Of a stretch of DNA of 64,000 nt, positions 1-64,000 are shown in pieces. Location: IMG/VR virus record IMGVR_UViG_3300028829_005735, positions 1-64,000 of that record; one strand, written 5' to 3'. The stretch's first letter is position 1; every line of letters begins with the position of its first letter. Made by a program: the position numbers and the translations under genes. Source of the stretch: a virus. The notes under the pieces are model-generated. The model was not told the DNA's origin. It did no database searches and saw only the letters and a program-made list of their open reading frames with translations.

Positions 1-52
1 AGAAAGAACACGAAAAAACTATTCACAACAATTCTAAATACAAGCAAAAGAA

Positions 53-511
53 ATGAAGAGTACTATCATCGTTAACGGAACCAATCAAATCGTACTAAAA
101 CCCGAAACACCACTAGAGATTCTTGTAGTTAAAGGCTTACAAAACAAACCCCTTATATCTAAATACCATGAGTCCACACAGATTCTTGGAGAATCATCAC
201 CTAATTGTTTAGTAGTTAGCCCAATTGAAGGAGTGTTAGAAGAAGAAATAGAACCTGTTCTTATGGCAATTATAGATTGTCATCAACAAAACAAAATCTT
301 AGGTCTTATTCCAGACAATACATCTCCAGCTAATTTACTTGAATTTATCAAGCAACGCATCGGAGCTAACCAAATAGAGCTACGACCGGGAGAACAAATA
401 GCACCTAACCAATCATTCCATGCTACAATTACTACCATAAATAATAACGAAACGGATGTTGTAGATGGAGAGTTTGCGGCAATGGGTGTAAACATATACA
501 AACAATGGTAG
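53..511 (+). CDS. hypothetical protein
   Basis: 152-aa ORF, ATGA overlap with an upstream partial ORF, overlaps the next gene. Confidence 0.7.
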   Translation: MKSTIIVNGTNQIVLKPETPLEILVVKGLQNKPLISKYHESTQILGESSPNCLVVSPIEGVLEEEIEPVLMAIIDCHQQNKILGLIPDNTSPANLLEFIKQRIGANQIELRPGEQIAPNQSFHATITTINNNETDVVDGEFAAMGVNIYKQW

Positions 512-1167
512 TTACTTACAAAACATTTAAAATATCCATTGAGCAAGACCATATACCAGGAAACGATCCAAGAGATTGGGACAACATAGGTGTTATGGCT
601 GTATGGGATGATTATGTAAATAACGAATGCGACTTAAAGCCTTCGGATGAAGATATATTTCCAGAAGATGGCCCATACGGAAATTCAGACCAAGACTTTT
701 GGGATGCAAGAAAAGTATGGTATGTTACAAACGTTAAAATTGTAGCCATCCTTCCTTTACATGAAGGTTATAATAATACCTTCAATACTACGGGCCAAGG
801 AAATCAAATTGGTTTTATCTATATACTTAGGGAAAAATTCAACAAAGAGTTTAATGACGAATGGATGAAACAATACCATCCCAATAAAACTCAAGGTGAG
901 GTTGCTAGATACATACTAAATAATGAGGTGCAGACATTTAGTTATTGGAAATCCGGTGATGTTTATGGATACACCATAGATAAACTTGACGATAGTTGTT
1001 GGGGATTTTATGGTGATGATCATGAAGCATCCGACTTATTATCAAATGCTAGACATAGTATTAATTATGCTGTTAAATTGCAAACCAAGTACCATTTACA
1101 GAGGCTTAAGCATATGATTAGGAATAAAGTTTCAATGAGTAAACGAATACCATATAAATACAGTTAA
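505..1167 (+). CDS. conserved phage hypothetical protein (PRDWDNIG...GDVYGY...DSCWGFYG family)
   Basis: 220-aa ORF with a motif pattern I recognise from phage/MGE early proteins; function unknown. Confidence 0.75.
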   Translation: MVVTYKTFKISIEQDHIPGNDPRDWDNIGVMAVWDDYVNNECDLKPSDEDIFPEDGPYGNSDQDFWDARKVWYVTNVKIVAILPLHEGYNNTFNTTGQGNQIGFIYILREKFNKEFNDEWMKQYHPNKTQGEVARYILNNEVQTFSYWKSGDVYGYTIDKLDDSCWGFYGDDHEASDLLSNARHSINYAVKLQTKYHLQRLKHMIRNKVSMSKRIPYKYS

Positions 1168-1169
1168 CT

Positions 1170-2495
1170 ATGAAAAAAAATACAGACCCACGTAAGATAT
1201 TCGAATGCCGTAAGGATGAGATTGATTACACGATGGACCAAAAGAAAGCTTTGCTATTGGTTGACACGTTCTTAAACTCTAAAGAATTATTCCTTTTAAT
1301 TGCAGGTAATGCAGGTACTGGTAAGACTACCATTGCTGAGAACATAGTTAACTATTGTAATGCTGACATTTTAGCTCCAACTAATGCTGCAGTTAAACGG
1401 CTCAGAGATAAGATGCAGTCAAAGCAAATACCTAAGACTCGTTTCTCTACCATCCATCAAATCTTATATGGTGCACCAGATCCTAATACAGGAGAGTTCA
1501 TTATGGCAGGAGGTTTAACAACGGCTCCTGTATACATAGTGGATGAGGCCTCTATGATTGACAGCACTATGCTTGAGGATTTAATGGATGAAGCAAAGAA
1601 AAGAAAGGCTAGGCTTATATTCTTAGGGGATGACTTCCAGCTGGAACCAGTAGGTAAAGACCCAAAGTTATTTGATTGGGAGAGTTCTTTCCCTGATGAC
1701 TTGAATGACAACTATAAGTTCAAGCTTAATGAGGTCCGGAGAAATGAAGGAGCTATCCTTGAGGTAGCAACACACCTACGTAATAACAAAGGTGTACAGA
1801 TTCTCAATAAGGACACTCAAGACTTTAAGCTTACACGTATATTCAGTAATGAGTTAGCTCTTGATATCCGTGACGATCGTAGCTTTGTTGTCCTAGTGTC
1901 TACCAATAGAACTCGTATGGCTTACAACAAGAAGATACGTCAGGCTAAATTCGAGGAAGATTGTGTAAACCTTGTCAATGATGGGGAGAAAGTAATCTCG
2001 GTTGCGAATACCGAGTACCTGAATGGTGAACATTATACCATGAGGTATCCTAAAATCATTAAGGAGTACGATAAGACAATCAACATTGGATCCAAACTAT
2101 ATCCTAAAAAGAAACGATACAAGTTCTACCTGATTGAACATGAGGTTGAAGGGTTCGACAAGACTTTCAAAACTTTATTGTTTCCGGAGCTTGACATCCC
2201 ATCACTACATAGTGGCCAGCTGATGAGTAACCGTGAAATCTTTATGGACGACAACTTATGTAAGTATCATAAGAAAATTGGCAGAAGGTTGTGGAAGAAG
2301 AACTTAAACATAGCTACGTATGGCTATGCTACGTCCACTCACAAGAGTCAAGGGAATGAATGGGATAATGTGTACATCGATGCCGATTGGCTGTCTGACA
2401 AATGGAATAAAGCACGTTGGATGTACACGGCTATCACAAGAGCTAAGAAAAAAGTGGAGATTAAATTCTCTAATCAATTTAAAGTAGTAGACTAA
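1170..2495 (+). CDS. SF1B Dda/RecD-like DNA helicase
   Basis: Walker A GNAGTGKT, APTNAA (Ia), Walker B IVDEASM, GDDFQLEPV (III), YATSTHKSQGNEW (V), YTAITRA (VI). Confidence 0.93.
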   Translation: MKKNTDPRKIFECRKDEIDYTMDQKKALLLVDTFLNSKELFLLIAGNAGTGKTTIAENIVNYCNADILAPTNAAVKRLRDKMQSKQIPKTRFSTIHQILYGAPDPNTGEFIMAGGLTTAPVYIVDEASMIDSTMLEDLMDEAKKRKARLIFLGDDFQLEPVGKDPKLFDWESSFPDDLNDNYKFKLNEVRRNEGAILEVATHLRNNKGVQILNKDTQDFKLTRIFSNELALDIRDDRSFVVLVSTNRTRMAYNKKIRQAKFEEDCVNLVNDGEKVISVANTEYLNGEHYTMRYPKIIKEYDKTINIGSKLYPKKKRYKFYLIEHEVEGFDKTFKTLLFPELDIPSLHSGQLMSNREIFMDDNLCKYHKKIGRRLWKKNLNIATYGYATSTHKSQGNEWDNVYIDADWLSDKWNKARWMYTAITRAKKKVEIKFSNQFKVVD

Positions 2496-3043
2496 TGGCA
2501 AATGATTGTTCCAACAACGTACAATTAGAGGGTACTGAAGCACAACTTCGGAACCTTAGTAAAGCTATTGCTAAGAGTATTGAGAAGATGATTCCTGGTG
2601 AAGGATTTAGATTTATACTTTCACCACCAAGCTATTCTATTGCTAAAGTGTTTGGAGATATTGTCCTTGAGGATAATTACTCCTTACACTTTATCACTAA
2701 ATGGTCAGCGGATCCAGTCCAGATGATACAGCTATGTAAACCTTTCGGTGTCAACTTTGTATATAGTTACGAAGAAGGGTCATACTATGGAGAGTTTCAG
2801 TACATTGCTGAAACAGATTTGTTAAGGGAGAGATCATTGTCTGAAGAACAATACCAATCATGTGTATTTTGTGGAGAATATGATGATGCTTATGGTGATC
2901 CAGTTTGTCCAAAAGGATGTGACGGAGGGGATGAATGCAACTCTAAGGAAAATAACTTCGAACAAATGAATAGAACCTTAGAGCTTTGTGAATGGAATGA
3001 TATGCATTTCGATTTAGAAACATGTGAATACCAAGATGTATGA
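2495..3043 (+). CDS. DUF1281/YubB ferredoxin-like-fold protein with Cys-rich C-terminus
   Basis: MANDCSNNVQLEG ~ MPNWCxNxLxIxG; FITKWSAD ~ FxTAWSPP; YEEG..YYG; CxxC..CxxxC..C tail. Confidence 0.6.
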   Translation: MANDCSNNVQLEGTEAQLRNLSKAIAKSIEKMIPGEGFRFILSPPSYSIAKVFGDIVLEDNYSLHFITKWSADPVQMIQLCKPFGVNFVYSYEEGSYYGEFQYIAETDLLRERSLSEEQYQSCVFCGEYDDAYGDPVCPKGCDGGDECNSKENNFEQMNRTLELCEWNDMHFDLETCEYQDV

Positions 3044-3438
3044 GTCAACAAGTACTAGCAATAACATTAATAAAAAAAGATGGGCAATTGGTTATGCCAA
3101 ATGCTTTAAGCAAGGAGAAGTATAAAATCTTTCTTGCATCTCTCTCCGATGGAGATAAAGTCGAAGCTCTATTCGAGTTGAAGACTGAAGATAATACCAA
3201 GGCACAACTAGCAAAGATACATGTATGTATTGCAGAAATAGCTAGTGAGCAAGGAGACGATAAGATTTCTGTTAAGCAGGAATTAAAACGTCGATGTGGT
3301 ATGGCTTACAAAGATGAGAATGGAAAAGAAAAGTTCCAGTCATTTGCTGGATGTTCTAAAGATGAACTATCAGATGCAATTGAGATACTAATACAGATGG
3401 GTAACTTTCTGAATATGAATCTCGATCCTATAGTGTAG
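3040..3438 (+). CDS. NinB/Orf-like recombination accessory protein (putative)
   Basis: TKAQLAKIHxxIxEIA..G...K..LK...SFAGCSKDELSDAIE resembles the NinB-family pattern. Confidence 0.5.
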   Translation: MSQQVLAITLIKKDGQLVMPNALSKEKYKIFLASLSDGDKVEALFELKTEDNTKAQLAKIHVCIAEIASEQGDDKISVKQELKRRCGMAYKDENGKEKFQSFAGCSKDELSDAIEILIQMGNFLNMNLDPIV

Positions 3439-3730
3439 GGCCTTCAGCTGCTGTTGCCTTAACGGTAACACCTTGAGCTTTAGCTTCTCTCTCAATTTGA
3501 GCAATCAATACAAACATCTGATAAAGCCTATGTTCTTTTAAGGATGTAATCTTATCATCACCGAGGTTGTCGAGTATCTTACCGACACTCTCCTTGTCCT
3601 CACCATCGAGTAGGACATTACTAAATACAGATTTCAGGTCACGATAAAACGCACCTGATACTTTTATATTAATGATGGCATCCTTCGGGACGGCATCGAA
3701 CTTTTTATCATCTAAATTTTTATCGCTCAT
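3428..3730 (-). CDS. small hypothetical protein, lone antisense gene in the + strand arm
   Basis: 100-aa natural-looking helical protein from the ATG at 3730 (MSDKNLDDKKF...); fills the otherwise empty 3438-3729 gap. Confidence 0.75.
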   Translation of the reverse strand: MSDKNLDDKKFDAVPKDAIINIKVSGAFYRDLKSVFSNVLLDGEDKESVGKILDNLGDDKITSLKEHRLYQMFVLIAQIEREAKAQGVTVKATAAEGPTL

Positions 3731-4376
3731 GAGTAACACTAAGAGAATCAAAGATACAATAAATAACCTTACTGCAAAGTATGATAAGACTTCTTGGAAA
3801 GACATCATCTCAGCTATGTTTCAAACTGAAGAGTTTGACTTAGCCTTAAACCAACTGATGAGTGATGTTCAAGCAGGTCAACCATTCACACCTCTAATCA
3901 AAAACATATTCAAGTCTTATGACTTATGTGCTTTGGAGGATGTGAAGGTTGTCATTGTAGGTAACCATCCACATCCCGACAAGGGAGTTGCTGATGGGTT
4001 AGCCTTCAGTGGATATGATAACCCTTTCGTGAAGGCATTAACATCTAGTCATAATGACTTGAAAGATTTACCTGCAGAAGGAGTACTGCTTTTAACGGCT
4101 GGACTTACCTGCCCAATAGGAAAGGCAACAGACCATATGCCTATGTGGGCTCCGTTAACCGAGAAGTTAATCAAAGCTATCTCATATAGAACTGTTAAGA
4201 CCATCTTCGTATTTGTAGGTAAGGAAACTGAACACCTTGGAAAGCAGGTGGGACGACAACATTTAAAGTTCTTTTTACCTGATGTAATAGAGGGTGAAGA
4301 ATGGGATCATGATGATGCGTTTGACAAGATAAATAAGGCTCTAAATAAGATGGAAAAAACACCAGTTAATTGGTGA
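3729..4376 (+). CDS. ung: uracil-DNA glycosylase family 1-like protein, catalytically degenerate
   Basis: VKVVIVG-NHPHP (vs GQDPYH), ADGLAFS, GVLLLT (vs GVLLLN), no HPSP, ends PVNW; likely start at ATG 3729. Confidence 0.85.
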   Translation: MSNTKRIKDTINNLTAKYDKTSWKDIISAMFQTEEFDLALNQLMSDVQAGQPFTPLIKNIFKSYDLCALEDVKVVIVGNHPHPDKGVADGLAFSGYDNPFVKALTSSHNDLKDLPAEGVLLLTAGLTCPIGKATDHMPMWAPLTEKLIKAISYRTVKTIFVFVGKETEHLGKQVGRQHLKFFLPDVIEGEEWDHDDAFDKINKALNKMEKTPVNW

Positions 4377-4414
4377 AAAATACCTACCTTAGTAGCCCTC
4401 GTTTTGGTTAGCCT

Positions 4415-5005
4415 ATGTTGAAACAAACTGCATTCTTTAACATCCTAGAAAAAAGAAAAGTTACTGTTACTCAGTACCATACTCTGTACCGTCTTAAGTT
4501 AAAACCTAAGATGTCATCTGCTATAATGAGCAAGATAAGAGTGTCGGTACCGTCAGTATATATCAACCTCAGTGATTGCACTTTGTCCGAGAAAGGATTG
4601 AAGTTAATCAAAGAAACTGAGGCTCTATTTAAGCCGGTGAAAAAGCTCACTAATATCGAATTACTTGGGCCCAATGCACAAGATAATGTAGACGCATACA
4701 TTGAGATGTTTCCCGGAATAAAATTACCAAATAATAAGTATGCTCGAGGCAACACAAAAGGGATCACTGAAAACTTCATGTGGTTCTTTCAAGAGTATGA
4801 CTTTGAGTGGGACACTATACTCCTTGCTACCGAAACATATGTTGAGGAATTCCGTCAAAAGAATTGGGAGTATATGAGAACAGCTATGTATTTCATCCGT
4901 AAGAACGACAAAGGAATTGAATCATCTGATTTAGCTACCTATTGTGAGCTTCTTAATACGGGGGGAGTAGAAGAAGAACGAACTATTAAATCCAACGTAG
5001 TATGA
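4415..5005 (+). CDS. hypothetical replication protein (possible wHTH helicase loader/initiator)
   Basis: 196-aa ORF coupled (ATGA) to DnaB; function inferred from position only. Confidence 0.6.
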   Translation: MLKQTAFFNILEKRKVTVTQYHTLYRLKLKPKMSSAIMSKIRVSVPSVYINLSDCTLSEKGLKLIKETEALFKPVKKLTNIELLGPNAQDNVDAYIEMFPGIKLPNNKYARGNTKGITENFMWFFQEYDFEWDTILLATETYVEEFRQKNWEYMRTAMYFIRKNDKGIESSDLATYCELLNTGGVEEERTIKSNVV

Positions 5006-6057
5006 GGTGGAAATCACACGCAAAGGCTTATGACGAAGCTTTAGTCTACATGAAAAAACGTCAGCAGGGATTGATCAAAAGTTTGATTACTCCATGGAAG
5101 AAGATTAATGATGCTGGTATTGATGGGTTCGAATGGAATTCAGTAGTTATTATAGCTGCTCGACCAGGTGGCGGTAAGACTCTAATGTTACAACAGCTTA
5201 CCCGTATGGCATTCAAGCTTAACAAGGGACAGAACATCCGTGTGTTAGACTTCCAGTTAGAAATGGTTGGACGTAACTCTAAGATACGTGAGTTCTCATC
5301 TGTCAGTAAGAAAAGCTACAAGTATTTATGTAGTGCTGAACGAGAAGGTTTGGTGATCGATGACGAATTGATTGCTAAATGTGCTCAGTATGCAAAGGCT
5401 GCTACTAAGTATCCAATCGACATCGTTGAGGATTCGGTTACTGCAGAGGAGTTTGAACTAGAGATACGCGAATACATGTCGTTTCATGCAACAAAGGATG
5501 CAGATGGTAAGATTACTGGATACAAGAAAACGATTGTAAGCCTTGACCATTCTGTATTATTAAAGAAGATGAAAGGACAGTCAACTATCGACAAGCTTAA
5601 TGCTTTAGGTGAGGCTGTTACACGGCTGAAGAAAAGGTTTCCAATAGTGTTTATTATCTTATCACAATTGAACAGAGAGATAACAACTCCAGCCAGATGT
5701 GAGAATGGCAAGTACGGAAACTACCCTAACTCCAATGATATCTTTGGAGGTGATGCATTGAATCAACATGCTGATATGCTTATAGTGTTGGACCGTCCAG
5801 CACTTCGACACATAACTGAATACGGACCTGATAGATTTATTGTTGAGGACGATTCGTTACTCGCAGCTCATGTATTAAAGACACGTACTGGAGATACTCG
5901 TATGAGTTTCTTTGAGGCACGGTTTCATGAGATGTCTATTGTTGATGCACCTGTACCACCTCAAGCAAAAAAGCCTGGTAAACGTGGAGCTAAAGCTACA
6001 CCTGCACCAGTGCCTACCAATAATGGTGGTGGGCAAACTAAATTATCAACTAAATAA
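5002..6057 (+). CDS. dnaB: DnaB-like replicative helicase (C-terminal ATPase domain only)
   Basis: AARPGGGKT Walker A, FQLEM, LDH, LSQLNR, DIFGGDALNQHAD, KTRTG. Confidence 0.93.
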   Translation: MRWKSHAKAYDEALVYMKKRQQGLIKSLITPWKKINDAGIDGFEWNSVVIIAARPGGGKTLMLQQLTRMAFKLNKGQNIRVLDFQLEMVGRNSKIREFSSVSKKSYKYLCSAEREGLVIDDELIAKCAQYAKAATKYPIDIVEDSVTAEEFELEIREYMSFHATKDADGKITGYKKTIVSLDHSVLLKKMKGQSTIDKLNALGEAVTRLKKRFPIVFIILSQLNREITTPARCENGKYGNYPNSNDIFGGDALNQHADMLIVLDRPALRHITEYGPDRFIVEDDSLLAAHVLKTRTGDTRMSFFEARFHEMSIVDAPVPPQAKKPGKRGAKATPAPVPTNNGGGQTKLSTK

Positions 6058-6575
6058 TGGGACTATCTACAAAAGGTAGCAATGTTGGACTCACTAAGAA
6101 GGACAAGATTGCTGAACTAAAAAAGAAACATCAGGAAATATTCGACAAATTAGGTATAGTCGATCCACATTACATCCCGAAGATGTTCTTCGGAACACCG
6201 TTATCAATGCCACTATTTAAGAGTGAGCTTAAGGATGGAAAGGATGTCTATACCGAAAAAGTTAGTAAGTCTTTCGTGTCAGAGGATGAAACGAGAACTT
6301 TATATAAATGGAAACACAATCCTAATTGGGCCAGAGATTACCCAACTAAACCACTCAGTCATGGTGAAGGTCATATGTATTTGATACCCTTCACAGAACT
6401 AGAGGCAATAGTTGAGAAAAAGAAAGAGCCTGATTATGATTTTGGAATAACAGATCCTGATGAAATTCAGGACTTACCGATAGATCAATTGACTATTCGG
6501 GATTTGGCTGCAATTCTTACAGGAAAGCCCGTAAGTTTGAAACCGTGGCTTAATGAAATAATGAAAAAAGAATAA
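6057..6575 (+). CDS. conserved phage hypothetical protein
   Basis: 172-aa ORF, TAATG-coupled on both sides. Confidence 0.8.
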   Translation: MGLSTKGSNVGLTKKDKIAELKKKHQEIFDKLGIVDPHYIPKMFFGTPLSMPLFKSELKDGKDVYTEKVSKSFVSEDETRTLYKWKHNPNWARDYPTKPLSHGEGHMYLIPFTELEAIVEKKKEPDYDFGITDPDEIQDLPIDQLTIRDLAAILTGKPVSLKPWLNEIMKKE

Positions 6576-7435
6576 TGGCAGAAATTAATCTACCCATGCA
6601 GCCCCGACCGGCTGTAATTAAGACTCCGAACAGGGCTCTTATATTTTCGAAACCAAAGGTAGGTAAGACACTCACAGTGAGTAAGCTTCCTAATTGTTTA
6701 ATGCTTGACTTCGAAGGAGGTACTCTAGCTATTGAGGCTATGGCATATCCGGTTAAGAAAGTTTCAGATATCAATGCTATATGCAAGGCTATCAAGGAGG
6801 CTGACTTTCCGTATGATTACATAGCTATCGATACAGCCTCGGCTCTTGAGGAGATGTGTATACCTGTTGCCGAAAGACAATGGGCTAAATCTCCTGACGG
6901 TAAGGAATGGTTCCTTGCTGACTCTAAGGATAACACGAAGCTCCATCCAGAATCTGGTAAGGCTAAGTACGGGAGTGTAATGAACTTGCCTTACGGTAAG
7001 GGATATGCGTTGGTGGCAGATGTTTTTAACAGTGTCATCGATAAGCTACAGAAGTGTGCACCAAAGCTAATCATCTTGGCTCACAGTACGTATGCTACAA
7101 TAAGCAAGAAGGACGGTTCGGAATTCACAGCACTTGATATTCAAATGTCAAAGAAGTGTAAGTTTGCTGCAACATTTAAGGCTGATGCCATAGGGTACAT
7201 GTACCGAGAAGGCAAGCAAAACTTTATCAACTTCACGGCATCGGAAGATGTGGGTGCAGGTGGACGACACCGATACTTAGAGAAAGAACACATCCTTATC
7301 AGCGAGTACATCGAAGGAGAGGATGGAGAAGACGAAAAGTTCGTTACATATTGGGATAAGATTTTTTCCCCTAAGAATGAAAAATCAACAAAGAAAAAAA
7401 TAACAAAGAAAAAAGAAGAAAAAAAAGAAGAGTAA
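6575..7435 (+). CDS. AAA_24 / Sak4-like ssDNA-annealing ATPase
   Basis: SKPKVGKT Walker A, LDFEGG, IAIDTAS, ILAHS, ADAIGY; lies directly before SSB. Confidence 0.85.
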   Translation: MAEINLPMQPRPAVIKTPNRALIFSKPKVGKTLTVSKLPNCLMLDFEGGTLAIEAMAYPVKKVSDINAICKAIKEADFPYDYIAIDTASALEEMCIPVAERQWAKSPDGKEWFLADSKDNTKLHPESGKAKYGSVMNLPYGKGYALVADVFNSVIDKLQKCAPKLIILAHSTYATISKKDGSEFTALDIQMSKKCKFAATFKADAIGYMYREGKQNFINFTASEDVGAGGRHRYLEKEHILISEYIEGEDGEDEKFVTYWDKIFSPKNEKSTKKKITKKKEEKKEE

Positions 7436-7438
7436 GTT

Positions 7439-8197
7439 ATGGGAAAAATTGGAACTAAAGACGTAAAAGTAGGTGGTGGAGCACTACCTAAAACATTTAT
7501 GCCAGGTAACCATACCTGCAAGATTAATAACATCCGATTGGATCGTCCAGCATTTGCCAAGGAAGGTGAAGAGATGTACTACCTAGTACTTGATTTGGAA
7601 ACTGAACCACTCGGAGAATCATTCGAAGGATTCTTTATCGACAAAGAGAAAGAAGAACTTGGAAGATATCTTGGTCAGACTGGTCGTATTAAGACGAGCC
7701 AATGCCCATATAAAGATTCTGAATGGCAAGGAAAAACTTGGAGTATGATTGACGAAATCATCAAGTTCCTTAAGTCAGTATGTATCACGATCGATTCTGA
7801 TTGGATGGATAAAGCTGATGGAAAGTTTGATACTATCGAGCAGATGGTTGAGGCTTTCAATAAGAAGGCTCCATTTAAAGACATCTTCCTGTCATGGTGT
7901 ATCGGAGGGCAACAAGTACCAGGGGATGATGGATATCCAAAGTACTACATGCACTTACCTAAGTTTACTCGTGGGTCTAAATTGTTTACTACTGTAGACG
8001 ATGATGCAGACTTACTTGAGTATGACAAAGCTTTGCACTTGCAAATTAAAGGAGAAGCTCCTGCAACTGTAGCAAAGTTTGGTGATGATGATGATGATGA
8101 AAACGAAGATCCGTTGTTTGAGGCTAGTGCCGATGACGATGGTGAAGATCCGTTTGCAGTAGACGATGATGCAGAAGATCCGTTTGCAGCTGACTAA
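7439..8197 (+). CDS. ssb: single-stranded DNA-binding protein
   Basis: OB-like N-terminus (PGNHTCKINNI); very acidic tail with EDP[L/F] repeats; follows the Sak4-like gene. Confidence 0.75.
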   Translation: MGKIGTKDVKVGGGALPKTFMPGNHTCKINNIRLDRPAFAKEGEEMYYLVLDLETEPLGESFEGFFIDKEKEELGRYLGQTGRIKTSQCPYKDSEWQGKTWSMIDEIIKFLKSVCITIDSDWMDKADGKFDTIEQMVEAFNKKAPFKDIFLSWCIGGQQVPGDDGYPKYYMHLPKFTRGSKLFTTVDDDADLLEYDKALHLQIKGEAPATVAKFGDDDDDENEDPLFEASADDDGEDPFAVDDDAEDPFAAD

Positions 8198-8214
8198 GTA
8201 GAATTACTTACATT

Positions 8215-8244
8215 AAAGGGTGGGGGAATACCTCACCCTTTTTT
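8215..8244 (+). terminator. intrinsic terminator
   Basis: AAAGGGTGGGG-GAATA-CCTCACCCTTT plus T-run. Confidence 0.85.
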
Positions 8245-8259
8245 AATGACAATTAAACT

Positions 8260-9279
8260 ATGGGCTTAAGCACACAAGTTTTTACCACAGATACTTTCCC
8301 TGTACCAAATGAATGGATATTCGAAAATTTCTTGAATCTCGATGAGAAGTTGGAAGGACAATCAGTATCAATAAAATCAGTATTCAATAAGAAAGACACT
8401 AACCCCTCTATGATAATCTACCTACATGAAAACGGTAGGTATAAGTTCAACGATTATTCTGCTGGAATAAAAGGTGATGCTATTGATTTCATACAGGAGT
8501 ATTACAATCTTCAGACTAGGCAAGATGCTTTTAGAAAAGTATACTACCTATGGAAGGATGGAGACTATGACACCATTGAACGACGTAAGTTAACGAAGAC
8601 TACCTATAAGGTTGTTGATGTTGAGGTGCGTGCATGGAATATGGATGACGCAAAATATTGGATGTCATTCCATATCGGTTCAAAAGATTTAGAAAAGCAT
8701 TGTGTTAAACCACTAGCATCATACACCTTTGAGAAGACTCAAGGAGATGACGTTACTCATGTGGTATTCAACAAGCCATTTTGCTACGGATATTTTAGAA
8801 AGGATGGTACGTTGTATAAGATTTACAATCCGAAGGATAAGCGTACAAAGTTTATTAAGATTGTTAACTATATACAAGGGCATGACCAGTTGGAATATAA
8901 AGCTAGATGGTTAATCATATTAGCGTCATTAAAAGACCTCATGGCATTTAAGAAATTAGGTTTCCCTAATGTCGAATGCATAGCTCCTAATAGTGAGAAT
9001 GATATGATCACAACCAAGCAATTGAAATACTATCGTAAACGATACCCGTTTATATCTACTCTATTTGACAATGATTCTGCAGGTAAGAAGGCTTCCCGTA
9101 AATATAAGGAGGAGTATGGAATACCTTACACAGAGTTTGATGTCGAGAAAGATGTTGCCGATTGCAACAGAGAACATGGACTAACGAATACCAAACTATT
9201 TTTAAAACCACACTTGCTAGAAACATATGCTAGAAAAAATAGAAAAACTAATAACAACAAACGAAGTAGAAAATCATAA
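8260..9279 (+). CDS. dnaG: DNA primase (DnaG/Toprim, crAss-type)
   Basis: Cys-less CHC2-like N-terminus (DTNPSM..FNDYSAG..GDAIDF), Toprim LFDNDSAG, KDVAD. Confidence 0.85.
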   Translation: MGLSTQVFTTDTFPVPNEWIFENFLNLDEKLEGQSVSIKSVFNKKDTNPSMIIYLHENGRYKFNDYSAGIKGDAIDFIQEYYNLQTRQDAFRKVYYLWKDGDYDTIERRKLTKTTYKVVDVEVRAWNMDDAKYWMSFHIGSKDLEKHCVKPLASYTFEKTQGDDVTHVVFNKPFCYGYFRKDGTLYKIYNPKDKRTKFIKIVNYIQGHDQLEYKARWLIILASLKDLMAFKKLGFPNVECIAPNSENDMITTKQLKYYRKRYPFISTLFDNDSAGKKASRKYKEEYGIPYTEFDVEKDVADCNREHGLTNTKLFLKPHLLETYARKNRKTNNNKRSRKS

Positions 9280-9655
9280 ACTTGCTACGCATCTAATGGA
9301 TGTGCAGATGAACAAGGACAACGTAATAGCTGTCATATGCTTGATTAGAATGCACGAAGCAAAAAAGAATGAAGGGGATGTAGTCACCTCATTCTTAGAA
9401 GTTCCGTCAACTAAGGATGTAATCTTAGGGTTACTTAAAACATACGATACAAGACCTGTATCAAATACAGAGTCAGATGATTTAAACTCATACGGTCCGA
9501 AAGATATGTTTGAGCTATCCCTTAATTGTTTACGGTCAGACGATAATCTCAACCATGCTCATGCATACTACAGAGATTATGTAGAAGGCTTGTATAACGA
9601 TGCCAAACGTAATCTGGCAGATGAAAAATTAATTAACGATTCCTTTTCAGTATGA
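9227..9655 (+). CDS. hypothetical helical protein (IEKLITTNEVENHKLA motif)
   Basis: 142-aa ORF coupled to the VWA-peptidase gene. Confidence 0.75.
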   Translation: MLEKIEKLITTNEVENHKLATHLMDVQMNKDNVIAVICLIRMHEAKKNEGDVVTSFLEVPSTKDVILGLLKTYDTRPVSNTESDDLNSYGPKDMFELSLNCLRSDDNLNHAHAYYRDYVEGLYNDAKRNLADEKLINDSFSV

Positions 9656-10884
9656 TTAAAGATGTAATTAGAATATCAAAGGAACTGCTGTACGACAAAC
9701 CATTCTATGGTTCAGTACTACTCAGTCTTCATAAGGAAATAAGCCTACGTGTGCCTACTGCAATGGTAGGGCTAGAAGGTATTATGTTTAAGATGTCAGT
9801 TAATCCAGACTTTTGGAATACACTATCGGATAAACATAAGGAAGGATTGGTGCTCCATGAATTAGGACACATCATATATTTTCACCTTACCGAATACGAC
9901 CACCTTAAGGATAAGGAAATAGCTAATATAGCTATGGACTTATTCATCAATCAAACCATCGATGCTGAACTACTGCCTGACGGTGGGTGTACCCTTGATA
10001 AGTTTGACAATATGGAGGCAGGTAAGACCACCAATTGGTACTATGAGAAACTCATGGAAAACAAGAAGGGTGGCAAAGATAAAACCCTTAACAATATGTT
10101 AGCCGCTGGTAGTGGAAATAAGGGGGAAGGAAGTCCGAAGGACAAAGATGGTAATGCTCCCGTTGGTGGGCAACAAGCAAAGGATAAGAACGGTAAGCCT
10201 ATCACGGTACCTGACCATTCGTGGGAAGATATTAAAAATGCATCAGACCCAATCAAGAAGATGGTTGGTAAGAATACCGAAAATATGCTTCGTACTATCA
10301 TCAAACAAGTCGGCACTAAACCCGGTAGTTTACCTGCAGGATTAGAAGATATGCTTAAAAAGATGGACGTTATTGAGCCACCTAAATTCAATTGGAGAGC
10401 TTTCGTAAAACGTTTCGTAGGTACATCAACTAAAACTCACATAGCTAAAACTCGTCGTAAAAAGAGTAATAGATTCCCATCAATGCAGGGTAGTAGAGAA
10501 AAGTATTTCTCAAATATACTCATCGGTATCGACACATCTGGTTCCGTATCTGTAGAAGAACTCATGGAATTTCAAAATGAGCTACACCATATGCATAAGA
10601 CGGGGCATACTATCGAGATTATCCTATGTGATACTATTATACAAGATCAGTTCATATTTAATCCTAAAAAACCTTTATCTGTAAAAGGTAGGGGAGGAAC
10701 TAATTTTGCACCTGTAGTAGATTACTACCAGAAGAATCTTAAAAAATACTCCTGCCTCATCTATCTTACCGATGGTGAATCTTGGGATGTTAAAGAAGCA
10801 CGAGGACAAATACTATGGTGTCACTCCTCAGCTTGTGACCAAATCAATGAGTCACTTCCAGGAAGGAAGATAAAATTAAACTAA
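9652..10884 (+). CDS. DUF2201-type metallopeptidase + VWA domain protein
   Basis: HELGH zincin motif, NIAMDLFIN, MIDAS DTSGS, GRGGTNF, YLTDG. Confidence 0.9.
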   Translation: MIKDVIRISKELLYDKPFYGSVLLSLHKEISLRVPTAMVGLEGIMFKMSVNPDFWNTLSDKHKEGLVLHELGHIIYFHLTEYDHLKDKEIANIAMDLFINQTIDAELLPDGGCTLDKFDNMEAGKTTNWYYEKLMENKKGGKDKTLNNMLAAGSGNKGEGSPKDKDGNAPVGGQQAKDKNGKPITVPDHSWEDIKNASDPIKKMVGKNTENMLRTIIKQVGTKPGSLPAGLEDMLKKMDVIEPPKFNWRAFVKRFVGTSTKTHIAKTRRKKSNRFPSMQGSREKYFSNILIGIDTSGSVSVEELMEFQNELHHMHKTGHTIEIILCDTIIQDQFIFNPKKPLSVKGRGGTNFAPVVDYYQKNLKKYSCLIYLTDGESWDVKEARGQILWCHSSACDQINESLPGRKIKLN

Positions 10885-10905
10885 CTATTTTTTATTTAAT
10901 ACAGT

Positions 10906-12147
10906 ATGAGCAAAAAATCACAACAATCCGAAATCAACATTGAGCAGTTGCAATCTGTTCTATTACACACAATTAACACTAACTTGGAATTACAAGCAAA
11001 AGGTATTATGCCAATTGCTATGAATGTAATTGGAGATGCAGGGCTTGGTAAGACCAGCGTTATTGAGCAAGTTGGTAAGAGTCTTGGGTATAAGCCTGAG
11101 AACATCGTGAAACTTAACCTAGCAACTCTTGAGGAGATAGGTGACCTTATCGGTATTCCTGTTACCGAATATAAAATGGTTAAAAGAATCGAGTCTCAAG
11201 AAGAAGGTGGTAAAGCACGTAACCAAATTGTATGGGTTAAAGAGGCAGCCATCGAGAGTTACAATGGATTAGGCTTCAAGACAAGTACCGAATCTCGTAT
11301 GGGGTATTCAATCCCTGAATGGATAGCGGGAAAGAGTGGTAATGGTATCTTAATCCTTGATGACTACACTAGGGCAAACCAACGATTTACTCAAGCCGTA
11401 ATGGAGCTGATTGACCGTCAAGAGTATGCTACTTGGAAGTTACCTCAAGGATGGACTATCTTCCTATCGTCTAACCCAGATGATGGAATGTATAATGTTA
11501 CCGACCAGGATCCGGCACAGCAATCAAGATACATGAATGTGAATCTTAAATTTGATGCTGAGATTTGGGCTAAGTGGGCTGAAAAGTCTGGTATCGATAG
11601 CCGTTGCATTAACTTTACCCTTATGAACAAGGAGATTATGTCTACTGAAGGAAAGCATGTAAATGCTAGAAGTATGACAAAATTCTTCAACATCATCAGT
11701 AGCATTAAGGATTTCAACACGGATGAAAGTCTTGAGTTAATCCAGTTGCTAGGTGAAGGTTCATTAGGACCTGAAGTTACAATTCAATTTACAGCGTTCA
11801 TCCACAACAAGATGGATAAATTAATCACAACTGAGGAGTTGATTGACGACAAAACCAAGTGGGACAAGATAGAAGGAAAGCTTGAGAAGTTAATCAACGG
11901 TAGTGGTACATATAGAGGTGACATAGCCTTTGTAATTACTACTAGGTTGATGAACCACATTGCCTTCAATATGAAGGATGATGAATTCACAGATGCTCTT
12001 AAAGATAGAATGGAGGAGGTTATTACCTCTCCTGTACTTGGAGGAGATTTGAAGTTCGTCCTTGGTCGTAAACTGATTAACATGGAGGGTGGGAAATTCA
12101 CTCAACTGTTATTCAACGACTACGTGGTTGACAACATACTTGAGTAA
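10906..12147 (+). CDS. MoxR-like AAA+ ATPase
   Basis: GDAGLGKT, EIGDLIGIP, ILILDDYTRA, SSNP, DPAQQSR, NARS. Confidence 0.9.
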   Translation: MSKKSQQSEINIEQLQSVLLHTINTNLELQAKGIMPIAMNVIGDAGLGKTSVIEQVGKSLGYKPENIVKLNLATLEEIGDLIGIPVTEYKMVKRIESQEEGGKARNQIVWVKEAAIESYNGLGFKTSTESRMGYSIPEWIAGKSGNGILILDDYTRANQRFTQAVMELIDRQEYATWKLPQGWTIFLSSNPDDGMYNVTDQDPAQQSRYMNVNLKFDAEIWAKWAEKSGIDSRCINFTLMNKEIMSTEGKHVNARSMTKFFNIISSIKDFNTDESLELIQLLGEGSLGPEVTIQFTAFIHNKMDKLITTEELIDDKTKWDKIEGKLEKLINGSGTYRGDIAFVITTRLMNHIAFNMKDDEFTDALKDRMEEVITSPVLGGDLKFVLGRKLINMEGGKFTQLLFNDYVVDNILE

Positions 12148-12153
12148 AATACC

Positions 12154-12182
12154 AGGGGGAGTTTAGGCTCCCCCTTTATTTA
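12154..12182 (+). terminator. intrinsic terminator
   Basis: AGGGGGAGT-TTAG-GCTCCCCCT followed by TTATTT. Confidence 0.75.
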
Positions 12183-12697
12183 TGAGAGAAAAAAGAATAT
12201 TAAAATCTACCGATTACGATCGGTTAAAGAAAATGATTAATGGCACAGACGAAGATCTGAATTTAGTTATAAGTCTCATCGATACTTGTAATATAGAGGA
12301 ATCGTTTCGTTATATATTGTGTTTAATTCCACAGCGTTGGAATACCAAGTACGTAATGAGTAGTCAATTGATGGTAAGTCCAAGGCTATATGCCTACGTT
12401 TACGACCTTGTTGGTGGAGCTAAAGGTATCCCTACAGAAGTTACATTAGATTTTATGATGGAACTCTGGGCATTACATTCAGAAAAACATAACTTGCAAC
12501 CTTCGGCACGAGTAATTAAATCAATTTGTACCGAGTATAGGGTAAACGAAAATAGTACCGACGACAGAAAGGTAAGAGGTATGTTTGACAGAGGAGCTAT
12601 AGATGCACAAAAAAGAGCAGCTGCAGCACAAGCAAAAGCATCAAAAGCAAAGAGTACCAAAAAGTTTGGTAACGATCCATTTAAGAATCTAAAATGA
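12182..12697 (+). CDS. hypothetical helical protein (YDRLKKMINGTDEDLNLV motif)
   Basis: 171-aa ORF; N-terminus resembles that of 9227..9655. Confidence 0.75.
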   Translation: MREKRILKSTDYDRLKKMINGTDEDLNLVISLIDTCNIEESFRYILCLIPQRWNTKYVMSSQLMVSPRLYAYVYDLVGGAKGIPTEVTLDFMMELWALHSEKHNLQPSARVIKSICTEYRVNENSTDDRKVRGMFDRGAIDAQKRAAAAQAKASKAKSTKKFGNDPFKNLK

Positions 12698-13767
12698 CAA
12701 ATAAATTATCAACAGACATCGGAGTAGATGCTGTATCCAAAGAAGAGTTTCAAAAAGAAAAGTTCTACTTCAGCTTCAGTTCATTAGTGAAGTTATTGTT
12801 AGATCCTAAAGTCTTTTACAATGACTATGTGTTACGTCAACGTAAAGATATAAGTGCAAAGCACCTTGATATCGGACAGCTATTGCATTGTCTTGTGCTT
12901 GAACCTGAGAACTTCGACGATAATTTCGTTGTAATGCCTGGGAAAATACCAACTCCTTCAGCTAAAGCTGTAATAGACGACTTGTGGAGGCTGCATGGTA
13001 GACCGGCAATGCTTGATGGTCAAGTCAACAATCCTGTCATGGGACAATTCAAAGATGAGATTATAGAACTGTTAAAGAAGGCAGAGCTATATCAAAATCT
13101 AGTAGACGCTAAACGTGCGGATAAGAATGGCAACACTCTTACTGGTGATGAAAAACGTTTAGAAAAGATTATCACAATAGAGAATAAAAAGTATTGGGAT
13201 GTATTGATATTAGGGGAGAAGAAAACCATTGTCGATTTAGATATGGTTCAAAAGGCTGACGTAAAAGCAAAGGCAATACTTGCCTCTAAGAAGGCTCTAC
13301 CTTATATTACTTCCGATACCATCAAAAAAGATATTCGGAAAGAGATGGAGCTTAAATGCGACCTGCCCGGATATGATTTCGGTCTTAAAGGAATCATCGA
13401 TTGCGTTTTAGTTGACAACGAGAACGAAACAATCTATGTAACCGACTTGAAGACCACCTCAAAAGATATGAGAGATTGGTTAAAAGATTTCCCAACATCT
13501 GAATATATGTATTGGTTGCAAGCAATCATATACAAACAGTTAATTATGTCGTTGGTTCCAGAGAATAGTAAACGTGCATGGAAATTAGTGTTCACTTTCC
13601 TTGTGATCGATGGAAACGATAAAGTTTATCCGTTCAATGTATCTGCTGACTCCCTTAGAGAATGGGAGATTAAGGCTAAAGATAAGTTTGACGAGGCTAA
13701 ATGGCATTACGAGGAGCACAACTATGATTTACCAATGGCCTACGAACTCGGGCTTGTAGAATTGTAA
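12694..13767 (+). CDS. PD-(D/E)xK exonuclease (RecE/Exo VIII-like)
   Basis: SFSSL, GQLLHCLVLEP, LKGIID, DLKTT, YWLQAIIY. Confidence 0.88.
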   Translation: MTNKLSTDIGVDAVSKEEFQKEKFYFSFSSLVKLLLDPKVFYNDYVLRQRKDISAKHLDIGQLLHCLVLEPENFDDNFVVMPGKIPTPSAKAVIDDLWRLHGRPAMLDGQVNNPVMGQFKDEIIELLKKAELYQNLVDAKRADKNGNTLTGDEKRLEKIITIENKKYWDVLILGEKKTIVDLDMVQKADVKAKAILASKKALPYITSDTIKKDIRKEMELKCDLPGYDFGLKGIIDCVLVDNENETIYVTDLKTTSKDMRDWLKDFPTSEYMYWLQAIIYKQLIMSLVPENSKRAWKLVFTFLVIDGNDKVYPFNVSADSLREWEIKAKDKFDEAKWHYEEHNYDLPMAYELGLVEL

Positions 13768-13784
13768 GAGATTCTATATATTTG
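13753..13784 (+). promoter_or_regulatory. Bacteroidota sigma-ABfr-type promoter
   Basis: CTTG (13753) - 20 bp - TATATTTG (13777-13784) matches -33 TTTG / -7 TAnnTTTG, 16 bp before ATG 13801. Confidence 0.65.
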
Positions 13785-13800
13785 AAAAAAATAAAAAATA

Positions 13801-14295
13801 ATGGCAGTCGCAGAAAAGAAACCAACAAAAAAGACATCCAAAAAAAAATCGGATGCACCAAAAGTAGATAAGGAGGCTACTCAAAGAAACGTACAAGCAG
13901 CTCAAACGATTAACACATTACCTCGAATAGGAAACATCCTATTGGTGACAAGTGTGCACAAGTCAAACGACAACAAGATTATACCAAGTTTTTGTGGTAT
14001 ACCGATGGATGATAAGTGTCCATTTGTTGAGCTTATGTTCGATCCCGAAACAAAAACGTTAGGTGTTATCACCAAGCATAAAAAACCAATGTTCCAATTA
14101 GTTCCTAAGATTGACAATTTAGGGCAAGCAAAAAGGAATACAGGTCGTAATTCGGATCAGCTTCCTTACCACCAAGAACGTCATATCATGGATACATACC
14201 ATGAACAATACATTAGAACTCCAGAAGAAATCGATGCATTCTTAAAGATGTATGCAATAAACGACGACTTCAATTGGAATCAGTTTTTAGTGTAA
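13801..14295 (+). CDS. conserved phage hypothetical protein
   Basis: 164-aa ORF with its own promoter and terminator (monocistronic unit). Confidence 0.8.
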   Translation: MAVAEKKPTKKTSKKKSDAPKVDKEATQRNVQAAQTINTLPRIGNILLVTSVHKSNDNKIIPSFCGIPMDDKCPFVELMFDPETKTLGVITKHKKPMFQLVPKIDNLGQAKRNTGRNSDQLPYHQERHIMDTYHEQYIRTPEEIDAFLKMYAINDDFNWNQFLV

Positions 14296-14311
14296 CATAT
14301 TATTAATTACG

Positions 14312-14344
14312 AAAGGGTATTGAGAAATCGATACCCTTTTTTTT
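14312..14344 (+). terminator. intrinsic terminator
   Basis: AAAGGGTATTGA-GAAA-TCGATACCCTTT plus T-run. Confidence 0.88.
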
Positions 14345-14358
14345 ATCTCTTATTGTTT

Positions 14359-16419
14359 ATGAAGAAGACCAGAGTGTATGACTATGAGACAATTAAAAAC
14401 TGTTTCTTAGCCATGTACATAAACATTAAGGATCCCAAAGACATTGTAGAATTTGAGGTATCCGATTTCAAAAATGAATTCAAGGAGTACCTTTTATTCC
14501 AGCAGAAACTTATCAAAAGTAAACAGTACATTGTATCATTCAATGGACTACAATTTGATTCACAAGTTGCTGTATTTTGTATTAAGAATCGAAGCCGTCT
14601 ACTAAGATTAACCGGTGGAGAAATTGCCCGTGAAATATTTAAGTTCGTTCAGGAATTACTTGAACTTAAGAACGAGAAAGGCTGGATGAAATATCCTGTA
14701 GCCGACTTACCATTTAATGAGATTGACCTAGCTGCTATTAACAATTACAATAACAAGCAGAAGTTTGCCTCATTAAAATGGTTACAATATAACATGGACT
14801 GGCACAATATCATGGATATGAATTGTAAGCCAGAAGACATCCTTACTCAGGAACAAATCAAGGACCTACGAAAATATTGTATTAACGATTGTATGTCTAC
14901 TCGTGCACTACTTGCTCTGAACACCCAGCTTATACATGTACGTGATGATTTATCTGAACACTTTAAGTTAGACCTGCAGAACCTGTCGGAACCAAAACTT
15001 GTTAAAGCTATCCTTATGGATTTACTTAGCAAAGATATGGGGATTAGTAGACGGGAACTCAAGGACAAACGTACCTATAGGAGGGTAATACCTTTGCAAG
15101 ATGCTATCCTACCGTATATTAAATTCAAGACTCGACCTCTACAGAAAACACTCAATACTTTTAAAGGATTGGAGTTGGATGGGGAGAACTTAAAAGGTAG
15201 CTTCAAACATAAAGTGACCTACCGGGGATTAGAATTTTCATTTGCCCTTGGTGGAATCCATGGTGCCAAGCGAGGATTGTATAAGCAAGGAAAGGGAATG
15301 ATTGTTAAGTCATTCGATGTTAAGTCCTACTATCCAAACTTATGTATTAGAAATGGATGGAGTCCTGCTCACCTGCCGTCAGAAATATTCTGCGAAAGAT
15401 ACGAGTGGTTCTACAACGAGAGGTTAAAGTACCCTAAGAGTAATCCTCTCAACTATCTGTATAAAATTGTACTTAATTCAGCATTTGGATTAAGTAATGA
15501 TCAACACTCATTCCTAAAGGATGGATTGCTCACAATGCAAATCACCTGTAATGGACAATTGTTATTGGTACAACTCATGGAAGAATTGTGTGAGCAGATA
15601 CCAGGAGCACGACCAGTAATGGTAAACACAGATGGTGGTGAAATAATATTCCCGGAAGAGTATGAAGATCTATACAATGAGATTTGTGCTAAATGGGAGA
15701 AGATGACAAACCTTGTGCTTGAATACGAGCATTATGAAAAGCTTATCATATGGGATGTAAATAATTACATTGGAATCTTCCGAGGCTACGAGATAGATTT
15801 TGAAGAGGCAAAAAAGTTATTCCATAGTGAGTATCCAAAGCCTTTAATAAAGAAGGTGGACGGTAAGTATTATCACTATCCTGTTAAATGTAAAGGACGA
15901 TTTGATGTCAACAAGGAGCTCCATAAAAATAAGAGTTTCCGTGTGAAGGCAATTGCTATATACAATCATTTTGTACACGGCATGAAACCAGAACGATCGA
16001 TTGAGAAGTGTACAAACATCTATGATTTTTGTGCAGGTATCCGAGCAAAAGGGGATTGGAAAATAAAACAAACTTGTGTTGAAGACGGGACGTTATATAA
16101 CAATGACACCCAAAAAACAGTACGTTATTTTGTATCCGGGAAGGGATGTAAACTAATCAAGGAAGAAAGAAAGATAGCAACCGAAGATGTTGAGATTGTA
16201 AATGCCAAAGGTAAAATTACAAAGTCTTACAAGAAGGGTGACCTATTAATAAAGACCGAGAAAGTTGAAGCTTCAGCAGTACTGGAACAAGTTGCAATTG
16301 AAATCGATGACAATAAAGATTTCAAAGATTACAATATCAATAAGCAGTTCTACATGAATTTAATTCGAAAGGAAATTGAATCGGTTGAACCTATTTATTC
16401 ACAAACAACATTACTTTAA
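14359..16419 (+). CDS. polB: family B DNA polymerase with 3'-5' exonuclease
   Basis: ExoI YDYET, ExoII FNGLQFD, ExoIII YCIND; motif A FDVKSYYP, B KIVLNSAFG, C NTDG; start moved to ATG 14359 past the terminator. Confidence 0.93.
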   Translation: MKKTRVYDYETIKNCFLAMYINIKDPKDIVEFEVSDFKNEFKEYLLFQQKLIKSKQYIVSFNGLQFDSQVAVFCIKNRSRLLRLTGGEIAREIFKFVQELLELKNEKGWMKYPVADLPFNEIDLAAINNYNNKQKFASLKWLQYNMDWHNIMDMNCKPEDILTQEQIKDLRKYCINDCMSTRALLALNTQLIHVRDDLSEHFKLDLQNLSEPKLVKAILMDLLSKDMGISRRELKDKRTYRRVIPLQDAILPYIKFKTRPLQKTLNTFKGLELDGENLKGSFKHKVTYRGLEFSFALGGIHGAKRGLYKQGKGMIVKSFDVKSYYPNLCIRNGWSPAHLPSEIFCERYEWFYNERLKYPKSNPLNYLYKIVLNSAFGLSNDQHSFLKDGLLTMQITCNGQLLLVQLMEELCEQIPGARPVMVNTDGGEIIFPEEYEDLYNEICAKWEKMTNLVLEYEHYEKLIIWDVNNYIGIFRGYEIDFEEAKKLFHSEYPKPLIKKVDGKYYHYPVKCKGRFDVNKELHKNKSFRVKAIAIYNHFVHGMKPERSIEKCTNIYDFCAGIRAKGDWKIKQTCVEDGTLYNNDTQKTVRYFVSGKGCKLIKEERKIATEDVEIVNAKGKITKSYKKGDLLIKTEKVEASAVLEQVAIEIDDNKDFKDYNINKQFYMNLIRKEIESVEPIYSQTTLL

Positions 16420-18119
16420 TGGCAAAGAACACAGACAAAGGTGTGTGTACTGAGAAGTTTTTAATCTCAGTACCACTACCACAACAGACTGACACGTACA
16501 CTGTTATTTCTCACGAAGATATAATCCAAAAGGTTGAGAATGAATTAAACAATGCGAGTCTGGAGATAGAAGATATTCATTACAGCTATTCATATGCTGG
16601 TGAAGTAGCACTTGCAAAAGTGTATATCAAATCAACAGTAGATGCAGATATGGGAATGCTATTCACATGGCAGAACTCATATAACAAGAAGGTTAAATTC
16701 TCTTGTGCTATTGGTGGTTACATCCATGACAACAAGGCTTCCTTAATTGGAACTGAAGGTTTGTCTTGGATACGTAAGCATACTGGAGATGCTGACAAAG
16801 AAGCATACGAAGTTATCGAAGGGTTAATTGATAATGCTCATCAACACTTTACTAAAGTGATTGCTGAGAAAGAACGTATGAAAGCAATGCAGATTGATGA
16901 GGAGGGTTATGGTCGTGTTATGGGGGCATTGTACTTTGAACATGAGTTAGTTACTCCTACGCAAGCTATGGCTGTAAAGAAAGAACGTACTAAGCCTGTA
17001 CATACCTATACCGATAGAGATACTTTATGGGGATTGTACAAATTGTTAATGTACGGTCTTGAGAATATCGACATCACCCGATGGCAAGGTAACCAGCAAA
17101 AGCTACACCATATGATTATGGCAGAGTATGCTATCTCTCAAGAGGAGATACAAGAAAAGTTAGCTGAAGCATTAGTTTCACCACTCAAGGAGGATATAAA
17201 GTTACCGTTGTCTACCTTACCTGAATCAGAAGAAAAGGGTGAGTACTCATGGAATACAGATGGTAATGAAGAGGAAGTTCAGGAGGTCGATGAGGATAAT
17301 CTTGTTGAAGATCCTATTAAATTGGCTGAAGAAGTTATCAACGGTGGTAAACCTAATGGTACAATTACCGAGGAAGTTACAGATGTGACTGCAGAAATGA
17401 TAGAGGAGGCAAAGCCTAACCTTGATAAAACATTAGAGGTAGACTTCCTATCTGAAGTTCAGGAGGAGGTTGAAGAAACTCTTGAACCTGCAGGATTATT
17501 CGAAGCTTCAGATGACTCATTAGATGGATTATTTCCAGAGGACAATGAAGCTGAAGAAATTAGCACGGAGGTTGAAGATAATTTAGCAGAGGAGGAAGTA
17601 GTAGTTGATGTTGAGGCTAGTGTTAATGAGGAACCACAGATGGAGGTGGTAGATCCAAAATCTCCAGAAGAATTAGCAGAGATTGCTAATGCAGCTTTCG
17701 AAGGGGATGCTATTGTTCATACGAAAACTCTTACTAAGGAGGAGTGTATCGAAGAGTATGGTGACATACTTGATGGTAAACAAAAGGAAGCATTGCTAGA
17801 TGCTGGTTCTAAAGTAAACGAACCGGTTCAAATCATTGCTCCAAAGATTAATCTTCCAGAGAAAGAAAAAGAAGTAACAAGGTCACAAAATCCTGTTACT
17901 CCTGAAGATGCACATAAGCCTGAAGAAGAAAGCTTCTTAGATATCCAAGAGCATAATGGTCTTACAGTTCCTGAAGGAATGGTAGAACATGCAGCTATGG
18001 CCGAGAAACGAATGATTATTCTTTACGGAGCTGTACGTCCATACGACATGAGTGTTACGGATAAACAATTGAATGTAACTATTGAAGATACATTCGAGAG
18101 TTTCCACGTACCATTATAG
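16419..18119 (+). CDS. DUF932-like protein with long acidic C-terminal extension
   Basis: TDTYTVISHEDII, NSYNK, RKHTG motifs; about 300-aa Glu/Asp-rich tail. Confidence 0.7.
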   Translation: MAKNTDKGVCTEKFLISVPLPQQTDTYTVISHEDIIQKVENELNNASLEIEDIHYSYSYAGEVALAKVYIKSTVDADMGMLFTWQNSYNKKVKFSCAIGGYIHDNKASLIGTEGLSWIRKHTGDADKEAYEVIEGLIDNAHQHFTKVIAEKERMKAMQIDEEGYGRVMGALYFEHELVTPTQAMAVKKERTKPVHTYTDRDTLWGLYKLLMYGLENIDITRWQGNQQKLHHMIMAEYAISQEEIQEKLAEALVSPLKEDIKLPLSTLPESEEKGEYSWNTDGNEEEVQEVDEDNLVEDPIKLAEEVINGGKPNGTITEEVTDVTAEMIEEAKPNLDKTLEVDFLSEVQEEVEETLEPAGLFEASDDSLDGLFPEDNEAEEISTEVEDNLAEEEVVVDVEASVNEEPQMEVVDPKSPEELAEIANAAFEGDAIVHTKTLTKEECIEEYGDILDGKQKEALLDAGSKVNEPVQIIAPKINLPEKEKEVTRSQNPVTPEDAHKPEEESFLDIQEHNGLTVPEGMVEHAAMAEKRMIILYGAVRPYDMSVTDKQLNVTIEDTFESFHVPL

Positions 18120-18125
18120 AATTAT

Positions 18126-18300
18126 AAGAGGTGCGGAAGACAAAAGACATCCTCAATTCCGAGAGGATGTGTTAAGCAATTTACCCACGCAACATCAATA
18201 GTCCTCTATTTTGTATGCTATGATGCGGTTCGGATTGCCATGCGTAAAACCATCTTCTGCTTAAGTTCATGTGGTGAATGGGTAAAAAAGAGGTGTAACT
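18126..18300 (+). ncRNA. candidate structured non-coding RNA (unassigned)
   Basis: One of the longest intergenic gaps in the window; several complementary segments; ends at a GC-rich hairpin. Confidence 0.4.
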
Positions 18301-18301
18301 T

Positions 18302-18335
18302 AGCCCCCCGACCAGATAGGGGGGCTTTAATTTAA
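18302..18335 (+). terminator. intrinsic terminator
   Basis: AGCCCCCC-GACCAGATA-GGGGGGCT then TTAATTT. Confidence 0.7.
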
Positions 18336-18339
18336 TGCT

Positions 18340-18564
18340 ATGATAAGAAAACAAATTACTGTACCAAGATGGCAGGAAGTGGATGCTATATACGCAAGAA
18401 TGGTGTGTGAAGTTGAGGACCAATTTGGTTCAGAAGCTTGGAGAGAAATCAGAGCTGGAGATTATTGGGAGAAACGAGATGCTCTTCCCAACAATATGGA
18501 GAAACAAAAATTCACCATCGAGCGTATTGCCATCTGGAAAAGAGAACAAAAGAATGCAATATAA
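18340..18564 (+). CDS. hypothetical protein
   Basis: 74-aa ORF, first of the accessory operon. Confidence 0.65.
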   Translation: MIRKQITVPRWQEVDAIYARMVCEVEDQFGSEAWREIRAGDYWEKRDALPNNMEKQKFTIERIAIWKREQKNAI

Positions 18565-18832
18565 CTTCAAAATAAAATGGCTGTTTCCTGTATCGGATCA
18601 GTTATTCAAAAATAAAAAAGCTTATACTAAAGAATTGTATTCCGTAGTAAGAGCATTGGGAGCAAGTAGTCTTGATTGTATTAAGCTACTAGACTCAGAT
18701 GGAAAACTTATTGACAAGCATGTAAACAAGATAATCATGCCTTTTGATAAGTCCAATGAAAAAACCATTCGATATCTAAAGAAAAAGCTAAAGAATCCGA
18801 ATGTGTATTATGTAGAATTAATCCGTAAGTAA
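18554..18832 (+). CDS. hypothetical protein
   Basis: ATG 18554 (MQYNFK...), TAATG-coupled to the next gene. Confidence 0.65.
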   Translation: MQYNFKIKWLFPVSDQLFKNKKAYTKELYSVVRALGASSLDCIKLLDSDGKLIDKHVNKIIMPFDKSNEKTIRYLKKKLKNPNVYYVELIRK

Positions 18833-19032
18833 TGGAGGAATATAAAATAATTAGTGCCAACTCACCTAGTGACTTGAACACAAAAATCAAAAAACATATT
18901 GAAGAAGGATGGAAACCTGTAGGTTCTCATACAGCTGTACAGCTACATGCTCAACTCCGATATTCAGGTAGACAACACATGGATACCCATCATAAAGCTG
19001 AGTATGCACAAACAATGAGGAAGGATGGCTAA
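18832..19032 (+). CDS. DUF1737-like small protein
   Basis: YKIISA..DLNTKIKKHIEEGWKPVG...YAQTM pattern. Confidence 0.7.
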   Translation: MEEYKIISANSPSDLNTKIKKHIEEGWKPVGSHTAVQLHAQLRYSGRQHMDTHHKAEYAQTMRKDG

Positions 19033-19225
19033 AATAAAATACGATGTAATATCCCCAGATGGATTCTCTATCAGCAGGGATGAAATATGGGACAGTCCTG
19101 AAGAAGCTCACCTAGCTCTTACCATATGGATGGAGCGATATGAAAAACAAGGTTACTATAGCTCAAATCAAGGAAGGATTCCTATTAATGAATTGGAATC
19201 AAGATGTACAATCAAAACTATTTAA
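19025..19225 (+). CDS. hypothetical protein
   Basis: 66-aa ORF (YDVISPDGFSI...WxxRYEKQGYYSS). Confidence 0.7.
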   Translation: MAKIKYDVISPDGFSISRDEIWDSPEEAHLALTIWMERYEKQGYYSSNQGRIPINELESRCTIKTI

Positions 19226-19226
19226 A

Positions 19227-20223
19227 ATGAATCAAGCAGAAAGTATTGAACTATTCTTTCAAGAAGGAAGTTCTGATAAAGTCTATCAGGCAGAGTTAAA
19301 ACAAGAAGGTGACGGATGGGTTGTCAACTTTGCATACGGCAGGAGAGGAAACACTCTCACTACAGGATGTAAGACATGTGATCCACTTCCCTATGAGAAG
19401 GCTAAGAAATCCTACGATTCTTTAGTGAAATCAAAAACAGCCAAGGGTTATAAACCTAATGGTGTATCTGGTACAATTAATACTGTAGCTGATGATAAAG
19501 AAGACTTAGGTATTCGACCTCAGTTACTCAATGAGCTTACTGAAAAAGAAGCAGTAGCTTATATCAATGATTCTGAATACTGCATGCAAGAAAAGTATGA
19601 CGGTAAACGTAGAGGAATTGAGGTAACTCCAAATGCAGGAAACCCTGTCATAAGAGGTGCTAATAAAAAAGGATTTGAAGTTGCGTTAACCAATGAAGTG
19701 ATTGGTGCGTGTGCTAAAATTCCATTCCCTCAAATCCTTGACGGTGAAGACATGGGAGATAGGATTATGATATTCGATGACATCCGTGCAGGAGAACTTC
19801 CGTACATGGATAGATATATCATTATCAAAGCACACCTAAAAGATAATCCAATCTTACAAGTTGTTGAAACGGCTTGGACTACTGAGGAGAAACGTGAGAT
19901 GTACAATCGTCTTAAAAGTGAGAGAGCTGAAGGAGTTGTGTTCAAGAATATGAATGCAACATATACACCAGGAAGGCCTGCCTCGGGAGGTGACCAATTC
20001 AAATGTAAGTTCTATGATGAAGCTTCATGTATGGTAGCCTCAGTTAGTGATGTAAAAATATCCTAACTCACCTAAAGTTGAAGTAGGTGACATAGTGGAG
20101 ATAAAGTATCTTTACTACAATGAAGGAGGTTCATTGTATCAACCGGTACTGAAAGAAGTACGGGATGATGTCGATGCCGATGAATGTACATTGGCTAAAC
20201 TCAAGAGAAAGAAAGATGAATAA
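19227..20223 (+). pseudogene. WGR-domain ATP-dependent DNA ligase, frameshifted (N-part 19227-20066; OB C-terminus in +1 frame 20059-20223)
   Basis: WGR (EGSSDKVY, YGRRG), motif I EKYDG, LDGE, EGVVFK, KCKF; the +1 frame continues YPNSPKVEVGDIVEIKYLYYNEGGSLYQPVLKEVRDD. Confidence 0.8.
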
Positions 20224-20521
20224 CAGAGAAACAATGTTAACCAATATAATCCATGCACTAAATGAAAACGTGCATGGGTTATTAACGGGAAAAACTCACA
20301 GCATCATACATGATGAACGTGCCAACAGTGACCTACGGTTTGCTGCATATAAAGAATTAGGAGTTCTGACGGACAACGATGACGAGATGGAACGCATGCA
20401 TAGATTTTGGAATTCTCTTTTAGAGCAAGAAGGATTTGAATATGCAGAAAAGAAACACGAGCAGTTACTATCGGACTATCCTTCAGTAACTAGATTACTA
20501 ACCATAAATGTTTACTCATGA
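20216..20521 (+). CDS. hypothetical protein
   Basis: ATG 20216 (MNNRETML) overlaps the stop of the ligase C-terminal frame. Confidence 0.65.
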   Translation: MNNRETMLTNIIHALNENVHGLLTGKTHSIIHDERANSDLRFAAYKELGVLTDNDDEMERMHRFWNSLLEQEGFEYAEKKHEQLLSDYPSVTRLLTINVYS

Positions 20522-20715
20522 AAGAAGGAACTGAATTGAAGGAAGGGCAACAAGCAATAGCTATAATAGATTTATCTACAAGCACATTGCACATACTCAA
20601 TGTACCTGACGAATGGGACGCAGAGAAAACAGAAGACTGGCTAGGTGAACAAGGCTACCATTTATCTAATTGTTCATGGGGAGCATTTGACGGGGTAATA
20701 AATGATGGACGATAA
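20518..20715 (+). CDS. hypothetical protein
   Basis: 65-aa coupled ORF. Confidence 0.65.
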   Translation: MKEGTELKEGQQAIAIIDLSTSTLHILNVPDEWDAEKTEDWLGEQGYHLSNCSWGAFDGVINDGR

Positions 20716-20888
20716 TGGCTAAGAAACTTTATACGGCTGAACAGTTGAAGAAAAAATTCAAGGGACAGTTTATTCATACTAACCCTGTATATGATTACGA
20801 CAAAAAGGAATGGTTCTATGAAGTCCGTAGAACATCCAAGATTATTAGAGAGAATTGTAACCCTCCTGAAGAGGAGATAATAAATTAA
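20715..20888 (+). CDS. hypothetical microprotein (57 aa; not in ORF track)
   Basis: TAATG-coupled; MAKKLYTAEQLKKKFKGQF...EEEIIN*. Confidence 0.65.
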   Translation: MAKKLYTAEQLKKKFKGQFIHTNPVYDYDKKEWFYEVRRTSKIIRENCNPPEEEIIN

Positions 20889-20890
20889 AT

Positions 20891-21031
20891 ATGGCAGTAC
20901 CTTTAAGATGCCCTAATTGCGAAGACAACTTGGGCAAAGACGTAGAGAACCCAAACCCTGCATATTGTGGGAATTGTGGTGAAGATAATATAAATAACCC
21001 TCGTGGATATGACGAGGAAGAAGAAGATTAA
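20891..21031 (+). CDS. zinc-ribbon microprotein (46 aa; not in ORF track)
   Basis: MAVPLRCPNC...YCGNCG...YDEEEED*; two CxxC knuckles. Confidence 0.7.
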   Translation: MAVPLRCPNCEDNLGKDVENPNPAYCGNCGEDNINNPRGYDEEEED

Positions 21032-21033
21032 CT

Positions 21034-21279
21034 ATGGGACCAACCTCAAGATTTAATACTGAAAAAAAAATTAGAGACTCGCATGAAGCTTCTGAAAGAA
21101 GAAAAAAACTCTCCGAAGAAATAGAGATGCTTGTAAGTATTGCCTTTAATAATGAAGGTGCTTATGCATGGATACAAAGAGCTTTGAAGAAACATGGTAA
21201 AGAAATAGACGCTGATGATATAGCACGAGCTATAGAACCAGCAGCGACAAAAGCCGTGTTAGAACTAATAGAAGATTGA
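21034..21279 (+). CDS. hypothetical protein
   Basis: 81-aa ORF in a tightly packed operon. Confidence 0.6.
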   Translation: MGPTSRFNTEKKIRDSHEASERRKKLSEEIEMLVSIAFNNEGAYAWIQRALKKHGKEIDADDIARAIEPAATKAVLELIED

Positions 21280-21501
21280 ATGAAATCAGCATCTGAACTT
21301 TACGAAGAGTGGGCAAAAACATTTCCTATATGGTGGGATTACTATTGTAGCAACCTGCAATTCAAATACCCACACACAAGAGTAACTCCTCATAGCCCTC
21401 ACAGTTTTGAAGATTTCAAAACCAAGAGGCATATACAGACGGGAATGTTATTAATTGACGATTGGGTCTGGAGATGGCCCGAAAGATTTGAAAACTTATG
21501 A
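21280..21501 (+). CDS. hypothetical Trp-rich protein
   Basis: 73-aa ORF, ATGA-coupled to the next gene. Confidence 0.6.
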   Translation: MKSASELYEEWAKTFPIWWDYYCSNLQFKYPHTRVTPHSPHSFEDFKTKRHIQTGMLLIDDWVWRWPERFENL

Positions 21502-22361
21502 CAACAGTAAATAGCTTATCAGGAGGCAAGACCTCATCCTACTTAGCAGTACATTACCCGGCAGACATTGAAATGTTTGCTGTGGTATGTATTGATGACC
21601 ACAATGCTAACGGAGGATATTGGAGAAAAAATAAGAAACTCTTACAAAGGGTTCAAGATAAATTGGAGAAGACATCTCCTCACTGGCCAGAATTTTTGGC
21701 AACGGCAGAGGATCCACAAACATTGATTACAATGCTTGAGCTTGAACAGATGACAGGTCGTGAAATTACTTGGGTACGTGGTGTAGGTTTTGAAAGTCTC
21801 ATCCAAGAAGTTAAACGTTGTCTACCTAACATCTCTATGAGATGGTGTACAGAGTTTATGAAAATCATTCCTATGTTCGAACATATTTATATGTACCACG
21901 AGCTTCCTATAGACATGAGAATAGGATTTAGGTATGATGAAGCTGAACGTGCAGAAGATTTAGCAACTACAATCAGTTTCCCTATTAGTTGTAACAACTA
22001 TGGTACAGGGCAACAGAAGTGGGTACATGACTTTGAGTACAGAACTCTATCCTATCCTCTCATAAAAGATAAGATAATGCGTCCTATGGTAAATAAATTT
22101 TGGGATAAACATCCAGAGGTATCATTCCCTGAAGATACAGGTTGTCAAATCTGTTTTTGGAAACATCCTCAACAAATTAAATTAAACTATGAACGTCCGG
22201 AATCTAAATCTATTATTGAATGGGCAAACATCATGGAAGTTATGATGGGTAATCGATTCAAGAAAGAGATATCTATGGCAGCTGCTAGAGATATAGGAGT
22301 TCAAATGGATTTCTTTGGTGGAACAGGACCAGGTTGTAAAGCAGGAATATGTGGTATATAA
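21498..22361 (+). CDS. PAPS-reductase-like (PP-loop/HUP) Fe-S protein
   Basis: SLSGGKTS PP-loop, RWCT, IGFRYDE, YPLI, GCQICF, C-terminal GCKAGICG. Confidence 0.8.
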   Translation: MTTVNSLSGGKTSSYLAVHYPADIEMFAVVCIDDHNANGGYWRKNKKLLQRVQDKLEKTSPHWPEFLATAEDPQTLITMLELEQMTGREITWVRGVGFESLIQEVKRCLPNISMRWCTEFMKIIPMFEHIYMYHELPIDMRIGFRYDEAERAEDLATTISFPISCNNYGTGQQKWVHDFEYRTLSYPLIKDKIMRPMVNKFWDKHPEVSFPEDTGCQICFWKHPQQIKLNYERPESKSIIEWANIMEVMMGNRFKKEISMAAARDIGVQMDFFGGTGPGCKAGICGI

Positions 22362-22457
22362 TAGGATGGCTACTCTTATGGGGATTTTGTCACCTGATCT
22401 ACAAAGGTCAGAAGGCAAACCTCAAAAGAGAAAGCGAGGCTAATGAAAAAATAGCTT

Positions 22458-23318
22458 ATGATAAAATGCGTAACACGAAAAAGTTTCAAAATAAGAGAAT
22501 CCGGAAGGAGTAGTGATTACATTGCTCCTTCTTTTGGGTATGGCTGTTTATTTAACTGCAGCTATTGCTATATGAAAAGGCATAAACCTACAGGTTTAGA
22601 TTATGCTACAAATATTGAGCAAATACTTACAGAGATAAATTCTCATGTAGCTTTTGCAGATGTAAGCAAGCCTAATCAAACTCACAAAGAATTCATAACA
22701 TACGACATCAGTTGTAATGAAGACTTTGCTTTGCATAGCAAGTATTATAATTGGGAAAAGATATTCGACTTCTTTAAACACCATGATAAAGCAATGGCTA
22801 CACTTGCAACAAAGCATGTTCCAAAAAACTTTCTAAACTATAACGCTAATAAAAAAGTTCGTATAAGATTTAGCTTAATGCCCGAAAGATTAAGACAATT
22901 AGTGGAACCAAACACTTCATCTATTTTAAATCGTATTCAAGCAATTAATGACTTTATAGGATCAGGTTATGATGTTCATATAAACTTTTCCCCTGTAATT
23001 GTATACGAAGGTTGGCTGGATGATTATCAAGAACTGTTTGCATTAATCAATAGTATAGTAAAAGCCGAGTATAAAACACAAGTATTAGCTGAAGTCATAT
23101 TTCTCACTCACAACAGAAAAAAGCATGAATATAATTTAGCTAATAATATACCAGGAGAAAGTTTACTTTGGAATTTAAAAATTCAAGAAGATAAAGTATC
23201 TTCATATGGAGGTTCTAACCTCAGATACAAGCATCCTATTAAAAAAGGTTACATAGAAAAATGGACTAAACTCCATGACTCTATTATCCCTTGGAATAGC
23301 ATAAGATATATATTTTAA
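22458..23318 (+). CDS. splB: spore photoproduct lyase-like radical SAM protein
   Basis: GCLFNCSYCYM CxxxCxxC, DISCNED, ATK, RIRFSLMP, HINFSPVI, EVIFLTHN, LRYK. Confidence 0.85.
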   Translation: MIKCVTRKSFKIRESGRSSDYIAPSFGYGCLFNCSYCYMKRHKPTGLDYATNIEQILTEINSHVAFADVSKPNQTHKEFITYDISCNEDFALHSKYYNWEKIFDFFKHHDKAMATLATKHVPKNFLNYNANKKVRIRFSLMPERLRQLVEPNTSSILNRIQAINDFIGSGYDVHINFSPVIVYEGWLDDYQELFALINSIVKAEYKTQVLAEVIFLTHNRKKHEYNLANNIPGESLLWNLKIQEDKVSSYGGSNLRYKHPIKKGYIEKWTKLHDSIIPWNSIRYIF

Positions 23319-23328
23319 AGTTAAACTC

Positions 23329-23505
23329 ATGACACAAGAAGAAAGAAAAGAAATTGAAGAAACAATAGCCTCGTTAGAATCAAAGCTAACGGGGGACATG
23401 TTTCAGGACATGAACCTTAAAGATGAGATTCATAACCTGCAGATGAAATTAGACGGAACTAAACCAACAGATAGTCACATTGACTGTATTGGGTGCGGTT
23501 CATAA
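23329..23505 (+). CDS. 58-aa microprotein ending DCIGCGS (not in ORF track)
   Basis: MTQEERKEIEETIASLESKLTGDMFQDMNLKDEIHNLQMKLDGTKPTDSHIDCIGCGS*. Confidence 0.8.
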   Translation: MTQEERKEIEETIASLESKLTGDMFQDMNLKDEIHNLQMKLDGTKPTDSHIDCIGCGS

Positions 23506-23514
23506 ATCATACTT

Positions 23515-23670
23515 ATGGAAAAAATTGTACAAAGGATTTACGTTAAGATAAATCCAAAGACTCAGAAAGTAATGATTTCATGTACACTAGACGAAGGATA
23601 CCATGCTCTTTATGTAGCAAACTATCCTGCAGACCAAGAACAATTGAAAAAAGATTACGAAGGTAAATGA
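23515..23670 (+). CDS. hypothetical microprotein (51 aa; not in ORF track)
   Basis: MEKIVQRIYVK...YEGK*, ATGA-coupled to 23667. Confidence 0.6.
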   Translation: MEKIVQRIYVKINPKTQKVMISCTLDEGYHALYVANYPADQEQLKKDYEGK

Positions 23671-23891
23671 GTCGAATACTTATAGAATACTTACCAGCCA
23701 TATCCGAGAGAGGTATGGAAGTAATACAAGAAAATATAACTCCTGCTTTTACAAGTTCCGATGGAGATGCTAATCAATACGATTTGCAATATGTACTATC
23801 GGATGCAGGAAGTGATCTCCCTCATAACGATAGGGAGTATCTAGCAGGAATAGCCAATGAGGAAGTTCCTGTTCAATACATAGAATTCTAG
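23667..23891 (+). CDS. acidic hypothetical protein
   Basis: 74-aa coupled ORF. Confidence 0.6.
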   Translation: MSRILIEYLPAISERGMEVIQENITPAFTSSDGDANQYDLQYVLSDAGSDLPHNDREYLAGIANEEVPVQYIEF

Positions 23892-23935
23892 CCTATGGAT
23901 AAAGAAAAAAGAATAGAAATTCAAAATAAAAAGGA

Positions 23936-24181
23936 ATGATAAAAGACGAATTAGCAAATCCCACCGTAGAAGAACAACCTACAATGCAAGCCCCACCACC
24001 AATTGTATCGGGAGGGCTTACAAAATACGAACACTTTCTAGGTCTTGCGTTTCAAGGTGTAATAGCCTCACAACCAAGAGCTGGATATATTGAGCCTCGG
24101 AAAGCTGCAGAGATGGCAATGCAGTACACCGATGAATTATTTAATGCCGTCAATCATTTACCGATGCAATCAAATGGATAA
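23936..24181 (+). CDS. phage small protein of the GLT(K/L)RxxFAxxAMQG family
   Basis: GLTKYEHFLGLAFQGVIAS...AAEMAMQYTDEL. Confidence 0.65.
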   Translation: MIKDELANPTVEEQPTMQAPPPIVSGGLTKYEHFLGLAFQGVIASQPRAGYIEPRKAAEMAMQYTDELFNAVNHLPMQSNG

Positions 24182-24788
24182 AGAAACATGGAGAGCCGTA
24201 GTTGGATACGAAGGGCTTTATGAAGTGTCATCCTATGGAAAATTAAAAAGATTGGCAGGATACTCTAAACGAATACGGTATTCAAAAACAAAAGGTCATA
24301 GATTTAAAGATGATGAAATTTATCATCCTGAAATTATATTTAAACTACACCTAAGCAAAAAAGGTTATGTGAAAGGTCAACTGTTTAAGCATGACGGAGA
24401 ACGAATGAAACAAAAAGCTATAGTACTACATAGACTTGTAGCAGAAGCTTTTATTGGTTCGGCACCAGAAGGTAAGCCTCAAGTGAATCACATAGATGGT
24501 GTAAAGACTAATAACTATTACAAAAATCTTGAATGGTGTAGTAATGCAGAAAATCAACGTCATGCTATTGCTATGGGATTAGTTCCCGATAGACCAAAAG
24601 GTTACGACAATCACCAAAGCAAAGAGATTAATCAAATTGATTTAGCTACGGGAAAAGTAATCAAGTCATTCGGCTCACTTGCCGAAGCGGAAAGAATCAC
24701 AGGTATACATCGACCTAATATTAAAAAGGTGTGCCAAAATAAACGATTGTCTGCAGGGGGGTACTCGTGGGAGTACGTAAACAAGTAG
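24174..24788 (+). CDS. free-standing NUMOD4-HNH-NUMOD1 homing endonuclease
   Basis: ETWRAVVGYEGLYEVSSYG (NUMOD4), HRLVAEAF..VNHIDGVKTNN..NLEW (HNH), FGSLAEAERITG (NUMOD1). Confidence 0.92.
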   Translation: MDKETWRAVVGYEGLYEVSSYGKLKRLAGYSKRIRYSKTKGHRFKDDEIYHPEIIFKLHLSKKGYVKGQLFKHDGERMKQKAIVLHRLVAEAFIGSAPEGKPQVNHIDGVKTNNYYKNLEWCSNAENQRHAIAMGLVPDRPKGYDNHQSKEINQIDLATGKVIKSFGSLAEAERITGIHRPNIKKVCQNKRLSAGGYSWEYVNK

Positions 24789-24815
24789 TTACTATCATCG
24801 AACACAACACTAATT

Positions 24816-25427
24816 ATGGAACAAAAACTTATCAAATTAGACAGTAAACAAACGTATCAGTTTGAGCTCAAGACAGCCAAGGAACTTGGCATCACAATTA
24901 AGAACGTCAAGTTCTTTAGTGGTCATGACGGCATGGCAGGAATCAATGCAGACCTTTATTACAACAATAAGAAGTTTGCTTCTGCATATGACGATGCTCG
25001 TGGTGGAGAGATGGATGTTCGTCCATCTGACTATGAGAACACAACCGTATCAACGTTTCATGAAGTTGAAACAAAGCTTCGGGCAACATCAAAGTATATC
25101 CATGTACATACTCATGCTCCAGACGGTAAACCTTATGGTGGTAAACCATTTGAGATGGAGTCTCAGGTAGACCTTGCATCGTTAGTAGATGCATTGGCTC
25201 GTCATAAGGAGGAATTAAAGGAGGCTAAAAAAGGTATTCAGTATACAACTAAGGATGGAGACTATTATCATCATTGGGGAATGAGTATACCTGCCTTAAT
25301 GAAGAAGCATCCTAAAACAGCCCTAGCGAGTATACAAAGACGATACGATGAGCTATCGGCAAAGTATCCGATTAGAAATACTGAATACTTATCTAGTATC
25401 GGTATTAGGGTACACAATCTATTATGA
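24816..25427 (+). CDS. conserved phage hypothetical protein
   Basis: IKNVKFFSGHDG..NADLYYN..YDDARGG motif; 203 aa. Confidence 0.75.
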   Translation: MEQKLIKLDSKQTYQFELKTAKELGITIKNVKFFSGHDGMAGINADLYYNNKKFASAYDDARGGEMDVRPSDYENTTVSTFHEVETKLRATSKYIHVHTHAPDGKPYGGKPFEMESQVDLASLVDALARHKEELKEAKKGIQYTTKDGDYYHHWGMSIPALMKKHPKTALASIQRRYDELSAKYPIRNTEYLSSIGIRVHNLL

Positions 25428-25651
25428 CCGAAGCAGAATTTGCAGAAGATGTTGTCATGGAGCTGAAACGATGCTCCTTGATGACATATGTTCTGACTAA
25501 AAAGAATTACCGTAAACTTAAACGGTACTTCTTGAAGAAAGCTAAAAAGCACCTTGATTGGGATAAGTGGCAACGTCGAAATGAATTCGATAGATTCTGC
25601 CGAGCATTTAATGTAAAGATTAGCAATGGGACAAAACCAAAAGAAAGATGA
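25424..25651 (+). CDS. basic hypothetical protein
   Basis: 75-aa ATGA-coupled ORF. Confidence 0.55.
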   Translation: MTEAEFAEDVVMELKRCSLMTYVLTKKNYRKLKRYFLKKAKKHLDWDKWQRRNEFDRFCRAFNVKISNGTKPKER

Positions 25652-25859
25652 AAATTGGCACTCCGATAAGTGGATAACTAAAGAATCGTTTAGTGAATTA
25701 GAACCAGGCGATAGATTAAAAGTTAGACGTATGAAAGGAACTGCCATTGTGCAACAGCTACCCTCTAAGGATGACGACATTTCTGTTACATTCAAAGATG
25801 GTCCGTGGGATGGTAGATCATTAAAACTCATCCGTAACCAAATATCTAAAATACTTTAA
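25626..25859 (+). CDS. hypothetical protein (SH3/KOW-like)
   Basis: LEPGDRLKV...GTAIV...VTFKDG pattern. Confidence 0.55.
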   Translation: MGQNQKKDENWHSDKWITKESFSELEPGDRLKVRRMKGTAIVQQLPSKDDDISVTFKDGPWDGRSLKLIRNQISKIL

Positions 25860-25861
25860 TT

Positions 25862-26302
25862 ATGATTTTAATCGACATAAAAAAATTACACTGTATAGCC
25901 GGAACTTCCGACAAATTGTACATTGTAAGACTATACGAAAATCCACAAACAAGAGCGTATGAAGTACACTCTGAATATGGTAGACGAGGACGGGCTATGA
26001 CTGTTAATCCACCGAAAGTATACACTAAGGTAAATCAGGCACGTACTCAATTTACCAGCATTTGTAATAGTAAAATGCGAAAGAATTACCAAGATATTAC
26101 TCAACCGGGTGATATGGAAAGCAGGTTCAATAAAGCTTATGTTAAGCAACTGGAAACCGAAGCTGCTGTTTTATGTGCTGAAGGTTCACTAGAACGTAAA
26201 CAGTATACGACCATAAAAGGTATGTTAGCATCTGGAGATGAACCATCTCAAATATTAGCCGAGGAGATGATCAAAGCTAAAAACGAAAAACTAGCAGCAT
26301 GA
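25862..26302 (+). CDS. WGR-domain protein with C-terminal helical module
   Basis: AGTSDKLY, YGRRG, K.RKNY; C-terminal YTTIKGMLASGDEPSQILAEEM. Confidence 0.8.
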   Translation: MILIDIKKLHCIAGTSDKLYIVRLYENPQTRAYEVHSEYGRRGRAMTVNPPKVYTKVNQARTQFTSICNSKMRKNYQDITQPGDMESRFNKAYVKQLETEAAVLCAEGSLERKQYTTIKGMLASGDEPSQILAEEMIKAKNEKLAA

Positions 26303-26643
26303 GGGTAATAACATTTGAGTGCTCAGATAAAGTGCATGTATATATGGACGGGTGTGGTTTACGACCTGCCCGACCATATTATACCCATCAATCAATTGAG
26401 GATGCGAAACAAGCCTTAATTAATACACAAGACGTAGAGAATCCTCAGCTTGAGGTCAACGGTACGTTATATGTTTGTAAAGAATGTGGAACCGATAACG
26501 TTGGTACTACACGTTTTGTAAATCCCAACGAAAATGAAGTTCTAGACCATTTTCATGGTACCGATTTAAACTGGTGCTTTGGAAACTGTAAGGATGAAAC
26601 AACATTGGTTGACAGCATTGATTATGTGGAGAAAATTCATTAA
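26299..26643 (+). CDS. hypothetical protein with zinc ribbon
   Basis: VCKECG...WCFGNC. Confidence 0.65.
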   Translation: MRVITFECSDKVHVYMDGCGLRPARPYYTHQSIEDAKQALINTQDVENPQLEVNGTLYVCKECGTDNVGTTRFVNPNENEVLDHFHGTDLNWCFGNCKDETTLVDSIDYVEKIH

Positions 26644-26647
26644 CTTC

Positions 26648-26794
26648 ATGGGCTTATTATTTATGACAGGACTACTCATAGCTTTTGTTATGTGGTGCTT
26701 CATTACTGGGTTTCCACCAAAAGAAAAGGTAGATCCCGGATATAAAATTGCTCCAACCGAAAAGGAGCTTAGAGAAATAGAATTCGGGCCTTAG
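26648..26794 (+). CDS. small single-pass membrane protein
   Basis: MGLLFMTGLLIAFVMWCFITG hydrophobic N-terminus. Confidence 0.55.
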   Translation: MGLLFMTGLLIAFVMWCFITGFPPKEKVDPGYKIAPTEKELREIEFGP

Positions 26795-26814
26795 TAATCA
26801 TTTAAACCAACCAT

Positions 26815-27327
26815 ATGTATCTAAATTCATTTTACGTGCAAAAGAGCAAACTCATGCTCTATCCATTATTAAAATTCGGTCACGATGCTATCAGACCAAA
26901 GCAAACTTACATTGCATATAAAGATGAGTTTTCGTCGAAACATCCGAGCATTATATGTGCTTACGAAAGACAGAATGAGGAGAACTATTACGAGTTTCGT
27001 AATAAAATTGTATTCAATAACGAGTACTTTGTAAAACACATACGAGGTCTTGAATTTGACTATGCCGTATTTGACCTGAAGGAATACGGAGTAGACTACT
27101 TACATTTCCTAGAGGGTTCTTATTCCAAATTCAGTCCCGAGACTAAGCAGATAATTTTGGACTCATATAGTAAGACCACTATCGGTCCTATACTTGTGGA
27201 CACTCACTTAAACCCTGAGAAATATCACGAGTTATTTGCAAAGGAACTTAAGAGTGATGTTCAGACACTATCTGAAGTACACGAAACATTAAGTCCTCCG
27301 GATTTCGAAAAAGAAACATTAGCATAA
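26815..27327 (+). CDS. conserved phage hypothetical protein
   Basis: YVQKSKLMLYPLL...FLEGSYSKFS...PDFEKETL; last gene of the + arm. Confidence 0.8.
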   Translation: MYLNSFYVQKSKLMLYPLLKFGHDAIRPKQTYIAYKDEFSSKHPSIICAYERQNEENYYEFRNKIVFNNEYFVKHIRGLEFDYAVFDLKEYGVDYLHFLEGSYSKFSPETKQIILDSYSKTTIGPILVDTHLNPEKYHELFAKELKSDVQTLSEVHETLSPPDFEKETLA

Positions 27328-27361
27328 AATACGGGAACCTTCGGGTTCCCTATTTTTTTTT
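27326..27361. terminator. bidirectional intrinsic terminator at the convergence of the two arms
   Basis: AAAATAC-GGGAACC-TTCG-GGTTCCC-TATTTTTTTTT (cUUCGg tetraloop). Confidence 0.9.
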
Positions 27362-27370
27362 CTTCCGATT

Positions 27371-30300
27371 TTACCTCATACGTTTACCAGCTTCAAATCG
27401 TTCCTCGGCTCCTGTAGGGTTAAGCATCTTATTGTTGAATCCATGGAATCTAAACATCCATCTAAAATAATTACCACCTATATCACCAAAGGGGCTTTCA
27501 TATTTGTAATCAGGTTGTTCAAAGAAATATGGACCACCTACTTGAGAAGGTGATGTTGGAGACTCACCCGACATCATATCTATAAGGCTGGTTCCGTAAT
27601 CAAATACTTGACTTAAAGCAATACTTTGAGAAGTAGTTTGACCAATAACATCTTTAACTCCTGACCAACTTCCTAGCCAATTAACAGAGTTATACTCATC
27701 GTTTAATTTAGCAGTAACCATACTTAAATGATTCAGCATAAATCCTTTAAAGTGAAAGTCATGATAATCTTGGTCTGCGTATAGCCCCAATCCTTCTTGT
27801 GTTTCTGGATCACCGTCTTGGTCGTAAGCACCAAACAGCCCTTCATCATACCATCCAGAACGATCGTGCATTGCCATAAAATCTGTCTTTTCTATCCCGT
27901 CATCGTCTGTAAAATGAGGAGTTAATAACCTCCACAAAGACTTTAATAAGTATCCTATTAGAAGCTGAAAGGCTACATATCCCATCCCTTTTAATTCAGA
28001 TTTACTTAGGTACATTAATGAGTTTTGTCCTTTAGCAGCAGATGCAAAAAAGTCACGTAATACCATAGCAGTACCAACCCAATGTCCCCACTCGGCTTCT
28101 CCTGTTGACCAATTCATACGTTTTCTCATAGAAGGTAACCAGCTATGTCTACTCATTCCTAATCCAAATGAAAACTGTTTCGAAGCAATTGGAATAACGT
28201 GCTTCTTTAGGAATAGTAATTGTTTTGCTATAACCCATCGTCCTACTAATGCCTGGTCTTTTTTGGCAAAGGCACCGTTCCACTTCATAATAACATTTTG
28301 CATATGTAATTTTTGCTCGGTAAACCCTTCACCCAAGGACGGATTACCATCTTTGTCGTATGTAACGGCATAATTTTCTTCAACACCTTCTTTAGTTTGA
28401 ATACGACCATCAACTAATTCAAATGCTTTAATGTATGGAATCTCTTTAGTGTTACCTGCACTATCTGTAATTTTAACTTTCTTTTCATACATCATTCCAC
28501 CAAAATTCTGAAGAGCTCCTTGCATTTCTAACCACTTCCTTACCTTTTGAGGATTTTTATTATCTAAAACATCTCCTATATAAGTACGAGATAGTTGATC
28601 ACCCATTGTTTCCATTGCTCTACCAGAAATAGCATCGAATAATGTGAATATTTGCTCATCCAAAGACTTATGACCTTTTCTACGGATATCACGGCTTACC
28701 TTGAATGCAGTTTGTGTTGCCCATTTTTCACCAAGTACATAATTTTTATACGACATTTCTTGTCCAGCAAGAACATGAGTGAGAGATGTAATTTTCATTT
28801 GCCCAAAGTTGATAACACCTGACGATAAGTTCCAATTGAAATTCATTTTAGAAGAACGTTTTACCATAGAGTCTAAAGCTCTATGCACCAAACGAGCTTG
28901 AGAACCAGTTCCTGTTAATGTGATACCGTCTAAGTCACGTTCTATTAAAGCTTCAAGAATTTTATCTCTTTTGCTTCTACCTTCTTTCCTTTTATGCTTT
29001 ACATAACTCTCGTCTAAATTATCATAATTAGAATCTTGTTTACGATTGCTTTTTTGTTGAGTAATGAAGTTACGTTTATCAATTTCAACTTTTCCAACTT
29101 CATCCTGCATCATTCTAGCATAGCTGTTTGCTTCTTTCAATCCTTTTTTATGGTTTAATGAAGCAATGTATTCAGGAATGGTTTTAAGAAAATCTGTAGA
29201 TACGTCATCGATATGCATACGTTCTCCTCTTGCGTTTTCAGAAACACCAATTACTGGCATTTTAACACCAGTGTTTATTAATGAATAAGACTTAAGATGC
29301 TCCGAATCTTGTTTCAATTCATCTCTAGTTTCATCATTTCCTTTGTAATCAAACACATCATCTTCGGCTCCCATGAATGCTTCACGAGTACGTCTTGTAA
29401 ACTTCATTACGTTTCCTGTAACAACATTTTCAAGCCTAGTCTTTCTGGTTCTAGGAAAAGTCAACCACATCTTATCATTATTCTCACCAACTTCCTGACC
29501 TTTTATATATTCACGTTTTACATTTTCCATGAATTCAAAAGTCTTTGGGTCATTTTCTTTAAGTTGATAATACTTTTCATTTCTATAAGTATTACCCGGT
29601 TCTTCTTTAGGTAGCCACTTACCTCTATTATCTACTGTTTCACCAATTACTTTTTTGGTTTCATACTTTTCTTTTACAACACGAGTAAAAAATTCTGCTG
29701 AAGGAATTCTATATTGGTCATCAATTTTAATAAGATCTAATTTTTTACGATTGCCATCCTTGTCTTTTGGAGACATTAATCGTTTAGTACGATAATCATA
29801 TGGGTTTTTAGACATATTGACCAACCATAATTTTGTAGGAGTAAGTACCCCATCTTTCTCATAATGGTTTTGCTCAACAAACTTTTTAAAATTATCATCG
29901 GTTTTAACGGCCTCTTGACCTTGAGCACTCTGAACAAATGCAGTAAAATCATTATTGTATGCCTCCTCCATAGAGGTAAACTCATGCCCTTGGTTTTCAA
30001 TAAATTCTTGAAATAAGGTTCTTAGTTTTGGAGTATTTAATAATGTAATTATAGTATTCTTATAGTAATCCGTAGGAATATTATCTTGACTTAGGATAGC
30101 ATCTATTTCCGACAATCTTGCTAGTGTAACCGAATTTAATCCAAGACGTTCTGAAGTTTCTGTTTTTTCTTTAACCAGTTTGTTATACTCTTGTTCATTA
30201 GAATTGTCTTTCCATACTCCACCATCGTCATTATAAATTTGTCGTAGTTCGTCAAAACGAGCTTTGTTAGCTTTGCTAAGACCACTACGCGTGATCATGT

Positions 30301-33127
30301 CCTGACGTTTCTTTTCAACTTCAATATGAGCATCTAATACAGCTTTTCTAGATTTGGCAGTTGCTTCATTACCATCTGGCTGATTACCATTATCTTTTAC
30401 TTGATTTGACTGCTCGTTAATTAATGTTTGTTCCTGAGTGTCATCGAATATTTTTTTGTTTTCTTCATTAAGTAACTTAAGAAGTTCTTCCTTTTCGGCA
30501 ATTAACTTTTCTCGTTGTGTATAAACAGAGTTTTTAAGAACAGTTCTTGTATTACGATCCAACCACTCTGCCATTTTTTCATTATAAGCAGGCTCTCCCA
30601 TCTTAGAACCATTAGCTATAACGTATTCACTATACTCATCGTAGGCATCTTGAAAAGCACCTGGTATTTCATCTTCTATAAAATATTCAGCCCGTGCTTG
30701 AGTATACTCTTGAAGTCGTTCTGCAACTGCCAAATCCATTCCTGTCTTTTTATTTCCGAATAAATCAGTAGTTGAACGAAGTTGCTTTAAGTCATGTTTA
30801 AGACCATCTATAATTTCATTATGCCTTCCGTCAGAATTATCTTCTTGAAGCTTATTCATTTCATCAAATATAGCTTCTCTACGTTCACCAGCTTCATATC
30901 CTATATCATCCTTCATAAGAAGATCGTTGGCAGCATAATAACCGGCATCGAAATCCTGATTCATATAGACATTTTTCCATTTCTGATAATCATGTTTAGC
31001 TTCTTTCCAGAGCTTTTTACTAGCATCTGTCCCATCGGCATCAAATGCCTTTTTAGCTTCTTCGATTTTATGTTTATGAACCGTCTGGTCATATCTATAA
31101 TTTTTCCAAGGATTAAGGAATACAATTTCTTCACGTTCTACAATAGCTCCATTCTCAATAGTAGCTATCCTATCTCTAAAAGATTGCTTTAAACCTATAC
31201 CTCCTCTTTTTTGACCAGAAAAAATATGTATGTTCGGACTAACGACCGTAATAAAATTAGCCATCCAGGACTGAGCATTTGTTTCGTACATGTTAGTCAT
31301 CATCTGAATGTGCTTATAAACACTTTCGATAGCTGGATCGGTATTATTAGATAAAGATTCTAAAAATCCATTAGACCAATTGGCATCTTGTGCAGAGCCA
31401 TCTAGTATAGCATCGGCTTTAGATTCGTCAAACTCCAATCCGGTTAACCATAGTTCGTGAAGCCTATTATAATCATCAGATTTAATTCCTTTAGCTTTAA
31501 GTTCTTTATATTGTTTGTATTCAGCCTCAGTCATTGAATGAAAACGCTTGTATGCGGCATCCCTAATCTTTTGAGGAGCCCCTTTCTTAGGACCATCCAT
31601 TTCAGCATTAAATTTATCCAAAGCATCTTTTGCCATCGGAGCAGTTAACTCAACAAAAATATCACGAACGGATTCTTTTTGAATCCTAGCAATTTCATTT
31701 TGCATTTCTGTCAAGTTATTTTTTAAATCTTGAGATAATTTACTAACTGGATTTCTAATAGGTTCTCCTTGGGCATCTAACTTTAATTTACCATCTTCTA
31801 TTACATAAGCCTCTTCCCTAGAGCCTATTCTATTGAAATCATTAATTACCTCTTGATAATTAAGCATATGACGTTTAAAGTAAATAAGCCTATCAAGTTT
31901 TTCACGACTGTTTAATTTATCAATAGCTTTTACTTTTTTATTTCCTTCTGTAAGAATATCATTTACTTTATATAAGGCATGCATCATGTTGCCCATTCGT
32001 TCATGGATCACATCATTCAACTCTGTAAAAGTACCGTCATCTTTTTTTGAAAAGTATTCAATGATTTCATTTTTAGATAAGGATGGATTTTTTTCTTTAA
32101 GAGCTTCGATTTCTTGCATATACCGGAACTCCAATTCGTCTGCAAAAATACCATTCAAACTAAGCATTATATCTCCTGCCTTCTCACTATTTAGTATATC
32201 GGCTTTTTGTTCTGCTACAGCAGAGAATATTTTACCCATAGTACCAAACATAATACCCATCTCCTTTTTATTGTTAGGGGAAATAGTATCAAAACTTTCA
32301 ATAAACTTTTCTTTATCTTTGAAATATTCAATTACATCTGAACTTGTAATCATTTCCTTTTGGAGTTCCAGAACATCCCCCTTTGCAACCATCTCTGCGA
32401 GTCCTTTAAGGGTAGTGTCAGCTTGTAGTTTTCCAACATTCACTTTTCTACCAAGTAGCTTCCTTAATATTTGCTTGATTTGGTACATTAATTTATCAAA
32501 CCAATTTTTAAGTTTTGGAGATAACTCCTCCATTTCAACCAATCTTGTAAGAGCACGTACTAAAACTTCTTCTTGTATCGATTCTGGAGCATCTTGATAC
32601 ATTTCATTTACATCATCTATAATATCTTGAAAGCTTCCGTCAGCTAGTAACTCATTGTATAGTTTATCACGTATTTCTTTTGGTAAAGATTTTATTATAG
32701 GGTGTGAGAATTCATGTACTACAGATTCGGGAGTAAGTTTTCCTTCTATAAAATATACTATACCATCTGCAAAGAATGCATTTTCTCCTGAATATTTTTT
32801 TTGTTTATCGGCATGAATTTTTTCTGCAACTTCTTCAGTAATTACTTGAGCTTCAACATTCATAGATTTTGATAATTGGAACAACCAATTTTCTGCAGTT
32901 CTGTTATCAAAACTTTTTGCTTCATCTTTAAACGTATCTCTTTGAGAATTAAATTCATAATACTTATCGTTTGTTTCGTCATTAATTAAATCTAATTTAT
33001 AACGAATTGCTCTTGGAGAACGAAGTACTCCGTATTGCAAAAAGTCTCTGTTTATTTCGAATAAATTAATATCAAGATCTGTATAATCTTTTAATTCTTC
33101 TTGAGAAATATTTAAACAACTGCTCAT
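27371..33127 (-). CDS. giant virion cargo/ejection protein with N-terminal zincin-like domain
   Basis: 1918 aa; VVHEFSH..EEVLVRAL..WFDKLMYQIKQILRKLLG (MPTase-like); coiled coil; C-terminal hydrophobic helices. Confidence 0.8.
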   Translation of the reverse strand: MSSCLNISQEELKDYTDLDINLFEINRDFLQYGVLRSPRAIRYKLDLINDETNDKYYEFNSQRDTFKDEAKSFDNRTAENWLFQLSKSMNVEAQVITEEVAEKIHADKQKKYSGENAFFADGIVYFIEGKLTPESVVHEFSHPIIKSLPKEIRDKLYNELLADGSFQDIIDDVNEMYQDAPESIQEEVLVRALTRLVEMEELSPKLKNWFDKLMYQIKQILRKLLGRKVNVGKLQADTTLKGLAEMVAKGDVLELQKEMITSSDVIEYFKDKEKFIESFDTISPNNKKEMGIMFGTMGKIFSAVAEQKADILNSEKAGDIMLSLNGIFADELEFRYMQEIEALKEKNPSLSKNEIIEYFSKKDDGTFTELNDVIHERMGNMMHALYKVNDILTEGNKKVKAIDKLNSREKLDRLIYFKRHMLNYQEVINDFNRIGSREEAYVIEDGKLKLDAQGEPIRNPVSKLSQDLKNNLTEMQNEIARIQKESVRDIFVELTAPMAKDALDKFNAEMDGPKKGAPQKIRDAAYKRFHSMTEAEYKQYKELKAKGIKSDDYNRLHELWLTGLEFDESKADAILDGSAQDANWSNGFLESLSNNTDPAIESVYKHIQMMTNMYETNAQSWMANFITVVSPNIHIFSGQKRGGIGLKQSFRDRIATIENGAIVEREEIVFLNPWKNYRYDQTVHKHKIEEAKKAFDADGTDASKKLWKEAKHDYQKWKNVYMNQDFDAGYYAANDLLMKDDIGYEAGERREAIFDEMNKLQEDNSDGRHNEIIDGLKHDLKQLRSTTDLFGNKKTGMDLAVAERLQEYTQARAEYFIEDEIPGAFQDAYDEYSEYVIANGSKMGEPAYNEKMAEWLDRNTRTVLKNSVYTQREKLIAEKEELLKLLNEENKKIFDDTQEQTLINEQSNQVKDNGNQPDGNEATAKSRKAVLDAHIEVEKKRQDMITRSGLSKANKARFDELRQIYNDDGGVWKDNSNEQEYNKLVKEKTETSERLGLNSVTLARLSEIDAILSQDNIPTDYYKNTIITLLNTPKLRTLFQEFIENQGHEFTSMEEAYNNDFTAFVQSAQGQEAVKTDDNFKKFVEQNHYEKDGVLTPTKLWLVNMSKNPYDYRTKRLMSPKDKDGNRKKLDLIKIDDQYRIPSAEFFTRVVKEKYETKKVIGETVDNRGKWLPKEEPGNTYRNEKYYQLKENDPKTFEFMENVKREYIKGQEVGENNDKMWLTFPRTRKTRLENVVTGNVMKFTRRTREAFMGAEDDVFDYKGNDETRDELKQDSEHLKSYSLINTGVKMPVIGVSENARGERMHIDDVSTDFLKTIPEYIASLNHKKGLKEANSYARMMQDEVGKVEIDKRNFITQQKSNRKQDSNYDNLDESYVKHKRKEGRSKRDKILEALIERDLDGITLTGTGSQARLVHRALDSMVKRSSKMNFNWNLSSGVINFGQMKITSLTHVLAGQEMSYKNYVLGEKWATQTAFKVSRDIRRKGHKSLDEQIFTLFDAISGRAMETMGDQLSRTYIGDVLDNKNPQKVRKWLEMQGALQNFGGMMYEKKVKITDSAGNTKEIPYIKAFELVDGRIQTKEGVEENYAVTYDKDGNPSLGEGFTEQKLHMQNVIMKWNGAFAKKDQALVGRWVIAKQLLFLKKHVIPIASKQFSFGLGMSRHSWLPSMRKRMNWSTGEAEWGHWVGTAMVLRDFFASAAKGQNSLMYLSKSELKGMGYVAFQLLIGYLLKSLWRLLTPHFTDDDGIEKTDFMAMHDRSGWYDEGLFGAYDQDGDPETQEGLGLYADQDYHDFHFKGFMLNHLSMVTAKLNDEYNSVNWLGSWSGVKDVIGQTTSQSIALSQVFDYGTSLIDMMSGESPTSPSQVGGPYFFEQPDYKYESPFGDIGGNYFRWMFRFHGFNNKMLNPTGAEERFEAGKRMR

Positions 33128-33129
33128 AT

Positions 33130-34101
33130 CTATTTACATTTATTTACTTGTTCATTCACATCACGATCGGAAACAAAAATATCAGTTTTTAATCCTTCAC
33201 CATAAAGAAGTCCATTAAATATTTTTATTGCTCCATCTCTATCTTTTTCAAGCATTTCATTCACTTGCTCCAGAGTATATGCATTTAATATTGTTTTAGC
33301 TTCTTCAGCATTATATTTTTCTTTTGTTTCTAAGGCTGTTTTAACTGGTTTCGTAGACGTTTGCTTAATTGCCGTCGGTCCTTTTGGCTTAAGCATTTCA
33401 CCAGTACTTACTTCTGTTTCTACAAATTCCCGTTGATTAAATTTAATCATTTGGAGCTCACCGTTAGAGTTGTACACTTCCATTCCTTTAAGTCCTTTCG
33501 ATTGTACAAAATCGTAAAACTTTTTTTGATGTTTTAAATTATCAAAGCTTGCAGAATTGATATTAAATTCATAGCCCGTCTCAAATTTGAATTCTTTAAC
33601 CAAATTATTATATAAATTTGAGTCTTCTTTTTGGTTTACGAAACCTTCATTTGAAATTTGAACTTTTTTATTCTTATTAACCGATTCGGATTTGCTTTCG
33701 GTATAATGATTAACATCTTCATTATAGTGTCTAAATCCTATATCCAAAACTCTATTTATAGGTTCTCTATTTAATACATCTTCAACTTGTTGTTCTTCTT
33801 TTTCAGTTTTGTCCTTATGTAGTTCATCTAATTTTTCAAATAGTTCTTCTACAGGAACTGCACGAGTTACATTTTGAATCCTAGATGTAGCATAATTTTT
33901 ATCAACAACTTTATGAGATGTTGTTTCAGCACGAAATAGCATTCTGCCTCCTGTGTTTAATCCATATTTTACAACAGCCATTCCGGTAACAAGTCTATTA
34001 CCTTTGTCGAAGGTTTCGTAATCTAAAATGATACGTGTTTCATCTATAATCTTCTCCCTTTTTAAATAGTCAAGGCTATTTTGTTTAGTATCACATCCCA
34101 T
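33130..34101 (-). CDS. hypothetical virion-associated protein
   Basis: 323-aa ORF between cargo genes. Confidence 0.75.
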   Translation of the reverse strand: MGCDTKQNSLDYLKREKIIDETRIILDYETFDKGNRLVTGMAVVKYGLNTGGRMLFRAETTSHKVVDKNYATSRIQNVTRAVPVEELFEKLDELHKDKTEKEEQQVEDVLNREPINRVLDIGFRHYNEDVNHYTESKSESVNKNKKVQISNEGFVNQKEDSNLYNNLVKEFKFETGYEFNINSASFDNLKHQKKFYDFVQSKGLKGMEVYNSNGELQMIKFNQREFVETEVSTGEMLKPKGPTAIKQTSTKPVKTALETKEKYNAEEAKTILNAYTLEQVNEMLEKDRDGAIKIFNGLLYGEGLKTDIFVSDRDVNEQVNKCK

Positions 34102-34105
34102 TTGA

Positions 34106-37100
34106 TTATGTTTTACAGGTTATTGGATCCTCACCAGTATAATTATCTATTTCGATTTTCATTAAAGCATTAACACTTGCTCTTGCTTCAATAGCTATCT
34201 TGTCTTCCGTCATTAAATCTTTACCTTGGGCCCAATATACATCTTTATCATTATTATCTATATGGTCTTGTTCATGTAAGATTAAGAATATATCTGCACG
34301 TTCTGGAGTCGTAAGTAATTCTTTAATTTTAGACATTCCGTATCCTTGTTTTTCCATTTCCTTTAAGACTTCTTGCTTCTGTTGAGAAGTAGCTCCACCT
34401 TCTTTACCTTCCATGTAATCAAATAGCTCTTTTACATTCTTTACAGGATTAATTTTAATCGTAGTACCATTAGTACTTGCGAATCGTTTAGAACCATCTT
34501 TATTAGAAAGGCCGGTATCAATTTTGTATGAAGGTAATTCTATAGAAATATTTTCCATAGACGTAACTGGACCATTATATTCAGCTCTTGCCTCGAGTAA
34601 TGCACGACCGAAGTTCTTTTCAAAAGCTGAACGACCTGTGCCTAAAGTCAATAAACTTTTTCCAGACTTTTCTAATTCCGATTTGAATTTTGGATTAGTT
34701 TCTGCAACCTGAATGAGAGTCTTTAATATAGTATCTATTTCGTTATACTTAGATTTATCAGCTCCTAATTTAATTCCTGATATTAAATTAACCCAGTCAG
34801 CTTCGGTATATTTAGTACCATTTTTTTCGATCTTTTCTTTTAATATTAATCGAGTATTTTTATCACTAAGTAGTGATTTTTTAGCTGCTAAATAATGAAA
34901 GATATTTGTATAAGGTTTTGTTCCTATTGATAGATTTACTTTTAAGTCTTTCATAGGTGTCGTAAACCTATCGTTTACATTTGCTTCACCACCGATAGTA
35001 GAATATAATCTTTCTGGTGTAACCTCATTAGCCTTAGAGTATTGCATGTACACACCATTTTTCGTAACAATCTTATGCTCTTTTAAACCTTTCTCTTTTT
35101 TAAGGAACTTTCGAGTCATTGAATCAATTCCACTATTCATACCTACATTAAACACTTCGGCTCCTTGTTCGATAGCATCGTTGATGCTTGTTTTGTAAGA
35201 TTCAAAAGTTCTTTCTAGAGTTTTTTGATATGCAGCTTCATTATTTTTACCACCTGTAGCAAAATCATTCATAGTTTCACCTGTAACCCATACAGGTTCA
35301 TCCTTACTATATTCCTCAGTAAGAGCGTTTGTGTAATTCGTATTTATAAAACTAAAGTATTTATTAATCTTGCTATACTCTTTATAATTTTTAACCGGGA
35401 AGTTTCCTACTTTATGGATAATCACTTTATCACTAGCGTTTGCCATCTCCATGTCCATCACTGGAATTTTACCAGGATATGAATTTAAACTTAACGGCCT
35501 CATGTCTAGTTCTCTAAATGTATTTCCAAAATAAGCATCGCTTTCAAATTGAGCTCCTCTATTTTTACTCATTAAAAATAGTTTGAAATGACTTGCCTCT
35601 CCTTTATAGAATTGTGTTTGAAAATCTTGTAATAAAGGATAGCTTGATTCAGTATCATTTTCCAAAGCATTAAAATGAGAAAGAATATCATTCTTTATAG
35701 GGCTCACTATTTTATCTACATGGTTCTGATCAATCACTCCTGTCATTACATATTTCCCATAACTTTTAACTCCACTTTGCAGTACGGCAAATCTGTCAAA
35801 CATTCTAAAGAATTCTTTTATTTCTGGTTGTGGATGTTCCTTGAGAATAGCTAAATTCTCTTCGTATATATCTTTATACCCTTCTTCTTTTTGATTTATT
35901 AAGTATAAGTTTTCTCTATGATACTTTGATGTGTCGGGAGTCAAATCGTTTACTAAAGTAAATTGCCCTGCCAATGTTGGGAATTTTTCCTTAAGCTCTT
36001 GTAATCTTTTAGAATAAGTATGATCACCCTCAAATAATTGTTCGGAATTTCCAGATTTAATTATAGCTTCTGCATCTGAATATTCATCTTTTAAATCTTT
36101 TGTTGGATCTAAGGCTACAGCTTTTTCTGCCATCTTGTATGATAAAGTATCCTTAACCTTGTCTAAATCCAGATCCTTTTCAGCTATATATTTTTCAATA
36201 TAGAATTTTTTAACCGAATTGCTATTCCCCAAAGGCCATCCTGCAACTCTACCTTCAACAAAAGGTTTACTAAAAAAGAACTTCCCATCTTCTACTCGGT
36301 ATTCTTCATTTTCCCCAGGGTTCTCTAATTCAAAAATAGTATACCCTCGATAAACATTATTTTCTATACGAGTACTTTCGTTTTGGTATAGATATGAAAT
36401 GAATTCTTCTGAAAAATCTTTTTCGTTTTCTACCTTGGTTCTTCCTTTTTGAAACCTACCTTTAATACCTTCATTAGCAGTCTTGCTAATAACCTTATGT
36501 GTTTTTAAACTAAAGAATTGTCCCCATAGTTCAAGTTGTAATTCATTAGTGTTAAACATTCCTATAGGACTATCCTTCAACATTCGGTCTTTAATGTTTT
36601 CGGGCAAAGCTTTATTTTCATGAAGAGTATCGAATTTTTCCTGCATATTACGTACTTCTGCAAGGCTAGCTGATGTAGCCGTATCAAACTTTGTAGCCAT
36701 TGTTAAGTTTGTAATCTGCTTTGCTGTTTGCTCATAGGATACAAATTGAAGTAGTGCTTGGAGTTCCTGGTCTTTCTCGTGAGCATTTCTTTCTTTGCCC
36801 ATATTTTTTATTAACTTCTCGATCGTACCGTTCTTTTTTATCTCTAATGGATTACTGAAGTTTCTACTTTCTCCATATACTTGCTCGATGTTATTTAATT
36901 CTTCCTGTCCATTATTAACAAGCACTTCGTTTAATGCATCTATGTCATTATGGAACTGTATTAAATCAAAAGTTTCACTATTGGTTTGGTCTAGTTCACT
37001 AAGTCCATAGAATGCACTGTTCATCTTTCTTTTTGTTTGGATGTACTCGCGTACCAATTTTGAAGATGAAAGCATTACAGCTTGTCTGAAGTCAACTCCG

Positions 37101-40100
37101 GCCATCAATAAGAACTCTAGTGTAGGAACTACCTCTTTATTACCTTGAATATTAAATATCCATGCATCTTTAGCAACATCTACCCATCCGTTAATAAGCT
37201 GACCTAATAAATCGGAAACTCTTTCTCCAGAAACATTTTCTGTTTTTGATAAATCTATCACTTTTTGAACTTTACCATTTACTTCTTCCATTCTAGTATT
37301 GTGGTCAAGTTGTATTCTATAATCGATATGTTCATCGACAGATTTGTGTTCAGAAGGAGATAATTCTCTAACCTCATTATCTCTATCTGATACCAGCTTA
37401 TCGAATTCCGTATGAGTTAATCCGTTTGTTGGATTAAGGTACATATCTATTGACTGGAATATAGATGCAAACTTAGATCCAATTGCTCCTACACCTAACG
37501 TATCCATACCAACAGCATTTTCTAATTGTTTGTTAATATTATACATAGGATCAAATATCTGAGTAGGAGATATCTGCTTCTCGTTATTCTTATTATATGT
37601 CTGTGTGCCGTTTACTCGATCATATTTTTTGTAGTCTGTTGCAAATTCTGATAATTCTTTAGCAAGAGGCTCAACCATATCGTTTGTATTCGGTTTAACT
37701 AATTCCGGATAAACAGTCTCCATGCTCAATCGTCTAGCAATTAAATCAATCAATTCGTTTTCCAATCCCTTTACAGATGCTCCACTAATTTCACGTTTGT
37801 AATCATTAATTTCATTTTGATATGAATTTTGCTTTTCTTTAAGAGGATTAATTTTATTCCAAATTTCTCTTTTTTCTTGAGTAAGCATATCGTTATCTGC
37901 AGCATCTTCAAACTCACCATCTACTTCTTCATAATAATTAGCTTGTTCTTCAACTAAGGCCTCGATTTCTTTTTCAACATGCTCTGCTCTGAGTTTACTT
38001 AAAGCATCTGTATTGTTTGCTAAGTCTTCACGTTCTGTATATAAAGATTCTAACTTTTTACCTATCTGAATAAGCTCTTTTGTTTCAGTAAGATCTGTAT
38101 ATAAGTCTGAAAGTTCATCGTTTGTTTTTTTGAGTTTCTTAGTTGTCTCTTTAATTTTATTTTTTACACCTTGGACATCAGTATTAATAGTAGTGTATTT
38201 TACAAGTTCTACCTTTCCATCGTATATGTCAATATTAGGGAACATTGTAAATAATTTATCAACGTCGAAATCCGAACCTGCTTTTGCTACAATTTCTGAA
38301 GGAACAATCATAATGTTGCCAGAGTTCTTAGGAAGGAATTCAGCAACTTCCATAAACTCAAGTGAGTTCATAGCTTGTGATGGGATACGAGGAGCTACAG
38401 CTCGGAGCGCATCTCTATTTTCATTAAGCCAGTTTTCATCTTTGATTGTTTCATTTAATCTTTCTAATGATAATTCATAATCCAACTCCTTAGTTGTAGT
38501 TCCGTCGGCATTTTTACGAGTAGTATACTTTGCTATCCTTTTACCGTCTTTACCATTGATGTAAAGTAGTTTTTCAAAGTTACCTTGTAAAGAAATTTTA
38601 ACTTGCATACCTACAGTCTTACCATCTTTATTATGATAACTTCTTAAGCCGTTTGTTCCTGAATTTTTATCTCCCTTAATCTGAGTGGTACCCTTCTTCT
38701 CACTCATTGTAGATGCTACTTGAATAAGTCCCTCACCATTAACCTTTATTTTGGTAAGACGTTTATCAATAAGAGATACAAGTAATTTCTCAACTTGGTC
38801 AGCAGTAAGTGCTGTTGACAAATCCGATTTTAAATTTCCACCGTCAAATAAGAATTCTATTTGACGTTCAGTATAATCCTTAGATGTGAATTCTCTACGG
38901 ATCATATTCACAAGTTTCGAAGAATCCTGTATGAGTGACTTCACATCTTTAATCCCTAATTCGTTGTATAATTCCTGTTCTTTATACTTACGAATTTCAT
39001 TAAGGTTCTTTAAGTAATCCTTATGCCATTGCTCATGCTCTTTGGATAAATAGTTTCCATCTTTATCTTTCAAATCCGACACAAGGATACTTCTCATTTG
39101 AGTTGGAAGAGTAACCTTTCCTTTGTACTTATTGTGAATCTTTAATTGATTTTTCAAGTACTTTGCAAAGATTACATTCTTTTCGAAAACCAAATCCTCA
39201 TTAAGACTTCTATCTTTATTGTAGTACTGGTCAGAGCCAGATTCGTTCTTAGATAATGTAGACAGTTTAGAACCAGACTTGAACGTAACGTAATCTAGCC
39301 CTTGCTCCATCATTTTTTGACTGAGACTTTCAAGTTTTGTCCCCTTAATCATTCCTGGAATAAGAGGAACTAAATTAAACTTATGATTTGCTTGTTGCCT
39401 TAATGGGGCGTCTGTATCCAACGGTCCAAAGGATTGTAATTTCATTGAAGGAAAGAACTCTGTGAATTCTGTTTGGTCATACTTTCCTGGTATAATATTA
39501 CCGTTTTCATCAGTAGCTCTATCAACAATATAGTTGTATTGTACTTCTTGTTCGGTAGTCCATATACCTTGAGCTATACTTAACAACCTATAACTATCGA
39601 ATCCGATAAACCCTTGGCCGTCACCCTCCTCCATCTCTTTGTAAGATTTTAAATCTACTCCCGGAAGTGCTTCTTGGATTTCATCTAGGTATTCTGATAT
39701 TGCTTTATGGTCAGCAATGACTCCTGTATTAATTCGACCGTCGTAATCTTTATGTTCGGACTTGCCACCTGTTACTTTGTTAGACCACCCTCGTGCTTTT
39801 ATTTGTCCATTTTCATCTTTGGAATTAATGAAATCCATAAAGGCTTGATCTGTTCTAAAGATGTCTCCAGTAGAGATATAACCTGCATTACGTTTATTGA
39901 AATCTTCTTTTTCTACATCAAATAATGCAGGATCTCCAAGGTGTAATGTCGTAAAGTCTAAATTATGAAGGAACTTGTTTCTTTGGAACATTCCAATCAT
40001 AATCTCTCTTATGGTATCTTCGTCGGCAGTTTCTGCTAATTCTTCTGGAAGTTCTCGTAAGATTGTATCCATTACACTGTCTGTAATAAATAATTCTGTT

Positions 40101-43100
40101 GCGAAGTTCTCCATCATGTAATCAGTCTTCTCTGTGAAATATTCATTCACTTGCTCTACAAGGTCGGAAGTTTTTAATGTCGAAAGTGCTTTTGCTACAG
40201 TATCAAAATCTGTACTATCCGTTAAGGATAATAGTTCTTTTTTAGTATTAGAGTTAAAGATGTCATCAAAGATAAATAGTTTACCTCCTCGTTCACGATA
40301 CCCTTTATCTAACATTCCACCTTTATTTTGGATGTCAGCTATTATATTTACCCTAACGATTTCTGCTACCAAGTAATCTTTCAACTCGTTAAACATTGTC
40401 GTATCCTTTGGATTTTTTAATGCTTCTAATATTTCAGCAGTTCCAAAAACTTGTTTAAAATCAATCCCCATATGGAGTGACGTAGACTTATCAGCCATTC
40501 TTGTCACCTCGGATTTATTAAAGAAGCTTAAGTAAACGTCAGTCATGAACTTAGAGTTAACATCTAAATCCATATTTGTTAACCCAATGAAATTATCTTC
40601 TTGCAATAAGGTAGAGCCTGAGAAGTTGTTTAATGTCAACTTTACATCTGTACGTAATCCATTTTTATCAAATAATAATTTATGATAACGGTTGGCCCGG
40701 ATCATCGGATCATTTGCAGGATCTAAAAATTTCAAGTGGGGAAACTTGGTAATAGCATCTTGAAGGCTCATTCCTTCAGGGATAGCATTTATATCATTCG
40801 TTACAATAGAAGCTGTACTATTTAATGATAATTCACTTTGCGTATCACCAGGAGCATTTACAGACATGAAAGAATTGAATTTATCTGATAATTCAAATTC
40901 AACTTTTTGTATAGTATTATAATATGAATTAAGACCACTCTCGTTTTGAGTATCCGTTTCATCAAAATTCAATGATTCATGAGCCCCAAACAGACTTCTT
41001 AAACTATTTATCTTATTAAGATTTTGTCCTATTTCAGCATTGTGAGCATTAACTTTAACATGATTCTTCAATCTTGTTGCTATTGCATTTAGCACATCGT
41101 ATTTTGTAGCTAATGCCTTTTCAATTTCTGCAGTATCTGTAATATTTATACCAAGCGATCTATAGAAATTAACATAATCATCTTTCTTTTTTAATTTCCA
41201 TTTGCCTTCAGAAGTTTCTACAAGAAAATCATTTAGTATTCCTTGAGCATTTAACTCAATACCTCCCGGTGTGCTTATTAAATACTCGGAAGGCATAGCT
41301 GGAAACGATGACTCCCATGCTCTAGAAACAGGCTTGGTACCACCCAACGTAGTTCCGTATTTACTTTTTACTATAAGATTACCTTCATTATCAATTTCGG
41401 TTTCCATAATGAGCTGTTGAAGCTTATTATTTGACTTACTAAAAGTTTGTATGAACTTACTCCATAATAATGTTTGGTCTAAACTATCTGATTTATAAGG
41501 TCCTAATTTCTCAAGTACCTGAGCAATTACTTTATCTTTTGATTTAGCCTCCTGCATCTTTTGGTACATCATATCACCATTTGGTGTAGAGTTTAATAAT
41601 TTCCCAAGTTTTGCCATAACTACAACAGAACGCTCTAATACAGGAACTCCCAACGTATTTCTCTCTGTTTCTTGTCCAAATTTCAATTTACCCTTGAGTC
41701 TTAAATTACCTAGCTTTCTAGCTTCTTGAAGTGTATATTTACCACGTACTGTTTTTTGCCTATGTATGGTACTCAGCATGTATACGATATGCTCATCTGC
41801 CATATCAAAAAGACTTTGGTCGTTACCACCTCTATCAAATAATTTTCCAGTAACATCCTCTTCAGCTTGTTGGTCATCTTGCTGAATGATGTCAGAAATA
41901 GTATTATAATTATAAACCTTACCATTACGAAGATGAAAACCAATAACATTTGTTGGATCTTCTCCTGCAAAAATATTATTAGACATCTTTTCGACATCTC
42001 CAAAATTATCAACTGCGGCATCGAGCATTTCAAAATTCTTTGAATGAGCTTCGAATTCTTCAGATAAAGGATTAGATGCATCCCTTAATTTCTCTTGTTC
42101 ATTACGCAACTTAATCAATTCGTGTAAGGCTCCGTTATATGCAGCTTTAAGACTCTCTACAGAAGCATATCCCTTTGATAATTTTTCATCATTATGTTGG
42201 TCTAAGTATGTTGACACAAGTGAATCAACTGTCCCCATTAACAACGATGTTTGTTGAGCAGAGAGCCTGTTAGCTACACCCTTACTTGCATTAGGGAAGT
42301 TGATATTTTTATTTAATGTTTCAAACATAAAGTTCTCCGAAGAGTACTGAGTGACATCAATGTTTCCAGTATATAGATTTTTGAAATTTTCGGTTACAAT
42401 ATCTTGTACCACACTATTTTTAGATAGGTCAGACTTAGAGTGTTTCCCAAACATTTTATCGAGGAAGTCCATAATTCTTTGAAAGAATTTCCCGATAACA
42501 CTCGTCTTCTTAACTTTAGATTTTCCAATAGCATATGCACGAAATTCTTCAGCAAGAAATTCTTCAATTTGCTTATACGAATGATTTGACTTACCCTTAA
42601 GTTTTCTTACAGAGTCGTATAGTTTTACTTTATCTGCAGGAGAAAGTATTCCTTGCGTGTAAGCATGCCAAGCCTCATGATAAATATCCGTAAGGTCCGA
42701 ACCTTTATAAAGAATGATTCCGTTTTCAACCCATCTAGCAACTGCTACTCGGCTTTTCGGTCTATCCTTTGAGTCTAGCCTCTCATTCTCTAATTCGATA
42801 ATATCATTCAGAGGAGAGCCTTTAAACCAACTAAGAGCATGTTGCTCCTCAAGTAATGTTACTTCTGCATTCTCACCCTTTTGCTCCTTTATCTTGTTTA
42901 GTCCTGGTTGATTATCGTATGAAGCAGGGTTTAAAGTGTATCCTAATTTTGGATGATATACTTTAAGCACACCTGCTTTATTTACAAATGATTTTGTTGA
43001 ACCAGTCTTTACAACATGTTCTTTATTCTCTATAGGATTGGTCGTTACCGTTCCGTTTTTAATAGATATTTCTACAAAGTTTTTGTTATTATATGAGAAT

Positions 43101-44608
43101 TTAGGTTTGTAAATTCTATATAATTGTCCCTTGCTATCTTGATATAGCATTGCAGATGTGTTATTTGGATCTGCTAGGTTAGTTGTTATTATTCTATTTT
43201 CAGAATTATCTTTTACCGGCTTAGTTGCTTGGAAAGTATTAAAGAAGTTTTCAACTTGTTTTGCGTTTACTTTCTTTTTATAAATAGTAACCTCTCCATT
43301 AGCCGAAACTCTAATAGGTGACCTTTCGTTTACTGCTAAATAGTTTGACACCAAATTTCTTATTTCATTAGCATTTAATTTAGAGCCGTTCTCATTAACT
43401 AAATTCTTATTTGTCAATAGTTCAACTAATGTTTTTACGACTTCTGGATTCGATGAAATATCATTTGGTATTATTGCAGCTTTTGACTCGTGTAAGTCAC
43501 CTCCCGTTAACACATGAAATGTACCATCATTTTTTTCATCCGTAGATAGAGTAAGGTTATCTATATTAGATAGCGTTGAGAGTTGAGTTTTATTCTTTGT
43601 AGTTTCGTTGTATCCAAATGTAGAACTAGCAGGATTTATTTCTAATAACATAGATCCTTGTTCACGAATAGCTTTAAATAAGCTTCTCCCATCCTCGGCA
43701 TTCTCCATTAGGATTTCATAAATTTCATCCTGGGTGAAATCATCTCTTAACATAGATGCCTCAAAAGCTGCAAACTTCTTCTTTAATGTATCACTTACTT
43801 TTTCTTTTTTACCATGTGTATAATTAAAGTATCCATCTTTAACCACACTTGGAGATTGAGTTGAGATTACTGGTATGCGACCACTTTCAGTAACAGCTCC
43901 GTTAGAGTCGAATTGAACCGGGTTACCATTTTTATCAGCAATAATAAAAACAATCATGTTTTTTGCAGTAGTCTGATTCTTAGGCCTAGATGCTATAGAG
44001 AAATCTAACTCTCCTTTTACTTTAGATTCCAATTCACTATAAGGCATAGCAAGTATTTGAAAATCTTTAGAACCATTTTTTACTTTATCTAAAACAGTTC
44101 TTTTAGCAGCATACGCAGGAGCTTTATCTGTATCTACATCATTCTCAATACTCATTGTTTCAGAACCTTGAGTAGTTTCAAATTTTATATGAACAGCTTC
44201 ATTTGGATCGTAGTCCTCCGTCTCGGCCTCCGTAATAACTTCTTCGATTTCTTCTTCAACAATATCGATGGGGGTACTCACCGATGTTTGAATTTTTTTT
44301 ACAAGCGATTCTAATTTTGTAGGATCATTCAAGGCAGACATACTTTCCAACATGTCTGCACCTATTTGGTCTTGTAAGGTTGGAATAGTATTATTTAAAG
44401 CCATTGGAGCAAGAGCCAAGTGTTGGAGTATAACCTCGTGATTATCCATCGATTCTGTATCTCCAGATAATGCCAATGCTTCATTATACAAAGCTTTGTA
44501 TAAGTCTCCAGCGTCATTGTAATTATTATTTTTTTGAAGCTCTAGTGCTTTTGATTTAAAAAAAGCATTGAAATCCTTAACGGATTGTTCTGATATACAA
44601 ATCTTCAT
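34106..44608 (-). CDS. virion-packaged single-chain two-barrel RNA polymerase (crAss/phi14:2 gp66-like) polyprotein
   Basis: 3500 aa; KRNAG..STGD, EEGDGQGF, PRIPSQAMNS, AGSDFDVDKL (38258-38272), VDVAKD. Confidence 0.9.
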   Translation of the reverse strand: MKICISEQSVKDFNAFFKSKALELQKNNNYNDAGDLYKALYNEALALSGDTESMDNHEVILQHLALAPMALNNTIPTLQDQIGADMLESMSALNDPTKLESLVKKIQTSVSTPIDIVEEEIEEVITEAETEDYDPNEAVHIKFETTQGSETMSIENDVDTDKAPAYAAKRTVLDKVKNGSKDFQILAMPYSELESKVKGELDFSIASRPKNQTTAKNMIVFIIADKNGNPVQFDSNGAVTESGRIPVISTQSPSVVKDGYFNYTHGKKEKVSDTLKKKFAAFEASMLRDDFTQDEIYEILMENAEDGRSLFKAIREQGSMLLEINPASSTFGYNETTKNKTQLSTLSNIDNLTLSTDEKNDGTFHVLTGGDLHESKAAIIPNDISSNPEVVKTLVELLTNKNLVNENGSKLNANEIRNLVSNYLAVNERSPIRVSANGEVTIYKKKVNAKQVENFFNTFQATKPVKDNSENRIITTNLADPNNTSAMLYQDSKGQLYRIYKPKFSYNNKNFVEISIKNGTVTTNPIENKEHVVKTGSTKSFVNKAGVLKVYHPKLGYTLNPASYDNQPGLNKIKEQKGENAEVTLLEEQHALSWFKGSPLNDIIELENERLDSKDRPKSRVAVARWVENGIILYKGSDLTDIYHEAWHAYTQGILSPADKVKLYDSVRKLKGKSNHSYKQIEEFLAEEFRAYAIGKSKVKKTSVIGKFFQRIMDFLDKMFGKHSKSDLSKNSVVQDIVTENFKNLYTGNIDVTQYSSENFMFETLNKNINFPNASKGVANRLSAQQTSLLMGTVDSLVSTYLDQHNDEKLSKGYASVESLKAAYNGALHELIKLRNEQEKLRDASNPLSEEFEAHSKNFEMLDAAVDNFGDVEKMSNNIFAGEDPTNVIGFHLRNGKVYNYNTISDIIQQDDQQAEEDVTGKLFDRGGNDQSLFDMADEHIVYMLSTIHRQKTVRGKYTLQEARKLGNLRLKGKLKFGQETERNTLGVPVLERSVVVMAKLGKLLNSTPNGDMMYQKMQEAKSKDKVIAQVLEKLGPYKSDSLDQTLLWSKFIQTFSKSNNKLQQLIMETEIDNEGNLIVKSKYGTTLGGTKPVSRAWESSFPAMPSEYLISTPGGIELNAQGILNDFLVETSEGKWKLKKKDDYVNFYRSLGINITDTAEIEKALATKYDVLNAIATRLKNHVKVNAHNAEIGQNLNKINSLRSLFGAHESLNFDETDTQNESGLNSYYNTIQKVEFELSDKFNSFMSVNAPGDTQSELSLNSTASIVTNDINAIPEGMSLQDAITKFPHLKFLDPANDPMIRANRYHKLLFDKNGLRTDVKLTLNNFSGSTLLQEDNFIGLTNMDLDVNSKFMTDVYLSFFNKSEVTRMADKSTSLHMGIDFKQVFGTAEILEALKNPKDTTMFNELKDYLVAEIVRVNIIADIQNKGGMLDKGYRERGGKLFIFDDIFNSNTKKELLSLTDSTDFDTVAKALSTLKTSDLVEQVNEYFTEKTDYMMENFATELFITDSVMDTILRELPEELAETADEDTIREIMIGMFQRNKFLHNLDFTTLHLGDPALFDVEKEDFNKRNAGYISTGDIFRTDQAFMDFINSKDENGQIKARGWSNKVTGGKSEHKDYDGRINTGVIADHKAISEYLDEIQEALPGVDLKSYKEMEEGDGQGFIGFDSYRLLSIAQGIWTTEQEVQYNYIVDRATDENGNIIPGKYDQTEFTEFFPSMKLQSFGPLDTDAPLRQQANHKFNLVPLIPGMIKGTKLESLSQKMMEQGLDYVTFKSGSKLSTLSKNESGSDQYYNKDRSLNEDLVFEKNVIFAKYLKNQLKIHNKYKGKVTLPTQMRSILVSDLKDKDGNYLSKEHEQWHKDYLKNLNEIRKYKEQELYNELGIKDVKSLIQDSSKLVNMIRREFTSKDYTERQIEFLFDGGNLKSDLSTALTADQVEKLLVSLIDKRLTKIKVNGEGLIQVASTMSEKKGTTQIKGDKNSGTNGLRSYHNKDGKTVGMQVKISLQGNFEKLLYINGKDGKRIAKYTTRKNADGTTTKELDYELSLERLNETIKDENWLNENRDALRAVAPRIPSQAMNSLEFMEVAEFLPKNSGNIMIVPSEIVAKAGSDFDVDKLFTMFPNIDIYDGKVELVKYTTINTDVQGVKNKIKETTKKLKKTNDELSDLYTDLTETKELIQIGKKLESLYTEREDLANNTDALSKLRAEHVEKEIEALVEEQANYYEEVDGEFEDAADNDMLTQEKREIWNKINPLKEKQNSYQNEINDYKREISGASVKGLENELIDLIARRLSMETVYPELVKPNTNDMVEPLAKELSEFATDYKKYDRVNGTQTYNKNNEKQISPTQIFDPMYNINKQLENAVGMDTLGVGAIGSKFASIFQSIDMYLNPTNGLTHTEFDKLVSDRDNEVRELSPSEHKSVDEHIDYRIQLDHNTRMEEVNGKVQKVIDLSKTENVSGERVSDLLGQLINGWVDVAKDAWIFNIQGNKEVVPTLEFLLMAGVDFRQAVMLSSSKLVREYIQTKRKMNSAFYGLSELDQTNSETFDLIQFHNDIDALNEVLVNNGQEELNNIEQVYGESRNFSNPLEIKKNGTIEKLIKNMGKERNAHEKDQELQALLQFVSYEQTAKQITNLTMATKFDTATSASLAEVRNMQEKFDTLHENKALPENIKDRMLKDSPIGMFNTNELQLELWGQFFSLKTHKVISKTANEGIKGRFQKGRTKVENEKDFSEEFISYLYQNESTRIENNVYRGYTIFELENPGENEEYRVEDGKFFFSKPFVEGRVAGWPLGNSNSVKKFYIEKYIAEKDLDLDKVKDTLSYKMAEKAVALDPTKDLKDEYSDAEAIIKSGNSEQLFEGDHTYSKRLQELKEKFPTLAGQFTLVNDLTPDTSKYHRENLYLINQKEEGYKDIYEENLAILKEHPQPEIKEFFRMFDRFAVLQSGVKSYGKYVMTGVIDQNHVDKIVSPIKNDILSHFNALENDTESSYPLLQDFQTQFYKGEASHFKLFLMSKNRGAQFESDAYFGNTFRELDMRPLSLNSYPGKIPVMDMEMANASDKVIIHKVGNFPVKNYKEYSKINKYFSFINTNYTNALTEEYSKDEPVWVTGETMNDFATGGKNNEAAYQKTLERTFESYKTSINDAIEQGAEVFNVGMNSGIDSMTRKFLKKEKGLKEHKIVTKNGVYMQYSKANEVTPERLYSTIGGEANVNDRFTTPMKDLKVNLSIGTKPYTNIFHYLAAKKSLLSDKNTRLILKEKIEKNGTKYTEADWVNLISGIKLGADKSKYNEIDTILKTLIQVAETNPKFKSELEKSGKSLLTLGTGRSAFEKNFGRALLEARAEYNGPVTSMENISIELPSYKIDTGLSNKDGSKRFASTNGTTIKINPVKNVKELFDYMEGKEGGATSQQKQEVLKEMEKQGYGMSKIKELLTTPERADIFLILHEQDHIDNNDKDVYWAQGKDLMTEDKIAIEARASVNALMKIEIDNYTGEDPITCKT

Positions 44609-47600
44609 TACTTACATATTTTAAAGTGTTCTCTCATTTCCTCTTCTGTTGGGGTGTTTTCTGAGGACATCAATACTCCATTCGTAAAGTTACTTAATAC
44701 TTTAGATAAATCTACGATGTTTTGTTTTTCTAGTTCCGAAACAAGACCTTTACTTTCTTTGTTGAAATCATTTATGATACGACCTGTACCTCCATTAAAT
44801 TGAGCCTTGGTCATAGAGGTTCTATTTTGAATGATGCTATTGTAGTTGACAAGTTCTACTTTTGTTTTCATTAATTTGTCAACCTTCATTAAGCTTCCAT
44901 CTTTCATTTCAACTATGTCTCCGGGTTTAAGATTAGAGAATCCTTTTAAATCGGCTAATGAATTTTTAATTTTTTCAATTTCTGTATTAATTGTTGGAGT
45001 ATGTCTTTCAAATAACTCTTGATTTTCTAAAGAAATTTTTGCTAATAATTTAGTCAAATCCTCCTGACTTCTTAGGTTTGTATCGTTAGTTTTAAATATT
45101 GCCTTAACCTCTTTAACTTCTGTAGCCTTTATTCGTTTTAATCCGGCAACATATTCACGTTTTGTTTTACCCTGCTTTATAATACTAGCAATAGCCTCTG
45201 GTTTAAAACCAGCAATATCTTCGGGTGTATACCGTAACCCAATCATCTTGTCATATTGTGATTTCTCAAATTCTTTTTTGTTTTTTTCTACATCGGGATT
45301 GTTGTAATCAAATATTTTTTGATTTGCTAATTCCTTAGAGGTATCCAAAACATTTTTATCAAATTGAGGATCTCGTGCTAATATTTCGTAGACGTCTTGA
45401 ATTACTTCTTCGGTAATAGTATGACCATCCACTTTGTTCCCTATATTGTTCAGAATAACATCTTGGATAGCATTAACCCTATTAAAGTAATCTGTTGAAT
45501 CAACTTCACCAGGAGATTGCTTTTCAGCAAAAGCAATTAATTCAATAGCTCTTTGTTCACGAACATCTACATTTTCATCTCTTTCACGAACATCTACATC
45601 AAATGATTTACCATCACCCACAACATCTGGAATCTGTTCAGCTTGTTGCTTTTCAAATTTTTCTTGTAGATCTTTTAGAGCTGCGTCTCGACGGCTATCA
45701 AGTTTTTTATCATACTCTATTCCTTCCACCTTACCTGCGAAATCATGTGTATTTTTTTGAGTATCAAAATCTTTATTGATTTCTTCAACTTGAGCATCAT
45801 ATTCCTCTTGAGTCATAGGAACTTCCTCTTCTTCAACTTGAGTTTCGGAAACTTCTGTTTTGTTCTCAAGAATTGCATCAATATCCTCACGAGAAAGATT
45901 ATTAATATCTTCTTCGGTGTAATCTAACTCTTGAAGCTCTGCTTTCTCAGCATCGGATAATACTTCAAAAGTATCTGGAATTGGAGCAAGGTCTTCATTG
46001 TGTTCCTGAATAATTCGTTCTGCATCAGCAGAGTCATCAACCCAAGACCTAAACCTATCGGTTAAGTTGTCAGAAGAAAGGTCTTCAATATTTTTATCAA
46101 CTCTGTCTTCGTTAGCAACTTGATCGCGATATTCATTAATTAAATCATTAATAACTGCTGGAGGATAAGAATCAATGGAATCTCCTTCTTTAATTGTTAC
46201 ATTATCAGCTTCTGTACGTTGATAATCTCGTCTATCTGCTCCTCCACCGACTTCTCCAGCCATTTCTTCAGCACGCGCGGAATCTACCTCTCCATCTAAA
46301 GTTTCGGGAGCATCAGTCTTTTCTTTTGCACTAGGTTCTTTTAGATTTTCAGTCGGCTTATCGAGAATTTTATCATACATTTTCTCAACAATTGAAACGG
46401 CAAGCTCATGCTTTTCGTTTGGTACACTCGTACCATCCTTTTGGGTAGTTTTCCTAGGGATTTGATTTCCGGTTTCTAAATCGTAAAAAACAGGTGGTTG
46501 CTCACCCTTCTCAATTATATCATCTAAATGCATTAAGTGGAAACCTAATCCATTTTCATAAAGTTCATTAAGTCCTTTTGAAACGACCTCTTTGTTACGG
46601 CTCATTTTTAATGAGTTCTCAACATACCTTTTAAATTGAGCCATAAAGACTTCGTGCATCTCAACCTTTCGATTGACAAATTCATCCATTGACTTCTCAT
46701 TCATAAGAACATTAATAAGAAAGTCTAAGTCAGCATTTCGATTATCTAACTTATATGAATCTAAAAGTGACTCAAAAGATTTATTAGAAAGATTTTCAAA
46801 TGCAATCCCTTTTACTTTAGGAGCAATGGTTTTTAAGTATGCATTGTGTTCTTTATGCATATCTTTCTCAACTTTCTCTTGCTCTTTCTCGAGTTTCTTT
46901 AGTTCGTTTTCTTCTGTAGAAGTGAGTTCAACATCAGAACCTTTATAAGCTGAGATAGCATCTGAAAGTTCTGCAAATCTTTCAGTACTGTTATTGAATT
47001 CAGTAAGCGCTGCTAAACGAGCTTCTTTAGTTTTAAGAAGCTTTTTTGTTTTTTGATCTGCTTCCGAATATTCGATGGCTTGGATTTCAGATTCTAATAA
47101 ATCTATTTCATTTGAAACAGTTTCCGGATGAAATAATTTTTCGTAATCTGAAAAAAGAATATCACCAGCCGTATTATCTTTAAGCTCGGACCTCATGCCT
47201 TCGAGCATTTTCTTTTTACGTTCTATATTTTCATTTACTTCAGATGTAGAAAATATTAATTCTTGTTTAGCTCTTTCAAAATATGCATGGTATTGCCTAG
47301 CAGCATTATATTTTGGATCATTTTTATCAATCTTACTTAAGTCAATTGGATTTGTAATATTTTTATTTACAGATTCGTATACCTCTTCAAACTGCTCGGC
47401 TTTTGCAATTTGATTATCTATAATTTTATTACGTTGTTGCTGAGTAGTTTTTGTACCCACCGTTTTAAATGCCTCACCAAACTGTTCAGCATCCATTGTT
47501 TTCATTTCTTGAAGATGACTTTTGAATTGATCCATCATTCCATATTGCATAGCAACTGCTAAGTGATTACGATAGGATTTAGCTTTTGCATTTTGAAATT

Positions 47601-49329
47601 CAAATTGATCACCTCTACGAGAAGCCTCAAACATCTCCATTTCCATCTCGGCTTGAACGGCCAGATTGTTACCTTTATCCTTGAATACATCAGGACTATT
47701 CTCATATAATTCACTTAAAATTTTAACATCTGATTCAAGACGGGTTCGTTCTGAAGTTTTAGAAGCTTTATATGTAGTATTGTCTGTGAAATATTTATAA
47801 CCTCCACCTCTCGTTAATTGAGTACCAGCTTTAACTGTAAAGTTTACAGGAGAAACAACACCTCCCATAAAAAATCCAGACAAAAATGTTTCAAATCCTT
47901 GTCCTGATATTTGCTCTTTAATACCATGTAGCATACCATCAAACCAATCACCATGAGCTTCGGACCCATATTGGTGCATGTTTTTTGCATTAATCATTTC
48001 TTGAAGGTTCTCTTGAAATCCCTCACCAATGTTTGCAGTAAAATATGTGCCTCCTTTACTCCCAATATTTTTACCAATACGTTTTACACCAGTACCAAAA
48101 CCATCAGCAAATAACATTTTGGTTCTTTGGGGAATGCCGACAATACCTTTTCGGATAACTTTAGCATCACTCATTTTTCCAACAACATCGTAAAATCTAT
48201 TAGAACGAAGAGTTTTTCCAAAGCCTTTTAAGTCATCAAAGGCTTTATACATATTGTTGAATACAAGTTTGTTTGTTGCTGATATAGCAACCATATTTTC
48301 CCACCATGCATACGTAGAAGCTGTTTTGGCCTGCTCTGCATATTTTGCAGCATCTTCGTCTGTTAGAACTCCTTGGTGATTGCTTATTAAATCGTCATAT
48401 ACTTCATCTTCAAGCATTGAGCTTTCAAGTTTAGACTCTGTTGTGGCAAGGTGAATTGCTTTAACATCCCTAAACATAGAACCTGCTCCTAACATTAATT
48501 TACCACCTTCTGTAGTCTTTTTTAAGTCTTGAGCATTGTTTAATGTCTTAACAAAATTTGTGGTGTTTTCAAAAGGATTTAAGAGATTTAAAGCTCTTTC
48601 TCCTGTAGAAAGTTTCTTTGCTTTATTTACACCACGTATAGTTTTTTGTAAATCACTAGCCATACCCCAGGCATGCTTTAACCTACGAAATGATTGGTAT
48701 CCTTTGGCTGCCATAGCAGGAGCCGTTAATTCGGAGGCACCCCCTAAAGTTAAAGCTGTAATTCCTGCAAGAGCAACTTCTTCGATTACCATATCCGCAA
48801 CGATACCTACGGTATATCCAGAATTCATTACTAGATTTTGCATAAACCCTTCGACACCTCCTCTTGTAGAGCTATACGTATCTGCAATTCTTGCGTATTC
48901 TTTATCTGAGTTATCTGAAGCCCACGTTTCAAATAAGGCATTATCTGTAAATCCTATTTTTAAAAGCTTTCCTGCAGCTGTAAAACTACGATCCCATTGT
49001 TCACCACTTGTAAGATTGTCATTATACCATTTTGCATTATCTATATACGGATTGTACCCATATTTATTGAACTTAGAATAAGTCTGAAGCTTTTCAAAGT
49101 TCTTGTCATATGCAGATGCATTAAAGTTTTTAATTGTTCCTGAAAATACTTTCTCTCTTTCAGTTAATGCATATGGATTCGGATCGTTGTCTTTACTTTC
49201 GTTTAACCGACGTAAATCTTCATCATAACCTTTTTGATCCTCTGAATCGATAGGGGTAGTATCAACAGGGATGGAATTTCTTCTTGCTAAATCCTCATCC
49301 AATAATCTTTGTTCTTCTGGTGAAATCAT
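44608..49329 (-). CDS. giant virion cargo/ejection protein
   Basis: 1573 aa; Gly/Ala-rich hydrophobic helices (VALAGITALTLGG; EGFQENLQE; FLSGFFMGG), typical of ejected channel-forming proteins. Confidence 0.78.
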   Translation of the reverse strand: MISPEEQRLLDEDLARRNSIPVDTTPIDSEDQKGYDEDLRRLNESKDNDPNPYALTEREKVFSGTIKNFNASAYDKNFEKLQTYSKFNKYGYNPYIDNAKWYNDNLTSGEQWDRSFTAAGKLLKIGFTDNALFETWASDNSDKEYARIADTYSSTRGGVEGFMQNLVMNSGYTVGIVADMVIEEVALAGITALTLGGASELTAPAMAAKGYQSFRRLKHAWGMASDLQKTIRGVNKAKKLSTGERALNLLNPFENTTNFVKTLNNAQDLKKTTEGGKLMLGAGSMFRDVKAIHLATTESKLESSMLEDEVYDDLISNHQGVLTDEDAAKYAEQAKTASTYAWWENMVAISATNKLVFNNMYKAFDDLKGFGKTLRSNRFYDVVGKMSDAKVIRKGIVGIPQRTKMLFADGFGTGVKRIGKNIGSKGGTYFTANIGEGFQENLQEMINAKNMHQYGSEAHGDWFDGMLHGIKEQISGQGFETFLSGFFMGGVVSPVNFTVKAGTQLTRGGGYKYFTDNTTYKASKTSERTRLESDVKILSELYENSPDVFKDKGNNLAVQAEMEMEMFEASRRGDQFEFQNAKAKSYRNHLAVAMQYGMMDQFKSHLQEMKTMDAEQFGEAFKTVGTKTTQQQRNKIIDNQIAKAEQFEEVYESVNKNITNPIDLSKIDKNDPKYNAARQYHAYFERAKQELIFSTSEVNENIERKKKMLEGMRSELKDNTAGDILFSDYEKLFHPETVSNEIDLLESEIQAIEYSEADQKTKKLLKTKEARLAALTEFNNSTERFAELSDAISAYKGSDVELTSTEENELKKLEKEQEKVEKDMHKEHNAYLKTIAPKVKGIAFENLSNKSFESLLDSYKLDNRNADLDFLINVLMNEKSMDEFVNRKVEMHEVFMAQFKRYVENSLKMSRNKEVVSKGLNELYENGLGFHLMHLDDIIEKGEQPPVFYDLETGNQIPRKTTQKDGTSVPNEKHELAVSIVEKMYDKILDKPTENLKEPSAKEKTDAPETLDGEVDSARAEEMAGEVGGGADRRDYQRTEADNVTIKEGDSIDSYPPAVINDLINEYRDQVANEDRVDKNIEDLSSDNLTDRFRSWVDDSADAERIIQEHNEDLAPIPDTFEVLSDAEKAELQELDYTEEDINNLSREDIDAILENKTEVSETQVEEEEVPMTQEEYDAQVEEINKDFDTQKNTHDFAGKVEGIEYDKKLDSRRDAALKDLQEKFEKQQAEQIPDVVGDGKSFDVDVRERDENVDVREQRAIELIAFAEKQSPGEVDSTDYFNRVNAIQDVILNNIGNKVDGHTITEEVIQDVYEILARDPQFDKNVLDTSKELANQKIFDYNNPDVEKNKKEFEKSQYDKMIGLRYTPEDIAGFKPEAIASIIKQGKTKREYVAGLKRIKATEVKEVKAIFKTNDTNLRSQEDLTKLLAKISLENQELFERHTPTINTEIEKIKNSLADLKGFSNLKPGDIVEMKDGSLMKVDKLMKTKVELVNYNSIIQNRTSMTKAQFNGGTGRIINDFNKESKGLVSELEKQNIVDLSKVLSNFTNGVLMSSENTPTEEEMREHFKICK

Positions 49330-49330
49330 C

Positions 49331-52300
49331 TTATTCAGCTATTGGATTGTGTTCTTTATAATAAGGTTTAGATATTGCATTTATAATTCTATCGATTTCA
49401 TATTCGATTGCCTCTGGATTTTGATATAATAATAAGTTTGGATCAAGATAATCATTAATATCCTTAAATACCTTTCTATCGGTTGTATGGTCCCATGAAT
49501 AGATATCTCCTGTTACAGCAACACCGGTTCCATCAAGACTTATTTTAATTCCCTCTGGTGTAAGATGATCACCTTTTTTGTAAGTATATCTACCTACGTC
49601 ACTTAACATTTGAGCCTTACTTCCTCCATTATGTGCCTCTTGAAGAAGTCTAGTTTGATGATGAGAGGTGTTTAAATCAAACTCATATACCTCACCACCT
49701 GTTACAGCAACTCTCATAGTTTGCCAATCGGATTTAGCAAGACCCGTTTTACCATCTTTAGGGTGGTGTTTACCACCTATAGCATTAAATTCAATACTAC
49801 TAATATCAAGGTCCCCACTCAATATGCTATTGATTATTTCATTTTTTTGATCATTAGTTCCTTCGTGCATATATTCAAAGTTACCTTGTGCAATTTGTTT
49901 TTTTCTGAATACACCTGTTCTTGCACCGTCTACATCTGCTGATACCATTACATTTAAGTAGTCTCGAATATCTTTAATTGTTCCCTGATCATCAACATTA
50001 AGCATGTCGGGATCCAATGTTGTATAGGTTGTACTCAATCTACTTCCGATTCCAGGCATATAAGGTTTTTCGTTTTTATACCCGTTCTCTTTATAGACAG
50101 CATCCATAGCTTCAGCATATAATCGACGACCGTTTTTAATAGTTTCACTAGTCATACCGTCGATGTCATACTTAAACCTACCATTTGCGTCTATAAAATC
50201 ATCGGCTGTATATACTTGTTTTCCTGCAAAATCTCCTGTCCCTTCTTCCCATATAAATTGTTGAAAGTATTTACTACCTTTCATTTCTGCTCTCAAAACT
50301 CTTTTGATATCCGTAGCATTATCTCTTTTACTTTCGGTATAACCATTATATGTTTCGTCTTGCACCTCATATTTTTTAGCTGCATCTTTATATGGTTTAC
50401 TGTTAAAATAATCATTAACCCCTTCTGACTTATTTCGAAGTTTAGTTTTATAAATTTTGTCACCTAAATAATTACTGTCTGCTACAAGCTTTTTTATTAC
50501 ATCTAAAGAAAGGTTTTTATCTAATTGAGTATCGCTTAAATGAAGTCCTCTAAGCTTTCCGTATGATCCTTTTCCCTTACCTTTAAGATGACCACCTTTA
50601 AGAGGAACTGCAGAGAAAAATAGATTTGATCCTCCTTCGTCAAAATCTTTATACAATGAACCTATATTATGTGTTTCTCCACTAGCTCCAACCCAAGTAA
50701 GAGTCCCGGAAGTAGTAGACCCACCAGTACTAATAAGATAATCATGAACAGTTTTTTGTAAAGATTTAAACTCATCAGAATCCTCATCTATAGTTTTAAG
50801 CCATTCTTCTGTAAACTTCTTAGCCAATTGCTGCTTTCCTTTTAATGCAGCCTGATCGTTTTGTTTAAAGTGTTTTTCTGCTTTCCCTTCTCCTGCATCA
50901 CCATCACTTTCAGTACCTGTGGTTCGCACCCATTGTGTTCCCGATTCGGCAGCTTTTATAGCAGAATTTACTTCGTTAATACGAGTACCTAATTTCTCGT
51001 TTACTATTTTTTTATCTTCTTTACTTAAGTTCTCGTAACCTATTTTTGCAACTTTTTTGTAGTATTTTTGTTTTGCAGGATCGGTATGTCCTTCTGCAAC
51101 AAAAGACATCATATCATTTACGTCTTTCGGTTCATAATCAGACCAGTTATATCCAGAAAAATCCTCCCCTTCTTCTCTTTGTGGCAAAGGGTTTCCCAAA
51201 TTTTCTGAAAGCCATTCTCCTGCTTTTTTGAAAAGGCCCATAAGTCCACCGGTAGCTTCACTACCACCACCATCAGCACCATCACCGGCAGTTACCTGTC
51301 CACCTCCCATTTCTAGTATGGTATTGTAGTCTGGGTTATCTTTCAATACTTTACCCCAAGTTGTTCCACCTTTTTCATCTAAAAGTGCTGCTTGTTGTTC
51401 AGTAATCCACTTTGCTCTAGCTGTTTTCACCTTCTCATTATGAGCCATGGCAGCAACTCTCTTGGGATCGGAGGGATTCTTCCCTTTTTTTGAAAGGTCA
51501 GTAGCGGTATAATAATCGAATTTTTTATTAGCAGCAGCTACAATCTCAGACATAGCCTGCTCCCCTTTACCTCCAAAAGCTTTAGTGAATCGTTTGTTAA
51601 TCGTGTGAGCAATACTCATGCCTCCACCACCTTCACCTTTGAATTCAGCTAAGTCAAGTCGGCCTTGTTGTTTTACATTTTCAAGTTCTAAACGACCTTT
51701 CTGCTTGACACCTTCTAAAGATACGTTGTATCCATGTTGAATCCTCATTTTAGCTTTCTCATCTAGTTCTAATAATGTTTCTTCATCTCTATGAGAAAGA
51801 GTTTTAGCAGTACTTCGTAACTCTGCATCTAGTTTAATTAATCCTGAAGCTTGGTCAAGTTGGTGACCGATATTACGAATAACACGATGGTTATTTGCAT
51901 TCTTTAAAGCTGTTTGAGAAATTTCAGCAAATCCTTTTGCCTTATCCGATAACCCTTTTAATTGCGATAACTCTACATACTTAACATAATTTGCATCACC
52001 TATACGCATCAAGCCCTTATCTTTCATTTTTTCTAGGGCTTTTAGTTGACGATCGATACTTTCATTATCGGCACCAATCTCTATAGCAATTTTATTAACG
52101 GCTTCGTTTAACGTTTTAGATTGTTCGGTAATATAGCCTACCTCTGCTTCTTGCATCGTTTTAAAGTTTCCTGCATTTATCTGGTTTGTTGCCCAATCTT
52201 TTCTTTCGTTATACGATTCAACTTCAAATTGTTTTTGGTATCCAGGATTATCAGCATATAATTTATCGAACAACTCCGTAAGAGGAGTTTCAAGCAGTCT

Positions 52301-52918
52301 TCCGTTTTTTGTGGTAACTTTATAGTCACCCATAATATCTTCTTTGGTAATATTTAGTCCAGATTCTTTAGCGGCCACCATTGCCTTTTCCATTATATTA
52401 TGGTAAGGAACGAACTCGGCATTTTCAAAAGTAAGAGAATCTTTATTATCAGTTTCAGCAAACTCTTGACGTTTGTATTGCATATATTTCATTCCACCAT
52501 CCCAATACTCTCCACCACACTTCTCAGGATCGATACAGTTTTTATACTGTTCGGCACGTTGTAATTGATTTTGGTAGTTCTTGGTCCATACCATATCTTT
52601 TACAAGGTAGTCGTTATCATATACTTGAGTGAATACATTTTGAGCTTTGTTTACATTGGATTGTTTTGATAAATCAATCCCTGCAATTTTCTTTAAATCT
52701 CCATCAATAAGTTTGAAGAAATCATCTCTGGCTTCAATATTACTTTCACGAGTAAGACCTGCGTTGAGAATCTTACCGTACATATCACTAAGTTGCTTAT
52801 GACCTTGATCATATTTAGATTGACGAGCCGACAATAATTGACTCTCAAACTGCAAGTTTGGTTGAGGTGGTCTTACACTCGTAATCTTATCTGTAACACC
52901 TTGTAAATACGTAGCCAT
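49331..52918 (-). CDS. virion cargo protein
   Basis: 1195 aa; MATYLQGVTD N-terminus, coiled-coil. Confidence 0.75.
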   Translation of the reverse strand: MATYLQGVTDKITSVRPPQPNLQFESQLLSARQSKYDQGHKQLSDMYGKILNAGLTRESNIEARDDFFKLIDGDLKKIAGIDLSKQSNVNKAQNVFTQVYDNDYLVKDMVWTKNYQNQLQRAEQYKNCIDPEKCGGEYWDGGMKYMQYKRQEFAETDNKDSLTFENAEFVPYHNIMEKAMVAAKESGLNITKEDIMGDYKVTTKNGRLLETPLTELFDKLYADNPGYQKQFEVESYNERKDWATNQINAGNFKTMQEAEVGYITEQSKTLNEAVNKIAIEIGADNESIDRQLKALEKMKDKGLMRIGDANYVKYVELSQLKGLSDKAKGFAEISQTALKNANNHRVIRNIGHQLDQASGLIKLDAELRSTAKTLSHRDEETLLELDEKAKMRIQHGYNVSLEGVKQKGRLELENVKQQGRLDLAEFKGEGGGGMSIAHTINKRFTKAFGGKGEQAMSEIVAAANKKFDYYTATDLSKKGKNPSDPKRVAAMAHNEKVKTARAKWITEQQAALLDEKGGTTWGKVLKDNPDYNTILEMGGGQVTAGDGADGGGSEATGGLMGLFKKAGEWLSENLGNPLPQREEGEDFSGYNWSDYEPKDVNDMMSFVAEGHTDPAKQKYYKKVAKIGYENLSKEDKKIVNEKLGTRINEVNSAIKAAESGTQWVRTTGTESDGDAGEGKAEKHFKQNDQAALKGKQQLAKKFTEEWLKTIDEDSDEFKSLQKTVHDYLISTGGSTTSGTLTWVGASGETHNIGSLYKDFDEGGSNLFFSAVPLKGGHLKGKGKGSYGKLRGLHLSDTQLDKNLSLDVIKKLVADSNYLGDKIYKTKLRNKSEGVNDYFNSKPYKDAAKKYEVQDETYNGYTESKRDNATDIKRVLRAEMKGSKYFQQFIWEEGTGDFAGKQVYTADDFIDANGRFKYDIDGMTSETIKNGRRLYAEAMDAVYKENGYKNEKPYMPGIGSRLSTTYTTLDPDMLNVDDQGTIKDIRDYLNVMVSADVDGARTGVFRKKQIAQGNFEYMHEGTNDQKNEIINSILSGDLDISSIEFNAIGGKHHPKDGKTGLAKSDWQTMRVAVTGGEVYEFDLNTSHHQTRLLQEAHNGGSKAQMLSDVGRYTYKKGDHLTPEGIKISLDGTGVAVTGDIYSWDHTTDRKVFKDINDYLDPNLLLYQNPEAIEYEIDRIINAISKPYYKEHNPIAE

Positions 52919-52933
52919 TGTTTACTGTTTTTT

Positions 52934-52941
52934 CAAAAATA
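52934..52941 (-). promoter_or_regulatory. possible Bacteroidota -7 promoter box (TATTTTTG)
   Basis: TAnnTTTG on the - strand 15 bp before ATG 52918, in the only sizeable gap of the late arm; no clear -33 box. Confidence 0.4.
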
Positions 52942-52967
52942 CTAATTTAATACTAAACATTTTTTAG

Positions 52968-54989
52968 TTAAGTAGTTGATTCAGGATATGGAATCTGCTG
53001 AACATCATATTTTCCTGAGTGCTGTGCCATTGCAAGTTTGGCAATTACGGATTCGTCAGTTCCTGGCGGAAGTGAGTTTGCAAGATCATTATATGTATCA
53101 GCTACTGTTTTCTGTCCACCCATTGTTGGACCGAAATCTTTCCCTTTAATGAACTCGTGAATTCCTGTATTTGGATCCTTAGCAAATTGTTCACCAATAG
53201 TAGCCTCGAGATTCAATCTATCAGCACGTTCTTGCCACATAGCAATCTCGTTCTCTGCGATATTTGTATCTGCAGCAATCATTGAATTTGAATATTGTTG
53301 TTTCAATGCTGTAGTCTTATCGTGATGCCCCGTAATAGCATTTGCCAATCTTTCTGCTGAACGATTTGCAATTTGTGTATTAGCCATCTGCTCACGATTG
53401 TAAGCCTGAACATTTTTATCTTCGTATTGGCCAATTACTTTCCCCATCATATCAAACTGCTGACCTGCTAGGAAGTTAGCCGTTTGTTGTTGTTGTGGAG
53501 CAAACATTGCTTGCTTTGTCCCTTGGGTGTTAACCATGGACTGTATTTGATTAATAACGTTATCCGGACTATAATATGCTTGGTCAGCATAATAAGTTTC
53601 AGGAACAGCCGTCATTGGCTTTAGGTATTGAATGTTTCTTTTGTTCTTCTTTGCTTGTTTTAAAGCACGTTTGTTAGACCAAAGGAAATCCATATTACGT
53701 TCTGTCTCTGGAGTCACCTCAAGAGGTTCTATATCCCATTTGTAAAGCTCATCAACAACTGCTGGATCAGCTTCAACTTCTACAACCTTTCCATCAATAG
53801 TTTTGTATGCTTTGTAGTACCCATCTCCTTGGTGAATATACTTAAGGCCATCTTGTTCAGGTGCATTCTTATACGCATCGGTTGCCGTAAGTTTATCCAT
53901 TTCCTTTTGGGAAATTTGTGTGATATCAGAATTAACCATTCTATACCACCACTTACCATCTTCATAGGCATCGGCAACATTAGCGGCATTAAGAGTACCA
54001 TCTTTAAGCATCAATCGAAGGTCCTCATTTGTATAAGTACCATCTTCTCCTGAAGGCTTGTACTTACTTTTATGACCTTCCATAATTGACTGAAGCTTAT
54101 CGTTTGGTCTATGACTTTTTGTAGTTGTTTCACCAACATCTGTTGTCATGAAATCAAAAATCAAATCTGGATTTGTTTCAATAGCTTTTAATTGAACCTC
54201 TCTCATTCTTGATTTTACAGCTGAAGGTGGAGCATCTTTATCGATTAAAGGAAGACCATAAATCTTCATGTACTTATTCAATCGTTCAATACCTTCTTCA
54301 GTATAAGCTTGGCTCTCATCATATGGTGGAGCACGTTTAATCTCATCTCCTTTAGCAGCTTTAGGAAGTGTACGGAACCTAACTTCTGAACCATATCTAA
54401 ATTCAGGATTACCTTCCGGTGATGCACCTTCAACTTGTTGAACTTGCTCTTGCTCTCCACTTGCACCAAATATTTGTTCATAGTCTAAACCAATTCTCTC
54501 TAAGAATGGTTCGAAATGTTTTGAATGCTCACCAGGAGCACCTTTCTTTTCGTGAAATTCCTGAATAGTAAATAGAGCACTTAACTTAAAGGCACTGTTT
54601 TCTAAGTTTTTTTTTAAAGATTCAGTTCTAATCTTGTCAATACTTTCATCTTTAAGTTCTTCTTGAGATTTTGTAACGTCATACTTCTTTGAAATTTGAG
54701 CAAATGTTTTTGGCTTTTTGCCACTCTCACCAAAAAACTTTAGGATAACTGGATCTTTAACCTTTAATGAATCGGAATATATTGCAGTTCCTTCAGGCAC
54801 ACCAAGAGGTGTACCACCTTCACTATGTTTCTTACCACCAATGCCAACAAGTATCTTTTGATTACTTACGTTGTCTTTGGTAAGCATAGTTTCTCCCTTT
54901 TCAGCCTCGACGTTAGCCTGATTTCTAGGCACACCTTGAGTGGTATGCATGCCTGGAGTTTCCTCTATTTTGAATCTCTTACCTGCCAT
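52968..54989 (-). CDS. virion cargo protein (EAEKGE...GKKHSEGG family)
   Basis: 673 aa; N-terminal NVEAEKGE / GGKKHSEGGTP motif seen in crAss-like structural proteins. Confidence 0.75.
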   Translation of the reverse strand: MAGKRFKIEETPGMHTTQGVPRNQANVEAEKGETMLTKDNVSNQKILVGIGGKKHSEGGTPLGVPEGTAIYSDSLKVKDPVILKFFGESGKKPKTFAQISKKYDVTKSQEELKDESIDKIRTESLKKNLENSAFKLSALFTIQEFHEKKGAPGEHSKHFEPFLERIGLDYEQIFGASGEQEQVQQVEGASPEGNPEFRYGSEVRFRTLPKAAKGDEIKRAPPYDESQAYTEEGIERLNKYMKIYGLPLIDKDAPPSAVKSRMREVQLKAIETNPDLIFDFMTTDVGETTTKSHRPNDKLQSIMEGHKSKYKPSGEDGTYTNEDLRLMLKDGTLNAANVADAYEDGKWWYRMVNSDITQISQKEMDKLTATDAYKNAPEQDGLKYIHQGDGYYKAYKTIDGKVVEVEADPAVVDELYKWDIEPLEVTPETERNMDFLWSNKRALKQAKKNKRNIQYLKPMTAVPETYYADQAYYSPDNVINQIQSMVNTQGTKQAMFAPQQQQTANFLAGQQFDMMGKVIGQYEDKNVQAYNREQMANTQIANRSAERLANAITGHHDKTTALKQQYSNSMIAADTNIAENEIAMWQERADRLNLEATIGEQFAKDPNTGIHEFIKGKDFGPTMGGQKTVADTYNDLANSLPPGTDESVIAKLAMAQHSGKYDVQQIPYPESTT

Positions 54990-57900
54990 TAGTATAATTG
55001 TTTAACCTTATATCCTAAATTCTCCATCATCTTTAATTGGTCTGGAGTAAGTGTTAGTTCTTCACCTACCTGCATTCCTGCTTTAGCCAGCACTAGACCA
55101 CCATGCTTTAATCCGTATCCCAATCTACCTGAACTTCTACCAAAGAAGTCATCTGTAAACTTCTGACCTTTCTGACCGTATTGACCTTGAGTACGATTAG
55201 TACCTGCTAAAATATCAGCACCAGTATCTTGAGGAAGTTGTCTTCCTGTATTACGATCGTATAGACCTTCATCTCCAGAACTTGGAGGAACTACTCCAAA
55301 CTTTCTGTCAACCGACTGCATTGAGCGTTCTTCTTCAGGACTCATCACGGTATTCATTCCTTCAAGGAATTCGTTGAACATTGAACCACCTTCGTAAAGA
55401 ACATCTGCCATGGCACCATAATCTACATCATATTCATATAGAGGTTTAAATTTAGCTACCTCATCTCCTTTTTTAGATGTAGGAATATAGTATTCAAGCA
55501 TTCCAGTCTTACCACCATATCTGAATTCAGGTGGCATTTCTCCAGCAGCAACTCCTGACATACTACGAACCATCTCTACGTTGTCTAAAGCATCGTTTAA
55601 TTGAGCTTGTGTTGGGTTTTTAATTCCTCGTGCACGAAGATTTGCTTCAGCAATATTATAAGTAGCATCAACCTCATTACCATAATCGTTTTGACCAGCT
55701 GTAGCGTTAATAATAATACTAGGATCATTTGACTCAACACCACGTTCATCTCCTCGTTGGATTTGTTCTTCTCCAGTTTTAGTTGAAGTTGCAGTACGAG
55801 GTTTACCACCTGCAGAATCTACTATAGATTGTTGCCAACCTTTTCCAAATCTTCTATCGACTCGTCCTTGTTTTCGAGCATCTCTTCTTTCCCCTCGTTC
55901 TGTTCGTCTTTGTGTTCCGGCTAATTTTCGACCTTCTTTTCTTTCCCACCTGTCTATGTCACCACTTCGGTCAGTATCGAAAGCTCTGTTTCGGTTTTGC
56001 TTACGGGTTAATCCGTTTGTCACAATAGCATCAGTATTGACTTGTTGCGTAGGATTAACCTTATGTGACAACCCTTGATTCTCAGCTTCTTCCTGAGTCA
56101 TTTGCACTTCGTTTCCATCTGCATCTATAGCTGTAACCATAGCATCTGCTGCATTATACCCTTCGGTATTTACAGGATTTCCATCAGCATCGGTTTCCAC
56201 AACATTACCTTGTTCGTCAACCAACTCCTCTTGCCCCGTAACAGGATTGAAGCTAATCTTTAATCGTTCCCGACTTCCGAAAATACCATTTCTACTTTTA
56301 TAATCAATATCAGAAATACCCGATTGCCTTGCATAGAATTCTTCTGGACTCATACTACCCTGAACACCAACTTGTCTACGATTAACAATATTAGACATGG
56401 CATTTAAAAAGCTAGGGTTTAATGCTCGTCTTCCAGACATACCCCATTGAGGTTCTCCATTTATGTTCCATCCTTCTTTAACTCTATCAGGATCATTTGC
56501 TTGACCAGCATCTGGATCACCTCCCGGATCTTCATCCTTAACGGCAACCATCTTTCCGTCAACATATTTATATGTTACACCTTCTTCATATTCAGTCTCA
56601 GCATTCTTTTGGTCCTCGGCATCTCTCTCCTCTTGAGTTAATGCAGCTCGTCTTTCTTCTTCTTTTTTAGCCTCTTGCTCTGGAGTAAGGACTACAGGAA
56701 CGTTTTCGTCAGTTATATCTGCGTTTGCATCTACTTTAGGTGGAGCAGTTGGACCTGTGTATCCTGCTTGCTCTGCAGCACCTCCTATACTTCTTGATAA
56801 ATTTTGTTGTTCTTCAGGAGTCATAGCATCAAACTCTTCACGAGTCTTATTATGCATCTGTAAATCCATATCTGTTACAGAATCTATTGCGGCTTGATTA
56901 GCTTCGGCTGTTGCTTTAGCTTCTGCAGTAAACTGAGCCATATCAGTTTTGAATTTCTCTAACCCGGCATCATCAAGTAAAAGATCGTCTGGGCTATTGC
57001 TCCATTCAGTTTGTTCAAAGGTATATCCTTTCTCCATTGCAGCCTTACCGAAGTCTGAATTTTCCCATATTCCTTTACTAATTTCTACAGCGATATCTGT
57101 CCATTCCGGATTATTTTCTACAGAAGGATCTTCAATCATATTGTAGTTACTCATGTTCTGTAACTCCTCTACAGTCTCAACCCCATACTTATCTTTAATA
57201 AATTGAGGAAGTTCTGTTCCATCCCATCTAGGAACTCCATCTGGACCAACTTCAATACCATCTTTTGCCATTGGCATCTGAGGTGGTAGTTGTTGAAACT
57301 GAGGGGCACCTTGCCCGTTAGCAAAACGTTGGTTAACCTTATTCATGGCATAACCCGAAAACAATTTCTTTTGTAATGCATTCTTTAATCCCGTAGTGTA
57401 AGCCTCTGTAGAAGATGAATCTAATTCGGATGCATCAGTCTTCCCACCAGTCTTATACATTTTGATAAGGTTCTTTCTTACATCATTAAAATCAATAGTG
57501 TTACCATCAAAGACAATCCCCCCACCTTGCATGTTGTCAATAGCATATTGAGCTCCTGCATTTGGGTTATGACTAGCACCAGGCATCATGGTTCCATCTG
57601 GCATCCTATGAGTTGCTCCTCCAAACTTCATTTGAGGTTGACCTTGGCCACCACCTTGTGATTGTTGAACAGCTTGAGCCATCTGCTGGATAGCTTGTTG
57701 TTGTTCTTCACTGCTCATACCTTCAAGACTCTGCATAATTTCTTCAGGAGCTTGTTGATTCATTTGAGCAAATGCCACTATTATTTGTTGGATTTGTGCT
57801 TCTGGACCTGCAGGTTGCTGCATTCCGTTTTGTGCTTTTCTTAAAGGTCGTCTCATAACATCGGTCTTACTTAAAGATAAGAAATTTTGTTGAGGTTTAG

Positions 57901-58018
57901 TAACTAATTTTTGTTTAGTCTTAGCATTGTTTTTTTCACCCTCTCGTAGTGACTTACTGTTTACTGCAGTTGAAGGTCTTGAAGTAAGGGGTCTATATGC
58001 GTTTTCATTAAAGCTCAT
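54989..58018 (-). CDS. low-complexity virion cargo protein with xxGG repeats
   Basis: 1009 aa; Gln-rich, acidic and basic blocks; ends with LTPDQLKMMENLGYKV. Confidence 0.72.
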   Translation of the reverse strand: MSFNENAYRPLTSRPSTAVNSKSLREGEKNNAKTKQKLVTKPQQNFLSLSKTDVMRRPLRKAQNGMQQPAGPEAQIQQIIVAFAQMNQQAPEEIMQSLEGMSSEEQQQAIQQMAQAVQQSQGGGQGQPQMKFGGATHRMPDGTMMPGASHNPNAGAQYAIDNMQGGGIVFDGNTIDFNDVRKNLIKMYKTGGKTDASELDSSSTEAYTTGLKNALQKKLFSGYAMNKVNQRFANGQGAPQFQQLPPQMPMAKDGIEVGPDGVPRWDGTELPQFIKDKYGVETVEELQNMSNYNMIEDPSVENNPEWTDIAVEISKGIWENSDFGKAAMEKGYTFEQTEWSNSPDDLLLDDAGLEKFKTDMAQFTAEAKATAEANQAAIDSVTDMDLQMHNKTREEFDAMTPEEQQNLSRSIGGAAEQAGYTGPTAPPKVDANADITDENVPVVLTPEQEAKKEEERRAALTQEERDAEDQKNAETEYEEGVTYKYVDGKMVAVKDEDPGGDPDAGQANDPDRVKEGWNINGEPQWGMSGRRALNPSFLNAMSNIVNRRQVGVQGSMSPEEFYARQSGISDIDYKSRNGIFGSRERLKISFNPVTGQEELVDEQGNVVETDADGNPVNTEGYNAADAMVTAIDADGNEVQMTQEEAENQGLSHKVNPTQQVNTDAIVTNGLTRKQNRNRAFDTDRSGDIDRWERKEGRKLAGTQRRTERGERRDARKQGRVDRRFGKGWQQSIVDSAGGKPRTATSTKTGEEQIQRGDERGVESNDPSIIINATAGQNDYGNEVDATYNIAEANLRARGIKNPTQAQLNDALDNVEMVRSMSGVAAGEMPPEFRYGGKTGMLEYYIPTSKKGDEVAKFKPLYEYDVDYGAMADVLYEGGSMFNEFLEGMNTVMSPEEERSMQSVDRKFGVVPPSSGDEGLYDRNTGRQLPQDTGADILAGTNRTQGQYGQKGQKFTDDFFGRSSGRLGYGLKHGGLVLAKAGMQVGEELTLTPDQLKMMENLGYKVKQLY

Positions 58019-61000
58019 TATCTAGGAGAGTTTTGAATTTTAGTATTATTCACAAGCATAATCATTTTCTTATTGCCTGATACAGTACGTCTTAGCAATA
58101 TACGATTATTGTTGTGTCTTATTTTCTTTCTTTGAAGTTGATTCTTATTATAGTTTAAGTTAATAGGATTCAAATTCTTGATGTATCCATTTGGTTCTGT
58201 TTCCCATATAGATTCGGTCACCGTAGGACTGAACTCACCTCTGTCCCTCGTAGTGTCCCAAAATTGATTGAATCGATACTTCTGTTCTACTTTAGAGTAG
58301 ACGATATCAATTTGGTTCAATCCTACTGCTGGATAATCCTTGAGAGCTCTTACATCATTCTTTGGTGCAAGGTTCAATCGTAATAATCCGGATACCTGCT
58401 CCGAGTTATAAATTACAGCCTCATCAAAGTTAAATTCAAGAGAATGGAACCTATCTCTACAGTTCTCATCAAATTCGAATACCTGCATGAAGTATTCTAC
58501 ACTTCTCAATGTAGTTACTGCAGGAAGGTTATCTAATTGGAACTCTATCTCCCATGGATAATCTACACCATAGAAGTTACAGTAGCTGTCACATCTGCTA
58601 TTATGCCTCCATATACCATCGTCTTTAACTGTAAGGAATGTATTCTTTCCTGACATAACGAGGTTCGGATGCCAATCGTGGTATGATATCTCCTGCTTAT
58701 TCTTTGGATCATAACTTATAGTCCATGAGGCATCGTCAAAATATCTCGGGTCACCAGTATTCACTCTTGTAATTTTATCTACAAGGAAGATTCCATTCCC
58801 TTCGTATTCCATTACATCTACGTATTCGGGTTTAGCACGGAAATCTCGTTTAGCAAAGTAGACGATTCCCCACTCATTATCGTAGAAGGCCTGACATCCA
58901 ACACCTGCTATCGTATTATCCAGCAAATCGAAGTCTGGGAAATCCAATAGTATTTGGTATGGAAGGTATTGATTAAACCAGTGTTGATTATTAAGTAGGC
59001 TTACTTCAGTCAAACCTTTACCTACTGTAAATATCTTTCCTTGAGTTTGGCTAATAAAGAATAGTCCTGCAGGTGTGTTAATTGCACCCTTTCTACTTTG
59101 ACAAGAACCATATTCAAATTCTTTATCGGTATTGGACACACGTTGCATTTGTCTAGCAAATAAACCTCCATCTCCTACGGTGATCTCAGTACCACTTTTC
59201 ATTTGGAGAGTATCAACTCCCGGATACATACCAGGAGCCATGTTTTCAAACAGTAACATAATCCCCGTTTCACTTACGGCTTTGATTGATGTTACTTTAC
59301 TTGCAAAGTCCTTAAAGTTATTTCCAAGGAACACACTCCAGTTATCTTTTTTTAATAGAGTCTGTTGTGGTAACGAGTACTGTAGTCGTCTTGGATAATG
59401 CTTGAAGCAAGTTTCTGCAAGCGTCGGATCATATTCACGATCCTGAGTATTCCCCCATGCGATTTTTGCATAGGGTAGATAATCAACGGAGAGGCTTCTA
59501 TCTAGTTTATAATAATTTCCAGCTTTGATGTGTCTTGCTCGGAACATAGTTCTAAGGTCCTGCAATACATCCCAATGCTGAGTCTTAACATCTTCTGCTA
59601 CCCAATCTCTCATGTCAATGTTAAGGTCGGACTCAATATAAAAATCTCTTACGCTCGAATGGAATAAATAGATGTATGATTTTTTAACTGTAAATATACC
59701 CGATGCTGTATTACCGTAATAATATATCTTATCAAAACAGTGTCTATCAGAAGGGGTTACTAAATTCTGGAAGAATGTTGTAACAGAACCATTATCCAAT
59801 GCTTGTTCTAAAGCATCATCTATACTACTTACAAATGCCATTACATCAAATGGATCTGTATCCATCCAGAAAGCTGTATGTTGTACAGTATCGTAATTAT
59901 GGTAATTAAATTCTGCACGGTCGTCTTCGTCAAGCATCCATTTATAAAAATGGTAGAATGTATTTTTTTCTTGGTATCGTCCTATGTAAGTATCCCCACC
60001 AAATATAGTTTCCGTTTCACTGATAAATAGTCCATCCTCATCAAATGCAGGGTGTATACATCCCGTAGGAAGTTGCTGTACGTTCTCTACTTTTCCATAT
60101 TGGCTACGAAGTCTTGACTTGAATGCAACGTAATGACTCGAGGCTTGTCTACTGAATTGAACGAATGGGTCATTTCCAGGTAGTTGTGAAACAAGAATGT
60201 TATCCATAGTCCCATCTCGTAATCCTCCAACAAGTGTTGCTACACTTCTAGTTGTTTCAAGTGCTACCGTTTTAATACGAAGCATATTATTGATACGGTG
60301 AGTTGTAAGGAAGTTTTGAAGATGACTCTTAAGGTATACAGACTCCTTTATGATTCGTCTTCTGTTCGGATTATAAGGTGCTCCAAACTTCTCGTATCCA
60401 CAATAAGCTTGATACTGCAATGCGTGTTGTCTTTCGGTCGATGCATTACGAACTATATTAATTAGTAAGTCTGCCCCTTCTCCAATATTTGTCAAGAACA
60501 TTACTGTATTCTGAATAGCAGCAACTAATGGTGGAACAGCTGTTTTTTCACCATATCTTGTTTCTGCATTTTCTTCAGTTACACCCGAACCTTCACCACC
60601 AGAACTCCAGCTTCCTGCGGCACCGTCTGAAAACCCTTCTCCTATATCTTGACCGGCCAATGCTGAACCAAAGTTGAATACGTTTTGATTAAGGCTTTCG
60701 ACAGTATCAAACGAAGTGTCATTAGTTGCTAGAGCAGTAGCCCCAAGACCTTGGTTAGAACTTACTGCCGTTTGGGAATAAGCATAAAAAAGTGTATTAC
60801 CACCACCAGATACTTTTGGATATCTATACCATTTTGGCTTCTTGTATACCTTAGTTCTTTTACCAACTTGTTTTGCAATAGCTAATCCAATACCAACAAC
60901 AAGTCCTGCATAGAATGTAAGGTCTGTTACGAATACATGCTTTGGATGATCTTCAACTTCCAAGTACCCTCCCTCTGCATTTCCATACATTGCTCCATAT

Positions 61001-63033
61001 ACTTTAAGCTCCTTCTGTCCTAAGAATGGTTTATAGAAATTAGTATCTGGAGAATGAAATGTAAAATGGAAAGGACTTACAGATGTGATTGGTACATACC
61101 CTGTATATTGTGAAGTGTTTTGTGAACCTGCTGGTCCGGTGTTTCCAGTTTGAGGTTCGAAATTAACTTCGAATTGAGAATTAAACCAATCTGGCTGTCC
61201 CGTTCCTTGAGGAGTGAGAACAGGATTAAATGGATAGTTAGGGTACAGCCCTTGACGGTTTGTTCCTAAGTCTTCAGGTATTGTATAATTACGCATGTTA
61301 TTAATCATACCTTTATACAATACAGTACGGTTTCCGTTACGGCTACCTCTCATTATTTCGTATCCAACAATGTTTGGAATTGGAATACCATCATTATCAA
61401 CTGGTGGTCGAATGTTTTCAAACTTAACCCCCATTATACGAATAATGTCTTGGTTATTCACATAGTGGTTTGTAATGGTATTACCTGCACCCGGCCCTGC
61501 ATATAATGTATTCTCTGGAAATTTATGATGACGTATTCTTTCACCACAAAGGTCGTGATTTGGATCACCTACATCTGACCAAACATGTTCACTTGCGTTC
61601 CACACTTCTGGCTTCTTGTCTTCGTAAAATTCATCAGACTCCCAATATCCCATCTGTCCTTCGGCAACAACCGTTCCTCCATCAGGTAATGGTATGTTAA
61701 CACCAGACCCATTTGCCGTATTAAACATCTCAAATACCTTAGAAGTAAGTCCTTGTTGTTGCTCGATGTTATTATCTTCTACAACTAAATAGTCTGCATT
61801 CTCATCCATTTGGATACCACCTCCGGGTATTTCATAGAGCTGAGATGCTCGTCCTGGTATATGGTAACTTGGAGTGAAATCTCCTGTAAGATACCTGAAA
61901 CGAATATAGTATGCGTATACCTCATCCCTCATGTGACCTACGTTACTACCACCTTTTTTGTAATAGTCTTTTGGATATTCCACACATTGCCACTTTGTAG
62001 TAATCTGATTAGCCAAAGGTTGGTAGTTGAAATCAAACTTCCCTGTAATACCAGTACGCATAAGGTACTTTCCTACTGAGAATATTCCTTCTGACCTATC
62101 TGCTATAGGATTGGAAACGACCAAATCGTTAGCTGATATCCCTTCCAATTGTGGATCTATTATGTCAACAGTAACGTTACTTTGATTTGTGCTATACAAT
62201 CCTAATACTTTAACAGATAGCTTATTTGCAATTTGCTGAACAATAACCAATTGGTACTGGTCAAAGTTCTCAGTATCTAAATTATCTACTGTGATGTCCA
62301 ATGATGCATTTGCTTCATCATTTTCAAAGATGTGAGCAATATTTGATTGTGGAAAGTAATCGGTTACCCTTTGGCTATTTACTGCATAAGCAACGTGGAC
62401 ATAATATGAACCGTTAAATATACTTCCTCCTGCTGGTCCTCTTTCAATTCTAGGACATGGTGGAGTCATAAATACTTCTAAACGTAACTTATCACAATCT
62501 AAATCATCTGTATCCACACACGTAACACATCCTCCCGGTTCTTCACCGTTGCTGTCAGTACAATCCTGTATCCAAGGGACATCGTTCCTATCAAGAGTTC
62601 TGTCGGGGTTTAGGTTGTCCTGCCAATATACCCTATGAGAGCAATCCCATGTTGGTCGGCTTGAACCGGAAATAGGATGCGTCGTTCTAAATCCGAGACA
62701 CGGATCGTTAACAATACGAATATAGCTACAATCACTTTCGTCAAACTCCCCTATCTCACTTCCCGTACCGTCATTACCAGAAAATATCCACCACTTCGTT
62801 CCCTCCATGTGAATAGCCTCTATAATTGTATATGGTGCAGCAGAGCAAAATTCATTAGATGGTTCGTTTCCGATATCCCCTAAATCTCCGATATGTGAAT
62901 TGTTGATTGCATTTCTGGCATGAGTCCACGACTGTTTATCCAAGTGATAATCTCGGACATCTGTGTTCATTCCTTTATCAAAACGATTCGAAGATGGTGG
63001 AATCCCTTGATTGCTTTGTCGTCTATTTGCCAT
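58018..63033 (-). CDS. tail muzzle / tail stabilization protein
   Basis: 1671 aa; KGMNTD..HARNA, beta-propeller-like, MRDEVYAY, IRHHKFP, FHSPD, FGGDTYI, WTISY..SYHDWHP. Confidence 0.82.
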   Translation of the reverse strand: MANRRQSNQGIPPSSNRFDKGMNTDVRDYHLDKQSWTHARNAINNSHIGDLGDIGNEPSNEFCSAAPYTIIEAIHMEGTKWWIFSGNDGTGSEIGEFDESDCSYIRIVNDPCLGFRTTHPISGSSRPTWDCSHRVYWQDNLNPDRTLDRNDVPWIQDCTDSNGEEPGGCVTCVDTDDLDCDKLRLEVFMTPPCPRIERGPAGGSIFNGSYYVHVAYAVNSQRVTDYFPQSNIAHIFENDEANASLDITVDNLDTENFDQYQLVIVQQIANKLSVKVLGLYSTNQSNVTVDIIDPQLEGISANDLVVSNPIADRSEGIFSVGKYLMRTGITGKFDFNYQPLANQITTKWQCVEYPKDYYKKGGSNVGHMRDEVYAYYIRFRYLTGDFTPSYHIPGRASQLYEIPGGGIQMDENADYLVVEDNNIEQQQGLTSKVFEMFNTANGSGVNIPLPDGGTVVAEGQMGYWESDEFYEDKKPEVWNASEHVWSDVGDPNHDLCGERIRHHKFPENTLYAGPGAGNTITNHYVNNQDIIRIMGVKFENIRPPVDNDGIPIPNIVGYEIMRGSRNGNRTVLYKGMINNMRNYTIPEDLGTNRQGLYPNYPFNPVLTPQGTGQPDWFNSQFEVNFEPQTGNTGPAGSQNTSQYTGYVPITSVSPFHFTFHSPDTNFYKPFLGQKELKVYGAMYGNAEGGYLEVEDHPKHVFVTDLTFYAGLVVGIGLAIAKQVGKRTKVYKKPKWYRYPKVSGGGNTLFYAYSQTAVSSNQGLGATALATNDTSFDTVESLNQNVFNFGSALAGQDIGEGFSDGAAGSWSSGGEGSGVTEENAETRYGEKTAVPPLVAAIQNTVMFLTNIGEGADLLINIVRNASTERQHALQYQAYCGYEKFGAPYNPNRRRIIKESVYLKSHLQNFLTTHRINNMLRIKTVALETTRSVATLVGGLRDGTMDNILVSQLPGNDPFVQFSRQASSHYVAFKSRLRSQYGKVENVQQLPTGCIHPAFDEDGLFISETETIFGGDTYIGRYQEKNTFYHFYKWMLDEDDRAEFNYHNYDTVQHTAFWMDTDPFDVMAFVSSIDDALEQALDNGSVTTFFQNLVTPSDRHCFDKIYYYGNTASGIFTVKKSYIYLFHSSVRDFYIESDLNIDMRDWVAEDVKTQHWDVLQDLRTMFRARHIKAGNYYKLDRSLSVDYLPYAKIAWGNTQDREYDPTLAETCFKHYPRRLQYSLPQQTLLKKDNWSVFLGNNFKDFASKVTSIKAVSETGIMLLFENMAPGMYPGVDTLQMKSGTEITVGDGGLFARQMQRVSNTDKEFEYGSCQSRKGAINTPAGLFFISQTQGKIFTVGKGLTEVSLLNNQHWFNQYLPYQILLDFPDFDLLDNTIAGVGCQAFYDNEWGIVYFAKRDFRAKPEYVDVMEYEGNGIFLVDKITRVNTGDPRYFDDASWTISYDPKNKQEISYHDWHPNLVMSGKNTFLTVKDDGIWRHNSRCDSYCNFYGVDYPWEIEFQLDNLPAVTTLRSVEYFMQVFEFDENCRDRFHSLEFNFDEAVIYNSEQVSGLLRLNLAPKNDVRALKDYPAVGLNQIDIVYSKVEQKYRFNQFWDTTRDRGEFSPTVTESIWETEPNGYIKNLNPINLNYNKNQLQRKKIRHNNNRILLRRTVSGNKKMIMLVNNTKIQNSPR

Positions 63034-63971
63034 TACGTGAACATTTTATAGTATTTGTTGAACATTGCCTTACGGTTTGCAGACCATACTGCTTTCATCT
63101 CACCGTAATCGGGAGTGTTCACAATACTCTTAGCAGCATTTTTAGAAAGTCTTAGTTTCTGGTCAATACGTTGAACGAAGTTACCATTTACAGTTTCGTT
63201 ATTACCCATGAGGATCTCAAGTATTCTTTCCTTCATAGCGTATTCGTAGTACTCGTTAATCATAGGGTGTTCAAGCACAAGCAAATTACCTTCTTTATCC
63301 TCCATCATCCCTTGGTAATTGATGTACAACTCTCCAGTCTTAAATGGAGTGTATACGTACCCATCTCTAATGAAAGCATTATTTGAGGCAAAGTATTTTT
63401 TGTTTGGACAGAGAGGGTCAAAGAATTGGTCATCACCTCCTATTCGAATCCTGTAGAACTGAGTCCACTTCCTTGTGGTCATTCCTACCTTTTGAATAAG
63501 CTTCATCTCTTGTCCTTTACAATTAATCCATGTATCACATCCACAAGTATCACACCCACAAGGGTCTGGAGCTTGACAAGGATCCGGACATGGATCCGGA
63601 GTTGGACAAGGATCGGGTACAGCACAGATTTCAATTTTGTCAGTACCAGGAAAATATTCAGGAGCATTTAAAGGAACTTCCTCTACGTGAGTTCCCTGAA
63701 CCATTGGTTCAACTACTGTAAAGTTTCCCAATATGTAAGCGTAGTTTAAAACTAGGAAGTCATCTGGTAGTTTTGCTCTACCGTGGTCAATCTCAAGAAC
63801 TTCATTTTTAGTTTGATGGATTCTTAATCCCAAGTCGTAACTAACTCTTTTTGCAACTTTAATTAGTTGATGAGGCTTGATTAAATCTTCGAGATTGTAT
63901 GCTTCGAAATCTCCTTTTACTTCTGAGAGTAATTGGTCGAATGTCTTGTATTTTAAATTGCGTTGTGCCAT
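63033..63971 (-). CDS. tail tubular / ring protein
   Basis: 312 aa; AKLPDDF, GELYINYQGMMEDKEGNLLVLEHPMINEYYEYA; directly upstream of the muzzle gene. Confidence 0.78.
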   Translation of the reverse strand: MAQRNLKYKTFDQLLSEVKGDFEAYNLEDLIKPHQLIKVAKRVSYDLGLRIHQTKNEVLEIDHGRAKLPDDFLVLNYAYILGNFTVVEPMVQGTHVEEVPLNAPEYFPGTDKIEICAVPDPCPTPDPCPDPCQAPDPCGCDTCGCDTWINCKGQEMKLIQKVGMTTRKWTQFYRIRIGGDDQFFDPLCPNKKYFASNNAFIRDGYVYTPFKTGELYINYQGMMEDKEGNLLVLEHPMINEYYEYAMKERILEILMGNNETVNGNFVQRIDQKLRLSKNAAKSIVNTPDYGEMKAVWSANRKAMFNKYYKMFT

Positions 63972-63975
63972 GTTA

Positions 63976-64000
63976 TTATCTTAATACGTTTTGACCATCA
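63976..64000 (-). CDS. C-terminal end of the upstream tail gene (partial)
   Basis: ...DGQNVLR* ends 4 bp before ATG 63971. Confidence 0.4.

Follow-up and report, generated by a model that had tools for sequence, protein, structure and literature searches.

The window, the whole 64,000-nucleotide stretch of DNA analysed here, carries in its replication module a gene (P0001) whose product belongs to the family-1 uracil-DNA glycosylase (UDG) family and has lost the catalytic elements of that family. These losses are common to a whole clade of phage homologues, in which the gene has stayed in its ancestral place and, judging from substitution patterns, under purifying selection. We consider it probable (roughly 0.55) that this apparent pseudo-enzyme is kept for a role without catalysis, as a structural or accessory subunit of the phage's replication machinery.

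Table 1. Features of the window discussed in the text
Feature	Position	Strand	Remarks
Dda-like SF1 helicase	1170-2495		replication module
p3040 (132 aa), upstream neighbour	3040..3438	+	flanks the UDG gene in catalytic-residue-less and canonical loci
Gene for an acidic divergent 100-aa protein	3428..3730	-	start codon overlaps the UDG-like start in CATG (3728-3731)
P0001, putative UDG-fold pseudo-enzyme gene	3729..4376	+	open ORF, 215 aa
Motif A remnant G78 N H80 P H82 P83	3960..3977	+	aligned to E. coli Ung G62-Q-D64-P-Y66-H67
Shortened GLAFS-GVLLL segment	4008..4079	+	16 gap columns vs E. coli Ung; Pro-rich DNA-binding loop missing
GVLLLT uracil-recognition strand, Asn to Thr123	4080..4097	+	aligns to E. 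coli GVLLLN123
Motif B/Leu-intercalation loop remnant K180 FFLPDV	4266..4286	+	shortened, without His
p4415 (196 aa), downstream neighbour	4415..5005	+	conserved; overlaps DnaB start
DnaB-like replicative helicase	5002..6057	+	phrog_19, E 3.1e-23
Sak4-like ATPase	6575-7435		replication module
Primase	8260-9279		replication module
PD-(D/E)XK exonuclease	12694-13767		replication module
DNA polymerase (PolB-like)	14359..16419	+	phrog_1252, E 5.8e-119
p16419 (566 aa), DUF932-like lead	16419..18119	+	overlaps the polymerase stop codon

Family-1 fold and catalytic elements

The start codon of the UDG-like gene was assigned to position 3729 and not to an upstream ATG at 3672, because the homologues begin at the same Met (MSNT...). 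A phmmer search of PDB sequences matched the protein to E. coli Ung with an E-value of 5.2e-14, and the Pfam UDG profile PF03167 scored 22.5 bits, slightly below its cut-off of 24.3 bits. The protein also matched phrog_12143, a family of 'unknown function' (E 1.2e-27). Its AF2 model had a mean pLDDT of 96.8, and the top ranks of a Foldseek search with this model were taken by E. coli and human UNG (TM 0.76-0.82, E 3.7e-16). The window protein is thus a member of the homology and fold family of family-1 UDG (UNG), and the scaffold that the initial annotation had recognised in VKVVIVG, ADGLAFS, GVLLL and a terminal PVNW is all there in the full-length ORF. tblastn matches were obtained with crAss001, cr108_1, cr111_1 and phi14:2 (E 1e-15 to 6e-10), and in both homology and module position the gene agrees with the Crassvirales replication-module UDG (gene 'UDG' of Yutin et al. 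2021). The window phage itself is probably a marine crAss-like phage, its relatives and giant ORFs pointing to membership in Crassvirales. No head genes were found in the 72-kb record, and a PF03167 search of this incomplete record, which also missed the window's own divergent gene, detected no second UDG.

Residues were compared by a phmmer alignment to E. coli Ung (chain numbering) and by a 172-row MAFFT alignment. In motif A, where the initial annotation had seen GQDPYH turned into GNHPHP, the catalytic, water-activating Asp is replaced by His80 and the thymine-excluding Tyr by His82. Both residues are invariant among 64 canonical relatives. In 33 members of the window's clade, the Asp and Tyr columns have entropies of 2.79 and 2.84 bits, at least 10 different residues (H, N, Y, T, F, L, C, A, K, V) occupy the Asp position, and Pro alone is retained in motif A. 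The missing PPSL loop, also claimed at the outset, corresponds to the gap columns across the Pro-rich loop, and the Ser and Leu columns conserved in the GLAFS-GVLLL segment of canonical relatives are gapped or variable across the clade. The change of GVLLLN to GVLLLT holds as well, with Thr123 at the uracil-reading Asn; according to the MAFFT alignment, this Thr is confined to the window's subclade (11 of the 33 clade rows) and Asn is retained in the other 22. The Gly-Ser loop keeps Gly164, but the next position, normally Ser, is occupied by Lys in the window and varies across the clade.

The motif B His is invariant in the 64 canonical relatives and falls into a gap column in the clade; no His occurs within K180-W192. 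The register in this region is ambiguous, since HMMER sets D185 at His187 (the matched chain being the H187D mutant) and the 172-row MAFFT alignment places L183 at the His187 position with a 3-residue gap. Neither register restores the His, and the replacement of HPSP by LPDV, with loss of the His and the intercalation loop, was therefore read correctly from the start. Constraint has also shifted to other sites: 12 positions (D46, S63, D65, L66, F100, L114, P129, F160, F162, E168, K180 and F182) are conserved in the clade alone. The clade proteins are slightly more acidic than the canonical relatives (median pI 5.9 vs 7.1).

UDG families 2 and 5, and also MUG/TDG, function without Asp at the motif A position, and the loss of this residue by itself is therefore no proof of inactivity. 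The argument for inactivity comes from the joint loss of all the elements and from the variability of the replacement residues. Replacement of Asp, His, Tyr and, in the window's subclade, Asn would have removed family-1 uracil excision, with water activation by Asp and leaving-group stabilisation by His both gone. In addition, the elements that would pinch DNA and flip the base, namely the Pro-rich loop, the Ser of the Gly-Ser loop and the Leu loop, are deleted, changed or shortened. Judged from these alignments, the window protein should be unable to excise uracil by the family-1 mechanism.

The clade and its slot in the replication module

In a FastTree phylogeny of 160 rows, the window falls in a clade of 38 rows with 99% local support, 37 of which lack both Asp and His. 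The 16 clade rows sampled in a 100-row IQ-TREE phylogeny were likewise grouped with 99% SH-aLRT support. The substitutions and deletions are common to the whole clade, far beyond what chance would give. Asp is missing in 93 of the 160 FastTree rows, a sample biased towards the query, and the relatives often have non-canonical forms, Glu-for-Asp among them. Parsimony on the 100-row tree gave 13 Asp changes. Only 2 are required by branches with good support (for the group of rows in which Asp and His are both retained), and a single Asp split was not rejected by the AU test (p 0.087). These trees suggest that Asp may have been lost repeatedly and independently across the wider family; repeated loss of catalysis would argue for a general non-catalytic role.

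The replication-operon setting proposed for the gene was confirmed by the helicases, ATPase, primase, exonuclease and polymerase that surround it (Table 1). p4415 had no Pfam or PHROG match. The polymerase probably starts at ATG 14359, because its relatives have 686 aa; the contigs matched by the polymerase include some of 90-125 kb. It had no Pfam match and its profile no PDB sequence match, and an Atlas lead to PF00136 was weak (21% of one cluster); from its motifs and PHROG name we take it to be a family B enzyme.

Among 90 loci outside the clade, 73 carry Asp, Tyr, Asn and His-Pro. Homologues of p3040 and p4415 both flank the UDG in 37 of these 73 canonical loci, and p4415 and DnaB homologues are found beside it in 46. 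Since it occupies the same slot between p3040 and p4415-DnaB, the window gene is the positional orthologue of an active-looking UDG, and this ancestral slot in the replication operon is occupied in all 13 clade loci. The comparison of loci indicates that the window gene descends from an active-looking UDG in the same slot of related marine crAss-like phages. In other lineages, canonical UDGs are found close to the polymerase: directly upstream of it in locus L080, and one to two small genes from a polymerase-adjacent p16419-like gene in loci L046, L063 and L067. The homologues of the p16419 N-domain in these three loci adjoin the polymerase and lie near the canonical UDGs.

The divergently oriented gene whose start codon overlaps that of the UDG-like gene was detected by tblastn in 13 of the 13 clade loci and in none of the 90 others. 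Its dN/dS against locus L053 was 0.106; the AF2 model of its product reached a pLDDT of 75, and a search with it found no matching fold in the PDB (best E 1.6). At the corresponding position and in the same orientation, canonical loci have acidic ORFs of 100-160 aa that are diverged from this protein but alignable with it. The idea that the gene was gained together with the inactivation of the UDG, for example as a Ugi-like inhibitor, was therefore rejected, because its diverged counterparts adjoin canonical UDGs. The gene, whose product the initial annotation had considered as a partner, is likewise not restricted to the UDG form without catalytic residues.

Selection and candidate functions

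All of the 13 clade loci fetched have intact ORFs for the UDG-like protein, with identity down to about 48%. Comparison of the window with the three loci nearest to it gave dN/dS values of 0.11-0.15, and comparison of these three with one another gave 0.09-0.20 (dS 0.5-1.3). As a control, the neighbouring genes were compared between the window and L053. The UDG-like gene gave a dN/dS of 0.144 and most replication neighbours gave 0.06-0.13 (SF1 helicase, 0.10; p4415, 0.13; p6057, 0.13; DnaB, 0.07; primase, 0.07), with two fast neighbours at 0.27 and 0.42. The identity to L053 was 72% for the UDG-like protein, 92% for DnaB and 85% for primase, which indicates that the UDG-like protein evolves faster than the core enzymes. 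Near-identical copies of the gene from separate 2024 sediment metagenomes had 2 third-codon differences, both synonymous, and between samples taken years apart it differs by synonymous changes alone. These substitution patterns indicate that, since catalysis was lost, the gene has been kept under purifying selection that matches that of its replication neighbours in strength. The initial annotation had named frameshifts and relaxed selection in close relatives as marks of simple decay; neither was seen.

Three metatranscriptome runs contained 5-7% of the sampled words, and in two of these runs short identical contigs covered the SF1 helicase, p2495 and DnaB and none covered the UDG-like gene. 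These matches say nothing on transcription, because carry-over of DNA is possible.

A role as a non-catalytic replication subunit would make the conserved UDG core a protein-binding platform in the replication machinery. Such a platform is modelled on the poxvirus D4/E4 and herpesvirus UNGs, which have this role besides catalysis, and on the proposal made for the inactive UDG domain of N4-like polymerases. Within this model, pure protein bridging seems more likely than a D4-like scanning of DNA, because the DNA-binding loops are gone and the clade is slightly more acidic than the canonical relatives. A complex prediction for the polymerase and the UDG-like protein (alignments of 64 and 32 rows) scored 0.00 in both runs, a result that counts neither way. 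The repurposed pseudo-enzyme put forward in the initial annotation thus stands as far as a UDG fold stripped of its catalytic residues has been kept by selection; its alternative, disarming of the enzyme on account of a uracil-like base in the phage DNA, gained no support.

Four other explanations were weighed against this subunit role. A gene in decay, that is, a pseudogene in waiting that is still open, would account for the evolution faster than that of the core replication enzymes and for two peculiarities of the window copy, one more loop deletion and, at position 113, an Asp in place of the Tyr that at least 90% of the clade has. It is nevertheless very improbable in view of the intact loci, the low dN/dS, the very confident AF2 model and the purely synonymous differences between samples years apart. 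It is also unlikely that the protein is still a glycosylase or base-binding enzyme of altered specificity that uses non-canonical residues, perhaps on a damaged or modified base. In its favour, the uracil-stacking Phe (F93) is retained in 91% of the 33 clade rows, the GVLLLN Asn survives outside the window's subclade, and two residues near the pocket, H136 and W140, do not vary. However, canonical UDGs conserve these two just as strongly, and they are therefore core residues, not a new active site. Nothing catalytic is conserved at the Asp position, because at least 10 residue types occur there within the clade, and each of the three elements that pinch DNA has been deleted or altered.

The phage DNA might instead contain uracil or a uracil-like pyrimidine, the UDG having been disarmed and surviving as a non-cleaving reader or as a shield against the host UDG. 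The two clade records examined, G000 and G001, have no dUTPase, ThyX or ThyA-family gene, PAPS-reductase-like and radical-SAM SPL-like genes lie in the same early region, and PMC13697223 links UDG-PolA fusions to T-modified phage genomes. On the other hand, G000 and G001 are only about 60% complete, and dUTPase is also missing from five of five canonical-UDG records, two of these 97-99% complete. Absence of dUTPase therefore does not track the loss of UDG catalysis, and the missing nucleotide-metabolism genes were set aside as an uninformative sign of uracil-containing DNA. Moreover, the genes recognised included no hydroxymethylase, no dUMP/dCMP-modifying enzyme and nothing Ugi-like, and a reader or shield would hardly have lost its DNA-binding loops, so that we regard this explanation, too, as improbable. 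Finally, the protein could be a decoy or anti-defence protein that sequesters a host factor which binds UDG, for instance the SSB tail, a defence sensor or an inhibitor directed at UDG, and has no replisome role. UDGs are common targets of small inhibitors, complexes with Ugi, p56 and SAUGI being among the PDB matches, and the conserved surface departs from that of the canonical relatives at the 12 clade-specific positions. Counter-defence genes typically lie in variable regions. The ancestral replication-operon slot in all 13 clade loci and the selection pattern like that of the replication neighbours make a decoy quite unlikely.

Comparison with known systems

Lists of recurrent crAss-like phage genes include UDG under nucleotide metabolism or repair, and annotations treat it throughout as an enzyme. 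For the phages of this clade the automatic label 'uracil-DNA glycosylase' would be wrong, because the clade keeps the fold under selection without the chemistry. In the full-text literature, supplementary files aside, a separately encoded family-1 phage UDG stated as catalytically inactive was not found. The nearest printed cases are the fused family-4 UDG domains of N4-like polymerases; as precedents, the inactive domain of this kind in N4-like PolA and poxvirus D4 come closest.

The window protein resembles E. coli and human UNG over the full-length fold (TM about 0.8) with significant sequence similarity, and shares with canonical UNG a core of FTP/YPP, GLAFS with the stacking Phe, GVLLL, His-x3-Trp and a C-terminal F...N...W. 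In contrast to canonical UNG, it is without Asp, Tyr, His and (as in its subclade) Asn, has lost the Pro-rich loop and the Ser of the Gly-Ser loop, and has a shortened Leu loop. E. coli Ung docks on the C-terminal tail of SSB, according to the entry PDB 3uf7. The Crassvirales UDGs, such as crAss001 gp74 and that of Flavobacterium phage Fpv1, are homologous and located in the replication module, and the canonical UDGs of the nearer marine relatives share the gene order p3040, UDG, p4415, DnaB. The canonical Crassvirales proteins retain GQDPYP, GV(L/F)(M/L)(I/L)N and HP, whereas these forms are absent from the window's clade.

For vaccinia D4, a replication role independent of catalysis is described in PMC1936997, PMC4450493 and PMC3946371, and the statement to this effect in the initial annotation is backed by the first two. 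Poxvirus D4/E4 is, like the window protein, a virus-encoded family-1 UDG fold in a genome with its own PolB-like polymerase. Unlike the window protein, D4 keeps its catalytic residues, activity and DNA binding, as stated in PMC4450493. The similarity of D4/E4 chains to the window protein was marginal (phmmer E 0.045-0.5), and no A20-like bridging protein was recognised for the window phage. In N4-like PolA, an inactive family-4 UDG domain has been proposed as a processivity module (PMC10201439, PMC13697223). This domain is also a phage UDG-fold module with replaced or deleted catalytic residues and is part of a replicase, but it belongs to family 4 and is fused in cis to the N-terminus of a family-A polymerase. 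In the window, a separate 215-aa gene lies about 10 kb upstream of a PolB-like polymerase and has its best matches among family-1 UNGs.

A cultured marine member of Crassvirales, Cellulophaga phage phi14:2, encodes an annotated uracil-DNA glycosylase (g042) with Glu for Asp and Asp for His. It differs from the window protein in keeping Asn and in having no short motif B of the clade's KFFxP form, and it falls outside the window's clade in both trees. Retention of the fold without its chemistry in the window's clade suggests that the UDGs of phages may serve replication independently of repair, as those of poxviruses and herpesviruses do. A broader and more doubtful possibility is that in crAss-like phages and related marine phages the 'UDG' is primarily a structural subunit of the replisome, for which excision would be optional and would have been given up once in the window's clade and, perhaps, several times in other lineages. 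The clade without catalytic residues and the non-canonical phi14:2 homologue together offer a direct route to a search for partners and to a test of this idea. If it is true, the clade would amount to a separation-of-function mutant made by nature, in which the role without catalysis is laid bare, and the phage UDG would be the bacterial-virus counterpart of poxvirus D4 and herpesvirus UNG.

Fold and residues of the UDG-like protein

The UDG-like gene was an uninterrupted frame of 215 codons with 24 database relatives (26-76% BLASTP identity). Because the full-length relatives begin at or near the same Met, its start was placed at 3729 and not at the in-frame upstream ATG at 3672. The gene product is a homologue of the family-1 uracil-DNA glycosylases. 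In a phmmer search against PDB sequences, it matched E. coli Ung with an E value of 5.2e-14 and human UNG at about 4e-9, and the poxvirus D4/E4 chains only at 0.045 or weaker. The Pfam UDG model scored 22.5 bits, slightly under its cut-off of 24.3 bits, and the top PHROG was phrog_12143, labelled 'unknown function' (E 1.2e-27). The AlphaFold2 model built from a 150-row alignment was very confident (mean pLDDT 96.8, pTM 0.92), and its top Foldseek hits were the UNGs of E. coli, S. aureus, human and viruses (E values down to 3.7e-16, TM 0.76-0.82).

Residues were compared by HMMER alignment to E. coli Ung, using the chain numbering of that alignment. Motif A of E. coli Ung (G62-Q-D64-P-Y66-H67) corresponded to G78-N-H80-P-H82-P83 of the window protein, and the uracil strand GVLLLN123 to GVLLLT123. 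The Pro-rich loop was removed by 16 gap columns between GLAFS and GVLLL, and in the Gly-Ser loop the Gly was kept and the Ser was replaced by Lys. The motif-B loop read KFFLPDV, without His. Its register was ambiguous, the His position being D185 in the HMMER alignment or L183 with a 3-residue gap in a 172-row alignment; the His was restored in no register. Every substitution by which the initial annotation had called the enzyme catalytically dead was found to be real in the HMMER alignment. The replaced or deleted positions are the established catalytic and DNA-pinching residues of the UNG family, and the titles of H187 active-site variants among the PDB matches agree with a catalytic His. 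Jointly, these losses take out the chemistry as well as the 'pinch-push-pull' elements that act on DNA.

The clade and its canonical orthologues

In the 172-row motif table, the loss pattern was seen in the window protein, in relatives P0003-P0023 and P0027-P0038, and in some fragments. Common to this clade are the absence of Asp and His, a short KFFxP motif B, and deletion of the Pro loop. The Asn of GVLLLN was kept in most clade rows, and Thr occurred only in the subclade of the window protein (11 of 33 rows). In a 160-row FastTree phylogeny, the window protein fell within a 38-row group (local support 99%), 37 members of which lacked both Asp and His, the sole exception being a fragment; a quick 100-row IQ-TREE analysis grouped its 16 sampled clade members with an SH-aLRT of 99%. 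Therefore, the loss pattern is not an accident of one gene.

Asp, Tyr and His were invariant among 64 canonical relatives, which keep the catalytic residues. Across 33 clade members, entropies of 2.79 and 2.84 bits were obtained for the Asp and Tyr columns, respectively; only the intervening Pro was retained, and the residue in place of Asp was not conserved. Twelve positions were conserved in the clade alone (D46, S63, D65, L66, F100, L114, P129, F160, F162, E168, K180 and F182), and a core was conserved in both groups (P55, G90, F93, G118, V119, T127, H136, W140, G164, P184, F198, N202 and W215). The clade was somewhat more acidic than the canonical relatives (median pI 5.9 versus 7.1).

One gene order is common to the window and the longer clade loci: SF1 helicase, p2495, p3040, a minus-strand small gene, UDG-like gene, p4415, DnaB, p6057, Sak4-like ATPase, p7439 and primase, onward to the polymerase. 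In 73 of 90 non-clade loci, the encoded UDG retains Asp, Tyr, Asn and His-Pro. Homologues of p3040 and p4415 both surrounded the UDG in 37 of these 73, and p4415 plus DnaB accompanied it in 46; short contigs make up many of the other loci. By position, the window protein is thus orthologous to a UDG that looks active, and the occupation of the matching slot in the 37 loci indicates that the dead protein descends from a canonical enzyme there. In other lineages the canonical UDG gene has a different place in the replication module: in locus L080 it lies immediately upstream of the polymerase, and in L046, L063 and L067 it follows a p16419 homologue (N-terminal part) at a distance of one or two small genes. 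These positions associate the UDG gene broadly with the polymerase module and do not prove contact.

Unlike the window protein, crAss001 gp74 and the UDG of Flavobacterium phage Fpv1, both from cultured phages, are canonical. Cellulophaga phage phi14:2 g042 (L105:950-1660), annotated 'uracil-DNA glycosylase', has Glu at the catalytic Asp position and Asp at that of the catalytic His; this cultured member of the Crassvirales could offer an accessible system for studying non-canonical phage UDGs. Such departures from the catalytic set are common in the relatives. In the 160-row set, which is biased as the best matches to a dead query, 93 rows lacked Asp, 29 of them carrying Glu. Parsimony on the 100-row tree required 13 changes at the Asp, its well-supported branches forced only 2 (a group of rows keeping Asp and His), and a single split between Asp-less and Asp-bearing rows was not rejected by the AU test (p 0.087). 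Catalysis may have been lost several separate times among the relatives.

Selection and the phage record

Thirteen clade loci were fetched, 1 from viral contigs and 12 from metagenomes. The UDG-like frame was uninterrupted in all of them, the L060 copy ending at the contig end. Nei-Gojobori dN/dS values, from which more distant pairs were left out because synonymous sites were saturated, were 0.142, 0.114 and 0.148 for the window versus L049, L051 and L053, respectively (dS 1.1-1.3), and 0.195, 0.141 and 0.089 among these three loci (dS 0.49-1.08). Adjacent genes were treated alike as a neighbour control (table below). Near-identical phage DNA was present in two independent 2024 sediment metagenomes, X3 and X4. 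Within the UDG-like gene, X3 had 2 differences from the window, both third-codon and synonymous (Pro83 and Tyr96), and X4 was identical over the covered part. With intact frames and low dN/dS, the relaxed selection and frameshifts by which the initial annotation would have recognized decay were not found; these selection data rule out simple decay.

Features of the window and dN/dS in the neighbour control (names beginning with p give the start coordinate)
Feature	Position	Strand	Details	dN/dS, window vs L053
UDG-like gene	3729-4376	+		0.144
SF1 helicase				0.10
p2495			fast	0.42
p3040				0.095
Minus-strand gene	3428-3730	-	100 aa, pI 5.3	0.106
p4415				0.127
DnaB				0.069
p6057				0.13
Sak4-like ATPase				0.062
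p7439				0.10
Primase				0.071
p9227			fast	0.27
p16419	16419-18119	+	566-aa ORF; first base is last base of polymerase gene	
WGR-domain protein fused to ATP-dependent DNA ligase domain	19140-20066	+		
PAPS-reductase-like gene	within 21498-23318	+	beside radical-SAM gene; phrog_424, E 2.6e-14	
Radical-SAM gene	within 21498-23318	+	resembles spore-photoproduct lyase; PF20903, E 1.2e-23	
HNH+NUMOD4 homing-endonuclease-like gene	24090-24788			
Second WGR-domain protein	25862-26302	+		
Very large ORF run	27371-63033	-	1918, 3500, 1573, 1195, 673, 1009, 1671 aa; over half of window	

The record is a 72-kb fragment, estimated to be about 60% complete. Replication and early genes form a block on its + strand (1-27 kb), the minus strand has giant ORFs reaching 3500 aa, and tail-fibre-like genes lie past the window; no head genes were found in the 72 kb. 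Four tested ORFs of the minus-strand run (323, 673, 1009 and 1195 aa) had no PHROG match. The source is read as a probable marine crAss-like phage from the Crassvirales members among the UDG and polymerase relatives and from the marine, estuarine and sediment origins of related contigs. DNA near-identical to window 1170-6057 also occurs in metagenomes from different studies and years: 88% of the sampled words of this region were found in a marine sediment run of 2024 and 59% in another run, and three metatranscriptome runs contained short fragments, which are no proof of transcription.

The 3428-3730 gene is the single minus-strand gene inside the + strand replication operon. It lies head-to-head with the UDG-like gene, and because their start codons overlap in CATG (3728-3731), there is no intergenic room for a promoter. 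It is conserved, with diverged acidic counterparts of 100-160 aa at the matching place beside canonical UDGs. Its AlphaFold2 model was mostly helical (pLDDT 75) and had no PDB fold match. The longest polymerase ORF begins at TTG 14320; relatives are 686 aa, fitting ATG 14359. The p16419 product, a candidate polymerase accessory protein, had no Pfam, PHROG or PDB sequence match; a protein atlas gave a DUF932 lead (score 0.93), with a structure TM of 0.45-0.48 by query. Proteins homologous to its first 245 residues are encoded after the polymerase in other lineages (L063 and L067), and one is encoded near a canonical UDG in L046. The PAPS-reductase-like and radical-SAM genes may be DNA repair or modification genes.

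Proposed role and precedents

We think that the window protein would neither cut nor grip DNA in the UNG manner, because the chemistry and pinch elements are lost, the Asp replacement is variable and the clade is more acidic. A glycosylase of changed specificity is possible, as the stacking Phe persists and the Asn often does too, but a conserved polar substitute for Asp is absent and the DNA loops are lost. The initial annotation had also connected a disarmed UDG with uracil-like modified phage DNA. Genes for dUTPase, ThyX and ThyA were not found in the clade records; however, these records are incomplete and the same genes are equally missing alongside canonical UDGs, so that this connection is not supported. 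A decoy role fits poorly with the fixed slot inside the replication operon. A binding function of the intact core is probably what selection maintains, and a putative replisome accessory role is suggested by the position of the gene, by its rate of co-evolution with the replication genes and by the precedents below. We infer that the protein is inactive and would bind some replication protein.

In the polymerase holoenzyme of vaccinia, D4 has a role via A20 that does not depend on catalysis (PMC1936997, PMC4450493, PMC3946371). In N4-like family-A polymerases, a family-4 UDG domain with catalytic residues replaced or deleted is proposed as a processivity module (PMC10201439, PMC13697223), and E. 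coli Ung binds the SSB tail (PDB 3uf7). The passages listing UDG as a crAss-like gene in Yutin et al. 2021 (PMC7886860) and in a Great Barrier Reef study (PMC13558084) leave its residues without comment. Full-text literature searches confined to main texts yielded no account of a phage with a separate gene for an inactive family-1 UDG. Retention of the UDG fold in a viral replicase without catalysis is already known; what is new here is that the protein belongs to family 1, is encoded in trans in a crAss-related phage with a PolB-like polymerase, and has lost the DNA-binding loops as well.
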